From an uncultured Candidatus Saccharibacteria bacterium (GTDB lineage: Bacteria > Patescibacteriota > Saccharimonadia > Saccharimonadales > CAZPPF01), in NCBI GenBank assembly GCA_964588395.1, contig CAZPPF010000004.1, positions 1 through 48,237 on the forward strand: a stretch of DNA of 48,237 nucleotides, in the 5' to 3' direction. The notes under the pieces were generated by a model. The model ran no database searches. It was not told where the DNA came from and saw only the letters and a list, made by a program, of their open reading frames with translations. A program made the position numbers and the translations under genes. This document shows, one piece after another, positions 1 to 48,237 of this stretch; positions within the stretch are counted from its first letter, which is position 1; every line of letters starts with the position of its first letter.

Positions 1-411
1 TGGTGGAGCTGCCGAGTACTGCCCTCGGGTCCGCTAGTTTATCTTGGTTAATCGTCTACAGGTTTATTCCGCTTGAGTTGTCTTAGGCATGTAACCGGTA
101 AACGGACAAAAAGTTACATGCAGCAGTCCTAAAGTCTTAACAAAATCTATGGATAGTAGATTTTGCGCATCCAGAAAATATGACGTGCACTGACACTATC
201 TGAAGTCATGCTAGGCACGGTTCAAGTCGTAACTTAAACTGTTGCGTAAGCTGGCATAGCGAAAGCAGTTGCAACAAAGTTACGTGCACTTTCGAAAGCT
301 GAAGCTACGCGATCAGATAATTTTGCAATTAGTCTGGTTTGTCTATAACGCTGACAAGCGACCTGCTGATTTAACCGATAAAGTCCAACGTCGAGCTTAA
401 AATTCAGCCCC
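1..411 (-). ncRNA. ssrA: tmRNA (one-piece)
   Basis: Minus strand begins GGGGCTG (411) and ends CAGCTCCACCA (1), forming an Ala-type acceptor stem with G3.U. T-arm is CCGAG-GGCAGTA-CTCGG. Internal tag frame 326->234 reads AKLSDRVASAFESARNFVATAFAMPAYATV*. TATAAT at 422-427 lies upstream. Confidence 0.95.
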
Positions 412-447
412 GTAATGAAGTATTATACCCTAACGTAAGCGTTTTGT

Positions 448-1755
448 CTAGTGAGTGGCCGTGGCCAATTCGTCTGTTTCTTCTTGGTGAAGCACGTGGC
501 TGGATGGGTGATAGAACATATTGAAGAAAACACCAGCCGTAAACACTATCGAACCAGCTACGATAATTGGCATATTAACTCCTAGGGTCGCTATATAACC
601 GGCAATGATAGCCGGGATAGATTGGGCCAATGCCTGCACACTAGCCTCAATACCGAGTACCTCGCCCTGAATGTCCTTACCGGCCGACAAACTGACTAAG
701 GTTGTAGCGTTCGCAATGGTCAACCCCACAAAAATTGGCATGAAAATCGTGATCAGCAAAAGCTGCGTGGTGTTCGTAGCCAGTAGTTGCAGGAATAGTG
801 CGGCACTTAAACCCAAGAAGCTCACACGCAATATCTGGTGATTCTTGAAACGCTTGGCCAATAGAGGTACCAAAATTGCCTGGACCAAAACCATGATGAT
901 TCCAAAATAGGCAAAATAATCACCTATGTTGCTTGGGGTAAAGTGGAGTTTTTCAATCAATCGGATCTGGAAAAAGGTGGTAAAGAATGCAAACCCTGCC
1001 CAAAATAAAAACTCTGAACCAAAAATGACCCTCAGGCCGGGTGCCGCGGCGGCTTTACGAATATTCTCTAACGATTTCGTCCAAACAATCTTAGCGGCTC
1101 GCTGGATACGCTGGTTAGTCTCTGGCAAGATGAACAGAACGAGCAGCACATTGATCGCACTCAAGATGGCCGTGAACCAAAACGGTGTGGCGGTGTTAAA
1201 CCAGTGTGGTGTGTTAAACAAACCGTAAAAACTAAGGTTCGGACTAGCTAAACGTGCCCCAATATATGGCCCAATCACAAAGCCAAATCCAAAGGCAGCA
1301 CCCATCAAACCAAAGTTGCGGGTACGATGTTCTGGTGGTGTGGTATCAGCAATAACCGCACGAGCCACACTAATGTTTCCACCGGTTATACCATCAAAGG
1401 CTCGGGCAAAGAACAACAGCGGTATACTCTTGGTCAAAATAGCAATGGCAAACAAAATATACCCAACCGATGTACCAGCTAAACTGAAGCCCAGGATAGG
1501 TTTACGACCAAAGCGGTCAGATAGCTGACCCAAAATTGGAGTAGCCAAAAACTGCATAAGCGGATAAATACCGACTAGCCAACCAAGCATAATCAGCGAG
1601 CCGTTCATCGAGAACCCAGCGGGTTCAAAAATCTTAAAGATAAGTTGCGGCAATACAGGAAGCAAAATTCCTACACCCAATACGTCTAGAAAGACCGTAA
1701 ATAGAACAATTGGTAGGGCACGTCCTTCAAAGCGGCTTGAATCGTTTTTAGCCAT
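448..1755 (-). CDS. MFS transporter, TetA/DHA1-like efflux family
   Basis: About 12 hydrophobic segments; motif A (GQLSDRFGRKP) and motif C-like (GFGFVIGPYIG). Confidence 0.9.
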   Translation of the reverse strand: MAKNDSSRFEGRALPIVLFTVFLDVLGVGILLPVLPQLIFKIFEPAGFSMNGSLIMLGWLVGIYPLMQFLATPILGQLSDRFGRKPILGFSLAGTSVGYILFAIAILTKSIPLLFFARAFDGITGGNISVARAVIADTTPPEHRTRNFGLMGAAFGFGFVIGPYIGARLASPNLSFYGLFNTPHWFNTATPFWFTAILSAINVLLVLFILPETNQRIQRAAKIVWTKSLENIRKAAAAPGLRVIFGSEFLFWAGFAFFTTFFQIRLIEKLHFTPSNIGDYFAYFGIIMVLVQAILVPLLAKRFKNHQILRVSFLGLSAALFLQLLATNTTQLLLITIFMPIFVGLTIANATTLVSLSAGKDIQGEVLGIEASVQALAQSIPAIIAGYIATLGVNMPIIVAGSIVFTAGVFFNMFYHPSSHVLHQEETDELATATH

Positions 1756-1766
1756 AAATCTCCTTC

Positions 1767-2231
1767 TTATTTATGTGGTTTGTGTAAAAAATTGTTTGGT
1801 TTTTCGGTCATACAGGCGTAGTCATACAAAGTCGTAAGACTTTCCAGCAGTTCGGTTTGTTTTTTATCGCTGAGGTTAGCAAACATGGGCGCATGATAAT
1901 CGTTAAGGACTTCTAGTGCCTTATCGCTAATACGTTGGCCCTTGGTAGTCGGCTGTGTAATGTGCTCTCGGCGATTCTGCGGACTTATTTCGGTGGTCAG
2001 TAAACCCTTGTCTTTCAAGAGTTTAATCTGACGGCTAATGCTAGCCTCGGTCTGCCCCAAATTATCAGCAATCTGTCGCTGCTGAACGTTGGGATGCCAA
2101 CCCAGCACCATCAAAATTTTAAATTGCGAGAGTCCAATTCCGAGTTGTTCCTGTAATACTTGGTCGGATTGGCGGGCCAAACAAAAGGATAGGCGTTGGA
2201 TCAAGTAACCTATGTTGTTTGTCGGCCTCAT
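1767..2231 (-). CDS. MarR family transcriptional regulator
   Basis: 154 aa winged-HTH pattern (QRQIADNLGQTEASISRQIKLLKDKGLL...NRREH...TTKG), directly upstream of an MFS pump. Confidence 0.9.
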   Translation of the reverse strand: MRPTNNIGYLIQRLSFCLARQSDQVLQEQLGIGLSQFKILMVLGWHPNVQQRQIADNLGQTEASISRQIKLLKDKGLLTTEISPQNRREHITQPTTKGQRISDKALEVLNDYHAPMFANLSDKKQTELLESLTTLYDYACMTEKPNNFLHKPHK

Positions 2232-2250
2232 TAATGCTCCTAGTACTTCA

Positions 2251-2279
2251 ATTGTAAAGCTAGATACTTAACACGTCAA
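2251..2279 (-). promoter_or_regulatory. sigma70-type promoter for marR-MFS
   Basis: TTGACG (2279-2274), 17 nt spacer, TACAAT (2256-2251). Confidence 0.7.
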
Positions 2280-3073
2280 GTGTTTATATCGGCCTTGTAA
2301 ATGGCATACCAGTCATCAAGGGAGAGCTCTTGAGCGCGAGCATCAAGCGAAATGCCGGCTCGGGTAAGAAGCTGTTCTACCTGATCTTTGCTAATGCGTA
2401 ATCCCCCGCTTAGGCTACTACGCAGTTTTTTGCGACGTTCACTAAAGCCGGCTTTGACCAAACGGAAAAACTGCTTGATATCAACATCTTTAAAAAGTGG
2501 TCCATGGTGACTCAAGATAAGTACTTGGGAGTCCACTTTTGGCGGCGGTGTAAATTTGCTGGCATCAACTACCTGGCCAAGACTAGCTGTGGCAAAAAAC
2601 TGTACGCTCACACTTAGCACACTCATGTCTCCAGGACCGGCTACCACCCGTTCGGCTACTTCTTTTTGTACCAGGAATGCGGCTTGATTAAAGGGATTGT
2701 CTGCCTGGCACACAACTCTCAGCAAATTACTGGTCAGGTAGTACGGAATATTAGCTACAATTTTGTAGCCTTTTGGCAATTGACTGAGGTCAAACTGCAA
2801 AATATCCGCTTGAATTATCTCAATTTTGTCTTGATACTGGGGTAATAGTGCATAGATGCCCCTAAGCTGTGTAGCCAACGCCTCGTCTAGCTCAACTGCA
2901 TATACCATTTTGGCCCGACGAACCAGCAGCTGGGTAAGCGTACCGAGTCCTGGCCCGATTTCAAGCACGGTATCTTCTGGACCAATTTTTGCTGCATCTG
3001 CGATAGCATCAAGCGTATCGGCATCTTTGAGCCAATGCTGCCCTAATGATTTCTTTGGTATTTGCTCATCCAT
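2276..3073 (-). CDS. rsmA: 16S rRNA m6,2A dimethyltransferase RsmA/KsgA
   Basis: KKSLGQHWL, VLEIGPGLG, ANIPYY, QKEVAERV, PPPKVDS motifs. Confidence 0.96.
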   Translation of the reverse strand: MDEQIPKKSLGQHWLKDADTLDAIADAAKIGPEDTVLEIGPGLGTLTQLLVRRAKMVYAVELDEALATQLRGIYALLPQYQDKIEIIQADILQFDLSQLPKGYKIVANIPYYLTSNLLRVVCQADNPFNQAAFLVQKEVAERVVAGPGDMSVLSVSVQFFATASLGQVVDASKFTPPPKVDSQVLILSHHGPLFKDVDIKQFFRLVKAGFSERRKKLRSSLSGGLRISKDQVEQLLTRAGISLDARAQELSLDDWYAIYKADINT

Positions 3074-3456
3074 TATGCAGTGTTTTTATGTTTTCGTTCA
3101 GCTAATTTTTTCGTAAGAAAGAAAATAGGTGTAAGTATGACGACTTGTAGTGCCCAGTTTATATACTGTATCCACCAAATGACTGACGCGTCCTGGCCGC
3201 ACGCATCATATAAATTTATACTAAACGGAAACCCCAGCGAGGTGTAGGAGACCAAGGTACATGCACATACATCTTTACCAGAGGCTGAAAGTTCATCACT
3301 AACCGGAAGATTATTGACAGGAATGTTGCAGTCGGAAAAGCCTTTTTGCGCACCTGGAAACGAAACACGGATGTGATTTACACCCAGTGACAAGTATTGG
3401 AAGAATATAAACAATACAATAACCGTTAACCAAGGAACAAACTTATAGAACTTCAT
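3073..3456 (-). CDS. hypothetical membrane protein (2 TM, Cys-containing loop)
   Basis: 127 aa ORF with hydrophobic termini; stop overlaps the rsmA start (TAATG); TATAGT a few nt upstream of the ATG. Confidence 0.6.
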   Translation of the reverse strand: MKFYKFVPWLTVIVLFIFFQYLSLGVNHIRVSFPGAQKGFSDCNIPVNNLPVSDELSASGKDVCACTLVSYTSLGFPFSINLYDACGQDASVIWWIQYINWALQVVILTPIFFLTKKLAERKHKNTA

Positions 3457-3493
3457 TCCCTAACTATAGCAAAACAGTATCTAAAGATTCTTT

Positions 3494-4756
3494 TTACCAA
3501 TTATGATGTGCTTGCCAGTAATTGTAGGCAGCGCCCCAGCTACCAAAGCGCGCATTGGCGTAGCTGGTTGCCCAACGTAGCTGCGTGACTGGATTGGATG
3601 TCCAATCAGACCCAAAGGGAGCCATTTTGGAACCCGGTGTGGCCTGGCCCAAGCCGTAGCCAAGTCCAGATGGAATCGAGGATGGTGGATAGGCTGGGCA
3701 GTAACCAATCTGGCCCTGCAACTTGGTTGGGCACCAACCAGATTCGTGACTAATGATGTAGTTTACATAGGCATAATCTGAGCTCTTGATACCGGCTGCT
3801 GCCATAATGCCGCTCTTGTCATCCGGAATAGAGACTGCCTTGCCACGAGCAATAACCTGCGCGACCGGTGCAATCACTGTGACATCTTGAATGACATGAC
3901 GGGCGACTTCTTTGCCGTTCTGTGTTTCGATCTGATAGGTTACAAGCTTTTTACCCGCAACACCGTTTTGACGCACCACAGTGGTACCAAATGATAGGCT
4001 GGCATCTTCGATGGTTTCGGTCGGTGCGGCAATGGCTTCCTCGGATGTGGCAATCTGGCTGCCAGCTCGAATCACAAACATCTGCATGTTGGCCGTTACT
4101 GGTGTATTAACAGCCGGCTGAACTTGGTCATCTTTGGCAAGCTGAACATTCTTTTCTTTCAAGACATCACCAACTGTTTTGGAATGAGTTCGAATGGTTA
4201 CTGGTGTGCCATACAAGTTGAGGTTAGCCGGAACTGCTCGGTTGATAACAACCTTTTCACCAATGCCATCTTTGAGAACATCCTGCACGGGCTGGTGAGA
4301 AATATCATCTTCTGGATAGACCGTAAGTCCAGCTTCCGTCGCTGCATTGCGAGCAGTTTGACCAGCGTTAAAGGCGTGAGTAATTTGCGTGCCATCAATA
4401 ATAGTTACCGGGCGAGCTCGATACACATTGACGCGGAAATTATCTTCTACAATTGGGGTGTCTACATCTGGTTCAACCACATCACCCTTATCCAGGTGTA
4501 CACCTAGCTTGTCGAGGAGATCGCCTACTTTAACAGCTCGGGTTGGAACCGTTTCTTGTTTGTTGTCATGCGTAACAATTACGACATGATTGTCGCTGGC
4601 ACCCACGGTTTGGCCACCTAATGACACTAGAATCACAGCCGTGGCGATAAAAAGAATCAAAAAAGTTGTAACCGGTATAAAAAATGGGTGGCCTTTGAGA
4701 GTAAAGAACCATTGGTGGTGCTTTTTGAGATGCTTGTGAAAACGTTTCAATGGCAT
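3494..4756 (-). CDS. RpfB/YabE-like cell wall protein: TM, DUF348 repeats, G5 domain, C-terminal lytic transglycosylase-like domain
   Basis: TRAVKVGDLL and THSKTVGDVL repeats; G5-like VRQNGVAGKK; C-terminal IISHESGW...GLGQA...NPVTQLRW...Y...RFGSW. Upstream of rsmA as in the usual rpfB/yabE-ksgA synteny. Confidence 0.85.
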   Translation of the reverse strand: MPLKRFHKHLKKHHQWFFTLKGHPFFIPVTTFLILFIATAVILVSLGGQTVGASDNHVVIVTHDNKQETVPTRAVKVGDLLDKLGVHLDKGDVVEPDVDTPIVEDNFRVNVYRARPVTIIDGTQITHAFNAGQTARNAATEAGLTVYPEDDISHQPVQDVLKDGIGEKVVINRAVPANLNLYGTPVTIRTHSKTVGDVLKEKNVQLAKDDQVQPAVNTPVTANMQMFVIRAGSQIATSEEAIAAPTETIEDASLSFGTTVVRQNGVAGKKLVTYQIETQNGKEVARHVIQDVTVIAPVAQVIARGKAVSIPDDKSGIMAAAGIKSSDYAYVNYIISHESGWCPTKLQGQIGYCPAYPPSSIPSGLGYGLGQATPGSKMAPFGSDWTSNPVTQLRWATSYANARFGSWGAAYNYWQAHHNW

Positions 4757-4829
4757 AAGTCGTTGGTTGCTCCGAGAGACCAGATTAGTAGTTTAACAGA
4801 TTGGATGCGTACTGTCCAAAGCAGGCCGG

Positions 4830-6980
4830 CTACAACTTTTCGAGTGGTGCAAAGGCAATGTTGAGCTTTTTGGCACCTTTGCCTTTGAAATAAATCACCG
4901 CTTCATCACCCGCCAGTTCCATTACAGTACCGTCACCAAACAAACGATGCCGGACAGCGTCGCCCTCATTTAGTTCAGGAATATATTTTGGTTCGTTCGA
5001 AACACTTGGTTGGTTCCAGATATCGGTCTGAGTGTCGGTGCTTGTTTCGGGATAGGGGTTGGACTGGGACAAGTCTTCAATTTCGGACAAAAAACGACTG
5101 GGAGGATTATGCTGCATGCCGCCATAGAGTAAGCGGGCGCTGGCGTACATCAGGTACAGCTCTTCCTTGGCGCGAGTCATACCCACGTAACAGAGCCTGC
5201 GTTCTTCTTCCATTTCGGACTGATCATACAACGCCCGCGAATGCGGAAAAATGCTTTCTTCCATACCCGCCATAAATACCACTGGAAACTCCAGGCCTTT
5301 GGCGGCATGCAGCGTCATCAATGTAACCGCATTATTATTAAAATCTGCTTTATCCAGGTCACTTACTAGGGATATTTCTTCCAGAAAACCATCTAGACCG
5401 AGGTCGCTATATTCTTGGGCTACACTGCATAGTTCTTTCACGTTTTCTTTGCGGGACTCGCCTTGCGGACCACCATCGTCTAGGTAGTCATAGTAGTTAA
5501 TGCGCCGGATCAACGAATCGAGCAGTGCCGCCACAGGCGCATCTTGCATGACTTCGCGCAGACTAGCTAAGATGTCACCCAGCTCGCTGAAAGCTTGGCG
5601 AGCCTTAGGAGTAAGTTCATCAATTTCACTGGCTCGTTCTAGCGCCTGTTGCAGTCCAAAACCGTGACGGCGCTGCCAGGCACTAAAGCCTTGTAATGAT
5701 TTAATTCCAATGCCACGAGTTGGTACATTCACAATCCGCTCAAAGCTCACCGTATCTTCTGGCTGATAAATAATTCTGAGGTACGCTAGGATGTCTTTGA
5801 TTTCTTTACGATCGTAGAAGCGCACACCGCCAACGATTCGATACGGCACGCCGTAGCGCACAAAGCTTTCTTCTAAGCTTCGGCTTTGAGCATTAGTTCG
5901 GTATAAAACCGCAAAATGGGTGTAGGTCCTGAGTCCGGCATCGACCGTGTTTTGCACGCGGCGAATTACGGCTTCGGCCTCGGCTCGCTCACTGCCTACC
6001 TGCACTAATTGCACCGGTGAACCATGTCCTGCGGCTGTCCAAAGTTTCTTGTCGGAACGCTGCAGATTTTTGCTAATCACCGCATGAGCCGCATCCAAAA
6101 TAGCTTTGGTACTACGGTAGTTTTGCTCCAGCTTAATGACGGTGCATTTGGGATAATCTTTCTCAAAGTTCAAAATGTTACGAAAATCCGCGCCGCGCCA
6201 CGAATATATAGACTGCCAGTCGTCACCTACTACGGCAATATTATTGTGATCGTTCGTGAGGAGCTTAATCAGGCGATACTGTGCAGCATTGGTGTCTTGA
6301 TACTCGTCAATCATGACGTACTTAAACTGCTCACGCCACTTGTCACGAATTGCCGGCTGCGTTTCCAGCAGTTTAACGGTTTTGCCTATCAGGTCATCAA
6401 AATCCAGTGCTTTGGCATCTCGCAGAATTTGTTCATACACCGGGAAAACTTGTGCAGTGGCTCGCTCAGCTGGGCTGTTTTGATGGTTGGCATACTCATT
6501 TGGACCAATCAATTCGTTTTTGGCACTGCTAATCAGGCTGCTAAGCAGCCTCGGTGGAAAGCTTTTTTCATCTATCATGAGCTGTTTGGAAGCTTGCTTG
6601 ATAGCCGCTTGCTGATCGCTGTCGTCAAAAATTACAAAGCTACGTGGCAAACCCAGGTGCTCGCCATCTTGGCGCAAAATCCGCACGCAAATACTATGAA
6701 AGGTGCCCATAAACGGCATGAAAGCCCGGTTCTCGGCACTTTCACCGAGTAGTCTTGCGATTCGCTCACGCATTTCTCGGGCTGCTTTGTTGGTAAAGGT
6801 TACCGACAAAATATTTGGTGGCGTAGCCTTTTGGCTGGCAATAATGTAAGCAATACGGTGCGTCAGCGTTTTGGTCTTGCCAGAACCAGCGCCGGCTTGA
6901 ATAAGTAACGGCCCTTCGGTGGTTTTAACCGCCCGTAGTTGTTCTGGATTTAAACCAACTAAAATATCCTCTGTCACCAA
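4830..6980 (-). CDS. pcrA: ATP-dependent DNA helicase PcrA/UvrD
   Basis: AGAGSGKT, TFTNKAA, DEYQDTN, VGDDWQSIYSWRGA, LEQNYRST, TLHAAKGLEF, EERRLCYVGMTRA. Start is TTG 6980 or GTG 6977. Confidence 0.96.
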   Translation of the reverse strand: MVTEDILVGLNPEQLRAVKTTEGPLLIQAGAGSGKTKTLTHRIAYIIASQKATPPNILSVTFTNKAAREMRERIARLLGESAENRAFMPFMGTFHSICVRILRQDGEHLGLPRSFVIFDDSDQQAAIKQASKQLMIDEKSFPPRLLSSLISSAKNELIGPNEYANHQNSPAERATAQVFPVYEQILRDAKALDFDDLIGKTVKLLETQPAIRDKWREQFKYVMIDEYQDTNAAQYRLIKLLTNDHNNIAVVGDDWQSIYSWRGADFRNILNFEKDYPKCTVIKLEQNYRSTKAILDAAHAVISKNLQRSDKKLWTAAGHGSPVQLVQVGSERAEAEAVIRRVQNTVDAGLRTYTHFAVLYRTNAQSRSLEESFVRYGVPYRIVGGVRFYDRKEIKDILAYLRIIYQPEDTVSFERIVNVPTRGIGIKSLQGFSAWQRRHGFGLQQALERASEIDELTPKARQAFSELGDILASLREVMQDAPVAALLDSLIRRINYYDYLDDGGPQGESRKENVKELCSVAQEYSDLGLDGFLEEISLVSDLDKADFNNNAVTLMTLHAAKGLEFPVVFMAGMEESIFPHSRALYDQSEMEEERRLCYVGMTRAKEELYLMYASARLLYGGMQHNPPSRFLSEIEDLSQSNPYPETSTDTQTDIWNQPSVSNEPKYIPELNEGDAVRHRLFGDGTVMELAGDEAVIYFKGKGAKKLNIAFAPLEKL

Positions 6981-7006
6981 TATAGTTTAGCAACTCTCAG
7001 GCCTAC

Positions 7007-7729
7007 CTACTTAATAAACTCTATTGGCAATTTAATAGATGTCTTGATAATTTCTGCATCGATTGCCAGATACAGAAGTGCAGCAGCTACGATTAGGAGC
7101 AGTATCAACACTCCGAGCGACATATTACGTTTTCGTTTGGCTTCCCCAATGGGCAAGTTGTAGGTTTTGTCAGTAACTAATTTTTCAACCGCCTCCATTT
7201 TTGCAACGGCTTCTTTGTCTTCTTTCTCGGTCGTCTTATTTACGGCTTGTGCGGCTACGGCGTTGGTAACGGCTTCGTCGGATTCAGAAGACTCAGATTT
7301 TGAAGCCGGCTTAGTTTCGGCTTCGTCCTTGGATTCTTCAGGCGGTTCTGATGGCTCGTCGGTTTTTTCGGGTTCATCTTTAGGCTCATCGGTTTGCACA
7401 ACCACCGCGGGGTTAGCGATTTTGGCGGGTTTAGCCTCAACTTCAGGTTCTGGTTCGACAGGTTTTTCTGCTTTGGTGGATTCTGGCGTATCAGTTTTGA
7501 CCTCCACTGCTGTGGATTTCGAACCGCTGATTGGCTTAATTGTCGGGGCAGTTGTTGAAACAATGACATTTTCTTCTTTACTTTCGTCTGTTTCGGCAGA
7601 CTTGACCATCGGATCTTGCAGAATTGTCCGATGTCCCACAATCACCGGTCGTGAGCTGGCATCTGGTGCCGATGCGCCTGGCTTGGATACATCCATAACT
7701 TTGTCGTCTTTTTTAGCTGTCTTCGCCAT
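7007..7729 (-). CDS. hypothetical low-complexity acidic protein with C-terminal membrane anchor
   Basis: E/K/P/S/T-rich body, then KRKRN and a hydrophobic helix; start overlaps the tpiA 3' end. Confidence 0.7.
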   Translation of the reverse strand: MAKTAKKDDKVMDVSKPGASAPDASSRPVIVGHRTILQDPMVKSAETDESKEENVIVSTTAPTIKPISGSKSTAVEVKTDTPESTKAEKPVEPEPEVEAKPAKIANPAVVVQTDEPKDEPEKTDEPSEPPEESKDEAETKPASKSESSESDEAVTNAVAAQAVNKTTEKEDKEAVAKMEAVEKLVTDKTYNLPIGEAKRKRNMSLGVLILLLIVAAALLYLAIDAEIIKTSIKLPIEFIK

Positions 7730-8516
7730 CAGATTCCTTTTCTGGAGCGTGCTTTACAGCGTAGGCTTTTTCAACAATGCCGCTAAATTTATGATAATTC
7801 AAGCTGGCACCACCTACCAAAACACCATCGCACCCTTCAATCTCTAGATAACCACCCACAATTTGATCATCCACGCTACCACCATACAAAACGCGGATTT
7901 TTTTGGCAGCTCTCGAGCCATAGAGATCTTCGACTTGCTTGCGAATAAAAACTAAGGCCTGTTTGACCTCGTCTGGTTTGGCCAAAATACCACTAAAGGT
8001 ACTGATAGCCCAGACGGGTTCATAGGCAATCACCACCTCGCTCACTTCTTGGTCAGTCAAATTGCTTAGTGCACTCATAATTTGGTCATGCAAAACTTGT
8101 TTGGTTTCGCCTGCCCGGCGTTCCACTTGTGTTTCGCCGACGCACAAAATTGGTGTGATCTCGTTTCGAATAGCGGCAGCTACTTTGTCTCGCACCATGT
8201 CTAGGTCTTCGTGGAAGTAAAGACGCCGCTCAGAATGTCCCACAATCACGTAGTGCACCAAATCTCGCAGCATCGTAAAGCTCACCTCGCCCGTAAACGC
8301 TCCTTCGTCCTTCAAATAGGCATTCTGAGCGGCCAAGCGAAACTTCCGCCGGTCAATCTGTAGGCTTAAAGGCTGCAAAGTCAGTAAGCTGGGTGCCAAC
8401 ACCACTTCGATATCTTGGTGAATCTTAATCCGCTCTTCTAAACGGTGCACCAGCAAACTGGCCTGCGAGGTATCGAGGTTCATCTTCCAGTTGCCGACAA
8501 TCAGGGTTCTTTTCAT
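7713..8516 (-). CDS. tpiA: triosephosphate isomerase
   Basis: GNWKMN, GHSERR, AYEPVWAI, YGGSV, LVGGASL. Confidence 0.97.
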   Translation of the reverse strand: MKRTLIVGNWKMNLDTSQASLLVHRLEERIKIHQDIEVVLAPSLLTLQPLSLQIDRRKFRLAAQNAYLKDEGAFTGEVSFTMLRDLVHYVIVGHSERRLYFHEDLDMVRDKVAAAIRNEITPILCVGETQVERRAGETKQVLHDQIMSALSNLTDQEVSEVVIAYEPVWAISTFSGILAKPDEVKQALVFIRKQVEDLYGSRAAKKIRVLYGGSVDDQIVGGYLEIEGCDGVLVGGASLNYHKFSGIVEKAYAVKHAPEKESDGEDS

Positions 8517-8544
8517 GGTTATAACGCTTTTGCTTATTGTATCA

Positions 8545-9831
8545 CTACTTATCCTCTAGAGCCTCCACCCCGGGTAACTTCTTGCCACTCATAAGCTCCA
8601 AGCTAGCACCTCCCCCTGTGGAAACATGATCAAACAATTCCATTTGCCCCTGACTTTCCACAAATCCTACCGTATCGCCACCACCTACCAAACTGTATGG
8701 TCGATGACCAAATTGACCAAGTATCGCTTCTATAATTAGCTCCGTGCCTTGTGTGAATGGACCAACCGGGCCATGCAACGCTGGTGTTTCGGTTACACCC
8801 ATGGTGCCATTCCAGACCACGGTGTTAGCAAGCTGCATACCACCAGCAATAAACGCCCCCGAAAAGGGCCCAATATCGAGCACCATTTCGTCTCCCGCAA
8901 TCACTCCACTCTCGGGTGGTGGCGTTTTTGGATAATTTTCGATCTCGGCAATCACGTGTGCGCTCCAGTCAACAATCCGGGTATGCGCAGTTTTGTCTAT
9001 TTTGCTGGCCACCACGCCATCTTGTGGAATATAAAAGATAAAACGTTCTTTTTTAGCCTTAGACCGGGCCTTTTCGATAATTTCCTCAGCCAGCGGCACA
9101 TCGGCTTTCTCTACCAGACTTTTGCCAGTCTTAATGCCTTCGGCCAAGAGAAAGGTGTTGGCCATTGCTCCACCCACCGCCACAAAATCGGCGATATCTA
9201 TAAAACGCTTCAGCACTTCTAATTTGTCAGAGATTTTGGCACCGCCAATTACCGCCATGAGCGGCCGTTTGGGATTGTCCATGACTCCAGTGATAGTACT
9301 GACTTCTTTTTCGAGCAGCAGCCCAGCCACACTCGGCAGAAACTTGGTTATAGCATCGGTGGAGGCATGGGCACGGTGTACCACTCCAAAACCGTCCTGC
9401 ACAAATATTTCAGCCAAGCTAGCCAATTGCTTGGCAAACTCAGAATCGTTTTTTTCCTCCGCTTCGTGATAACGCAAATTTTCAAGCAACAGTACTTGCC
9501 CAGATTTTAGCCCACGCGCAGCCGTTTCGGCCTCCGGCCCGACACAATCCGAAGCAAATGCTACATCTTTATCTAATAATTTCGAAAGACGTTTGGCGAC
9601 AGGCCTCAGGCTCACCGAAGCATCACGTGGGCCACTTGGACGGCCTAAATGGGAGCAAATCACCAATTTACAGTCTTGCCCCAGCAAAAACTCGATGGTT
9701 GGCAGAGACTGTCTGATTCTATAATCATCAGTAATTTTGCCATCCTTAACGGGCACATTGTAATCGGCCCGCAGCAGTACTGTCTTGCCGTGCAGGTCAA
9801 TATCGCGAATTGTTTTTTTGTTGAACCCCAA
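8545..9831 (-). CDS. pgk: phosphoglycerate kinase
   Basis: RADYNVP, SHLGRP, LLENLRY, HRAHAS, GGAKISDK, GGGDT, STGGGASLE; TTG start. Confidence 0.97.
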   Translation of the reverse strand: MGFNKKTIRDIDLHGKTVLLRADYNVPVKDGKITDDYRIRQSLPTIEFLLGQDCKLVICSHLGRPSGPRDASVSLRPVAKRLSKLLDKDVAFASDCVGPEAETAARGLKSGQVLLLENLRYHEAEEKNDSEFAKQLASLAEIFVQDGFGVVHRAHASTDAITKFLPSVAGLLLEKEVSTITGVMDNPKRPLMAVIGGAKISDKLEVLKRFIDIADFVAVGGAMANTFLLAEGIKTGKSLVEKADVPLAEEIIEKARSKAKKERFIFYIPQDGVVASKIDKTAHTRIVDWSAHVIAEIENYPKTPPPESGVIAGDEMVLDIGPFSGAFIAGGMQLANTVVWNGTMGVTETPALHGPVGPFTQGTELIIEAILGQFGHRPYSLVGGGDTVGFVESQGQMELFDHVSTGGGASLELMSGKKLPGVEALEDK

Positions 9832-9859
9832 GGGAATTGCCCACCCTTTCTAGCGAATA

Positions 9860-11308
9860 CTATAACACGCGAACCTTGATGGTATCAGTGGTACCAACTA
9901 CACCTGGATACATACCCGAAGCCGTAACCACAACTTCCCCTTTGCGCAGTACATTATTTTGCAAGAGCCAGTTGGTCAGTTTGGTGGCTGCTAATTTATC
10001 AGCTGGGCGGACGTAACTTTTAGTTCCATAGACAATAGCGAGTTGTTGGGCCGTTCGATCATCAGAAGTCACCGCAATAATAGGCAGTTTGGGCCTAAAA
10101 CTAGCAATTTGTAGGGCAGTGGCGCCCGATTTTGTCTCGGCTACAATGGCCGTGGCCTGTATGGTGTTGGCCAGTTTAATTATGGCTGAAGATATGGCGG
10201 TCTGGCGACTAGTATCATTGGTAATATCGGCAAAACGAACGTTTTCTATTGGGTTATTTGTCTGGGTGTACAAAATAACCCGCTTCATTACCTTGACTGC
10301 ATCGATTGGGTATTTGCCCGCGGCGGTTTCATCGCTCAGCATCACACAATCGGCACCAATAATCACTGCTGTTGCCACATCCGAAACTTCAGCGCGAGTC
10401 GGTTCTGGTTCTTCCATCATGCTGGCGAGCATTTGCGTGGCTACAATTGTTGGTTTGGCGTAGTGGAGTCCCAGCCCAATAATTTTGCGCTGCATTATGG
10501 GTACAGATTCTGGTGATGTCTCAATAGCCAAATCACCACGGGCCACCATAACTGCATCGGTTTCCTGAACAATTTCTTCAATATTTTCTATGGCCGCAGC
10601 AGTTTCTATCTTGGCAATAATCTTGGCATTACTGCCCAAGTTTTTTAGAAGTGTTCTAAGCTTTGCTATATCACGGGCGTGTTGCACAAAACTAAGAGCC
10701 ACGTAATCTATATCGTGTTCAGAACCAAAGGCCAGATCCCGACGATCTTTAGTAGTAATAATATCGCCGCCAAAATCGGTTTCTGGTAGGTTGATGCCTT
10801 TGCGTTTAATCAATATGCCGTCATTCTCGGCCCGCACATGAACAATGCCGTCTTTGACGCTGGTTATTTCACTGCGTATCTTGCCATCATATATAAATAA
10901 CGGCTGGCCCCGCTTTACCTTTTTACTGAGATCGTATTGTGTGGGGATTAATCCCGAACGCTCGTAATCGGCCTCGTATTTGAGCCCCAGGCTTTGTCCG
11001 GCATTTACGGTAATAACACCGTCAAAATCGCCCAGACGTACTTTGGGTCCTTGTAAATCTTGAATAATTGCTACCGGCTTACCATATTCATGACCAGCCT
11101 TACGAATCCATTTGATCTGACGTTCGCGTTCTTCATGCGTACCATGGCTAAAATTCAGTCGAATACCATTGGCTCCAGCTCGCACCAGTTTAAGTATGGA
11201 GTCATAGCTATCGGTCGAAGGTCCGATAGTAGCAATGATCTTAGTCCGCTTGAATTTTGCCAGCGGTACGTTTGGTACGCGACTTGTAGTATCCATACTT
11301 TTCTTCAT
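9860..11308 (-). CDS. pyk: pyruvate kinase
   Basis: TKIIATIGPS, RLNFSHG, DLQGPKVR, AKIET, MVARGDL, ATQMLASM, PTRAEVSDV. Confidence 0.97.
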   Translation of the reverse strand: MKKSMDTTSRVPNVPLAKFKRTKIIATIGPSTDSYDSILKLVRAGANGIRLNFSHGTHEERERQIKWIRKAGHEYGKPVAIIQDLQGPKVRLGDFDGVITVNAGQSLGLKYEADYERSGLIPTQYDLSKKVKRGQPLFIYDGKIRSEITSVKDGIVHVRAENDGILIKRKGINLPETDFGGDIITTKDRRDLAFGSEHDIDYVALSFVQHARDIAKLRTLLKNLGSNAKIIAKIETAAAIENIEEIVQETDAVMVARGDLAIETSPESVPIMQRKIIGLGLHYAKPTIVATQMLASMMEEPEPTRAEVSDVATAVIIGADCVMLSDETAAGKYPIDAVKVMKRVILYTQTNNPIENVRFADITNDTSRQTAISSAIIKLANTIQATAIVAETKSGATALQIASFRPKLPIIAVTSDDRTAQQLAIVYGTKSYVRPADKLAATKLTNWLLQNNVLRKGEVVVTASGMYPGVVGTTDTIKVRVL

Positions 11309-11418
11309 TTTACCCGCTTATGCTTAGTTTGAACAGGGGTAAATCTAACAAACTTGTTTATTCTAAAACAATTAGTGATCCACCTCTGATCAAAATGTAA
11401 CTGCTTATCTCAAGAAGT

Positions 11419-11913
11419 CTAATAATTCACTACGGTCTGATAAACCAGTACCTGTGGACCATCTTGCGCTGACTTGTTGTAGACATTGTATGGTTTCAAG
11501 GTGCCACTTTTAGCAGATCCAACACACAGTTCTTGATAGTCACCTGCAACTGGCAACGAAATCACCGTCGACTTATACTGATTGGTCAGTTCAACCGTTG
11601 CTGTAGTACCAACACCTTTCGGGTTTACTGCACGCAAAAAATAGCACATAGATTTAATTGCCGTTTTACCGCCAACCACATACGTAAGTTGTCCGCCGGC
11701 AGCAACTTGTGAAACCGTCTGAGTTCCAACTTGATTCACATAATCAGTTGCTGTGCTCACGCCTGAGGTCTGTGCAGCGTTTGTATACGTCAAAAATTGT
11801 GAGTATGGAACTGTTGCCGCATGGCTTTGCATAAGTAAGTAAGAGCCAATCCCGGCGAATAATAAGACAAAAATAATCACAAGCTTGGCATCTAAGAATT
11901 TTGGTTTTTTCAT
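11419..11913 (-). CDS. hypothetical secreted protein
   Basis: N-terminal basic plus hydrophobic signal ending SHA-A; beta-rich mature region with 2 Cys. Confidence 0.7.
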   Translation of the reverse strand: MKKPKFLDAKLVIIFVLLFAGIGSYLLMQSHAATVPYSQFLTYTNAAQTSGVSTATDYVNQVGTQTVSQVAAGGQLTYVVGGKTAIKSMCYFLRAVNPKGVGTTATVELTNQYKSTVISLPVAGDYQELCVGSAKSGTLKPYNVYNKSAQDGPQVLVYQTVVNY

Positions 11914-12004
11914 TTTTCAGTCCTTGGTTATTGGGCCTATAGTAGTCCTGAAATAAAGCTTATGTCAAACTTAAACCGCAGCTATAAAATGATTTCAGAA
12001 GAGT

Positions 12005-12079
<75 letters not shown>

Positions 12080-12141
12080 ATCAGCCACCCTGAAAGAATG
12101 TAATTTAAGACCGCGTCAGTGTAGCATAACAGAGACGAAAT

Positions 12142-12177
12142 GAAAATCCCCACGACTTAGTAGCCGTGGGGACTTCC
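12142..12177 (-). terminator. intrinsic terminator of the LPXTG/DUF11 gene
   Basis: Minus strand TCCCCACGGCT-ACTA-AGTCGTGGGGA followed by TTTTCATTT. Confidence 0.7.
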
Positions 12178-12276
12178 GTTTTAAATTGTTTGTTTGAGAG
12201 CGGTCAGTCATTGCTCTTGAACTTATCCTGATTCTAGCACATTTTGCGCGTTTGCGCTAGTGCTTTTCCACAAGGA

Positions 12277-13566
12277 TTAGCCGCGAGTAAAACGACGACC
12301 AAGGAACAAGCGGTGAGCAACAGCCCCAGCAATAGTTACGGCAGTAAATATGCCGATAACATCGCCAGCACCAGTGTTCGGCAACTGACCCGTTGGGGTA
12401 GTTGGAGTGGTTGGGGTTACAGGTGGTGTAACGGGCTGACACTTGGCTGAATTAGCATTTACGCTAACTGTAGCTGTGTCAGAAGCTGTGGTGTTGTTTC
12501 CAGGTTGGAAAACTGTAGCTGTATTAACCATTGCGTTGTTTCCACAATTCAATTGGTCAGCAGCATCAATCGTAACCTTGAACTTAACGTAAGCAACTGC
12601 ACCAGGATTATAGCTCCCAATGTTGATGCCATTTTTAACCACATCATCACTTCCGGCACCTATTCCACTAGGATGGTTACCGTTTGTGATAGTAGTACTA
12701 CCAGCCACAATATGCTCGTGGGCAGGAAGTTGGTCACGTACAGAAACATCGTTTAAAACTGTGTTTCCAGTGTTCTTAACTGTAAGCAAGTAAGAAACCG
12801 TGTCTCCTGGCTTAGCAGTAATGTTTTTGCTCCAAGCGTCACCTGGGTGAGCTACCTGTTTGGTAATCGTAAGGTTAGGTGCTGGAACGTGAACTTTAAC
12901 TTTTACTGTAACGATACTGGTGTATTGGAAACAGCCCGGAATGATACCATTCGGAGACTGATAACCAATTAGCGCACCACCGTTTACAATGTCATCGCTT
13001 AGTTTCATGCCACTTGGTACAGCGTTTGTATAAGAAACGGCTGAGCCAGGAACATATGAAACGCTGAAGTTACTGCCACCGGCAAAGTCGACAGTGTCGG
13101 CTACTGTACCAGGTTGAGCGTTATCAGCAGAAATGTAAGCGTTGGCCCGCATAGCGGTACCGGTTGCAGTTGGCAAGAAAATTCGAACCTTAGTGTTTTT
13201 TGCAACACCAGGACCATCGAAATTTGTACCATTCAAGGTGTCGGAAGCGTTGTTGTGCACGTAAACGCGCATCAATACTTCTTCGCCATCTTTTACGTTA
13301 ACTTTATCTACAAATCCACCTTGAGTGGTGTTAGTAGCATCTTTGGCGTCAAAGAATGTTCGTTCGTCGCCATAGTTTGGGTTGTCTGTTATTGAGTCGA
13401 ACGTAACGTGGTCAGCAGGATGTGCGACCGTGTAAGTTGGACGATCTGGAGACCAGGCCAATGCTGAACCAACTATACCAAAGGTAAAGATGGTTGCGAG
13501 CATAAGAGCTAAGGTCTTCTTTGGAACCGGAGTTACCGAAAGAATCGCCTTGACTACATCTTTCAT
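12277..13566 (-). CDS. secreted surface protein with DUF11-like Ig domain and LPXTG sortase anchor
   Basis: Signal peptide (ALA-W); DUF11-like LTITKQV...PGDTVSYLLTVKNTG...DQLP; PT-rich linker; LPNTG + TM + RRFTRG; SD AGGAGG. Confidence 0.88.
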   Translation of the reverse strand: MKDVVKAILSVTPVPKKTLALMLATIFTFGIVGSALAWSPDRPTYTVAHPADHVTFDSITDNPNYGDERTFFDAKDATNTTQGGFVDKVNVKDGEEVLMRVYVHNNASDTLNGTNFDGPGVAKNTKVRIFLPTATGTAMRANAYISADNAQPGTVADTVDFAGGSNFSVSYVPGSAVSYTNAVPSGMKLSDDIVNGGALIGYQSPNGIIPGCFQYTSIVTVKVKVHVPAPNLTITKQVAHPGDAWSKNITAKPGDTVSYLLTVKNTGNTVLNDVSVRDQLPAHEHIVAGSTTITNGNHPSGIGAGSDDVVKNGINIGSYNPGAVAYVKFKVTIDAADQLNCGNNAMVNTATVFQPGNNTTASDTATVSVNANSAKCQPVTPPVTPTTPTTPTGQLPNTGAGDVIGIFTAVTIAGAVAHRLFLGRRFTRG

Positions 13567-13624
13567 ATAAACCTCCTAAGAAGTTATTTACATTAATAGA
13601 ACTTGTACTAACCGCTTGTCCTAA

Positions 13625-13637
13625 TTTTTAAAGAACA
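13625..13637 (-). promoter_or_regulatory. boxA-like antitermination motif in the LPXTG gene leader
   Basis: TGTTCTTTAAAAA, close to the rrn boxA consensus TGCTCTTTAACA. Confidence 0.55.
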
Positions 13638-13687
13638 TAGCTGCCAGAGGTTTCCAAAAAAGGAAGCCCACCTCACAGTTGAACGAT

Positions 13688-13716
13688 ATTTTAGCACAAG
13701 TATTTCTGTTTGTCAA
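13688..13716 (-). promoter_or_regulatory. sigma70 promoter for the LPXTG gene
   Basis: TTGACA (13716-13711), 17 nt spacer, TGC-TAAAAT (13693-13688). Confidence 0.8.
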
Positions 13717-13752
13717 TATTATGGTTATGTTTATTTTCTTGCTTGTTCCTAA

Positions 13753-14029
13753 TTGTTAATGAACTTCCAGGCCGAATCATTTCAAATCATAAGGGTGTAA
13801 CAAGGTGTGGAATGCGCGGGAGCGCTGAGCAGCTGTAAGCTACTACTATTCCACACCTGTTTGCGTGACTACGTTGGAGGAAGGAATCGCGTGGAGGCGA
13901 CTCAACTTCTTTTTTCCAACAAAACGCTGGTTTTTCTCGGCTTACCCGAGCGGCTTAACCAGCAACCTGCTGCCAAATTTAATAGTCGTATTGCTACGAC
14001 AAGCACTGGCAGATGCTTTATCCCCCCAT
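13753..14029 (-). ncRNA. structured 3' trailer of the GC-rich cassette (3' arms of long-range helices plus boxA-like motif)
   Basis: Hairpins GTCGTA-GCAA-TACGAC (13985-14000) and CTCGG-GTAAG-CCGAG; 11-bp stem 13803-13813/13848-13858; arms 13865-13875 and 13771-13792 complementary to the leader; GTTCATTAACAA at 13753-13764. Confidence 0.6.
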
Positions 14030-15055
14030 CTATGAGCTCGGCGGAGCTCCAGGGTCACCATCTGCTGGCGGATCCGGCGTCACTGGTGTGGGCGTCGGAG
14101 CCAGAGTTGTCGTCGTTGGAGACGGCGACGGCGCTGGTGCCTGAGTGGTGGTGGTTGGGCAGATTGCAAGCCCGCAAGGTGTGTCGTAGACAGGCGTAGC
14201 CGGTCCTGGATCCGTTCCCACCGGAGTGGTACCTGGTCCTTGTACACCTGACGGAACAGCCGGATTGACGTTGACGTCCTGGGTCGGAACCTTGGGCGGC
14301 AAACACATTGGGCTGTTCGGCGGCAGGCTTGAGTTGTACTGACACACCGGGGTGTTCGGCGGCGTCGTTGTCGACGTCGTTGTCGGCGTCCCTGGCGGGG
14401 AAGTCGACGGAGTTGGCTTGCCACCCACGGGAGTGGGGGGCGTGAGCTGCGGGTTACCGCAAGCCATCCGTACCACGGTCAGCGCTGTTGTTGGGACGTT
14501 GCCGTTCTTGGTGCAAGCAGACGGATTGATGAATACCCATCCGATGTCGCCCTTCTGGCTCTGTCTGGTGCCGGCGGCGACCGTCTTCCCATCGGCGAAC
14601 GAAGTGTTGCCACCCCACTCGCTTTCCACGAGGATTTGGAAACCCTCGATGTTGTTCGGGTCGACGATCTGATCCGCAGTAGCTCCAGGCTGAGCCTCGA
14701 GCAGGTGCTTCTTGACGGCTTGTGCTGCCGGCACGTCACTCTTCAAGAATGCCACGTAGGCGTCCTTGGTCGTGAGGGGCTTGTCGGCAAACTTGCCATC
14801 ACCAGCCTGCTTCGCCGCGGGAAGGTCAAGGTTGAACTTGTCCTCTCCGACAGTGAAGTCGCCAGCTTTGAAGCCCTGTTCCATCAGGAGGTTCGAGACC
14901 GCCTGCTGGTTGTTGCAGTCTGTCGTTGACAGCACGGCCTGGGCCGATTTGCCACCGCTGAACACGTCACCGATGCCCCCAGTTGCGAGGACGACGACGA
15001 CGAAGACAGCAAATGCAGCTGCCATCACACTCCAAATTACAGTGTGTCGCTTCAT
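14030..15055 (-). CDS. hypothetical secreted or membrane-anchored protein with Pro/Thr-rich C-terminus (GC-rich cassette gene 2)
   Basis: Start reassigned to ATG 15055 (MKRHTVIW) behind SD GGAGGTGA; N-terminal hydrophobic helix; several Cys; long P/T-rich tail; 341 aa. Confidence 0.8.
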   Translation of the reverse strand: MKRHTVIWSVMAAAFAVFVVVVLATGGIGDVFSGGKSAQAVLSTTDCNNQQAVSNLLMEQGFKAGDFTVGEDKFNLDLPAAKQAGDGKFADKPLTTKDAYVAFLKSDVPAAQAVKKHLLEAQPGATADQIVDPNNIEGFQILVESEWGGNTSFADGKTVAAGTRQSQKGDIGWVFINPSACTKNGNVPTTALTVVRMACGNPQLTPPTPVGGKPTPSTSPPGTPTTTSTTTPPNTPVCQYNSSLPPNSPMCLPPKVPTQDVNVNPAVPSGVQGPGTTPVGTDPGPATPVYDTPCGLAICPTTTTQAPAPSPSPTTTTLAPTPTPVTPDPPADGDPGAPPSS

Positions 15056-15169
15056 TACTATCACCTCCCTGGGGGTGTCTTGTCGTGTAAAGCGATTTCC
15101 TTGACTGAGTGAACGCAGAGACTGCAAGTCTCTCGTGCGGTTGCACGGCATGCAGCGCGTTCGGGCATG

Positions 15170-15874
15170 TCAACCGACGTCGGTCGTGACCTCGGTCTCA
15201 GTTGTTGTGTTGCAGTCGTCTGAGCAGAACAGCCACTTGCAGATGATCCACACGCCGTAGGCGATCAGGATGACCGGCAGGATGATGAACAGGGCCTGGA
15301 CGAACCAGTTGTTGCCCCATTCGGCATCTCCGTCAGCCCAGTTGAGCACGTCGTCGTAGTAGTTGCTCATGACCGCGAGGGTCACGATGGCTGCAACGGC
15401 GGCGGCGGCGACTGCAACGAAGGTGCAGACTCGTCGACTACTTGTGCTCACTCTCGTGCGCACTCGCTGACGGCGAGTAGGCGGAACTGTCGGATTCACT
15501 GGAAGCACGGCCGTCCGGTCCAGAGGCACCTCGTCTGCCACGGGGACAGGTTCGGCGTCCTGATCGAACACGGCAGCTTCGCCTGCAGGCGGGGTCAGGT
15601 CGACCTCGTCGTCAGACGCACGGGACTCGGGCTCGACTCCAGCAATCCGATTGGCCTGGGCCAAGTCGTGCTCGAGTTCTGCACTCACGTCCTCGTGTTG
15701 CTGCTGAGCTGCACGAATCAGTGCTGCGCCGCTCACGATTCCTTCTTCCAGCACCGCATCGGCACTGGCTCGGGCCGCGAGAAGACGCACACGCTCTTCC
15801 TCGTTCGCAAGACGCAGCTCTCGTGCCTTGGCAATGCCTTCCTCGATGAGCTGGTCGATGTGTTCTGTACTCAT
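15170..15874 (-). CDS. hypothetical membrane protein, coiled-coil/acidic N-terminus and two C-terminal TM helices (GC-rich cassette gene 1)
   Basis: Start reassigned to ATG 15874 (MSTEHIDQ) behind SD GGAGGAGG; 234 aa. Confidence 0.75.
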   Translation of the reverse strand: MSTEHIDQLIEEGIAKARELRLANEEERVRLLAARASADAVLEEGIVSGAALIRAAQQQHEDVSAELEHDLAQANRIAGVEPESRASDDEVDLTPPAGEAAVFDQDAEPVPVADEVPLDRTAVLPVNPTVPPTRRQRVRTRVSTSSRRVCTFVAVAAAAVAAIVTLAVMSNYYDDVLNWADGDAEWGNNWFVQALFIILPVILIAYGVWIICKWLFCSDDCNTTTETEVTTDVG

Positions 15875-16460
15875 TTCTGCTCCTCCTCCCGGTTGGGGGG
15901 TGGAACTGGCGCGGTCCTGGGACCTTGCCAGGCTGTGGGCTATCCCACAACCAAGTCGATTGAGATCGTTTTGCGCCGAAGCAACAAGTCGATGTCTCCA
16001 TCGACTTGTTGTTCGTCCACCCCCATTGGGTGTACTGACACAGCATTGAACCAAAGAGGTTTCTCAGGCTTAATGCTGTGCCCGTAACAAAAACGAAATC
16101 AAAATTAGTGTGTTGAATTTAACGTAGTCACATACTGCCTTGGTAAGCGGAGACGTACTCTGTGAACAGAGGTGCCTCAACGCACGTCAAGTGCAGACCG
16201 CCTACTACTAGCCTTGGGGTACTAACCCCAGAATAACAGGGGTAGCTAGTATTAGATGGCCTGCACTTTTAGTGCCTTACCTACAGCAGTTATGAACTGA
16301 AATGATTCGACTTGTTAATGTACCCGTTGCCTATGAATTTGCCGGTTAACAGATGCAAGAGTCTAAAAAAGCAGCGAGGCGGTGGCCTGGTGCTGCTTCA
16401 TGATCCACCTCTGTTAATGTCCGGCTACGGGGTTATCCCTCACACCCATAAGCTAGGATG
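15875..16460 (-). ncRNA. long (about 585 nt) structured 5' leader / candidate ncRNA
   Basis: Successive stems: 13-bp perfect stem with GAGA loop (15982-16011), GCACAGCATT/AATGCTGTGT stem, long stem 16189-16268, terminator-like hairpin 16365-16398; boxA-like motifs at 16312-16323 and 16411-16422. No credible ORF. Confidence 0.65.
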
Positions 16461-16465
16461 ATCAC

Positions 16466-16494
16466 ATTCTACTACAAAACTACTGTTTTGTCAA
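16466..16494 (-). promoter_or_regulatory. near-consensus sigma70 promoter of the GC-rich cassette
   Basis: TTGACA (16494-16489), 17 nt spacer, TAGAAT (16471-16466). Confidence 0.85.
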
Positions 16495-16522
16495 TAAGCT
16501 TTACCATAATAGTTGTGTAAGC

Positions 16523-18736
16523 TCAAGTTTTTTTAACAAGAGGCTTTGCTTCCTCTGTAGGCTTTGCTAAATGTTCGGGTACTTGCAACTGGCTTTTGGG
16601 AAAACTAAAACCAAAAGTACTGCCTTTGCCTTCCTCGCTATGAAAGATAACTGCTCCACCTTGGGCCACAATGACTTTCTTGGCCATAAATAGACCCAGT
16701 CCGGTACCATCTGGGCGAGCGTGCTGAGCATTACCAGCCCGATAGAACTTGGTAAACAAATGGTGCTGCGCGTCTTTGGGAACCCCAATGCCATCGTCCG
16801 TAACCGTAAACTCTACACTTGTGCCTTTGTCCTCTAGACCAATACGAATATGCCCCCGATTTGCGCCACTCTGCGTGTAGTAGATGGCGTTGTCGGCAAA
16901 GTTCATAATGACCTGACGGGTTTTGGTTTCATCCAGCATGAGCATGGGGAAATCTTTGGGCTTGTCGTAGGTCAGCTCTAGGCCGCGACCTTTTGCCGTC
17001 TCGGTCAATTGGGAAAGTTCGGTCTCGATAACTTCTGCCAGCTGAGTTGGCTTGCGCTCAATTACAAACTTGCCGGTGCGCAGTCTAGACACGTTCAAAA
17101 GGTCCGCAATCAGGTACACCATCCGCTGAGAGCTTACAAACGCCTGATTCAACAGTTTTTGCTGGTTACCGTTAACTTTGCCGGCATCGCCTTCTAACAC
17201 CATGCTGATGTAGCCTTTGACGCTCGTAAGTGGCGTACGCAGCTGGTGTGAGGCCATACTAATGAACTCGTCCTTGGCTTCGTCGAGCGCACGTAGCTTG
17301 TCATTGGTTTGCCGCAACTTGCGCGTAGCAGTATCAACCTTTTCTTGCAGGGTTATGTTGAAGCTTTCGATCTCTTCAAACCGTAGCGCATTTTGAACAG
17401 CGATCGCCAACTCGCTACCCACAATTTCTAAAAATCGAATATCTTGCGTGGTATAGATATTACCGCTCTGTTTGTGACCAAATAGTAGATAGCCAACCAC
17501 GCCTTTTTGAGTGACAAGGCGAACGCTCACTCCTACATTATATTTTTCGAGTGTTTTTTTCTTTTCACCACCTTCAAGTTCGTCGGATACCAAAACGTTT
17601 TTGTTAAACAAACTAACTTCCATGGGGCCAATGGTAATTTCCGGCTCTTTATACTGTTCTCGCCGATAAATTGAGGAATTATCAACCACAATAAAACTGC
17701 CCTTGATGACTTTTAGGTTATCTCCCAAAATCCTAAGACACGACATCATGATGACCTGAAGAGAAATTTGAGTTGTTAGCACTTCGCTGATTTCATTCAG
17801 AACAGCTTGTTCATCATAGGCGTCCCGGTAAAACAACCTGTTGGTCAAACGGTCAAAGAATTGTTTGATAGGTTGGAACGAAAATGCTAGGAAAACACCC
17901 AAAACAACGTATGTGAGCTGCTTGACCCAGCTTTGACTGAAGGAAGCTTGGGTAAAGATGAGTGATGATAACCCAAACAGTAAGGCGCCGTACATTAGAC
18001 CAAGTGTCACGAGCAGCAGAATATAGGCTACCGAACGTGCTACCACAGCCCGGATGTCAAATAATCTCTGGGCGACAATTGCGTAGGTTATAAAAATTGC
18101 AAAGAGTAAGGTGTAGAATGGACTAACTCGAACAAAGAGTGTCGTTTTGGCACTAAGTGTAATGGCAAAGTTTGTCAGGGGTACAATAACCCACAAAACA
18201 ATTGATCCCAGTACTAGCAAACGTAGTTGTTCCTTCTGTTGGCCCCTTGCACGATGGAACTTACCTATCAGGGCTCTGAGCCCAAACGCGATAGTGAGAA
18301 CAGAATTAATAACAAAAAATATGATGACCGGGCCAGGATTGGGGTTGGCCGTACCATTTTTGATAGTGATAGATTGAAACAAAAAGGGAGACTGAGTAAG
18401 TGCAATGACAAACAGCGAGAAAGGAATCATCAACTTTTGTTTGGATGAAAGCTTGGAAATCGGCGTATTAGGGTAGGTTTCGGCGAAAAGATAAAACAAT
18501 GTGTTTTGGATAACGACAAAAGACAGTACTGTTCTGATGGCATATATCGTAGAAGCGTTTTGTGCGACAGATATAGCTAAATAATTAGTGAATGCCCAAG
18601 CTGCCAGTGCAAGTGTCAGGAACATGAAAATCAGGTTTGTGGTGTTGCCTCTTCTTCGGTAGTAGACGCTCAGAGCAATTGCTATTTGGGAAAATACCGC
18701 TAAAATTACCAGTATAGTAAACATCTTGAACTTCAT
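16523..18736 (-). CDS. sensor histidine kinase with N-terminal multi-TM (HisKA_7TM-like) and GAF-like domains
   Basis: About 9 TM segments, GAF-like region (LAIAVQNA), H-box ASHQLRTPL, N-box NFADNAIYY, DDGIG, GTGLGL. Confidence 0.92.
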   Translation of the reverse strand: MKFKMFTILVILAVFSQIAIALSVYYRRRGNTTNLIFMFLTLALAAWAFTNYLAISVAQNASTIYAIRTVLSFVVIQNTLFYLFAETYPNTPISKLSSKQKLMIPFSLFVIALTQSPFLFQSITIKNGTANPNPGPVIIFFVINSVLTIAFGLRALIGKFHRARGQQKEQLRLLVLGSIVLWVIVPLTNFAITLSAKTTLFVRVSPFYTLLFAIFITYAIVAQRLFDIRAVVARSVAYILLLVTLGLMYGALLFGLSSLIFTQASFSQSWVKQLTYVVLGVFLAFSFQPIKQFFDRLTNRLFYRDAYDEQAVLNEISEVLTTQISLQVIMMSCLRILGDNLKVIKGSFIVVDNSSIYRREQYKEPEITIGPMEVSLFNKNVLVSDELEGGEKKKTLEKYNVGVSVRLVTQKGVVGYLLFGHKQSGNIYTTQDIRFLEIVGSELAIAVQNALRFEEIESFNITLQEKVDTATRKLRQTNDKLRALDEAKDEFISMASHQLRTPLTSVKGYISMVLEGDAGKVNGNQQKLLNQAFVSSQRMVYLIADLLNVSRLRTGKFVIERKPTQLAEVIETELSQLTETAKGRGLELTYDKPKDFPMLMLDETKTRQVIMNFADNAIYYTQSGANRGHIRIGLEDKGTSVEFTVTDDGIGVPKDAQHHLFTKFYRAGNAQHARPDGTGLGLFMAKKVIVAQGGAVIFHSEEGKGSTFGFSFPKSQLQVPEHLAKPTEEAKPLVKKT

Positions 18737-18741
18737 TATAT

Positions 18742-19734
18742 ATGGTTAAGCTTAGTGAGCGACAGGTCGGTTTAGAAAAACACGAGTTCATTCGTGCGCT
18801 TTTGGGCGTGGCCAGGCACGCTCCTTCAAGCCACAACACCCAACCTTGGAAGGTCAAAATCCAAAAAAATCAGCTTGTTATAGGCTATGCTCCAAATAGA
18901 CAGCTAACCGTAGGTGATCCAACAAAGCGCGAGCTGTTTATAAGCCTTGGCTGCTTTATTGAGACCCTCGTTCTTGCGGGCAAAGATATGGGATATGAGG
19001 CTACTTATGCGTTTAAAGGTTCTAGTCCAGATAATGTTGCCTTGCTGACTTTCGAAAAAATTGGCACGAGTCGTGAGGAGTTTTGGTTGCCACTCATCAA
19101 GCACCGGCGGTCTAATAGACGTCTGTACCAGGCAAAAGCGATTTCATCGAAACATTTGGCTGAGCTTGAAGTTTTGTCTGATGAAACGGCAAAACTACGA
19201 TTATTTACTGAGCCGAAAGATATAGCAGCCCTAACAAAAGCTACTTACGATGCAACCTATCACGCCATGTCGAATCCGGCATTTCGGGCAGAACTTGCCA
19301 GCTGGGTCAGAAACAACTGGACTCGCCAACCCGACGGCATGCCAGCCTATACGCAAGGAATTCCAGGACCTGTCTCGCTCGTAGCCAAGGTTGTTATCAA
19401 AAAGAACAAGAAAGTGGCCAAAGACCAGGCAAAAAAGGATTCAAAACGAGTGGAGCATTCGGCGGCTATTGGCTTAATTTGTGTAGATAAAGAGACTCCC
19501 GCCGCTTGGATTGAGGCTGGTCGACTGTATCAAAAAGCTTGTCTAACTGCCGAGGCAAACCACATACACACTAGTGCTATTAGTGCAGCGGTCATAGTTC
19601 CGGAGACCGTCAGTAGGATCAAGAAGAAACTGAGTATACATAACGAGCCAATCGTGTTGCTGCGCTTTGGCTTTGTCAAAAAGACTGTTAAACCCACGCC
19701 ACGACTTTCGGTAGACCAGCTACTCAAGGACTAA
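18742..19734 (+). CDS. Acg-like nitroreductase-family (FMN-binding) protein
   Basis: APSSHNTQPW, DPTKRELFISLGCFIE, RRSNRRLY, WIEAGRLYQ, LRFG...PTPR. Confidence 0.85.
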   Translation: MVKLSERQVGLEKHEFIRALLGVARHAPSSHNTQPWKVKIQKNQLVIGYAPNRQLTVGDPTKRELFISLGCFIETLVLAGKDMGYEATYAFKGSSPDNVALLTFEKIGTSREEFWLPLIKHRRSNRRLYQAKAISSKHLAELEVLSDETAKLRLFTEPKDIAALTKATYDATYHAMSNPAFRAELASWVRNNWTRQPDGMPAYTQGIPGPVSLVAKVVIKKNKKVAKDQAKKDSKRVEHSAAIGLICVDKETPAAWIEAGRLYQKACLTAEANHIHTSAISAAVIVPETVSRIKKKLSIHNEPIVLLRFGFVKKTVKPTPRLSVDQLLKD

Positions 19735-19736
19735 GA

Positions 19737-21251
19737 TTACTTTTTGACCCATTTTTGTTTGCCTTTACCATCGAAGTGCAGAGCATGTTCGTTTGGCCAA
19801 AAGATAATCTTGGGCCAGATTTTACTGCCGTAGGTCGCGTAGTTACTGGTATATTCAGTGTTTTCTTCTAAAAGCACTTTGACAATTGCAATCCTAATTT
19901 GACGGCTTAGCAGGCTGGAGGGCGAAACATTTCGTCTAAGCTCAAGGTTAACAATAAGTTTGCTGTTTTGTTTGCGATCCGTCTTGACCTCCATAGTGAA
20001 TTTTCCAGTAAGTGCACGATGAAAGGCCTTTTCAAGCAAAGCTTTACGGATTTCTTCGGCATGAATAATGGCGCCCACTAGTGTGACAGAGAAGTCACTG
20101 CGTTCATACAAATAGACCAAAGGCAGGTTCCATAATGTATTTTCCAGGCCGGTCCGCTTTATATTTGTTATAAAATTCTTGCCAGATTTCTTATATAAAT
20201 TTTGGACCTGATTGAGCGTTAGAATGCCGCCGTTGTCTTTGAGGTCATAGCGAACTAAGGGCAATCCACTATAGCTTGAACAATACAGTTTGCCTGCAGC
20301 TTCTTCGAAGTAGAAAAGTTCTGGGAGATATTGTGTCAGTGTAGGCAGTTTAGTAATGGCTCCGAACATACCTTTAAAAAGTTCTTTGTCTTTCACGGCC
20401 TGTCGCCGTACCATGATTGACGCTGGTGTTTCATGGCTCATGGTGCCCAAATCCACTGTCCCATAATGGTTCAGTGTAGAGGTGTAGATATTGGCTAGCT
20501 TGGCATGTTTAGCAATGTAGTCTCTAAAGTTCTCGCTAAAACCTTCGGCCGAAAACACAACTCCCAAATTATAGTCTGACCAATTCAGACCTTCTTCGAT
20601 ACCAATATCAATAATATCTTTGAGTATGGGCGGGTACGAGCCAATAATGACTTGGTCGAAGTGCGGTCCTAGGCGGCGTACCTCGTTGATAACTTCATGT
20701 TTATTGATACCTGGGGTAATAATACTCAGTGAATAGCCTTTCTCGGCCACCTTTTTGACAGCCTCGTAGGTAAATAAACCACCTATCCAAGCACCCATGG
20801 CAAACGCATCAATGTACAGAGTCGTTTTCTTGTCTATACCAAAATTGCTACGCAAATAGAGCTCAGCGGTCAGTGCATAGTACTCATCTTGTATATCTGT
20901 ACGTGGAAAGTAAAATGGTTCGCCTGTAGAGCCGGATGTTGCGCTGATTACCCAGCTTTTCTCCGGCAACTCTCCATCCCAACATAAATCTTTGAGCGGA
21001 TATTTTCTTAAGTAGTTATCTTTGTCTATGGGCAAAATCTTTTTGAAATCTTGAATAGTTTTAACAGAAGCGGGGTTATATAGATGCCGTTTTAGAAAAT
21101 CTTTATAAGCAGGTACCCTCTGGGACATTTCGTGAAACAGCTCAAGCGCCATGTCTTCCCCGCGCTTAATCCAAAAGCGTTCGGGCTTGGTCTTTAGAGC
21201 GTGTTCGAGCTTTTCGGTATTGCTTAAGATTCGAGGAAGCCGGTCTCTCAT
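19737..21251 (-). CDS. phenylacetate-CoA ligase (PaaK)-like adenylate-forming enzyme
   Basis: VPAYKDF, SATSGSTGEP, YGTVDLG, PLVRYDLKD, ERSDF. Confidence 0.85.
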   Translation of the reverse strand: MRDRLPRILSNTEKLEHALKTKPERFWIKRGEDMALELFHEMSQRVPAYKDFLKRHLYNPASVKTIQDFKKILPIDKDNYLRKYPLKDLCWDGELPEKSWVISATSGSTGEPFYFPRTDIQDEYYALTAELYLRSNFGIDKKTTLYIDAFAMGAWIGGLFTYEAVKKVAEKGYSLSIITPGINKHEVINEVRRLGPHFDQVIIGSYPPILKDIIDIGIEEGLNWSDYNLGVVFSAEGFSENFRDYIAKHAKLANIYTSTLNHYGTVDLGTMSHETPASIMVRRQAVKDKELFKGMFGAITKLPTLTQYLPELFYFEEAAGKLYCSSYSGLPLVRYDLKDNGGILTLNQVQNLYKKSGKNFITNIKRTGLENTLWNLPLVYLYERSDFSVTLVGAIIHAEEIRKALLEKAFHRALTGKFTMEVKTDRKQNSKLIVNLELRRNVSPSSLLSRQIRIAIVKVLLEENTEYTSNYATYGSKIWPKIIFWPNEHALHFDGKGKQKWVKK

Positions 21252-22366
21252 TTTGGACCATCCATCATCCCCTGGTACTTCTTGAGTTCGGCTTGATGGG
21301 TATCGCTTAAGTGCTCTTTGTCAATTTTTTCATCCAAAGAAATCAGTATTCGTCCATCTTTTATTTTTTCGCCGAGAAGAATTTTGCGAGTAACATACGC
21401 CAGTGTTATTCCGGACAATGCTGCAGCGCCGCCGAGTTGTGGCCAACTTGGCAAACTTTTGCCCACTTCAGCGAGCGACTGATACATCCGAAGTGGAACA
21501 TTCTCTGCTCCTACAAAATAGCGCCCTATCATCATGCCGAGTTCAGGCCTTGATAGGGTTTCGGATTTAATCTTGGCCAGCACTTCATCTGGTATTCGGC
21601 CATTGAAGATTGCTGTTTTGGGATCTAAGTCATAACGATCTATGTCAATCAGGGCATTATCACCATCATCAGCTGCCATGATGACTGGTAGTTTTCGGTC
21701 TCGAGCGGCTTCGCGCAGCAATATCTTCATCCGCAGTTCGTCCATTTCATCAACGATGACATCTGGTTTATGCGTATCCAAAATTTCTGGTAAGTTTGTT
21801 TCGTTTAAACCTCTAAAATAACCAACAACCTCTATAAACGGATCAATTTCCCAGACCTTTCTCGAGATTGCCTCCACTTTGTGAAGACCAACATGGTGGT
21901 ACGGTGAGCGAATCCTATTAAGATTACTCGGTTCAATTACGTCCATGTCTACTAAAACCAGCTTTTGGCCAATACCTTGCGACACGAGAGCTTCAACCAC
22001 ATTACTGCCGACGCTCATGCCCACAATAACAACAGTCGCACCGTATAATTTGTTCTGCTCGTCAGCGGTTATCAAGTTACGATTGCGTGACGTTCTGAGG
22101 CTTCGGAAGGCTTCAACAGGAGGAAAATGTACAACTTTATTGAGCCACGGGTAGTATACCCACTGTCCCCAGTCATTAGGGTGGTCAGCTGTAATTTCAG
22201 TGCCGAAGCCACGCACCTCATCCTTGGTCTTTGTATCCTTTTTTTCGGGGTGGCGAATGTCAAAAAGCTCATCTATTGCGAGTTCTATAGTGTCGTCAAC
22301 AATCAGCTGCGGGTTTTCTTGCTTGAGTGAGTCTAGGTCGTTATGTGTATAGAGTATGGGTTTCAT
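21248..22366 (-). CDS. ThiF-family adenylyltransferase (Rv1355c N-terminal-like)
   Basis: WVYYPW, RNRNLIT..EQ, VGMSVGS, DMDVIEPSNLNR, DEMD...K...R, WPQLGG; overlaps the next gene (ATGA). Confidence 0.88.
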   Translation of the reverse strand: MKPILYTHNDLDSLKQENPQLIVDDTIELAIDELFDIRHPEKKDTKTKDEVRGFGTEITADHPNDWGQWVYYPWLNKVVHFPPVEAFRSLRTSRNRNLITADEQNKLYGATVVIVGMSVGSNVVEALVSQGIGQKLVLVDMDVIEPSNLNRIRSPYHHVGLHKVEAISRKVWEIDPFIEVVGYFRGLNETNLPEILDTHKPDVIVDEMDELRMKILLREAARDRKLPVIMAADDGDNALIDIDRYDLDPKTAIFNGRIPDEVLAKIKSETLSRPELGMMIGRYFVGAENVPLRMYQSLAEVGKSLPSWPQLGGAAALSGITLAYVTRKILLGEKIKDGRILISLDEKIDKEHLSDTHQAELKKYQGMMDGPK

Positions 22367-22424
22367 GCACCAAATACTTCGGTTTTACTGGTATCCATAT
22401 TATGATAACAAAGAGCAACCTCAA

Positions 22425-23546
22425 ATGAACAAGTTTATTGCAGATCGATTGGGCAATTTTGATAGTAGTAAAATACGGCTGGCTTTTGAATTAGCTGAAG
22501 ATATTCCTAATCCCATTGATTTAAGTATTGGTTATCCGGAAGATAATTCACCCTCCTATGTCAAGGATGCGGGTATCAAAGCCATTGAAGAAAACAAAAC
22601 ACGCTACATTGCATCTAGCGGATTATCAGAGCTTCGTCAGGCCATCGCTCAAAAACTTCAGAAAGAAAATGGCATTAAAACACAGGTAGGTAATGTCCTA
22701 GTAACACCAGGAGTAACCACGGGAATTCTCTTGAGTTATCTAGCGGTGCTAAACCCGAGCGACGAGGTATTGTTGCCAGATCCTTTTTTTCCGCCCTATC
22801 GAGATTTGGCACGAATGCTGGGAGCTGTGCCGCGTTTTATTGATACTGCCCCCTCATTTCAACTAACTGCCGAAAATATTGAACCACTAATTACTCCAAA
22901 ATCGAAAGTACTTGTTATTAATTCTCCTAATAATCCAAGCGGTGCTATCTACCCAGAAGCCGAACTCCGAAAAATTGCTGATTTGGCAAAAAGACATGAT
23001 CTCTTGGTAATTTCTGACGAAGTGTATGAATACTTTTCCTATGATGAGCCGCATTTTAGTATTGGCAGCGTCTACCCTAATACGCTCACGCTTAATGGTT
23101 TATCCAAAAGTTACGCTATGACTGGTTGGCGAGTTGGATATATCAATGGGCCAGCAGAGATTGTGGCAGCAATTAATGAACTGCAGCAGTACATCGTCTT
23201 TTCATCATCATCGATTGCGCAATATGCTGCCCTCCCTGCTTTTTCGCATGATCCTTCTGAGATGGTTGCCAAGTACAAAGGAAAGCGCAATCATGCCAAA
23301 GAAATTTTAAATAAGGCATTTCCCGATATATATGGGGCACAAGGTGCTTTTTATTTTTTCTTAAAATTGCCTCATGGCGCTAAAGACACTAATTTTGTAA
23401 ATCGTTTGACACACCGAGGCTTGATTATTCTACCGGGTGGTGCTTTCTCAGAACATGATGATTATGTGAGAGTATCTTTTGCGGCTGAAACTGATAACCT
23501 AGACAAGGGCTTAGAACTTTTATGCGAATCAGTAAAAGCTCTTTAA
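22425..23546 (+). CDS. PLP-dependent aminotransferase class I/II
   Basis: DLSIGYP, INSPNNPSG, SDEVY, SKSYAMTGWRVG, GAFY; likely start MNKFIAD at 22425. Confidence 0.92.
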   Translation: MNKFIADRLGNFDSSKIRLAFELAEDIPNPIDLSIGYPEDNSPSYVKDAGIKAIEENKTRYIASSGLSELRQAIAQKLQKENGIKTQVGNVLVTPGVTTGILLSYLAVLNPSDEVLLPDPFFPPYRDLARMLGAVPRFIDTAPSFQLTAENIEPLITPKSKVLVINSPNNPSGAIYPEAELRKIADLAKRHDLLVISDEVYEYFSYDEPHFSIGSVYPNTLTLNGLSKSYAMTGWRVGYINGPAEIVAAINELQQYIVFSSSSIAQYAALPAFSHDPSEMVAKYKGKRNHAKEILNKAFPDIYGAQGAFYFFLKLPHGAKDTNFVNRLTHRGLIILPGGAFSEHDDYVRVSFAAETDNLDKGLELLCESVKAL

Positions 23547-23597
23547 GCGCTTCGTTTAATAAGGTATATAATATAATTTAATTAAGGCGAGATTTGT

Positions 23598-23966
23598 ATG
23601 CCCAAGATTGCGATTGTTGAGGACGACCAAGCCATTTCCCAGATGTACCGCATCAAGTTTGAAGCGGAAGGCTATGTGGTTGAGACTGCTGAGAACGGCA
23701 AATTGGGCCTTGATCTGGCTGAAACCATGAAGCCAGATATTATTTTGCTGGACCTTATGATGCCCGAAATGACCGGTGATGAAATGTTAGATGTGATGCG
23801 TAAAACCGACTGGGGCAAAGACATTAAGGTTGTGATCCTAACTAACGTCGGTGAGCAAGAATTACCAGAGACCGTGAAGCAACTGGGTGTTAGTGCTGTA
23901 ATCTTGAAAGCTGACATGACCCCTCGCCAAGTTGCCGAACTTGTCAAAACCCAACTGGCTGCCTGA
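23598..23966 (+). CDS. single-domain response regulator (receiver)
   Basis: IVEDD, LLDLMMP (phospho-Asp), LTN, LKA. Confidence 0.93.
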   Translation: MPKIAIVEDDQAISQMYRIKFEAEGYVVETAENGKLGLDLAETMKPDIILLDLMMPEMTGDEMLDVMRKTDWGKDIKVVILTNVGEQELPETVKQLGVSAVILKADMTPRQVAELVKTQLAA

Positions 23967-23986
23967 ATCCTGATACAATAAACCTT

Positions 23987-25288
23987 ATGAAAATCGCCAT
24001 ATTGGGCTTTGGTTTACAGGGCCGCTCGGCCTATGAGTATTGGAACAACTCTGGGAATCAGGTCACAGTTTGTGACATGAGCGAATCATTGGACTTGCCA
24101 GATGGTGTCGAGGCTAGGCTCGGGCCGGACCACCTAAAAAATCTGGACGGTTTCGATCTGATTGTGCGTTCTCCCGTGGTGCACCCCAAAGATATTGTGG
24201 CAGCTAACTCAGCCGAAATTCTAGAAAAAGTCACAACGGTGACCAATGAATTTATGAAAGTTTGTCCCACTCGTAATATCATTGGCACAACGGGTACCAA
24301 AGGTAAGGGGACCACCTCTACATTGATCACCAAGATGTTAGAAACGGCTGGTAAACGTGTGCATTTGGGCGGAAATATTGGCACGCCACCACTTGACTTG
24401 TTGCACGAAGATATCCAGTCGGACGATTGGGTTGTTTTGGAACTGGCCAACTTCCAGCTGATTGATTTGAAATATTCCCCTCCTCTGGCGGTTTGTTTGA
24501 TGGTTGTGCCTGAGCATATGGACTGGCATAAGGATATCGACGAGTACATCACTGCCAAACAACAGTTGTTCGTGCATCAAGCCGCCGAGGACACAGCCGT
24601 CTACTATGCAGCCAACGATTATTCTCAGCACATTGCCGGTGTAAGCCCTGGGCAAAAGGTTCCATATATGAAAAGTCCTGGTGCTGATGTACTGGAAGGT
24701 AACGTGGTGATTGATAACCAAATTATTTGTGGGGTTGATGAAATTAAACTACTCGGCAAGCATAATTGGCAAAATGTCTGTGCTGCAGTAACTGCCTTTT
24801 GGCAAGTCGAGCAAAACACTGAAGCCGCTCGACAAGTACTGACAACATTTACCGGCCTCGAGCACCGCTTGGAGTTTGTTCGAGAGTTTGATGAAGTGAA
24901 GTATTATGATGATTCGTTTGGCACGACACCAGAGACAGCAATGGTAGCTATAGAAGCCTTTGAGCAGCCGAAAGTTGTGATTTTGGGCGGATCAGATAAG
25001 GGTGCCTCATATGAAGGCCTCGCCAAGACGATCAAAGAGAATAACGTCCGCTCTGTAGTACTCATTGGTGACACTGCGCCAGCCATCCGGAAGGCGTTGG
25101 AAGAGGCCGGCTTTACTAACATTGTGGATGGTGGCAGTATCATGCCGAAAATTCTTGAAACAGCTCGCAATCAGGCCAAATCAGGCGACATTGTGCTGCT
25201 CTCGACTGGCTGCGCTAGTTTTGGATTGTTCAAAAACTACAAAGATCGGGGCGAACAGTTTAGGGCGAACGTACAAGCAGTCGCTTAA
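23987..25288 (+). CDS. murD: UDP-N-acetylmuramoyl-L-alanine--D-glutamate ligase
   Basis: GTKGKGTT, GGNIG, PEHMDWH, GLEHRLE, ILGGSDKG, LLSTGCASFG...RG. Confidence 0.95.
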   Translation: MKIAILGFGLQGRSAYEYWNNSGNQVTVCDMSESLDLPDGVEARLGPDHLKNLDGFDLIVRSPVVHPKDIVAANSAEILEKVTTVTNEFMKVCPTRNIIGTTGTKGKGTTSTLITKMLETAGKRVHLGGNIGTPPLDLLHEDIQSDDWVVLELANFQLIDLKYSPPLAVCLMVVPEHMDWHKDIDEYITAKQQLFVHQAAEDTAVYYAANDYSQHIAGVSPGQKVPYMKSPGADVLEGNVVIDNQIICGVDEIKLLGKHNWQNVCAAVTAFWQVEQNTEAARQVLTTFTGLEHRLEFVREFDEVKYYDDSFGTTPETAMVAIEAFEQPKVVILGGSDKGASYEGLAKTIKENNVRSVVLIGDTAPAIRKALEEAGFTNIVDGGSIMPKILETARNQAKSGDIVLLSTGCASFGLFKNYKDRGEQFRANVQAVA

Positions 25289-25907
25289 GTTGCTCTATGA
25301 CTGGTTGTTCAGGCTGCAATACTTGTGCTCGCCCGTTTGCGATTTCTTTGATAAGTTTTTCGATCCAATGATAGTGAGTACAACCAAGCACAATCACGTC
25401 AGCTCCTTGGTTCAGAGCCTCTTCTATTCTATCTTCAATATGATTACGATCGACCTGGTTTGACTCAATCATGCTCGTCCAGTCGCTACAGTCCGGTTCA
25501 ACCACTTTTTTGCCTTGTGCGTAGGTATCCTTGAGCCATTGGTAGCGATTGCTCGCCAAAGTAGCTGGAGTTGCACAGACTGCAATGACTCCACTTTTGG
25601 TTTGTTCTGCTGCCGGTTTGACCATGGGCTCTAAACCAATCAATGGAACGGGCAGGGAAGCTCGCAAATCTTCGATGATAGTGGTAGTAACAGTGTTGCA
25701 AGCGATCACAATGATATCGCAGGATTTACTTAACGTGTTAAGTATTGGCAGGGAAAGGGCTTTGAGTTCTTCTGGTGTCTTGGTGCCGTACGGCAAATGC
25801 TCTTTGTCATCTACATCTATCACGTGCCAGTCAGGAAACGCTTTTCGAATAGCAGCTGCTACTGATTTGCCCCCGACGCCACTATCAAATACTCCAATAG
25901 TTTTCAT
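25260..25907 (-). CDS. murI: glutamate racemase
   Basis: FDSGVGG, PYG, IACNT, VLGCTHY. Confidence 0.95.
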   Translation of the reverse strand: MKTIGVFDSGVGGKSVAAAIRKAFPDWHVIDVDDKEHLPYGTKTPEELKALSLPILNTLSKSCDIIVIACNTVTTTIIEDLRASLPVPLIGLEPMVKPAAEQTKSGVIAVCATPATLASNRYQWLKDTYAQGKKVVEPDCSDWTSMIESNQVDRNHIEDRIEEALNQGADVIVLGCTHYHWIEKLIKEIANGRAQVLQPEQPVIEQLKRLLVRSP

Positions 25908-26716
25908 TACTCTTCAACAGTTCGCCGCGCAGCCCGAATAACATTGTCAAACAGGGCACAGACCGTTAGGGGACCGACCCCGCCTTTTTGAGGGGTTATG
26001 GTCAGATCGTCGCGCTCGTACACATCGGCTGCCAAATCACCTACCGTCTTGCCTTCTTCGCTGGCAACCCCTGCATCAACCACAACTGCTCCTTGTTTGA
26101 TCATATCTGAATATAAAATTGCCGGGCTACCGGTGGCCGTAATAACAATGTCTGCATCTTTGGTATGCTCAGATAAATCCGCTGCCCCTCGGTCGATGAC
26201 TTCTACATCCAGATCAGACGCTTTGAGCAACTTTTCAAGTGGTGCACCAACCAGTTTGCCGCGTCCAATGAGCAAAATGTGCTTACCATTTAGGTCGACA
26301 TTGTAGCCACTTAAGAGCCACAGAATGGCCATAGGTGTGGCTGGGTCAAACATAGGGTCGTTTCCGAGCGCATCTACATCTTTTTCTGATGCTACCATGT
26401 TCACTATTTCGTCAGTTTGATCGGTATCTTCGAGTGGTAATTGCACAATAATGCCATGGACGCTTGCATCGGTGTTGAGTTTATCAAGCAGCTCGAGAAT
26501 TTCAGACTGACTCACAAAATGGATATCAACTTCAACATCTATATCAGTTCCATAACGCTTCTTGAGACGAACGTAGGTATTAATCACTGGATCATCTTTG
26601 CACTGAATAATTGCTAGTTTGGGCACTATGTCATTGGCCTGACGCAAACCACGCACCGCCTTGGCTTGGCGTTCCTTAATAAAACCAGCCAGTTCTGAAC
26701 CATTGAGTATTTTCAT
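25907..26716 (-). CDS. folD: bifunctional methylenetetrahydrofolate dehydrogenase/cyclohydrolase
   Basis: YVRLK, GIIVQLPL, KDVD, GRGKLVGAP, DAGV, TPQKGGVGPLTV; start reassigned to MKILNG at 26716. Confidence 0.94.
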   Translation of the reverse strand: MKILNGSELAGFIKERQAKAVRGLRQANDIVPKLAIIQCKDDPVINTYVRLKKRYGTDIDVEVDIHFVSQSEILELLDKLNTDASVHGIIVQLPLEDTDQTDEIVNMVASEKDVDALGNDPMFDPATPMAILWLLSGYNVDLNGKHILLIGRGKLVGAPLEKLLKASDLDVEVIDRGAADLSEHTKDADIVITATGSPAILYSDMIKQGAVVVDAGVASEEGKTVGDLAADVYERDDLTITPQKGGVGPLTVCALFDNVIRAARRTVEE

Positions 26717-26743
26717 CAGATATATTCTAGCAGTAAACACTGG

Positions 26744-26847
26744 GCATGGGGTGGTTTCGTGTCGAGGCACCTCTGCAGCCGGGCTGTGATAGCTTATTCA
26801 TCACAACCCGAGCGAGGACAGCGCCAAGAGAGGAAACCACCCCATGC
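26744..26847. ncRNA. structured repeat element, copy A (between divergent folD and histidine kinase)
   Basis: 15-bp perfect inverted repeat (26744-26758/26833-26847) enclosing a core homologous to 40648-40743. Confidence 0.6.
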
Positions 26848-26900
26848 TGAGAATTGCTACCACACCCCTTACGCTTATTGGTATACTTAAAGGAAATATC

Positions 26901-28586
26901 ATGGAACAGACTGAACCGACGCATACCGATCCGGTATTGAAACACAAAACTACAGATTATTTGCGTTTAACTCGTAATTTGCGCTGGATAATTATTGGCC
27001 TGGTTTTGGTTTCGTATCCGCTATTGCCTGGGCAAAATATTCGTGATGTTGCCGTACTGGCACTACTCGCTATTATCTACAACGCGCTCTTACACGTACC
27101 AAAAGTCTTAGATCAGAAGTGGCTCACTGCTACACCAACAATTTTGTTAATCGATAGCGTGTTTGTGCTACTGCTTGTTTCGCAAAGTGCCAATGGACTA
27201 CTAAGTCCCTATGCCAGCTTGCTCATATTCCCCATTATTTCCACGGCATTTTGGTACGGCAATCAGATGGCTGTGGCGGTAGGTGGATTACAGATTTTAC
27301 TTGGTGGCATTCTCGCACTCACGTTGCAATCTACCGAGCCGCTCGACGCCTTCAAGCAATATTGCTTCCGCGTTATAGCTTTCACGGTTGTAGGACTATA
27401 TGTAGCTCGGCTGACACGTACCGATCGGCGCGAGCGGCTCGACTTTGCCGAAAAAGATTTTCAGATTAATAAAGAACGTCAGCAGCTCTTGGCGCTCATT
27501 AACAACATTGCCGATGCAGTTGTCATCGTAGACCAAGTTGGCCAGATTGGCTTATTCAACGAAGTGACCACACAGCTTATCAGCTCAGAGTACGATTTGG
27601 TTGGTAAATCGCTCGGAGAAGTTTTGCACGTTGTGGATGAAAAGGGAGCACCGGTTGATTTGTTGGCGTCAGCTACCGCTACACCACTACGCCGGCGTGA
27701 CCTTAAGCTTGCGCTAAAGGACAGTAGTGAACTTAGTCTTGAGGCAGATATATCTCCATACATTGTCAACCAACAAAATCATGGCTACATTGTTATTTTG
27801 CGCGATATCACCAAGCAAAAAACCTTAGAAGAAGAGCAGGAAGAATTTATATCGGTTGCCTCGCACGAGCTACGCACTCCAATTGCAATTGCCGAAGCTA
27901 ATCTTTCCACCACACTTGCCTCACCCAATGCTCCGTCTGATCCTAGTGTTCACCACATGATTGAGCAGGCGCATAGTAATATTGGATTCATCAGCAACAT
28001 CGTTGATGACCTCACGACCTTATCACGTGCCGAACAAGATCAGCTAGAAGTAGATGTTGATCCGCTCAATCCCAAAGAAATGTTGCAAGAACTATCGGAC
28101 ATTTTCCTGACCCAGGCTCACTTAAAACACCTCGAACTTAGGACCGAAGTAAGTGGTGATTTGAGGCCAATTATCAGCAGCCGTTACCGCATCAAACAAA
28201 TCCTACAAAACTTCGTAGTAAATGCGCTCAAATATACTCAGGAGGGCTCGGTTACGCTGTCGGTAAAGAACGCCGAGCGTGACCAAGACGGCATAATATT
28301 CAGCGTCACAGACACCGGCATTGGCATAGCCGAAACCGACAAAAAAAATATCTTTAACAAATTCTTCCGATCAGAAGATTACCGTACTCGTGAATCAAGC
28401 GGCACGGGCCTGGGACTCTACATTTCTCGGAAATTAGCCGACAGGCTCAATGCCAAGATTTGGTTCGATAGTGAGCTTAAAAAAGGTAGTACCTTTTATC
28501 TTCAGATACCACCCTATAGCCGCCGTAAGGAAGATCACCACAAGGTCGTTAAGGCCGAGAGCCAGAACTTGTTTGAAAGCGTTTAG
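26901..28586 (+). CDS. membrane PAS-domain sensor histidine kinase
   Basis: About 6 TM, PAS (INNIADAVVIVD...LFN...ILRDIT), ASHELRTP, NALKY, DTGIG, GTGLGL; start MEQTEP at 26901. Confidence 0.92.
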   Translation: MEQTEPTHTDPVLKHKTTDYLRLTRNLRWIIIGLVLVSYPLLPGQNIRDVAVLALLAIIYNALLHVPKVLDQKWLTATPTILLIDSVFVLLLVSQSANGLLSPYASLLIFPIISTAFWYGNQMAVAVGGLQILLGGILALTLQSTEPLDAFKQYCFRVIAFTVVGLYVARLTRTDRRERLDFAEKDFQINKERQQLLALINNIADAVVIVDQVGQIGLFNEVTTQLISSEYDLVGKSLGEVLHVVDEKGAPVDLLASATATPLRRRDLKLALKDSSELSLEADISPYIVNQQNHGYIVILRDITKQKTLEEEQEEFISVASHELRTPIAIAEANLSTTLASPNAPSDPSVHHMIEQAHSNIGFISNIVDDLTTLSRAEQDQLEVDVDPLNPKEMLQELSDIFLTQAHLKHLELRTEVSGDLRPIISSRYRIKQILQNFVVNALKYTQEGSVTLSVKNAERDQDGIIFSVTDTGIGIAETDKKNIFNKFFRSEDYRTRESSGTGLGLYISRKLADRLNAKIWFDSELKKGSTFYLQIPPYSRRKEDHHKVVKAESQNLFESV

Positions 28587-29295
28587 TACTGAGACGTTTA
28601 TATATAGTAAAGCTGCTACTGACCAGCTGAAACAACAAAAAGAGTGCGGCGTTAGTGATACACGTCTGTTTGGTGTCGCTTCCATTGGTAAAAAGTGCGT
28701 TTTGAATTGATGATGTTGATACAAACAAAAATACTAGACCTGCGGCTATGGAGTTAATTTTGGCCTTGAAGACCTTTTGAGTAAAACCTTGGCGAATAAA
28801 AAAGTAACTGATGGGAAACGCGATAACCGCGTACAACATGCTCTTCATGTAGAGTACTGGAGCCTGGTCAATGTAGAGCACCAGTCGGGCACCGGTATCA
28901 ACCACTACATGGGATGGTAGTAAGCGAGTTTCTAGAAGTAAGATAGTTATTGACCAGAGGAGCGTGGGAAGAGCTATGACCCACCAGCTGGATTTGTTTT
29001 TAAAACCAATAAACCAAAGCAGGCGACTCTGTGCCAATATGCCAAGCTGGGCGAATAGATCAGCTAAGTAGTATGTTTTGAGAAGTGTGTTTGGGTCTTG
29101 GGTAAATAAGTTTGGTACGCCAAAAAAGAAAAACGACGTACCCATAAGCAGAGCGATACTGCAATACATTCCGGCCAAAGGGTTTCTCGTGACGCGGTAG
29201 ATACGAAAACATTTAAATGCAAACAGCCAGACGACTATCCAGCCGATTGTCCAAGAAATACCGTTATAAGGAATAGGATTAACAAGCGTGAGCAT
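28549..29295 (-). CDS. hypothetical 7-TM membrane protein (stand-alone sensor-like)
   Basis: 248 aa with about 7 hydrophobic segments; TGC-TAAAGT 7 nt before the ATG; 3' end overlaps the convergent kinase. Confidence 0.7.
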   Translation of the reverse strand: MLTLVNPIPYNGISWTIGWIVVWLFAFKCFRIYRVTRNPLAGMYCSIALLMGTSFFFFGVPNLFTQDPNTLLKTYYLADLFAQLGILAQSRLLWFIGFKNKSSWWVIALPTLLWSITILLLETRLLPSHVVVDTGARLVLYIDQAPVLYMKSMLYAVIAFPISYFFIRQGFTQKVFKAKINSIAAGLVFLFVSTSSIQNALFTNGSDTKQTCITNAALFLLFQLVSSSFTIYKRLSTKRFQTSSGSRP

Positions 29296-29353
29296 TTACC
29301 TAACTTTAGCACAGAGTTGCATTCATAAATTGTTTATGCTAACTTATATCACA

Positions 29354-29440
29354 ATGCATAAACAAAAGAGTTCCGATGCTTAAAAAGCAAGGAACTCTTT
29401 TTTCAAAAGAACAGCCCTTCGGGGCTGTTTTTTTATGCAT
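29354..29440 (+). promoter_or_regulatory. structured leader with terminator-like hairpins upstream of the AsnRS-like gene
   Basis: ATGCATAAA/TTTATGCAT enclosing AAAAGAGTTCC/GGAACTCTTTT and AACAGCCC-TTCG-GGGCTGTT, each hairpin followed by a T run. Confidence 0.55.
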
Positions 29441-29470
29441 TAAATTCAACAAACCTAAAGGAGGTACTAC

Positions 29471-30328
29471 ATGATAAACAACTATAGGGGAATAGACGAC
29501 ATACGTGCGTTCAGCGAAGTAGTGAACAAACTTCGCAACTTTTGCCTGAATAAAGGTTTTTGCGAGGTAAGTACGCAAGATCGGCTGAGCATTTTAGCCG
29601 CCTGCGAAGATCCAGAGACGGTTGCTACCTACAGCTACATGGGCGAAGTATGGCCATTGCCACAAACCGGCCAAATGTGGCTGGAATATGAGTTACTTAC
29701 TCAGCCAGAGCTGCCGGGTGTGTTTTGTGTAAGCACAAGTTACCGTAATGAACCAAAACCAGTTGCAGGTCGACACAAACTCATCTTTCCAATGTTCGAG
29801 TTTGAACTAAAGGGTGGTGTAGACGAGCTTCAAGAATTTGAGACCGAGCTTCTGAAGTATCTAGGCTTTGGAAAAGAACCAGAATTTGTTTACAAAACAT
29901 ACGACGAGCTTAAAGACTTTTATAAAACCACAGAGCTCACGCACAAACACGAAAATAAGATGCTTAAAGATTTTGGAAAGGTGGTTTTCTGCCAAGACTT
30001 TCCAATCTATACCTCTCCATTTTGGAACATGAAAAAACATGGTAGCGAGCATGCCAACAAAATAGATGTGATTATCGGTGGCCAAGAAACAATTGGCAGT
30101 GCCGAGCGGAGTAGCAATGTCAAAGAAATGGCGAGCCAATTTTACTCAATATCAGACGGTAAATATGCCAAGAAGTTGTTCGAACTGTTTGGAAAAGAAC
30201 GGGTCGAACACGAACTACATGAGTTTTTAGGGCTTAACTTTTTCCCACGCTCCGGAGGCGGGATTGGGTTAACGCGGCTGATCGATGCAATAAAGAAGGG
30301 AGATGCCATGAACAACATTAACAACTAA
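29471..30328 (+). CDS. class IIb aaRS catalytic-domain-only paralog; probable asparagine synthetase (AsnRS-like, AS-AR type)
   Basis: 285 aa with no anticodon-binding OB fold; motif 2 SYRNE...RH..IFPMFEFE, ETIGSAER, motif 3 RSGGGIGLTRL; SD GGAGGT. Confidence 0.75.
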   Translation: MINNYRGIDDIRAFSEVVNKLRNFCLNKGFCEVSTQDRLSILAACEDPETVATYSYMGEVWPLPQTGQMWLEYELLTQPELPGVFCVSTSYRNEPKPVAGRHKLIFPMFEFELKGGVDELQEFETELLKYLGFGKEPEFVYKTYDELKDFYKTTELTHKHENKMLKDFGKVVFCQDFPIYTSPFWNMKKHGSEHANKIDVIIGGQETIGSAERSSNVKEMASQFYSISDGKYAKKLFELFGKERVEHELHEFLGLNFFPRSGGGIGLTRLIDAIKKGDAMNNINN

Positions 30329-30338
30329 TCTTAGGAGC

Positions 30339-30366
30339 AAAAAACTCCCCATCCAGGGAGTTTTTT
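30339..30366 (+). terminator. intrinsic terminator (bidirectional-looking)
   Basis: AAAAAACTCCC-CATCCA-GGGAGTTTTTT. Confidence 0.75.
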
Positions 30367-30424
30367 GTTTGCTAGTTAGTTGCCAAAACAGGGGTAATCT
30401 GCTAAAGTTTTGTAGTCTTTAACC

Positions 30425-30501
30425 GGGCCCATAGCTCAGCTGGTTAGAGCAGCGGCCTCTTAAGCCGCGTGTCCAGGGTTCGAGTCCCTGTGGGCCCTCC
30501 A
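30425..30501 (+). tRNA. tRNA-Lys (CTT)
   Basis: GGGCCCA...GCGGC-CTCTTAA-GCCGC...GGTTCGAGTCC...TGGGCCC-T-CCA. Confidence 0.96.
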
Positions 30502-30611
30502 ATAAACAATTGCACTTTCAGGAGTGCTTTTTATTTTGCTTATGGATGCATTTACCTCAGACGAGGCGTATAATTTTAGCGCTAATAGGCTGGTTAGATG
30601 GCGAAGACCTT

Positions 30612-31577
30612 ATGATAGAGCGTATAGACACCCTTGCTGAGAAATTAAGATTTATTTTTGTGGGCGTATTTGCAATAGCCTTCGGAATTTTACTGCTCGG
30701 AGTCTTGTTGACAGGGTTTCAGGCTGCCAATGCCGCTTCGGTAGAGCAAAGTTCTTTTCTAGAGAGTCCAAACGTTATTGCAGGTGGAATGGCTACAGCG
30801 GGACAAAGGCTAGGAACGGCTATGAGCTCAGCTGGCGAGACGGCTAGCAAAAGTTTGCATACAACAACCTCAATCGCAACAACTGGTGGCCATACCATAA
30901 GCCATGGTGCACTGGTAGGGGTTGGATTTATTGCTCGGGGTACCGGCAATATACTCTCTTTTATGGCCGGTACAATAGTTAATACCGTTTCTTTCATCAT
31001 CCGAATTCCTAGCAATGTTTTTAATTCCATTTCAAATACCCGTGTAGTGAGCTCTGTCATAAAGCCAGCCGACCATAATCCTGTGCCTATTATTGATCCC
31101 AATTCGTCAGCCTTAGCTGCAGCCAAACAAGCACTTCCCGCCACGACTAATGCAGTTGCTACCTCGACCAACGCGCCAGCTAATCCGGCTGTACGCTGGC
31201 CTTTACATGGCATTATTACCACTGAATTCGGGGTTCCAGAACTGCCTTATCAAGCTATTCATACAGGTCTGGACATTACCGACCAGCGACCCTCTGGCGT
31301 GACCCCCATTTATGCTTTCAGACAAGGTCGTGTGATCGCTACAGAACACAGGGGTGGTTTGGGCAATCATGTAGTTGTTGACCATGGCAATGGAGTAACC
31401 TCTGTCTACGGTCATTTAGCCTCTATAACCGTTAGTGTTGGGCAAGAGGTTGATACAAATTCTGCACTTGGACTGGAGGGTACCACAGGTGTCTCAACAG
31501 GAGTGCATCTACATTTTGAAATCAGAGTAAATGGTCAAGCCGCAAATCCGCACCAGTTCATTACTGGCAATCCGTGA
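30612..31577 (+). CDS. M23 family peptidoglycan endopeptidase with N-terminal membrane segment
   Basis: HTGLD, YGHL, GVSTGVHLHFEIR zinc motifs; start reassigned to MIERIDT at 30612. Confidence 0.9.
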   Translation: MIERIDTLAEKLRFIFVGVFAIAFGILLLGVLLTGFQAANAASVEQSSFLESPNVIAGGMATAGQRLGTAMSSAGETASKSLHTTTSIATTGGHTISHGALVGVGFIARGTGNILSFMAGTIVNTVSFIIRIPSNVFNSISNTRVVSSVIKPADHNPVPIIDPNSSALAAAKQALPATTNAVATSTNAPANPAVRWPLHGIITTEFGVPELPYQAIHTGLDITDQRPSGVTPIYAFRQGRVIATEHRGGLGNHVVVDHGNGVTSVYGHLASITVSVGQEVDTNSALGLEGTTGVSTGVHLHFEIRVNGQAANPHQFITGNP

Positions 31578-31592
31578 CCATCTAGCTAAATT

Positions 31593-33284
31593 TCATCGAG
31601 TTTTTCGGCTAAAAACGACTGCTTCGTGAGGCTGTAATTGTAACTTGTCGGCCTTGATTGATTGTAACTTTGACTTAGGGCTGGAAGAAAGCATGAAAGT
31701 ACCGAAATCTGTGTCTGAATTAAAGCTTAGCGTTTGAGGTTTTGCTGAAAAGTTTATGAGAATAATAGACTCTTCGTTATCAAGGGTTCGCGTGTAGCCC
31801 AGCACTGCTTCGTTTCCAGTATCAAAGGTTTTAAATGTGCCATAGCGTAAAGCTACCGACTGGTTACGTAATTTGCCAAGGCCTCTGTATAGCGAAAGAT
31901 ATGAATCAGGATCTTGCAATTCAGCCTCGACATTGTGTGTTCGATAATTATCTGTAACCGGTAACCAGGTTGTATGGGCTGTTGAAAAGCCGGCATTTTG
32001 GCCGCCTGTCCACTGCATAGGAGTTCTTTCTGGGTCACGACCAGTGCCTCCTTTGGCGCCGGGATCTTGAACCATTGAGGTAGGAATATCACCGTTTTTC
32101 ATTCCAATTTCATCGCCATTGTACATAAATGACATACCGGGAAGTGTTAGCAATAACACCGCGGCGCTTCTGGCGGCCGGTTCGCCAAGCCGTGTAACGA
32201 GTCGATGCTGATCATGGTTTCCGAAAGCATAGATTGGAACGCACTGCAGACTAAATTCGTCGAGAGCTGTGTGGAACTTTTGCAAGAATTCACGCCACGG
32301 ATGTGCATGCCACGGCAGACTCAATCCTTCAAAGTTAAATGGTGCCGCTACTTCTGGGTCCATACCTTGATAGTAGCTTAAATACTCTGTAACTGTGTCG
32401 TCGGTCTGTGGGTAACCTTCGGTTACCATAAAGCGTCCGGAATTCCGGTACTTGTCTTCTTTTAAAACCGTAGCCATCTCGGACAAGTATGCGTGCACGG
32501 CTGGCCACGCCATGCTGTTTTTGTGTAGGAATGCATTATATGGATTACCTTTACCGGGTCTATAATGTGGGTTTTTGGGATCATCGCGAAACTTTGGGTC
32601 TTTGGCCATGAATGGCACCGCATCAACACGAAAACCATCAACGCCTCTATCGAGCCAGAAACGCATGACATCCTTAATAGCTTCCCGGACTTTAGGATTC
32701 GACCAGTTAAGGTCTGGCTGTCTCTCGTGAAAGCTATGTAGATAAAACTGTTGACGAGACGGCTCCCACTTCCAGGAACTATCGCCGCTAAAGACATTTA
32801 CCCAGTTATTTGGTGGAAGGGGATTTCCCTTCTCGTCACTACCTTTTGGATCATGCCACACGTACCAGTTAGCGTATGGGCCATCGCTCGACTGACGTGA
32901 TTGGCGAAACCACTCATGTTCGTCGGAACTATGGTTTGGCACCAGGTCAACAATGATCCGAATGTCTTTTTGGTGCGCCTTGGAAATCAGCTCTTCCATG
33001 TCAGCCAGCGTTCCGAAAATAGGGTCAACATCGCAATAATCAGCTACATCATAACCAAAGTCTGCCATGGGCGACGGGTAAAATGGCGACAGCCAGATTG
33101 CATTGACACCAAGGTCTTTGAGATAATCAAGTTTTTCAAAAATACCGGGAATATCACCAACCCCATCACCGTTGGAATCACAAAAACTACGGGGGTATAT
33201 TTGATACACAATGGCACCCTCGGGCCAACGATGGGATAGCTTTTTCATATTTCTAAGCATACCAGGATTAGGCTTTAGGGCCAT
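31593..33284 (-). CDS. GH13 alpha-glucosidase / oligo-1,6-glucosidase
   Basis: YQIYPRSF.DSNGDGVGD, DFGYDVADY, DLVPNH, QPDLNW, GFRVDA, NHD, RDPERTPMQW. Confidence 0.92.
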   Translation of the reverse strand: MALKPNPGMLRNMKKLSHRWPEGAIVYQIYPRSFCDSNGDGVGDIPGIFEKLDYLKDLGVNAIWLSPFYPSPMADFGYDVADYCDVDPIFGTLADMEELISKAHQKDIRIIVDLVPNHSSDEHEWFRQSRQSSDGPYANWYVWHDPKGSDEKGNPLPPNNWVNVFSGDSSWKWEPSRQQFYLHSFHERQPDLNWSNPKVREAIKDVMRFWLDRGVDGFRVDAVPFMAKDPKFRDDPKNPHYRPGKGNPYNAFLHKNSMAWPAVHAYLSEMATVLKEDKYRNSGRFMVTEGYPQTDDTVTEYLSYYQGMDPEVAAPFNFEGLSLPWHAHPWREFLQKFHTALDEFSLQCVPIYAFGNHDQHRLVTRLGEPAARSAAVLLLTLPGMSFMYNGDEIGMKNGDIPTSMVQDPGAKGGTGRDPERTPMQWTGGQNAGFSTAHTTWLPVTDNYRTHNVEAELQDPDSYLSLYRGLGKLRNQSVALRYGTFKTFDTGNEAVLGYTRTLDNEESIILINFSAKPQTLSFNSDTDFGTFMLSSSPKSKLQSIKADKLQLQPHEAVVFSRKTR

Positions 33285-33301
33285 ACGCTTTGGTGTGCTT
33301 T

Positions 33302-35071
33302 CTAAGAATCTTGTGAAAGGATAAGTGTGGAGTAAGGGGGCAGGACTAGCGTGCTGCGGTTATTGTTGACGGTAACACCAGAAACTGTAACGTTTTTAAA
33401 GTCTGGGCTATAGCCGTTCCATGCGCTATTGAAGCGGACTTGCCAGTCGCCGTTATTCGGAAAGGGCATCTCGTATGTATCATGTAGTTTGTTGGCAAAA
33501 TTTATCACTACTACAACGTCATCTTTCGGGCCACCAGATTGCCACCTGTGATAGGCAAGAACCTTGTTTTCGTCATCTCGGTGTATGATGTTAAAAGATT
33601 GCCCGGACAGACCGGCTGTATTTCCATGCAGATTCTTACGAAGAGCAACTAAGTGTTTATGCGCTTGAACCATACCTTCGAATCGAGATGCTTTTTCCCA
33701 ATCAAGTGCATCCCAGTCACTAAAACTGCCGCCTTGCATAAATTCTTGCCCTTGCAGGAGCATAGGAATTCCAGGTGCAGTAAGAATGATTGATGACGCA
33801 ATTAACGAGCGCTTACGGGCATACACACTACTTGAATTGCCCGGTGATATTTCCTCGCTTAAGCGTGCATTCCCGTTTGCTGCGCTGTCATGTGAATCGC
33901 TATAGATCACCTTATGGTAAGCGCTGTCATTAAAGTACTTATTTAAGTCTGTGCACAAATCATCAAAATTACGATCAGAATCATTGGTTGCGTCCAGGAC
34001 ATTACGTAAGCTTCGAGGATAACTTATTGACCACTGTGCATCAAAACCGGCTCCACCATCAGCTTGCGGCTTAGTGATGTACTCATTGAAGCCAACATCT
34101 TCAGCAACTACGATTGACTGAGGATTAATTTTTTTAGCCAGTTCGTTTATTTTCTGTAAAAGTGTCCAACCCTCGGCAATATCTGTGCTGGGATCATCAT
34201 TATGCCCCTCAGCATTTCGGATAAATATGGTTGAGTCTACCCTTAAACCATCTAGATGAAAGTCGGTGAGCCACATACGTACATTGTCCAAAATATATTG
34301 CCGCACTTCTATCCGACCATAGTCTGGGCGGGTATGCCCCCATGGTGTTTTGGCGCGCCAATCATTGTAAAAATATATGCCGCCCTTTTCGTCCTGATTC
34401 CAACCGTCAAATTGCCAGATATCTAGATCACCAGGCCCCAGGTGGTTATAAACTACATCGAGTATTACTCCAATACCACGCTCGTGAGCTGCTTTGATAA
34501 ATTCCATAAATTGGTGCCGGCCGCCGAAAAGCGTTTCAACTGCATATAAATATTGCGGCGTATAACCCCAGAATTCACGACTCATAGACATGCTTGCAAC
34601 CGGCATGATTTCAATAGTTGTTACACCCAGGTCTTTGAGGTAATCAAGCTTCTGCCCAGCAGTTTCAAATGTTCCTGGCGATGAGTCATCAGGGCGATTG
34701 AAGGTGCCTATATGCATCTCGTAAATTACCTGTAAGTTAGGTGCAGGAGTCGTATATTCTGTCTCACCCCAATCAAATTCAGGATCGACAACTACAGAAT
34801 TTCCTGCCAATGTCGTGATCAGCATGGCTCTAGGATCATTTTTAACTAGAGTTCTATCACCATTGGTAATAACGTACTTATATTCTTGGCCGGGCTGGGC
34901 TTCTTCAATATCTTCAAACCAGTAACCATCGCCTTCGGATGTCATTGGTGTGACAGACCAGTTATTAAAATCTCCGGTGAGCGAAACGCTACTTGCAAAT
35001 GGCGCCCATACTCGAAAGGATACGCCAGATTGGCGTGCAATAGCTCCCACATCTTTTTTCGTCTTGCTCAT
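33302..35071 (-). CDS. GH13 enzyme with N-terminal CBM48 (GlgB/TreZ-like)
   Basis: FRVWAPFA, YEMHIGTF, WGY, DVVYNHLG, GLRVDS, AED, SHD, PMLLQGQEF. Confidence 0.88.
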   Translation of the reverse strand: MSKTKKDVGAIARQSGVSFRVWAPFASSVSLTGDFNNWSVTPMTSEGDGYWFEDIEEAQPGQEYKYVITNGDRTLVKNDPRAMLITTLAGNSVVVDPEFDWGETEYTTPAPNLQVIYEMHIGTFNRPDDSSPGTFETAGQKLDYLKDLGVTTIEIMPVASMSMSREFWGYTPQYLYAVETLFGGRHQFMEFIKAAHERGIGVILDVVYNHLGPGDLDIWQFDGWNQDEKGGIYFYNDWRAKTPWGHTRPDYGRIEVRQYILDNVRMWLTDFHLDGLRVDSTIFIRNAEGHNDDPSTDIAEGWTLLQKINELAKKINPQSIVVAEDVGFNEYITKPQADGGAGFDAQWSISYPRSLRNVLDATNDSDRNFDDLCTDLNKYFNDSAYHKVIYSDSHDSAANGNARLSEEISPGNSSSVYARKRSLIASSIILTAPGIPMLLQGQEFMQGGSFSDWDALDWEKASRFEGMVQAHKHLVALRKNLHGNTAGLSGQSFNIIHRDDENKVLAYHRWQSGGPKDDVVVVINFANKLHDTYEMPFPNNGDWQVRFNSAWNGYSPDFKNVTVSGVTVNNNRSTLVLPPYSTLILSQDS

Positions 35072-35139
35072 TAATGCATTATTATGCTTACGCTTGACAC
35101 GAAGTGCAACTCTGGGAGTCCCTAAAAGTTCTGAAATTT

Positions 35140-35166
35140 AAAAGACCAGGCATATACCTGGTCTTT
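35140..35166 (-). terminator. hairpin terminator downstream of the small protein
   Basis: Minus strand AAAGACCCAGG-TATATG-CCTGGTCTTTT. Confidence 0.6.
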
Positions 35167-35186
35167 ATACTTTACGGAACGATTAA

Positions 35187-35300
35187 TTACATGCTCTTCT
35201 TCATGTCTTTGGTCTTTTGCTCAACCCGACCCTTCGTTTCGTAAGCTTTGTTCTCCATATCGTTCATTTTGTGCTTCATTTTTCGCTTCATGTCGCCCAT
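35187..35300 (-). CDS. 37-aa hydrophilic small protein (CsbD/LEA-like), not in the ORF track
   Basis: SD AAAGGAG, then MGDMKRKMKHKMNDMENKAYETKGRVEQKTKDMKKSM*, followed by a terminator. Confidence 0.75.
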   Translation of the reverse strand: MGDMKRKMKHKMNDMENKAYETKGRVEQKTKDMKKSM

Positions 35301-35389
35301 GTCTGGCTCCTTTCACATTAGTTTGCAGGATTATAATGCGCGTTTTTACCGCAAACGTGCAGTTAAATTTATCGCAGGACCTAAGGATA

Positions 35390-35869
35390 TTACTTCTTTT
35401 TCCAGACTTGGAAGGTGAATGTTATACCATTTTCGGTTTGTGGTTTGGTCTCACTAACCAGCTCAAATTTGTCACGGAAGTCAGGAAAAAACTTTGTGCA
35501 CTGAAAATCTTTGTCTAGCTGCGTAATATACAGTTCTTCTGCGAGATCCAGTGTACTTTCAAATAACATAGCTCCACCTAGATTCCAAACATCGTCTTTA
35601 GCATTCTTGAGAAATTCGTAGGCTTCTTCAACTGGTTCGAAACCATCACGCAATTTCTCATCTATACCTTGAATAGCTACGTAATTGGTACCGCTGGGAT
35701 AAGGTTTTGGTAATTCTTTATAGAGCCCGTAACCCATAAGTAATGTACCGCCTGAAAGTATTTTGTTGTGATAGTATTTAACGTCTGTTGGTAATTGACC
35801 TTGCCATGGTAAACCATGTTCGTTGGCAATACCCCGCTTGCTATCAATAGCTGCAATAAAACGAATCAT
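35390..35869 (-). CDS. folA: dihydrofolate reductase
   Basis: IAAID..RGI....GLPW...PTD, LLMG, LGGAMLF, LYITQL...TKFFP. Confidence 0.9.
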   Translation of the reverse strand: MIRFIAAIDSKRGIANEHGLPWQGQLPTDVKYYHNKILSGGTLLMGYGLYKELPKPYPSGTNYVAIQGIDEKLRDGFEPVEEAYEFLKNAKDDVWNLGGAMLFESTLDLAEELYITQLDKDFQCTKFFPDFRDKFELVSETKPQTENGITFTFQVWKKK

Positions 35870-37119
35870 ACTTTAAAGATAAGTGGCCGGATGTAATTTA
35901 GCAAGAAAAACGAGCCCGTAACGAGAATTGATTTATCTCCCGATGCAATGAGCTCTTGAAACGCTTGCCTTGGACCAGGAATAATTTGAACATCTTTGAG
36001 ACCAAGGACTTGAGCAATACGAATTATTTCTGAAGGCTCAATAGAGCCGCGTGGCATATCTTGTTCAGCCTTAAATGAGGTAGCGGTAACGGTACGCACA
36101 ACTGGTAATAATATTTTTAGCGTTGCTTCTAAGTCCTTGCCACTGAGCATACCAATCAAAACATCAAATGTTTGATCTGGAAACTTGGCCTGTAAGCTTC
36201 GCACCAATGCGGTCATCTTCTGAGGGTTGTGTGCTCCATCCATAATGACCTTCCTTCCCTGGTAGTCTACAATTTCCATGCGGGCCGGCACGTAGGTTTT
36301 GTAGCTTTCTTCTACTTGAAGATCAGTTAAAGGGCTCAAGTTATCCCGCTCAATGACATAATCAGCCACATTTTTGGCCAGGAACCAATTACGTTGCTGG
36401 AACAGTGGTAATTTACTGGGTAATTGCTCATCTTCTAGTGACAACACGCACAGTTGGGCATGCCGATCTTGGCAATGTTTTTCTATAGTCTCCATGACTA
36501 TCTCGTCCTGCTTAATGCAATAAACAACGTTGTGTTCATGAATAATACCGGCTTTTTGGCCCGCAATCTCTGGAATGGTTTTGCCCAAAATATCTGTATG
36601 GTCCAGTCCGATGTCTGTAATTACACAAACTTTATCGGCTGCAGTTAAAACATTCGTGGCATCGTGAAGGCCGCCCAGACCAACTTCAACGACCGCATAG
36701 TCTACTTTTTCGCGGTCAAACACCCAGAAAGCAAAAGCAATCAAGAGCTCAAAATATGTTGGCTGTCTTGAGTCAATTAGGCCTAAGAATTCTTCGAGAT
36801 ATGTACAGAACAGTTCGTCATCAAGCGGCTTACCATTTATCTGGATACGCTCAGTGACACTATCGACATGTGGCGAAACTGTCAGCCCAACTTTCTTGCC
36901 AGTCTGATTCAGGAAATTTGCTATGAAGTAAGCAGTTGAGGTTTTACCACTTGTTCCTGCGACATGTACTACTTTTAGTCTTTTATGAGGGTTACCTATC
37001 AGCTCAAGTAACGGCCACATTCGCTCGACAGTGATATTTTTCCCAGTAATTTCTTTGACCAACGGAACATAGGCCGCCAAAATTTGATTCGCTTGGTCAA
37101 TAGAAGTAATTGCCGGCAT
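35866..37119 (-). CDS. folC: folylpolyglutamate synthase / dihydrofolate synthase
   Basis: HVAGTSGKTST, SPH...ERI, EVGLGGLHDATN, DHTDILG, KAGII, DGAHNP, TGSF. Confidence 0.94.
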   Translation of the reverse strand: MPAITSIDQANQILAAYVPLVKEITGKNITVERMWPLLELIGNPHKRLKVVHVAGTSGKTSTAYFIANFLNQTGKKVGLTVSPHVDSVTERIQINGKPLDDELFCTYLEEFLGLIDSRQPTYFELLIAFAFWVFDREKVDYAVVEVGLGGLHDATNVLTAADKVCVITDIGLDHTDILGKTIPEIAGQKAGIIHEHNVVYCIKQDEIVMETIEKHCQDRHAQLCVLSLEDEQLPSKLPLFQQRNWFLAKNVADYVIERDNLSPLTDLQVEESYKTYVPARMEIVDYQGRKVIMDGAHNPQKMTALVRSLQAKFPDQTFDVLIGMLSGKDLEATLKILLPVVRTVTATSFKAEQDMPRGSIEPSEIIRIAQVLGLKDVQIIPGPRQAFQELIASGDKSILVTGSFFLLNYIRPLIFKV

Positions 37120-37125
37120 ATGTAA

Positions 37126-37202
37126 TGGTACCCGCGGACGGATTCGAACCGCCGACCCTCTGTTCCGAAGACAGATGCTCTAATCCACTGAGCTACGCGG
37201 GC
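37126..37202 (-). tRNA. tRNA-Arg (TCG)
   Basis: GCCCGCG...TCTGT-CTTCGGA-ACAGA...GGTTCGAATCC...CGCGGGT-ACCA. Confidence 0.96.
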
Positions 37203-37219
37203 TTAACTAGGTGATTATA

Positions 37220-37780
37220 TCAGTTCTTATCTGTTTTTTCTTTTCGAGCCTTTGGAGAGGGCAAGTGTTTTTGGGCTGGTTTTTTTTCTGCCTGCGCCAA
37301 TGTTTGCTGCAATACCTGTAAAACACTTTGGGCATGTTCCTTGCTCATACCCACACGGCCGACTGCGAGTGGCTGATTGTTAGGCCCCCCGTTTTGCATA
37401 AAGTTCATAACGACACCGTAGTCATTGACCATCACATGAACCATATCCGTGTAGACAATACGAATGTCTGTGGGCATCGAAAGCGCCATCTGTTTGACTT
37501 GTTCCGTGTGTTCACCCTGGTCATTCATCTTGTCATAGGCAGCCATTTCCCAAAGGCTTGTTGCCTCTTCGTCTTGAACATTCAAGTGACTGATTAGGAG
37601 GAGTAAGATTTCCTCGGTTGGTCGTTGTTCACCTTGCTCAATCTTGTCCAAAGCTTCTACGTCAATTTCAACAGCACCGGAAACTTCGGCTAACGTTTCT
37701 TTACTGCTTTGACGAGCCAATTTGATGCGATTTCCCAAGGATTTGAAAGGTTTCGGCGAGGGTGCTGAATGATTTCCCAT
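37220..37780 (-). CDS. XRE-family HTH protein with C-terminal DUF3467-like domain
   Basis: LGNRIKLARQ...TLAEVS...IEQGEQRP HTH; C-terminal IVYTDMVHV...VVMNF...GRVGMSKEHA. Confidence 0.75.
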   Translation of the reverse strand: MGNHSAPSPKPFKSLGNRIKLARQSSKETLAEVSGAVEIDVEALDKIEQGEQRPTEEILLLLISHLNVQDEEATSLWEMAAYDKMNDQGEHTEQVKQMALSMPTDIRIVYTDMVHVMVNDYGVVMNFMQNGGPNNQPLAVGRVGMSKEHAQSVLQVLQQTLAQAEKKPAQKHLPSPKARKEKTDKN

Positions 37781-37841
37781 GTACTGGTATGTTACCGCTG
37801 GGTTGCGAGGTTTGCAAGCAATACGGGTATAATAAAGGGCA

Positions 37842-38894
37842 ATGAAATTGAGTCACAATGTAAATTTGTCCGGGTACACTTCGCTAAAAACAGGTGGACC
37901 AGTAGAGCAGCTTGTTGAGCTTGAGACTGATGACGATCTGCAAGCGGCAATTGTGCAGTACGGTTCTGAGGGTCAGATTTGGATCTTGGGTTATGGCACG
38001 AACTGTCTCGTTTCGGATAAAGGCTTGCCTGGAACAGTGATTATTAACAAATCGGGGCGTATTCAGGAAATTGGTCCGCGCAAGTTCAAGGTGGACAGCG
38101 GCGTCAACTGGGATCAATTTATTCAGTATGCAATTCAAAAAGATGCCTGGGGACTGGAGTTTACCAGCGGCATCCCAGGTGGCGTCGGCGCCGCTATCAG
38201 CGGCAACATTGCCGCCTACGGTCATAAAGTTGCCGATTGCCTGGTAGAAGCGACCCTCCTCGACACCTCGAATCATTCTATTGGTATTAGGGATGCATCA
38301 TTTTTTGCGTTTGATTATCGCACCAGCACCTTGCAACAGCCTGAAAACCAAAACTTAGTGGTTTTGGACGCAACCTTTGAGCTGCAAACAAGCCCCACTA
38401 GTGAGCTTGCGTACGCATCGGCATTGGCAGTTGCAAAAGACTTAGGCATTACACCTGTTAGCTTAGAAAATCGGCGTGCCATTATTATGGAAACCCGCAA
38501 ACGTGCCGGATCTTTGCTAAAAGATGCCTCGGAGGGACCCTGGACAGCCGGATCTTTCTTTAAAAACCCGGTAGTCAGTGAAGACAAAGCCCAGGTTATC
38601 ATCGATCACGAAGAAACTAACATCACTCGTGAGCAGCTGTATATCCAGAACCGTATTCATGGCCAAAACAGCATGCGCGTTTCGGCGGCCCACGTGCTTT
38701 TGGCTGCAGGATTTCAGCGCGGGCAAACGTGGGGCAATGTTGGTTTACACCCAGACCATATCCTCAAAATCGAAAACCTTGGCAATGCCACTGCCCAGGA
38801 AATGTACGACGTCGTTCAAATGATTCTAGCAACAGTAAAGGAAAAGCTCGATATAGCCCTGGTACCCGAGGTTCAGTTTCTAGGAGAATTCTAG
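37842..38894 (+). CDS. murB: UDP-N-acetylenolpyruvoylglucosamine reductase
   Basis: TSLKTGG, LGYGTN, GIPGGVG...GNIAAYG, FDYRTS, AGSFFKNP, LVPEV. Confidence 0.92.
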   Translation: MKLSHNVNLSGYTSLKTGGPVEQLVELETDDDLQAAIVQYGSEGQIWILGYGTNCLVSDKGLPGTVIINKSGRIQEIGPRKFKVDSGVNWDQFIQYAIQKDAWGLEFTSGIPGGVGAAISGNIAAYGHKVADCLVEATLLDTSNHSIGIRDASFFAFDYRTSTLQQPENQNLVVLDATFELQTSPTSELAYASALAVAKDLGITPVSLENRRAIIMETRKRAGSLLKDASEGPWTAGSFFKNPVVSEDKAQVIIDHEETNITREQLYIQNRIHGQNSMRVSAAHVLLAAGFQRGQTWGNVGLHPDHILKIENLGNATAQEMYDVVQMILATVKEKLDIALVPEVQFLGEF

Positions 38895-39283
38895 TGGCCG
38901 GTTACTCGGACACGCCATTACTGCAAAAACTCGGGTATAAACCAGGTCAAAGTGTTTTTATGATAAACCAGCCAGGATGGTTCAGAGGATTTCTAAGGTC
39001 TGGTGATGTTGTCCCTTCAGAAATATTGCCATCACACTGGGCTCACGGGTTTTTCTCGTCGCGCGTAGAATTTGAAAAATTCCTAGATCAGATTGATTTT
39101 AACGATATAAAAGTAGGACTATGGGTCAGCTGGCCCAAAAAAACTTCGGGAGTAGAGACTGACCTAACAGAGCAAACTTTTCGCGACCTCATTCTTCCAA
39201 TGGGGTGGGTGGACATTAAGGTTGCCGCCATTGACGATACCTGGAGCGGCCTCAAATTTACTCGTCGAATTACCCCAAACTGA
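38894..39283 (+). CDS. DUF3052-like protein
   Basis: GTG start overlapping the murB stop gives MAGYSDTPLLQKLG...WVSWPKKTSG..TDL...GWVDIKVAAIDDTWSGLKF. Confidence 0.8.
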   Translation: MAGYSDTPLLQKLGYKPGQSVFMINQPGWFRGFLRSGDVVPSEILPSHWAHGFFSSRVEFEKFLDQIDFNDIKVGLWVSWPKKTSGVETDLTEQTFRDLILPMGWVDIKVAAIDDTWSGLKFTRRITPN

Positions 39284-39329
39284 ATCCTCTCAGATTGGGG
39301 ACTCCTACTAAAGCTTAACAAGTTAAGTA

Positions 39330-40607
39330 TTATTTGTCGCTTGGCAAAGGGAACTGATCAGCAAAAGCTTTTACTTCTTTGCTTAACGTGTTAAGTATTT
39401 TTGTGTCTGAGCGGGAAGTGATGGCTTGTTTCATCCATTCGGCCACTTGCTCCATATGTGACTCGTCGAGTCCCCTGGTTGTTATCGCCGGAGTTCCTAG
39501 CCGTAGCCCACTTGGACGAAACGGCGGCAAAGAGTCATTGGGAATAGCATTGCAGTTAGCCGTTAAGCCTATCAGATCAAGAACGTCTTGTGCTTCTCTA
39601 CCGGTAATATCGAAACTTTTTGGCATATCAACCATGATTAAATGATTGTCTGTGCCGTTCGTAACCAGTTTGAAGCCGCGCTTCATCAGTTCATCTGCCA
39701 GTCGCTTGGCATTTTTTAGTACTTGTACAGCATAATCATGAAATTCCGGCTGCTGCGCCTCACCAAAGGCCACGGCTTTTGCCAATGTATTGTTCATGTG
39801 AGGTCCACCCTGGAAACCGGGGAAGACTTCCCTATCAATAAGGGTGGGTAGGTTCTCGACAGTCTTTTCAGGAGCTTTCAGTGGATTGCTGACTGTACCC
39901 TGGCTCATAATCAGCCCACCACGAGGGCCTCGCAGTGTTTTGTGGGTAGTACTGGTAATAATGTGAAAACCAAAGTCAAAAGGATTTGGCAGGGCTTTGC
40001 CGGCAATGAGCCCCGCAATATGGGCCATATCGGCCATCAGCACCGCATTCACTTCCTGGCCGATAGCTGCAAACTTAGCGTAGTCCAAACTCCGTGGGTA
40101 ACCGCTGAATCCCGCTAAGATAATCTTGGGCTTTTCCTTTAGAGCGACTTCTCGCATTTCATCGTAGTCAATTTCGCCAGTTTCGGGGTCCTTAACACCG
40201 TAGCGCACAAAGTTGTACAGCTTAGCGCTACTGGTCACCGGTGCACCGTGAGTCAGATGGCCACCATGATCAAGACGCATAGCCATAATGGTGTCACCGG
40301 GCTGGAGCCAGGCTTGATAAACGGCAATATTGGCCGGCGCCCCGCTGTGCGGCTGGACATTAGCATGGTCAGATCCAAAGAGTTGCTTTGCTCGGTCTAT
40401 GGCAATTTGTTCTACTTGATCGGTGTTTTCTTGACCACCGTAATAGCGTTTGCCGGGATAGCCTTCGGAGTATTTATTGGTGTAGACACTCCCGAGAGCC
40501 GTCAAAACATCGCGGCTCACGTAATTTTCTGAGGGAATTAACTCCAGTCCATCACGTTGACGCTGTTCTTCGGCCTTTAGCAATTGTTGTAGTTTCTTGT
40601 CCTTCAT
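39330..40607 (-). CDS. glyA: serine hydroxymethyltransferase
   Basis: LIPSENY, NKYSEGYPGKRYYGG, GGHLTHG, DMAHIAGL, STTHKTLRGPRGG, SGLRLGT; start MKDKK at 40607 with SD GGAG. Confidence 0.97.
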   Translation of the reverse strand: MKDKKLQQLLKAEEQRQRDGLELIPSENYVSRDVLTALGSVYTNKYSEGYPGKRYYGGQENTDQVEQIAIDRAKQLFGSDHANVQPHSGAPANIAVYQAWLQPGDTIMAMRLDHGGHLTHGAPVTSSAKLYNFVRYGVKDPETGEIDYDEMREVALKEKPKIILAGFSGYPRSLDYAKFAAIGQEVNAVLMADMAHIAGLIAGKALPNPFDFGFHIITSTTHKTLRGPRGGLIMSQGTVSNPLKAPEKTVENLPTLIDREVFPGFQGGPHMNNTLAKAVAFGEAQQPEFHDYAVQVLKNAKRLADELMKRGFKLVTNGTDNHLIMVDMPKSFDITGREAQDVLDLIGLTANCNAIPNDSLPPFRPSGLRLGTPAITTRGLDESHMEQVAEWMKQAITSRSDTKILNTLSKEVKAFADQFPLPSDK

Positions 40608-40647
40608 CGACACTCCGTTTACACCTATTGTAACAACCTTAGTATTT

Positions 40648-40743
40648 GGAAGCACTTATTTTTCTCTGCACTGTCCTCACTCGGCATGTGATGGAATATA
40701 TCACATGCCGGCTGCGGATGTGCCTCAAAAAACATGTGCTTCC
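40648..40743. ncRNA. structured repeat element, copy B (between divergent glyA and murA)
   Basis: GGAAGCAC/GTGCTTCC closing stem; core GCACTGTCCTCACTCGGCATGTGAT...ATCACATGCCGGCTGCGGATGTGCCTC homologous to the minus strand of copy A. Confidence 0.6.
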
Positions 40744-40787
40744 GAGATTTGACTGATATACCATGCGTGATATACTTTCAGGCACAT

Positions 40788-42311
40788 ATGCCCTCGACCA
40801 ACGAGAAAATCGGTCAATTAATTTATCAGATACGACAAGAAAGAGGCCTCACCCAGGCCGGTTTTGCGAAACTTCTTAACACTAGCCAATCAGCCGTCAA
40901 TCGCATCGAACATGGCCGGCAGAATCTCAGCCTCGAGACGTTAGGGCGCATCAGCGACGTACTTAATAAACCAATTATTAGTATTTCTGAGGGCTCAATT
41001 AATCTACGCATCGAAGGCGGACATGAACTTGAGGGCGAAATTACGCTCAAAACCAGTAAAAATGCTGCGGTAGGCCTGCTCTGTGCCAGCTTGCTCAATA
41101 AAGGTACAACTCGGCTGAAGAATGTGGCCCGTATTGAAGAAGTAAATCGTATTATCGAAGTCTTAGTGAGTATTGGGGTCCAAGTTAAATGGCTGCCTGG
41201 CAACGATCTCGAAATAAAACCGCCCGCCAAGCTAAATCTTGAGAATATGAACAAGGCGGCGGCTCGCAAGACACGCAGTGTTTTGATGTTCCTTGGCCCT
41301 CTCATGCACGAATTTAATGAATTCAGGATTCCCTACGCCGGGGGTTGCGAGCTGGGACGCCGAACGGTGCTACCACACTTGTACGCCTTAGAAGAACTGG
41401 GTGTTGAAGTCGATACCAAGAGTGGTCATTACAATGTATTAGTCCGTAAACACCCGGCACGGCGCGAAATTGTACTCTATGAATCGGGTGATACCACAAC
41501 CGAAAATATTCTAATGGCGGCGGCTCGGTTTGAAGGCGAAACCGTGATAAAAATGGCCAGCGCCAACTACATGGTTCAAGACATCTGCTTTTTCTTGCAA
41601 AAACTTGGTGTAAAAGTTGAAGGAATCGGCACGAGTACTTTGCACATTCAGGGCATAAAAAATATAAAAAAGAATGTCACCTACGCCCCTGGCGAAGATC
41701 CCGTAGAAGCCATGACATTTATTGCTGCGGCGGTGGTTACAAATTCTTCTATTACAATCCGTCGTGTGCCGATTGATTTCTTGGAACTTGAGCTTCTGAA
41801 GCTCGAAAAAATGGGTCTGACCTTCAAGGAAACACCGCGCTACAAAGCTGAAAATGGTAAGACTGACTTGGTAGATCTGACAATCTTTAAACACAATCAC
41901 GAATTGGTCGCGCCGCTTGAAAAACTCTATGGTCGCCCTTTCCCTGGACTGAATATCGATAATCTTCCCTACTTTGTTCCAATTGCCGCCGTGGCCAAAG
42001 GTCGCACGCTTATTCATGACTGGGTCTACGAAGATCGAGCCCTGATGTACACCGAGATTAAAAAAATTGGTGTAGATCTGGAGCTAGCCGACCCGCACCG
42101 AGCGTTTGTTAACGGTCCCACTAGATGGCGCGCCGCCGATGTGGTTAGTCCAAGTGGTATCAGGCCAGCCGTGATGTTGCTCATTGGAATGCTAGGCGCT
42201 CAAGGTACATCGGTACTACGCAACGTATATACTATCAACCGTGGTTATGAAGATCTTGCCGAGCGTCTAAACTCTCTTGGTGCTCAAATCACCGTGATGC
42301 ACGAAATCTAA
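40788..42311 (+). CDS. murA: UDP-N-acetylglucosamine 1-carboxyvinyltransferase with N-terminal XRE HTH
   Basis: HTH (RQERGLTQAGFAKLLNTSQSAVNRIEHG), then SKNAA, AGGCELGRR (catalytic Cys), RGYEDL; start MPSTNEK at 40788 behind TTGACT-16-TATACT. Confidence 0.92.
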   Translation: MPSTNEKIGQLIYQIRQERGLTQAGFAKLLNTSQSAVNRIEHGRQNLSLETLGRISDVLNKPIISISEGSINLRIEGGHELEGEITLKTSKNAAVGLLCASLLNKGTTRLKNVARIEEVNRIIEVLVSIGVQVKWLPGNDLEIKPPAKLNLENMNKAAARKTRSVLMFLGPLMHEFNEFRIPYAGGCELGRRTVLPHLYALEELGVEVDTKSGHYNVLVRKHPARREIVLYESGDTTTENILMAAARFEGETVIKMASANYMVQDICFFLQKLGVKVEGIGTSTLHIQGIKNIKKNVTYAPGEDPVEAMTFIAAAVVTNSSITIRRVPIDFLELELLKLEKMGLTFKETPRYKAENGKTDLVDLTIFKHNHELVAPLEKLYGRPFPGLNIDNLPYFVPIAAVAKGRTLIHDWVYEDRALMYTEIKKIGVDLELADPHRAFVNGPTRWRAADVVSPSGIRPAVMLLIGMLGAQGTSVLRNVYTINRGYEDLAERLNSLGAQITVMHEI

Positions 42312-43585
42312 GTAATAGCGACTGACTGGCCGGTACGTTCTGGTGAAACCCACTTGCCATCTGTTTTTACCTTGCGAGTAATTTGTTTCATGTTGAACAA
42401 GCAGCGGAAGATAGAGACTATCTGCACAATGCTCATGATGTAAAAGACAAAATACAGAATGGGTGCATAGAAGCTCATCGAGAATTTACGACGAACCGAG
42501 GCATGTTCATCAGGCCAAATATTCCAAAAAATATACAGCGTAATTGTCATGTAAGCGCCCACAAAAATACTTATGGTGTGAAAGGCTATCGATAGGTAGA
42601 TAAGGTAAGCCCAGGCCAAGGGTTCTAGAACCAATAGCGCTTCACCTAGGAAAGCCATCGGAATACGATACATTGTCAAAGACCAGGTGAATTTTGGATC
42701 ATTATTAGCAAACAATGCTTTGTTTTTGAGCAGATTCTGGAGCATTCCCATCTTCCAACGGTAGCGTTGCTTGAGCAGTGTTTTGAAGTCTTTAACCCCT
42801 TCAGTCATAGCTACTACGTCTACACCGTAGACCAAACGATGATCTTTGTTACCCTTTGAGGAAATCTTGAGACTCAGGCCAATATCTTCGGTACTCGTGT
42901 CGGTATCATAAAAACCAACGTCCTTCATGATGGAACGACGATAGGTCGAAGCAACGCCGCCAATAATAAACTCACAGTTTGTGAGCGAATAAAATTTCTT
43001 TGAACGATATCCAATCATGTGTTCGAATCGCTGCAAAAGCCCAATGATCGTTGGGCTTTCCATAACACGAACATTAGCTGCAACTCCGGCAATCTGTTCG
43101 TCCCCAAAGTAAGAAACAGCATTCGTGATAGCATTTTTGTGCAGGATAGAGTCTGCATCGAGTGTCATAATGAGATCGCCTTGTGCTTGGCGCTTTAATC
43201 CGTAGTTAAGCGCAGCAGCTTTGCCAGAGTTCTTTGGCATCTTCAGCAAGCTAATGGTGCGATTCGGATGATCGCAAATGTACTGCGTAACCAGTTCGTG
43301 TGTTTTGTCCTTGGAACCATCATCAATCACTACAACTTCCCACTTTCGATAGGTGTTTTTGCGTATGGATTCGAGGCAACGAATAATGCTGAGTTCTTCG
43401 TTATAGGCAGCAATCAGTACGGTAACGCGCGGACGAGTGTTGTGATGACGCTTTGGTAACTTCTTTTGGCGATGAAATTGCCAGACATCGTAGAAATTTG
43501 CCCCAACCAGATATAAACCAAAGTGCAGCAAGTAGATTATGCCAATCGCAATAAAAGTATCAAAAAATATAGGATTGGGGGTCAT
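42308..43585 (-). CDS. processive GT2 glycosyltransferase (PgaC/IcaA/CESA-like)
   Basis: AAYNEE, DDGSKD, GKAAALN, DADS, TEDI, QRYRW; flanking TM helices. Confidence 0.92.
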   Translation of the reverse strand: MTPNPIFFDTFIAIGIIYLLHFGLYLVGANFYDVWQFHRQKKLPKRHHNTRPRVTVLIAAYNEELSIIRCLESIRKNTYRKWEVVVIDDGSKDKTHELVTQYICDHPNRTISLLKMPKNSGKAAALNYGLKRQAQGDLIMTLDADSILHKNAITNAVSYFGDEQIAGVAANVRVMESPTIIGLLQRFEHMIGYRSKKFYSLTNCEFIIGGVASTYRRSIMKDVGFYDTDTSTEDIGLSLKISSKGNKDHRLVYGVDVVAMTEGVKDFKTLLKQRYRWKMGMLQNLLKNKALFANNDPKFTWSLTMYRIPMAFLGEALLVLEPLAWAYLIYLSIAFHTISIFVGAYMTITLYIFWNIWPDEHASVRRKFSMSFYAPILYFVFYIMSIVQIVSIFRCLFNMKQITRKVKTDGKWVSPERTGQSVAIT

Positions 43586-43586
43586 G

Positions 43587-44168
43587 TTAGGAAACCTTTA
43601 CCAGATCAAAGGTCATTAGATCACGATTTTGATACCAAATACCTGTGCACGTTTGCAGGGTCAATATGGGTGCACCACGATAGGTAAATAACGTGTCGTC
43701 ATTAGGATTGGTTTCGTAATGACTCCGGTATTTGTAGGTAAAAATGTGGTTATTGTCGGTATATACATAGGCAAGCTGACCAATTTGAAGTTTTGGTAAA
43801 CGATTGAAAACTTCTTTGCGGTTATGTCCGTAGATAAAGGTATTGCCTTCTTGATTATTCGCTTCGGGCGTCATAAGCGCATATTGCGCTTTGGTCAAAC
43901 TTAATGACCAGGTTTTAGAAGATGGGTAGTATATACCATCGGCAATTTGGACATCGATGCTTACATCGGGTAATACAATTCGAACAGGTTTGCCCTTGAT
44001 TACATTGTTTGCCTTGGTAGCAGCTAAAAGCTGGCCATTGCGATCAGGCGCATTGGCCGCTGGACCCTGGTGATGCAAATGCCAATAATCTCTTAATGGC
44101 TGAAAAGCCATAAGGCTGCCCGCTAATACAAACAAGATTCCGATGGTGAAAATGTATCGCTTATTCAT
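43587..44168 (-). CDS. sortase
   Basis: N-terminal TM; GNTFIYGHN (His), LTLQTC (Cys), downstream NR (Arg). Confidence 0.9.
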   Translation of the reverse strand: MNKRYIFTIGILFVLAGSLMAFQPLRDYWHLHHQGPAANAPDRNGQLLAATKANNVIKGKPVRIVLPDVSIDVQIADGIYYPSSKTWSLSLTKAQYALMTPEANNQEGNTFIYGHNRKEVFNRLPKLQIGQLAYVYTDNNHIFTYKYRSHYETNPNDDTLFTYRGAPILTLQTCTGIWYQNRDLMTFDLVKVS

Positions 44169-44183
44169 AATAATTATTTCTAT

Positions 44184-44227
44184 AAAAAGAGGGAGCGGGC
44201 AAACTATAAATAGCTCATCCCCTCCCC
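44184..44227 (-). terminator. terminator-like hairpin between the mini-LPXTG gene and sortase
   Basis: Minus strand GGGGAGGGGATGAGC...GTTTGCCCGCTCCCTC-TTTTT (imperfect stem). Confidence 0.55.
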
Positions 44228-44242
44228 ATTCTTAGAAACGTC

Positions 44243-44416
44243 TTACGCTTTGAAAGCCTTTTTAGCGGCAAAACGAAAAACGCTGGTTGCTACGATAGCT
44301 ACGCCAACGGCGAAGGTGATTGTAGCGACAACTGCCATAAGTGTGCTGTTGCCAGTGTTAGGCAAAACAACTGCTGCGGTAGTTGCGGTTGTGGCACCGA
44401 GTACTGCTTGGTACAT
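44243..44416 (-). CDS. 57-aa mini-protein consisting almost entirely of an LPXTG sorting signal (not in the ORF track)
   Basis: SD GGGAGG; MYQAVLGATTATTAAVVLPNTGNSTLMAVVATITFAVGVAIVATSVFRFAAKKAFKA*; LPNTG + TM + basic tail; upstream TTGACA(44512-44507)-16-TAGAAT(44490-44485). Confidence 0.85.
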   Translation of the reverse strand: MYQAVLGATTATTAAVVLPNTGNSTLMAVVATITFAVGVAIVATSVFRFAAKKAFKA

Positions 44417-44540
44417 AAGGTGTAACCTCCCATTAATTAATGTAGATGACTACTGGCTCCACCCCATAATCATACTGGTTATGCATTCTACACTATTTAG
44501 GATATTTGTCAACTATATTATATTAATGTTTATGCTTAGT

Positions 44541-46274
44541 TCATTTTGCTAATGTTGCTTGCAGACTTTTGTAAGCTGGTTTTGGCAAATAATTGGCTTC
44601 CCACAAAAGGTCATCACCATAGTCCGGCGGGTAACTATGCAACATGGTAGTAGAGCCATATTTGTCGGTAATGCCCCATGTAGTAAACGACGTACAGCTG
44701 GGTTCTGCCAGACAAACCTTCAGTACGCTCGCATATTGCTCGGCTTGCTGACCTGCATCTACACCAGTTACATCCATTTCAGAAATTCGAGACGAAAAGC
44801 CAAATTTCTGTAACTCTTCAATATGTTTTTGTAGAGTCGCTGTACCAATTTGATCACCATCTTCATATACGTGAGCTTGAAAACCTACACCATCAATAGG
44901 TACGCCTCGACTTTTTAGGCGTTGTAATAGTGCTAGCATGCTGTCCCAGCGGTCTCCATCAGCTTCAAGTCCAAAGTCATTAATATACAGCTTGGCGCTT
45001 GGATCAACCTGGTGAGCAGTTTGAAACGCAATGTCTATGTATTGTTCGCCCATAGCTCGGTACCAGATGGTTTGGCGTATATCTGGACTAGTGGTATCGC
45101 TTTCATCATTATTAGCTAAAGGCTCATTAACAACGTCCCACTCACTCACTTTGCCCTTATAGTGATTAACCACAGTTTGAATGTGATCAATCATGACCTG
45201 CTGACGTTGATTTAGGGGGGTGTCTTGCATCCACTTGGGATTGGCTTCGCCAAAGACCAGGGCATGGCCGTGGACTTGCATGCCGTTAGCCTTGGCAAAA
45301 TCTACCAGTGTGTCAGCTTCCTCGAAGCTATAGACGTTCGGCTCAGGATGAATAAACTGCGGCTTCATAGCATTCTCTGGCGTGAGTATGCTAAATTGGC
45401 CCCCAGCCAGGCTGCGGTAAGTGTCGTCACTAAGCAATGGGTAGTCAGCAATGGCTGTTCCTATTATAAGCGGGCGTTTGCTGAGGTTACGCAGGGCGTT
45501 TGGGTCTGAATGTGGAACCGCTACGTTTGGGGCACTAACGATTTGAAGCTTAGCCTTATGAAGAGCGTGGACATTGAGTGACGTCAAAGTCCAACCATTG
45601 CCGCCGACTTCGGCATCCAGCCCAAACCAGATCTTTCGTGAGGCAAATATATTGTGATCGGGCATTGTCCCCAATTGGGTTGAGCCACTAAATACGACTA
45701 CGCTTTTACCAACGTGCTTAACCGTCAGCACCGCCTCACTTGCCTGTGTCATGGTAAAACTCTTAACTTCTAATGGATCGGCTTTTGATCCGTCCCATAT
45801 AGAAAGCGTTACCTTGTCGGCTTTTATACCAATATCAAGCGATGGACCATCATAACGCCATTCATCATAAATAATAGGAACGGCTGCGTAGAGTCGCAGT
45901 GATGCAGTTTTATCGGATAAGTCTTTGGCTCTTAGGCTCAGTTCAAAATCTCCTGATACTTCCAGGTGGGAGCCTGGTACATTCACGGGTGGATTGGGTT
46001 GGCCGCCTGTGCCATCCTGGTTTACGATAGCCCGCCCCAGTGGTTTAACATGCACTCCGGAAGCATCTTGGGTTGCCCCTGCTAGGTGGGTCCAATCCCT
46101 TCCACTAATCAGATCCGGCTGAATTGCCGCAAACACCGAGTCAGCATAAAAATCATTGGCTTTGAGAGAATAATAATAGACCAGCCCCGTTAGTGCGCCA
46201 AAAATTATCAAGACATCAATAGTTATCCGGCTCAGCTTTAATTTTTTTGGGAACTTGCTCAAATTTAATTTCAT
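44541..46274 (-). CDS. membrane-anchored GH10 glycoside hydrolase (endo-xylanase fold)
   Basis: TPENAMK, HGHALV, WDVVNEP (acid/base Glu), LYINDF, DGVGFQAH, ISEMDV (nucleophile), WGITD. Confidence 0.9.
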   Translation of the reverse strand: MKLNLSKFPKKLKLSRITIDVLIIFGALTGLVYYYSLKANDFYADSVFAAIQPDLISGRDWTHLAGATQDASGVHVKPLGRAIVNQDGTGGQPNPPVNVPGSHLEVSGDFELSLRAKDLSDKTASLRLYAAVPIIYDEWRYDGPSLDIGIKADKVTLSIWDGSKADPLEVKSFTMTQASEAVLTVKHVGKSVVVFSGSTQLGTMPDHNIFASRKIWFGLDAEVGGNGWTLTSLNVHALHKAKLQIVSAPNVAVPHSDPNALRNLSKRPLIIGTAIADYPLLSDDTYRSLAGGQFSILTPENAMKPQFIHPEPNVYSFEEADTLVDFAKANGMQVHGHALVFGEANPKWMQDTPLNQRQQVMIDHIQTVVNHYKGKVSEWDVVNEPLANNDESDTTSPDIRQTIWYRAMGEQYIDIAFQTAHQVDPSAKLYINDFGLEADGDRWDSMLALLQRLKSRGVPIDGVGFQAHVYEDGDQIGTATLQKHIEELQKFGFSSRISEMDVTGVDAGQQAEQYASVLKVCLAEPSCTSFTTWGITDKYGSTTMLHSYPPDYGDDLLWEANYLPKPAYKSLQATLAK

Positions 46275-46358
46275 TATAAAGTACTTGATTTAATGACCTA
46301 AGTATTATATACTATCGGTCAAGTAGTGGGCCTATTATTCTAAGTGAGGTGAGGTTTA

Positions 46359-48146
46359 ATGTTGTCATTAATCAAGTCAGTTCGTCGTAAAGTTATTAAA
46401 TCCAGCATTGTTTCGCTGGCGCTTTTTGGTGGTGTTATTCTGCCAATGGTTGCACCTATGCACGCCTACGCTGCAACCACAAACATTACTCCAGCAGCTA
46501 AAATTTCTTTTACGTTTGACGATGGTTATAACAGTGCATTGACTCAAGCCGCACCGACGCTAGCAAAATATGGCTACACCGGTACGGATTATGTTATTAG
46601 CGGTTGCGTTGGCATGGTTACGTTTCCAAATACCTGCCGCGCCGATTCTGACAAGTCATACATGACCTGGGATCAAATCACTCAGCTCAAAAATACCTAT
46701 GGCTGGGAAGTTGGCTCACACACGGTCACCCACCCTTACCTGGCAACCTTTGACGCAACCGATGGACAATCTGCTCCACTTACTCCTGCCCAAGTTACCC
46801 AGGAACTTACTCAAAGTAAGGCTGACTTTGCAGCTCATGGTATTAATACAACTTCGCTGGCAACACCTTACGGAGACTATAACCCTACTGTTCTAGCTCA
46901 GATTGCCAAGTATTACAGCTCAATGCGCGGTTTCCAAGATACTGGCTACAACACCTGGCCAAATAACGATTACTTGATCCGTGATCAGCACATCGAAGGC
47001 AATACCACTGTTAAAACCGTACAAGGTTATATTGACACCGCTATTAAGAACAACCAGTGGTTAGTACTTACCTTCCACGATATTAAAACTAAGGCAAGCA
47101 ACAAAGCTGATGATTATGAATACAGCACCGCTGGCCTCGATCAAATTGCAGCTTATATCAAGTCAAAGAATGTTCCAGTTGTGAACGTCAGCAATGGACT
47201 AGTAACTAGCGACACCAATTTGTTACCAAACCCTAGCTTCAATAGTGGCTTGAGTGGTTGGACTACCGACAGCCCAAGCAACGTTACTGCAGACAGTGGC
47301 ACCAACGGCAACTACCCTGATCCAACCAACTCAGTCAAATTTGCCGCTACTAGCAAAGAAGTACACCTGTTTTCTCCAAAAGTAGCCGTCGATTCCAACA
47401 CATCCTATATGCTCAAGAGTTACGCCAACGTTACAGCAATGACTGGTGGTGAATTTGGTTATTACGTTGACGAATATGATGGTTTTGGCAATTGGATCTC
47501 TGGACAGTTTAAGGCTGCCGCCAGAAATGTCTGGGCTAATGAGATTAACTTTAGCTACAAACCAACCAGCGCAAATGTAAAAAGTTCCAGCTTGCAGGTA
47601 TTTGCTACTGCCAACTCAGGTATTACCGCTTACTTCGACAATGCTCAGTGGTTTCCACTTTCGGCCACCGCACCTACTCCTCCACCAGTTGTAAATAACC
47701 TGGTGGCCAACGGCACATTTGATGCCGGACTTTCAAGTGGCTGGAGAACCGACAAAACGGGTGTAGTCACGGCTGATTCTGCCAACAACGGTAGCCCAAA
47801 CAACCCAGTTAACTCAATCAAAATGGTTAGCACCACCACCAACGCTCATTTGTTCTCACCAGTAGTAACTGTTGACTCGACTAAAACTTACAACTTGAGC
47901 ACCTATGTAAACCTCAAGCAGATCAGTTCCGGTGAAGTTGGATTCTACGTTGATGAATACGATGTAAATGGTAATTGGATTTCTGGCCAGTACAAGACCG
48001 GTGTACATACGGTAGGCGCAGGCAATGTAGCCTTCAACTACGTACCAAGCTCTGCAAACGTCAAAAAAGCTAGCTTACAAGTTATTGTTGTAGCTAACTC
48101 AAACACCTTGGTCTACATCGACGATGTGGTTTGGATCCAGCTCTAA
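46359..48146 (+). CDS. secreted polysaccharide deacetylase (CE4/NodB) with two CBM-like repeats
   Basis: Signal peptide (AYA-A); TFDDGY, HTVTHPYL, PYG, LTFH; two repeats NLL/V.N..F..GLS.GW.TD...YVDEYD..GNWISGQ. Confidence 0.9.
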   Translation: MLSLIKSVRRKVIKSSIVSLALFGGVILPMVAPMHAYAATTNITPAAKISFTFDDGYNSALTQAAPTLAKYGYTGTDYVISGCVGMVTFPNTCRADSDKSYMTWDQITQLKNTYGWEVGSHTVTHPYLATFDATDGQSAPLTPAQVTQELTQSKADFAAHGINTTSLATPYGDYNPTVLAQIAKYYSSMRGFQDTGYNTWPNNDYLIRDQHIEGNTTVKTVQGYIDTAIKNNQWLVLTFHDIKTKASNKADDYEYSTAGLDQIAAYIKSKNVPVVNVSNGLVTSDTNLLPNPSFNSGLSGWTTDSPSNVTADSGTNGNYPDPTNSVKFAATSKEVHLFSPKVAVDSNTSYMLKSYANVTAMTGGEFGYYVDEYDGFGNWISGQFKAAARNVWANEINFSYKPTSANVKSSSLQVFATANSGITAYFDNAQWFPLSATAPTPPPVVNNLVANGTFDAGLSSGWRTDKTGVVTADSANNGSPNNPVNSIKMVSTTTNAHLFSPVVTVDSTKTYNLSTYVNLKQISSGEVGFYVDEYDVNGNWISGQYKTGVHTVGAGNVAFNYVPSSANVKKASLQVIVVANSNTLVYIDDVVWIQL

Positions 48147-48184
48147 AGACTATTAGTTTGCTATAATCACATCTGTTGTCCTAG

Positions 48185-48237
48185 GCGGGATTCGTATAAC
48201 GGTTAATATGCAAGTTTTCCAAACTTGAGACGGGGTT
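48185..48237 (+). tRNA. tRNA-Gly (TCC), truncated by the window end
   Basis: GCGGGATTCGTATAACGGTTAATATG-CAAGT-TTTCCAA-ACTTG-AGACGGGGTT... Confidence 0.85.

Follow-up and report, generated by a model that had tools for sequence, protein, structure and literature searches.

Conserved RNA helix with strands 2.5 kb apart around a surface-protein operon of two genes in a tiny soil bacterium

Described systems and the organization of the locus

In the motif-plus-stem layout found around 16S rRNA, the established role of the arrangement is processing. Long-range mRNA pairing that is cut by RNase III is known from icaR (S. aureus) and hbs (B. subtilis), and in icaR the pairing covers the ribosome-binding site. 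The nutL-N leader of phage lambda carries an RNase III site. At the DNA level, the invertible segments Hin, Gin, and Cin have inverted repeats of about 25 bp around 1–4 kb of surface-protein genes. According to the available text of a recent preprint, long-range pairing in the yabJ-spoVG mRNA is a possible RNase III substrate (bioRxiv 10.64898/2026.09.18.752551). A "delivery" model for 5′ strands held by boxA has been published for rrn (PMC8632103, available text). BoxA sites of the suhB type are described as lying near the start codon and repressing translation or promoting Rho termination, and an RNA loop between boxA and the polymerase has been proposed for them (Baniulyte et al., 2017, PMC5725501, available text).

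The window analyzed here is a stretch of 48,237 nucleotides from an uncultured Candidatus Saccharibacteria bacterium (GCA_964588395.1, contig CAZPPF010000004.1). The locus and its neighbors are organized as follows, in the direction of transcription.

16523–18736, minus strand: upstream neighbor, histidine kinase (Pfam 7TM, GAF, HisKA, and HATPase domains)
16466–16494, minus strand: promoter P1, TTGACA-17-TAGAAT (11/12 consensus matches; aligned and conserved in related loci)
16324–16460, minus strand: 5′ leader domain (from sequence; conserved in 18–44 loci)
within 16324–16460, minus strand: conserved TTATGGGTG...AGAGGTGGA block of the leader domain
about 16422–16411, minus strand: boxA-like GGACATTAACAG within the leader domain
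16396–16365, minus strand: terminator-like hairpin GCAGC...GCTGC with a T-run, within the leader domain
16312–16323, minus strand: boxA-like motif 1, GTACATTAACAA, directly 5′ of the 5′ arm and within the 47-nt element A1/R1
16290–16311, minus strand: 5′ arm of the closing helix (covariation over 38 loci)
16179–16278, minus strand: local hairpin GCAGGCCATCTAATACTAGC...GCTAGTAGTAGGCGGTCTGC of the long 5′ UTR (inverted repeat I1; aligned in related loci; cofold-predicted)
16121–16131, minus strand: 5′ strand of nested helix 2, GTGACTACGTT (perfect pairing with AACGTAGTCAC)
15170–15874, minus strand: gene 1, 234 aa (translation; strong Shine-Dalgarno site)
14030–15055, minus strand: gene 2, 341 aa (translation; strong Shine-Dalgarno site)
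13865–13875, minus strand: 3′ strand of nested helix 2, AACGTAGTCAC (perfect 11-bp pairing with GTGACTACGTT)
13803–13858, minus strand: local hairpin AGGTGTGGAAT...ATTCCACACCT of the 3′ trailer (predicted in the window cofold)
13771–13792, minus strand: 3′ arm of the closing helix (pairing and covariation)
13753–13764, minus strand: boxA-like motif 2, GTTCATTAACAA, 6 nt behind the 3′ arm
13688–13716, minus strand: promoter P2, TTGACA-17-TAAAAT with a TG extension (11/12 consensus matches)
13625–13636, minus strand: boxA-like motif 3, GTTCTTTAAAAA, in the downstream gene's leader, behind P2
12277–13566, minus strand: downstream neighbor, DUF11-repeat surface protein (Pfam and NCBIfam), outside any enclosing helix

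An initial annotation had described this cassette as built like a pre-rRNA; the promoter that it placed at 16494–16466 (11 of 12 consensus positions) and its boxA-like motifs at 16323–16312 and 13764–13753 are present. The two enclosed ORFs are conserved as proteins, and the loop holds no rRNA (Rfam). A search with Rfam 15 covariance models returned tRNAs and one tmRNA only for the window, and nothing credible at E ≤ 5 for 13400–16700. No Rfam family matched the 5′ leader domain, whose RNAalifold consensus is weak (6 pairs, 3 with double changes).

As in rrn operons, a TTAACAA-type motif stands directly next to the 5′ strand of a long helix (at least 22 bp) whose partner lies kilobases downstream, the 3′ strand is followed by another motif copy in the manner of a spacer boxA, and the helices are nested; the order's own 16S operons, as seen in relatives, show the same motif-plus-stem layout. 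Unlike in rrn, the loop contains translated protein genes with Shine-Dalgarno sites, and pairing here involves only 3 nt of the motif, as against its full length in the relatives' 16S stems. A boxA-like RNA motif in the 5′ UTR of a protein gene is shared with BoxA-regulated suhB and others, but a distal partner arm, a closing helix, and a second motif at the 3′ end are unmentioned in the available text of that work (PMC5725501), and about 440 nt separate motif 1 from the first start codon. The nutL-N leader of lambda, as presented in the same text (PMC5725501), also has a boxA leader before a protein gene with a structured region between site and start codon, but its structures are local hairpins that form no kilobase-range pairing with the 3′ end. 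The initial statement that no described system has this layout around protein genes needs narrowing: boxA before protein genes has been described (PMC5725501, available text), while our literature search found no paper on a boxA-flanked, kilobase-range closing helix around protein genes.

As in icaR, hbs, and, from the preprint text at hand, yabJ-spoVG, remote segments of one mRNA pair with each other, in a duplex whose actual or potential cleavage by RNase III decides the fate of the transcript. Set beside these, the locus described here has covariation-backed conservation across dozens of species. Pairing over a Shine-Dalgarno site of the icaR type was rejected, given the positions of the 5′ arm's end (16290) and of the first start codon (15874). 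To our knowledge, no boxA, nested second helix, or link to base composition is known for icaR, hbs, or yabJ-spoVG.

The closing helix and the nested helix

The 22-nt arms (16311–16290 and 13792–13771) pair as initially annotated, with 19 Watson-Crick pairs, two G.U pairs, and one mismatch. The closing helix comprises about 24 bp with one conserved internal mismatch, and its 5′ arm is AU-rich. Judged by this genome alone, the arms are barely, or not clearly, beyond chance: among 3183 motif-adjacent 22-mers scanned, 21 of 22 positions paired twice (one case in a coding region) and once in the reversed-sequence control. Cofolding of both ends gave an interaction of −28.5 kcal/mol vs. −3.4 ± 2.4 for 60 dinucleotide shuffles, and z-scores at the four loci tested were −8.5 to −12.1.

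Comparison of homologous loci provides what we regard as decisive evidence for the closing helix. Among 44 loci examined, six were dropped (four cut by contig ends, two unresolved); in the 38 resolvable loci a complementary 3′ arm was present 1.7–3.5 kb downstream of the 5′ element. Paired positions made up 93.1% in these loci vs. 83.1 ± 0.7% (maximum 86.0%) in 2000 permutations of 3′ arms among loci, a test that overstates independence because the loci are related. The pairing cells included 743 Watson-Crick, 71 G.U, 25 A.C, and 35 other combinations; 3′ arms were located by maximizing Watson-Crick plus G.U pairs, which may slightly favor G.U outside the invariant core. Within core positions 1–15, G.U outnumbered A.C by 55 to 4 (tally from the per-position table), which places the pairing in RNA, on the coding strand. 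At least two Watson-Crick pair types occur at each of positions 4, 5, 12, 13, 18, 20, and 21, and double compensatory changes across loci are numerous. Arms that failed to be conserved or to covary in homologous loci had been named initially as grounds for abandoning the pre-rRNA-like interpretation; the arms, an RNA helix on the transcribed strand, are conserved and do covary in these 38 species-level loci.

The nested 11-bp helix (16131–16121 with 13875–13865) is likewise perfectly paired. A perfect complement of at least 11 nt between the inner 5′ and inner 3′ regions was found in 21 of 38 loci, vs. none of 38 in each of two controls. The GTGACTAC-type motif and its complement are both present in 13 of the 38. 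Where the nested sequences pair, their extensions change yet stay complementary (CGTT/AACG, CATT/AATG, CTG/CAG, CGAAA/TTTCG, and others), the structure being conserved as its sequence changes. As helix 2 is nested within the closing helix, the whole coding region would form a closed loop. The third helix suggested initially (16287–16279 with 13840–13832) did not hold up: it can be drawn with two G.U pairs, is absent from the minimum-energy cofold, and is not conserved, no counterpart being seen by eye in six related loci. The trailer hairpin is also cofold-predicted, with a changed sequence, in loci L013, L048, and L066. The covariation shows selection on the coding strand for the predicted long-range RNA helices. 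No long-range pairing was detected around the gene of the DUF11 neighbor (best 15.7/18 vs. 15.6 in controls; 28 loci), and no second framed unit was found elsewhere in this genome.

The arms could instead be inverted repeats of an invertible, phase-variable DNA segment flipped by a site-specific recombinase. Repeats of 22–25 bp around 1.7–3.5 kb of surface-protein genes, with the promoter outside, do recall the Hin/Gin type, and in Hin, Gin, and Cin, too, inverted repeats flank surface-protein genes over a kilobase range. We nevertheless consider such a segment very improbable: unlike in those systems, mismatches are strand-asymmetric, being tolerated as G.U on one strand (the 55 vs. 4 of the core), and another complementary pair is nested inside the first. 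No recombinase family was revealed when 14 ORFs (4830–23546) were scanned with Pfam. Gene 2 lies on the leader's strand in 28/28 loops and in 22/22 genomes that have both gene 2 and the 5′ element; the assemblies are consensus sequences, so that rare flips could escape notice in this single orientation. The candidate was rejected on the lack of a nearby recombinase and the one orientation in assemblies.

A mobile element is another DNA-level explanation: the arms would be the terminal inverted repeats of a non-autonomous unit, and TTAACAA its duplicated target site. The repeat GTACATTAACAA / GTTCATTAACAA just outside the inverted arms in the window and the foreign-looking GC content of the interior are compatible with it, but it has hardly any probability in our judgment. 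The unit is present as a single copy in the genome and has the same neighbors in dozens of species, the histidine kinase homolog's gene end being directly upstream in about 24 related loci and the DUF11 surface protein downstream in 40. The spacing of the 3′ motif from the arm is variable (11–61 nt across loci), the TTAACAA core alone being shared. Pfam scans of ORFs between 4830 and 23546 gave no transposase, and phage and plasmid collections contained no match to the unit. Transposon ends, another initially named objection, were thus rejected, as was a transposon or MITE in general, on the single copy, the conserved synteny, the variable 3′ spacing, and the lack of a transposase in these scans. 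Within the order, the 5′ element model R1 gave matches in 35 of 151 genomes, at roughly one hit each. Its four matches among 151 genomes of a phylum sample were the window's own genome, two same-order genomes, and one borderline case (E = 0.007) outside the order.

The enclosed genes and their base composition

The product of gene 1 is helical in its N-terminal part and contains two hydrophobic segments; it had no Pfam or NCBIfam match above cut-off, and homologs were detected by BLASTP in 9 of 38 loops. Gene 2 is the core cargo of the frame and was found in 28 of 38 loops (family alignment A2). Its product is anchored in the membrane by its N-terminus and has a globular domain that ends with CGNP, as well as a tail rich in Pro and Thr. 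The AlphaFold model reached pLDDT >90 for about residues 50–210, with no PDB fold match at E ≤ 0.001. This fast-evolving surface protein family belongs to ultrasmall bacteria, and the mode of its expression likely bears on their dealings with surroundings or hosts.

The coding core has a GC content of 56–65% in the window vs. 38–51% in the flanks. Some loci are plain, that is, they have the homologous gene at the same position without leader, arms, and motif. In framed loci (n = 34) the GC content of gene 2 was 0.11–0.26 above that of its neighbor, whereas in plain loci (n = 12) the difference was −0.02 to +0.06, with no overlap. This contrast among homologous genes at the same position is new and shows that the helices are tied to a GC-rich cargo. 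A rough gene 2 tree, with weak support at many nodes, gives about six changes between the framed and plain states, and the two-state contrast amounts to an experiment of nature, of a rare kind, on the determinants of a gene's base composition. The 12 plain loci also show that production of the proteins is possible without a frame, which counts against the rRNA-like reading favored below, as does a weak terminator-like hairpin (14000–13985) between gene 2 and the 3′ arm.

Frequent recombination can raise GC content through GC-biased gene conversion. The frame might act mainly in DNA, as homology anchors that exchange a hypervariable surface-protein cassette between lineages, with RNA pairing secondary. 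The gene 2 tree departs from genome families (members of family f32, for example, fall in five clades), gene 2 diverges far faster than the DUF11 neighbor (mean normalized score 0.04 vs. 0.26; the two divergences are weakly correlated, rho 0.12), and GC enrichment is confined to the framed cargo. Anchors of this kind, however, need neither mutual complementarity nor a preference for G.U over A.C (55 vs. 4) nor a second nested helix, and plain loci have conserved flanking genes too, yet normal GC content. We regard the anchor explanation as improbable.

Flanking motifs and possible maturation of the transcript

In 34 of 38 loci the 3′ arm is followed, at no more than 90 nt, by a TT[AT]A[AC]AA motif, which was present in 42 of 2007 background windows. 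The 16S gene is absent from this assembly; the motif was compared with the 16S leaders of six relatives. These have [CT]TTAA[AC]AA[TC]T at the stem start (one with TTGAAAAT), which comes very close to GTTCATTAACAATTAGG of this locus. In five of the six, the 5′ strand of the 16S stem opens with a motif of the TTAA[AC]AA type, and the sixth has TTGAAAA; stem scores were 36–40 of 40 vs. 29–32 in controls. A motif unlike the genome's rrn boxA had also been named initially as an objection; in the relatives, the motif that opens 16S processing stems resembles the one seen here, as a matter of similarity, and the label "boxA" is to be read in the same sense. The comparison shows that the predicted helices are tied to TTAACAA motifs resembling those of the relatives' 16S stems. 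As the motif itself is base-paired in the relatives' rrn stems, its role may be that of a stem or recognition element and not of a NusB/E site.

Both nusB and rnc are present in this genome. A search of the assembly, which is 93.7% complete, did not detect the RNA-binding domain of Rho; boxA antitermination may thus lack its classical target here.

On balance, though with considerable doubt, we favor reading the locus as an mRNA whose RNA frame borrows the logic of the order's rRNA operons. Transcription would start at P1 and proceed through the structured leader to the TTAACAA motif, which abuts the AU-rich 5′ arm; the cargo would follow (gene 2, usually with gene 1 ahead) and then, after 1.7–3.5 kb, the 3′ arm and the second TTAACAA motif. 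By analogy with rrn, NusB/NusE and partners may assemble on the motif and tether the 5′ arm to the polymerase up to the emergence of the 3′ arm, and RNase III would then cut the closing helix. The product would be a discrete mRNA, long-lived owing to its paired ends and to a GC-rich body with few AU-rich nuclease sites. Such a body may also prevent mispairing of the AU-rich 5′ arm before its partner is made.

The helices might also be real RNA structure and no RNase III/Nus device, the closed loop itself being the function. It might protect the ends from exonucleases without cleavage, shield the cargo from transcription running on into the DUF11 gene, or control translation or RNA localization via some protein that recognizes TTAACAA and the helix base. 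The same structural evidence (arm covariation, the nested helix) fits a closed-loop function, as do the motif on both sides of the helix base, the failure to find Rho, and the long conserved leader and trailer hairpins, which suggest additional ligands. On the other hand, RNase III, whose gene rnc is present, would naturally act on a helix of about 24 bp, and the relatives' 16S rRNA is flanked by the same motif-plus-stem layout in its processing role. A function of the loop alone seems to us rather unlikely, though a serious competitor.

The rRNA-like reading can be taken further, to an mRNA matured via the rRNA pathway itself. A Nus-modified polymerase would outrun the ribosomes, RNase III would excise the message, and a long-lived, end-paired (possibly circularized) molecule would result. 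The GC-rich coding sequence would then be an adaptation forced by the pathway, protecting ribosome-free RNA and avoiding mispairing with the AU-rich arm, so that the architecture would have dictated the base composition of the enclosed genes repeatedly in evolution. We hold this extension to be doubtful; in a bolder version still, the excised GC-rich message might be used outside the cell that makes it. If maturation by an rRNA-like route holds, bacteria can send a protein-coding message via a route thought to be reserved for ribosomal RNA, and the boxA/Nus "delivery" model for long-range helices gains a test case in nature outside the ribosomal RNAs, one in which mutations would not kill the cell.

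Beyond the frame, roughly half of the loci have a P2-like promoter behind the unit, and counterparts of boxA-like motif 3 were observed in loci L013, L014, and L016.

Layout of the locus

The cassette described in the initial annotation was confirmed and its layout extended, and the following features were recognised on the minus strand.

18736-16523, minus strand: histidine kinase gene, upstream neighbour
16494-16466, minus strand: near-consensus promoter, after the kinase gene
between promoter and 5' motif, minus strand: leader of ~140 nt with a terminator-like hairpin (from sequence)
16323-16312, minus strand: boxA-like motif GTACATTAACAA, adjoining the 5' arm
16311-16290, minus strand: 5' arm, 22 nt, pairing with the 3' arm
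between 5' arm and first ORF, minus strand: untranslated, structured RNA over the next 415 nt
15874-15170, minus strand: ORF 1 (gene 1), strong ribosome-binding site
15055-14030, minus strand: ORF 2 (gene 2), strong ribosome-binding site
between gene 2 and 3' arm, minus strand: trailer, 240 nt
13792-13771, minus strand: complementary 3' arm
13764-13753, minus strand: boxA-like motif GTTCATTAACAA, behind the 3' arm
13716-13688, minus strand: second near-consensus promoter
13636-13625, minus strand: third related motif, before the DUF11 gene
13566-12277, minus strand: DUF11-repeat surface protein gene, last of the series

The GC content of the coding core is 56-65%, compared with 45.8% for the whole genome. 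No Rfam family matched the cassette. Its neighbours are constant over dozens of species, with the DUF11 gene following it in 40 loci and the kinase preceding it in about 24. The window opens with a complete tmRNA gene (1-411, minus strand); a tRNA-Glu gene (12005-12079) is found just behind the DUF11 gene, and tRNA-Lys and tRNA-Arg genes further on. Divergent from the kinase (18742-22366) are a weak nitroreductase-family match, a 504-aa ORF without a family and a ThiF-family gene, three genes that may together form a small cluster for peptide modification.

The first ~140 nt of the transcript (16324-16460, minus strand) and the homologous leaders of related loci (L013-L090) make up a conserved domain. 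It starts with CATCCTAGCTTATGGGTGTGAGG, continues with a boxA-like GGAC(A/G)TTAACAG, AGGTGGA and the terminator-like hairpin, and ends with the segment ATTCATAGG, which covaries with TTATGGGT; a second leader type (CATCGTTTTGCGGCG...) is present in some clades. The domain had no match in Rfam, and its consensus fold comprised 6 weak pairs only. It may act in attenuation, or bind a ligand or a protein. A leader peptide of 12 codons over the terminator-like hairpin, noticed by eye in the window, was rejected, as the start codon is absent in L013, L048, L049, and L050.

The long-range helix

We consider the existence of a long-range RNA frame around the two genes very probable. The previously reported arm pairing (19 Watson-Crick pairs, 2 G.U, and 1 mismatch) was reproduced, as was the perfect pairing of the nested 11-bp helix (16131-16121 with 13875-13865). 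When 3183 motif-adjacent 22-mers of the genome were each compared with the next 6 kb, 21 of 22 pairs were reached twice, at this locus and in one coding-region match, and once in the reversed-sequence control; the arms are thus only just beyond chance from this genome alone. Cofolding against shuffled controls, as had been proposed, gave an interaction energy of -28.5 kcal/mol for the cassette and -3.4 +/- 2.4 for 60 dinucleotide shuffles. Neither BLAST of the cassette nor a motif/arm scan revealed further units in this genome: BLAST returned the cassette itself, a paralogous kinase end on contig C32, and a 17-nt match on contig C33, and two other motif/arm candidates (C8 and C33) were rejected as lying inside coding sequence.

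The comparison among relatives provides the decisive evidence for the frame. A DNA search retrieved loci that are alike at both ends of the unit, unlike in the middle, and arranged in a common layout; one unpublished genome (G034) among the 41 counted in this search has a match to the kinase end only and underlies none of the claims made here. Of 151 genomes of the same order, 35 were matched by a model of the 47-nt 5' element (A1/R1), at about one site in each; in a phylum sample of 151 genomes the model matched the genome itself, two of the same order, and one borderline case outside the order (E=0.007). After four of 44 examined loci were dropped because they were cut by contig ends, and two because they were unresolvable, 38 were kept, with arm pairs all distinct (two further fetched loci without the 5' core were left out). 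The complement of the 5' arm lies 1.7-3.5 kb downstream in these 38 loci. The proportion of paired cells was 93.1% (helix positions -2 to 21, without the conserved mismatch at 16) vs 83.1 +/- 0.7%, maximum 86.0%, when 3' arms were permuted among loci (2000 trials), figures obtained with loci that are related to one another and with arms located by maximising pairs. At least two Watson-Crick pair types occur at seven helix positions, and in some loci several positions have changed together with complementarity kept, for example with GCCAAATCATGAGAG and AAGCCAGACTAATGACAG replacing GTCGAATCATTTCAG. The non-Watson-Crick cells comprise 71 G.U vs 25 A.C, and 55 vs 4 at core positions 1-15 (tallied from the per-position table). 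This excess of G.U is a strand bias foreign to a DNA repeat; the pairing under selection is therefore that of the coding-sense RNA. The earlier proposal of RNA pairing in an rrn-like layout is strongly supported by the arm covariation and G.U excess over 38 loci.

To assess the nested helix, the segment 32-520 nt downstream of the start of the 5' arm (inner 5' region) was compared with the 320 nt that precede the 3' arm (inner 3' region). Perfect complementarity over at least 11 nt was found for 21 of 38 loci, and for none of the 38 in either of two controls; at a threshold of at least 10 nt, the numbers were 25 loci and, in the controls, 2 and 4. The GTGACTAC-type motif and its complement are both present in 13/38 loci, and their extensions co-vary and are complementary wherever the sequences pair; in other clades the nested helix is of unrelated sequence. 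The third helix, suggested before as a possibility, is not conserved and had no counterpart in six related loci examined by eye. No long-range helix was detected around the adjacent DUF11 gene (15.7/18 vs 15.6/18 in controls, 28 loci). In one related locus (L099, genome G046) an inserted hairpin of ~30 nt separates the TTAACAA motif from the 5' arm, and the arms pair perfectly over 17 nt; motif and arm are therefore separable, with the arms retained.

The initial annotation had also considered that the arms could be transposon terminal repeats with target duplications. We rejected this identity: the unit is single-copy, it has the same neighbours in dozens of species, and no transposase family is nearby (neither transposase nor recombinase families turned up when the 14 ORFs scanned, between 4830 and 23546, were compared with Pfam). 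The 3' motif stands at a variable distance from the arm (11-61 nt), and the distance to the next promoter varies too, so the motif is not a duplicated target site and not a fixed part of a promoter. An invertible segment was likewise rejected, gene 2 lying on the leader's strand in 28/28 loops and 22/22 genomes. The unit had no match in phage and plasmid collections. Contigs of four DNA runs over the locus, in which rare variants are invisible, contained no joint at the arms; their sole joint, in one of the runs, skips 179 nt within the kinase end.

The motif and ribosomal RNA leaders

The motif TT[AT]A[AC]AA was found at most 90 nt behind the 3' arm in 34 of 38 loci, compared with 42 of 2007 background windows. 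The window's assembly has no 16S gene; in six relatives a stem encloses this gene, with scores of 36-40 out of 40 (controls 29-32). The 5' strand of the stem opens with CGTTAAAAA, TTTAACAATT, ATTAACAATT, or TTTAAAAGTT, and in one genome with TTGAAAATT; two 23S leaders have TTAACAATCT and ATTTAAAAATTTAGG. Like these 16S genes, the cassette has a motif of this type right at the 5' strand of a helix that spans kilobases, and by similarity this motif appears to be the rrn leader motif of the order, matched in position.

In a published model of rrn (PMC8632103, section 16), the antitermination complex retains the leader element at the polymerase, so that the 5' strand is "delivered" to the complement lying downstream. 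The occurrence of boxA ahead of protein genes has already been described, with no distal partner mentioned in the relevant part of that report (PMC5725501). The window's genome contains nusB and rnc; the Rho RNA-binding domain was not found in the 93.7%-complete assembly. By analogy with rrn, it is plausible that Nus factors would load on the cassette RNA, that RNase III would excise it, and that its ends would be protected or circles formed. We give the full mechanistic reading slightly better than even chances.

Two relatives (L068 in G055, L069 in G191) have 16S and 23S genes on one strand ~1.8-2 kb apart, with two opposite-strand tRNA genes between them. Each rRNA gene there has its own motif-bearing leader, so they are probably separate transcription units. 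Unusually long 16S genes were observed in L124 of G051 (2687 nt from end motif to end motif) and in L068 of G055 (1681 nt), which suggests insertions or introns.

Framed and plain states of the gene 2 locus

Two states of the gene 2 locus were discovered, one framed by arms, motif, and long leader, the other plain. When 401 genomes of the order were searched with a gene 2 profile, 58 gave a match. Among 27 further loci fetched, 11 were framed, 12 plain, and 4 too truncated to call; for two of the 11 framed loci, and for one locus with Ns in the 5' arm region, recognition relied on the 3' arm alone. In the plain layout the kinase is followed by a promoter, a short leader, gene 2, and directly thereafter the DUF11 gene; the 12 plain loci are without long leader, arms, and motif. 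In 34 framed loci the GC content of gene 2 is 0.11-0.26 above that of the downstream neighbour region, with GC3 of 0.52-0.87. For the 12 plain loci the corresponding values are -0.02 to +0.06, a range that does not overlap that of the framed loci, and GC3 is 0.25-0.54. A FastTree of 55 gene 2 sequences, rough and with many weakly supported nodes, required about 6 state changes (shuffled labels: mean 11, minimum 7). The GC contrast and the repeated changes of state indicate that the frame and the GC-rich composition travel together repeatedly. The GC-richness might result from selection on a ribosome-free, long-lived RNA, from a need to avoid mispairing with the AU-rich arm, or from a recombination-driven GC bias.

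The constant cargo is gene 2, which BLASTP detected in 28 of the 38 loops and which is the only gene of the short ones. Its product starts with a membrane anchor or in the manner of a lipoprotein, continues into a globular domain with CGNP at its end, and finishes in a tail rich in Pro and Thr. The fold of the globular domain was predicted with high confidence; Foldseek against PDB gave no match at E<=0.001. For the cargo proteins, nothing scored above cut-off in Pfam and NCBIfam, the ESM Atlas search returned no usable match, and none of 15 database relatives has an informative name. An origin of the GC-rich cargo in another phylum was considered; a search of genome contigs with protein P0002 alone found no relative. 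The gene 1 product is a small membrane protein, more divergent than that of gene 2. The gene 2 tree contains several deep types that do not follow genome families, and gene 2 diverges far faster than its neighbours, a pattern that would fit exchange, or diversifying selection, of a surface protein. The correlation of gene 2 with DUF11 divergence is weak (rho 0.12) and uninformative because gene 2 is near saturation. Four gene 2 matches (in G137, G014, G118, and G032) are each interrupted by a single in-frame stop codon, TAG or TAA, and could represent pseudogenes, two ORFs side by side, or errors of sequencing.

Follow-up and report, generated by a model that had tools for sequence, protein, structure and literature searches.

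A GC-rich two-gene island in a conserved RNA frame on a contig of an uncultured Candidatus Saccharibacteria bacterium

An island of deviant composition is routinely taken as the mark of a recent horizontal transfer. Two adjacent GC-rich genes in the stretch of DNA analysed here (48,237 nt in full, hereafter the window) raise the question of whether such a reading holds, and of what keeps a coding region at a GC3 of 0.6–0.87 within a background of 0.43. We find that these genes are a long-kept native feature, neither a recent import nor an assembly error, and that in many related ultra-small bacteria of the order they occupy a conserved position inside a frame of native composition. The island is a warning for the inference of horizontal gene transfer (HGT) in reduced genomes.

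Composition and products of the two genes

An earlier note, made from the sequence alone, had reported two ORFs more GC-rich than their neighbours. Both are on the minus strand and correspond to genes A (15170..15874; 234 aa; GC 0.614) and B (14030..15055; 341 aa; GC 0.61). The four 500-nt bins covering positions 14001–16000 have GC contents of 0.634, 0.596, 0.574 and 0.622; the adjoining bins are at 0.414 (13501–14000) and 0.460 (16001–16500), and the bins of the window outside the island range from 0.39 to 0.52. The compositional borders of the island are therefore sharp. The genome (912,676 bp in 78 contigs) has a GC content of 0.459, and its 1-kb windows (n = 3377) have a mean of 0.458 (sd 0.031). 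The highest value among all these windows, 0.615, is that of C4:14001, and the only comparable GC island elsewhere in the genome is located at C8:10750-12750.

We then considered GC3, with 705 ORFs of 150 aa or more as a proxy reference (mean 0.435, sd 0.064). Genes A and B reach 0.692 and 0.674, respectively (z = 4.0 and 3.7 vs. genome ORFs), so that the GC excess is more than the effect of amino-acid composition alone. The noncoding spacers within the island are also GC-rich (0.56 vs. an intergenic mean of 0.423, sd 0.064), as seen in the proximal 5′ UTR of gene A (15875..16055, minus strand; GC 0.564) and in the A–B spacer (15056..15169, minus strand; GC 0.561), which holds the Shine–Dalgarno (SD) site of gene B. 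The ribosomal-protein genes and the partial EF-Tu gene of this genome have a GC3 of only 0.32–0.53, which rules out translational selection for GC-ending codons.

Strong SD sites had been described for both genes, and they are directly legible in the sequence (GGAGGAGG and GGAGGTGA). Their occlusion by C-rich hairpins, also proposed in that description, is borne out for gene A but not for gene B. In the 96 nt around the start of gene A, the SD lies within a C-rich hairpin of the proximal 5′ UTR, predicted to sequester it (z = -4.39, none of 200 shuffles as good), while the start region of gene B has an unremarkable fold (z = -0.52, 57 of 200 shuffles as good).

The translation of gene A displays a coiled-coil-like N-terminus, a Pro/acidic linker and a C-terminal hairpin of two transmembrane (TM) segments with a conserved loop motif. 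Its two hydrophobic segments agree with the two-TM product announced earlier, and the protein would sit in the membrane by its 2-TM hairpin, with the coiled-coil part in the cytoplasm. The product of gene B has an N-terminal helix (residues 5–25, signal anchor), a well-folded alpha/beta domain (~45–210) and a Pro/Thr-rich tail carrying a conserved Cys/Pro motif. The helix and the tail fit the exported Pro/Thr-rich protein of the first description, and gene B probably encodes a signal-anchored secreted protein. Several of its relatives appear to have a lipoprotein-type signal, from a reading of their N-termini.

Both genes had been called orphans. This remains true insofar as neither has a family match in Pfam, NCBIfam or PHROGs, but both have unnamed relatives. 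Eleven relatives of gene A were found among 1.84 billion representatives, and the nearest relative of gene B beyond its own species shares 49% identity (among 5.8 billion proteins). Comparison with PDB sequence profiles gave nothing past coiled-coil noise, Foldseek gave no structural match at E ≤0.001, the best structural score of VIA-align was Z 3.6 and a search of the Protein Atlas gave no usable match. Genes A and B are thus candidates for a new pair of envelope-protein families, an absent match being no proof of a new fold. Complex prediction for proteins A and B together gave a score of 0.01, which is no verdict for or against binding. A limited search of the full-text literature gave no description of the locus.

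A fixed slot between a kinase gene and a DUF11 gene

The upstream edge of the slot is formed by a gene encoding a 7TM histidine kinase (16523..18736, minus strand; Pfam domains HisKA_7TM, GAF, HisKA and HATPase_c). On the other side lies a gene encoding a DUF11 surface protein (12277..13566, minus strand; Pfam), with an LPNTG-type sorting signal read at the C-terminus of its translation, and a GC3 of 0.38. A separate promoter-like site of this gene was found by consensus scan (TTGACA-17-TAAAAT with TG; 13688..13716, minus strand). In agreement with the earlier note, no integrase or transposase was found: the neighbours examined encode the 7TM histidine kinase, the DUF11 protein, a pyruvate kinase and a nitroreductase-like protein, with no mobility gene or tRNA/att junction at the island border. 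The tRNA-Glu gene (12005-12079) lies beyond the DUF11 gene, away from the island.

The same arrangement is found in other genomes. Gene B profile matches were obtained in 31 of 401 genomes of the same order (25 of 255 genera), and in 26 of 29 loci the DUF11 gene is the direct neighbour. Of the 20 enlarged loci, 13 have a kinase homologue on the upstream side of the island. Six of eight metagenome loci have the same context, the remaining two being too short to tell. Among five loci found elsewhere in the phylum, in different orders or classes, four also have gene B followed by the DUF11 gene. The slot and its AT-rich frame are common to at least 12 families. Gene B is however patchy, as it is detectable in only ~8% of the genomes of the order, so that spread rather than loss is possible. 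We also compared the genes for congruence using normalised bit scores: DUF11 and gene B show a rho of 0.38 and the kinase is not significantly correlated with either, but such pairwise similarities are noisy and kinase paralogy makes the outcome unreliable. Judging from topology and neighbourhood only, the operon most likely works with the DUF11 protein at the cell surface. A new pair of putative envelope proteins beside a sortase-type, adhesin-like gene in epibionts makes these proteins candidates for host contact, and cultured relatives are now genetically manipulable, so that the locus is open to experiment.

An assembly chimera, against which the earlier note had advised a check, is excluded by independent contigs bridging both junctions. 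X4 contigs (records 3 and 6), from a run with no flag marking it as a potential source, cover positions 13908-14142 and 15762-16432 with no mismatch. Moreover, a separate metagenome contig (L073) connects gene B to the DUF11 gene at 99–100% identity, and the same junction type is present in more than 20 other genomes, including one assembled as a single contig (G119).

The distribution of homologues, another suggested check, came out against a recent transfer: the relatives found belong only to the same phylum or to metagenome contigs with the same context, and most of them are still GC-rich. Simple HGT from a host or a phage, one of the two origins proposed at first, is not supported, as no close homologue was found and the slot is fixed between the kinase and DUF11 genes. 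The premise of the other, that GC-rich codon usage is kept, is supported as a phenomenon, and over long times; so is an exchange of cassette parts among relatives. The protein databases carry no taxon names, and L074 and L075 are short matches with no gene context; strictly speaking, an actinobacterial relative could still be present among such matches. Scans of the species genomes with peptide patterns gave 53 and 48 matching stretches, none of which was confirmed; these patterns are too narrow and uninformative on other phyla.

The locus shares with acquired genomic islands its sharp compositional borders, its patchy distribution and genes of no known function. It differs from them by the lack of integrase, transposase and adjacent tRNA, by the lack of any donor found and by a frame of native composition. 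A GC-rich donor, whether a lineage of the same phylum or an actinobacterial host, could nevertheless have supplied the genes, in an old and only partly ameliorated import or in repeated ones. The patchiness would suit this scenario, and GC-rich members of the phylum (G440, G487 and G528) do have the gene B–DUF11 pair, with a locus GC of ~0.61–0.63; yet tblastn aligns gene B to just one of the five loci from other orders or classes, at ~25% identity, and no closer donor exists among the 5.8 billion proteins. Two other GC-rich islands of the genome (pyrF/pyrE-like; DGQHR/HTH pair) resemble ordinary acquisitions. At our locus, the adjoining DUF11 gene is of native composition and the same slot and AT-rich frame recur across families, at a level of divergence where the traces of an ancient import would be expected to have ameliorated away. 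We therefore regard a donor import as improbable.

A conserved RNA frame and its predicted long-range helix

The promoter announced in the earlier note was recovered by a consensus scan. TTGACA-17-TAGAAT, at 16494-16466, agrees with the sigma-70-type consensus at 11 of 12 positions (16466..16494, minus strand). Its hexamers are kept in a 16-row alignment. All other elements of the frame are also read on the minus strand. The promoter is followed by a structured leader of ~135 nt (16326..16460), detected with an nhmmer profile in island loci only. The leader is closed by a covarying helix, P1, and its interior contains small hairpins as well as one that resembles a terminator and has a U-run (~16371-16400). 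As RNAalifold gave almost no consensus on the MAFFT alignment of the leaders (three pairs only), P1 was taken from single-sequence folds and tested by explicit pair counting. The proportion of paired cells is 81%, vs. 21–48% when the helix is slid; double changes affect 8 of its 10 pairs and none of 500 shuffles reaches its covariation score. Rfam gave no match at E ≤1 in 13400-16700, and only tRNAs and a tmRNA over the whole window. The leader is a candidate new structured RNA.

The most conserved 35-nt block (16291..16325), supported by profile matches, duplexes and pair counts, contains a TTAACAA motif, called boxA-like by resemblance only, and then the 5′ arm of a long-range helix. Just inside this arm, a long leader hairpin was identified from its minimum free energy (MFE) and from the alignment (16185..16275; MFE -42 kcal/mol, z = -5.14, none of 200 shuffles as good), with both arms conserved or covarying. 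The 3′ arm of the long-range helix was found by a reverse-complement profile match, ~245 nt past the stop of gene B (13768..13785). The helix has an 18-bp core, in which 16297-16314 pairs with 13768-13785, and encloses genes A and B. Its duplex energy is -36.5 kcal/mol here and ranges from -35 to -56 kcal/mol across loci. Over 12 loci (216 cells), the core comprises 194 Watson–Crick pairs, 17 G.U (in the sense RNA), 3 A.C and 2 other combinations, and several columns display double, compensatory changes. This is a clear covarying example, obtained computationally, of a helix sealing a whole two-gene mRNA. The operon would be transcribed from its own promoter through the structured leader, and the pairing of leader and 3′ UTR would then close off the coding parts of A and B together in a single large loop. 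We infer that this helix may control the processing or the stability of the mRNA. Genes for RNase III and NusB are present in the genome.

The two arms could also be read at the DNA level, as inverted repeats bounding a segment able to invert or to move, for instance a phase-variation switch or what is left of a transposon. Indeed, inverted repeats of ~18–22 bp flank a 2.5-kb segment with the promoter outside. However, the island has the orientation of the DUF11 gene wherever this was examined (20 enlarged loci, 8 loci from metagenomes, 3 sampled islands), no recombinase is encoded among the neighbours, and the excess of G.U over A.C mismatches in the sense transcript (17 vs. 3) fits a pairing of RNA rather than an identity of DNA. 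A DNA-level element is hence very unlikely.

The frame can be compared with known systems. In rRNA operons, the leader carries a boxA, and the sequences on either side of the 16S or 23S RNA form a processing stalk that RNase III cuts. As in these operons, a promoter precedes a leader with a TTAACAA-type motif and a long-range helix closes around a GC-rich body, the sequences joined by the island helix being ~1.7–2.7 kb apart. Unlike the rRNA operon, the body enclosed here encodes two proteins. The genome itself has no assembled 16S gene. The comparison of leaders was made in three relatives (G119, G161 and G133), whose 16S genes have long complementary flanks of their own. The leader and block profiles gave no match within ~0.9 kb on either side of these 16S genes at E ≤10; the island frame is thus an analogue of the rRNA frame, not a copy. 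The Rho_RNA_bind domain was not found in this 93.7%-complete genome. Antitermination by Rho and boxA was consequently dropped as a main explanation of the frame, the rRNA leaders also giving no support to a boxA.

Interactions between 5′ and 3′ UTRs are a second point of comparison. Such an interaction reportedly occurs in the icaR mRNA of Staphylococcus aureus. For hbs of Bacillus subtilis, the pairing of leader and 3′ UTR is reported to be tied to ribonuclease access and stability (PMC5737220). The island leader is likewise predicted to pair with the 3′ UTR of its own mRNA. The island helix differs from these cases in that it spans a two-gene operon of 2.5 kb, covaries across many families and accompanies a compositional island.

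The frame and the island go together. The frame profiles (leader and arms) matched the GC-rich loci and, in an unbiased sample, all three islands but none of the 16 island-less loci.

GC-rich and low-GC forms and the cause of the GC-richness

The GC3 of gene B homologues (n = 24) is at least 0.58 in 18 cases (range 0.58–0.87) and at most 0.33 in 5. The DUF11 genes beside them have a GC3 of 0.32–0.50, with the exception of the GC-richer G243 (0.63). Every frame-bearing homologue with a GC3 value is at 0.58 or above, and the three low-GC3 homologues with full upstream context (G343, G376 and G258) have neither the frame nor gene A. In G376 and G258, where both ends are measurable, the slot is short (~1.2–1.3 kb).

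These low-GC forms bear on the hypothesis that the epibiont passes its end-sealed RNA to the high-GC host for translation, with a codon usage tuned to this host. Such a route would agree with the GC-rich codons, the strong SD sites and the sealing of the RNA, but five homologues have a GC3 of at most 0.33, three of them with full upstream context and no frame, and gene B is tied across classes to a sortase-type DUF11 gene of native composition. The apparent lipoprotein-type signals of relatives suggest processing in the envelope of the producer itself. Furthermore, a GC3 of 0.67–0.69 is below that of high-GC Actinobacteria. We are aware of no pathway that would export RNA in this way, and translation in the host seems unlikely in the extreme.

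Two causes are favoured for the GC-richness: cassette exchange with a GC-biased process, or selection at the RNA level tied to the frame. According to the second, the frame and its GC-rich interior would form one device, an end-sealed, rRNA-like “packaged” messenger, in which GC would be kept for folding, stability, nuclease resistance or handling and would decay once the frame is lost. Frame and GC-richness do coincide without exception in the loci examined, although they might merely travel together. The GC excess extends to the noncoding spacers inside the loop and the SD region of gene A folds far better than shuffles, but the leader of G037, also within the loop, has an ordinary GC and the proteins are clearly coding and conserved. 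In AT-rich genomes, the classic islands of high GC are structural RNAs flanked by processing stalks, which speaks for such a device. If true, the RNA device would let tiny epibionts express their fast-evolving surface proteins from an mRNA that is long-lived or follows a special route. We give such selection a modest chance of being the cause.

Our preferred explanation, recurrent recombination combined with a process that favours GC, be it biased gene conversion or selection, is part of a broader reading which we consider rather probable: a native, lineage-restricted envelope operon whose framed, GC-rich form is old and maintained. It would nevertheless be unusual for GC-biased conversion to yield a GC3 of 0.6–0.87 against the 0.43 background. 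Silent donor copies for gene conversion were rejected, since blastn of the island against the genome gives no match other than the island, with no second copy of its sequence. This result also bears on a diversity-generating retroelement, which would have a template repeat and a reverse transcriptase near the variable gene. Hypervariable islands of surface proteins (O-antigen, capsule and Borrelia lipoprotein loci) recombine via conserved flanks and are usually AT-rich or neutral in composition. The present locus resembles these replacement islands by its fixed position, its conserved flanks, its very divergent or non-homologous payload and its envelope products; it differs from them in being strongly GC-rich and set in a conserved RNA frame. 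The payload would diversify through the replacement of whole modules among relatives. Such a replacement is visible between two species of one genus (G250 and G119), which share 77–88% nucleotide identity in the flanks, in gene A and at both ends of gene B, and have nothing in common over ~650 nt of the central domain of gene B.

Composition of the island and contiguity of the assembly

The stretch is one entire contig (C4) of a genome of 912,676 bp in 78 contigs, 93.7% complete. The bins at 14001-16000 have a GC content of 0.57-0.63, against 0.41 and 0.46 in the flanking bins, and the window at C4:14001 (0.615) has the highest GC of all 3377 1-kb windows of the genome (mean 0.458, sd 0.031). 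Two genes of the minus strand lie there, gene A (15170-15874, 234 aa) and gene B (14030-15055, 341 aa). Their GC3 is 0.69 and 0.67, respectively, versus 0.435 ± 0.064 for 705 long ORFs of the same genome. In the ribosomal-protein cluster and in a partial EF-Tu gene, GC3 is 0.32-0.53; highly expressed genes of this genome therefore do not prefer GC-ending codons. The excess covers the region and not only the genes, as the 181 nt 5' of gene A and the A-B spacer are also GC-rich (0.56, intergenic-like gaps of the genome having a mean of 0.423, sd 0.064). The earlier note had suggested that the RNA might be translated in the host, which we consider unlikely.

An assembly chimera was rejected as the source of this contrast. 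Two contigs of the sequencing run X4 cross both composition boundaries with 0 mismatches (13908-14142 and 15762-16432), and L073, a separate metagenome contig 99% identical to the window, spans gene B through the entire downstream gene, encoding a DUF11 surface protein (12277-13566). X4 belongs to the same study as possible source runs, its own sample not being flagged as a possible source. Parts of the stretch are present in contigs from four runs of four studies, at low and similar depth.

A fixed slot beside a surface-protein gene

A profile built on gene B relatives matched 31 of the 401 genomes of the window's order (its own genome counted), i.e. 26 of 323 high-quality genomes and 25 of 255 genera. 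A DUF11-gene homologue lies directly downstream of the gene B match in 26 of the 29 loci returned, often followed by pyruvate kinase, and a 7TM histidine kinase (16523-18736 in the window) lies upstream in 13 of 20 enlarged loci. Orthology of this kinase across genomes is uncertain, since the genome carries a paralogue 55% identical to the window's copy (contig C32:5904-8090) and the best matches of most relatives are only 40-51% identical. In metagenomes, gene B is followed by DUF11 in 6 of 8 loci, the other two being contigs of 1.4 and 2.0 kb without flanks. A phylum-wide sample of 400 genomes gave 9 further gene B matches. The best five of these loci belong to another order or class; DUF11 is downstream in four of them, and three come from genomes with a high GC throughout (locus as fetched, about 0.61-0.63). 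The earlier note had named horizontal acquisition as one of two options. We reject recent import from a host or a phage, given that no gene B match with readable context was found outside this kind of genome and that the slot is fixed. The operon is native, old and tied to the DUF11 surface protein.

The gene B-DUF11 adjacency kept in another order and another class is found in L096-L099 (G637, G528, G440 and G487). In the three of these genomes whose fetched locus is GC-rich, the upstream neighbour, by reading of its translation, is ribosomal protein L7/L12, which replaces the kinase. G413 is GC-rich in the island only and has no DUF11 match. The window itself starts with a tmRNA gene (1-411, minus strand, 59 bits) and carries genes for tRNA-Glu (12005), tRNA-Lys (30425) and tRNA-Arg (37126).

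The gene A product starts with a coiled-coil-like part, continues with a Pro/acidic linker and ends in a 2-TM hairpin whose loop is conserved. It has 11 relatives among 1.84 billion representatives, some overlapping its N-terminal part only and others its TM module only. The gene B product has an N-terminal helix (residues 5-25), a domain at about 45-210 (predicted, pLDDT >90) and a Pro/Thr-rich tail, whose cysteine-bearing motif is the best-conserved stretch of the family. Neither protein matches a family in Pfam, NCBIfam or PHROGs; PDB sequence profiles gave nothing meaningful, Foldseek no match at E up to 0.001, the Atlas search no usable match, and VIA-align a best Z of 3.6. These are missing matches, not proof of a new fold. 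A sortase-type signal was read directly in the translated DUF11 protein. From topology and neighbourhood, we infer that the products of genes A and B are envelope proteins acting with the DUF11 protein. Both genes have the SD sites described in the earlier note; of the hairpins that it proposed to occlude them, the one at gene A beats shuffled sequence (z -4.39) and the one at gene B does not (z -0.52).

A conserved RNA frame around the genes

The noncoding surroundings of the island are more conserved between families than the genes inside. For G021, for example, the flanking DNA is 71% identical over 274 and 370 nt, while the gene B protein is only 26% identical. An alignment of 16 loci gave the order promoter, leader of about 135 nt, nearly invariant 35-nt block and long hairpin. 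The leader (16326-16460, minus strand) is a candidate new structured RNA with a covarying closing helix and a terminator-like hairpin; at least 13 loci, from several families, retain it, and it matches no Rfam family. In the closing helix, P1, 81% of cells are paired, versus 21-48% with one side slid by 1-3 columns; 8 of its 10 pairs show double changes, and none of 500 shuffles equalled its covariation score. RNAalifold by itself failed to give this structure on the MAFFT leader alignment. The window also has an SD-like site ahead of a 12-codon ORF that runs into the terminator-like hairpin; this ORF is not kept in other loci.

In almost all island loci, a reverse-complement partner of the latter half of the 35-nt block lies shortly after gene B (arms at 16297-16314 and 13768-13785 in the window). 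In 12 loci, the arm duplexes reach -35 to -56 kcal/mol and span 1.7-2.7 kb. Their 18-nt core (216 cells, counts from related loci and not independent trials) has 194 Watson-Crick pairs, 17 G.U in the sense RNA, 3 A.C and 2 others, with double changes at several columns; this count leaves out G133 (indel, out of register) and L073 (duplicate of the window). The excess of G.U over A.C points to arms that would pair in the sense transcript rather than form a DNA repeat, and a DNA inversion switch between them is unlikely. Most simply, the leader and sealing helix would be a device for post-transcriptional control or stabilisation. Its closest parallels are the processing stalks of rRNA and 5'/3'-UTR interactions like that of hbs (excerpts of PMC5737220); a limited full-text search found no description of this locus.

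The frame profiles gave no second match in the window's genome and none beside the 16S genes of three relatives, which are themselves flanked by long complementary sequences. The window's genome has genes for RNase III and NusB; the Rho RNA-binding domain was searched there (93.7% complete) and not found. A further TTAACAA-type motif (13750-13766, minus strand) directly follows the 3' arm and precedes the DUF11 promoter; several other loci (G063, L078) have one at the same place. In L091, the 16S region of G119, the usual 16S 5'-end sequence is about 100 nt upstream of the Rfam-match start as placed, reflecting either an insertion near the 5' end or a coordinate conversion that is off.

Payload replacement and GC-richness across relatives

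An ORF was called for 24 gene B homologues. GC3 is 0.58-0.87 in 18 of them (the window and the near-identical L073 being separate entries), 0.26-0.33 in five and 0.46 in one. The adjoining DUF11 genes are at 0.32-0.50, except in one GC-richer genome (G243, 0.63). As an unbiased sample, 20 other genomes of the same order were examined over the 6 kb that follow the kinase gene, one stretch (259 nt) being uninformative. A sharp GC-rich island was found in three (G063, G048 and G014); G057 was ambiguous and the remainder had none. The three islands carry gene pairs of the same architecture as A and B, the first gene encoding a coiled-coil and TM protein and the second a protein with a signal and a Pro/Thr tail, with no alignment to the window's genes and no Pfam family. 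The frame profiles matched all three islands and none of the 16 other stretches of this sample (E up to 0.01). The three homologues of low GC3 for which the full upstream context is available (G343, G376 and G258) have neither frame nor gene A, and the slot is only 1.2-1.3 kb in G376 and G258, where both ends are measurable.

The payload itself turns over. In G250 and G119, of one genus, the leaders are 88% identical at the nucleotide level, gene A together with the gene B start 79%, the gene B tails 71% and the DUF11 genes 77%; the central domain of gene B has a stretch of about 650 nt without any alignment, and the proteins have two unrelated domains there. In another genus, G161 has almost no payload sequence in common with G037 or G132, the flanks being about 70% identical. 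Whole payload modules are thus replaced, by replacements that are GC-rich as well. As the cause of the GC-richness, we favour repeated swapping of cassette parts between relatives, combined with a GC-biased process. The second choice is selection acting on the RNA, given that the frame and GC-richness coincide in every locus examined, and an old import out of a GC-rich relative ranks third.

Two other GC-rich islands occur in the window's genome. The one at C8:10946-12897 (L089:1947-3898; GC 0.57-0.62, GC3 up to 0.77) looks like an acquired defence-type pair, encoding a 359-aa protein with weak DGQHR and GmrSD_N-like matches and a 244-aa HTH protein. The two genes on either side encode products that are alike in their N-terminal regions, one putatively sigma-70-like by reading alone. 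The other (C7:6542-8299, L090:1543-3300; GC 0.55-0.60, GC3 0.62-0.66) encodes pyrF (subfamily-2 type) and an orotate phosphoribosyltransferase-like protein, plausibly an ordinary acquisition of pyrimidine genes.
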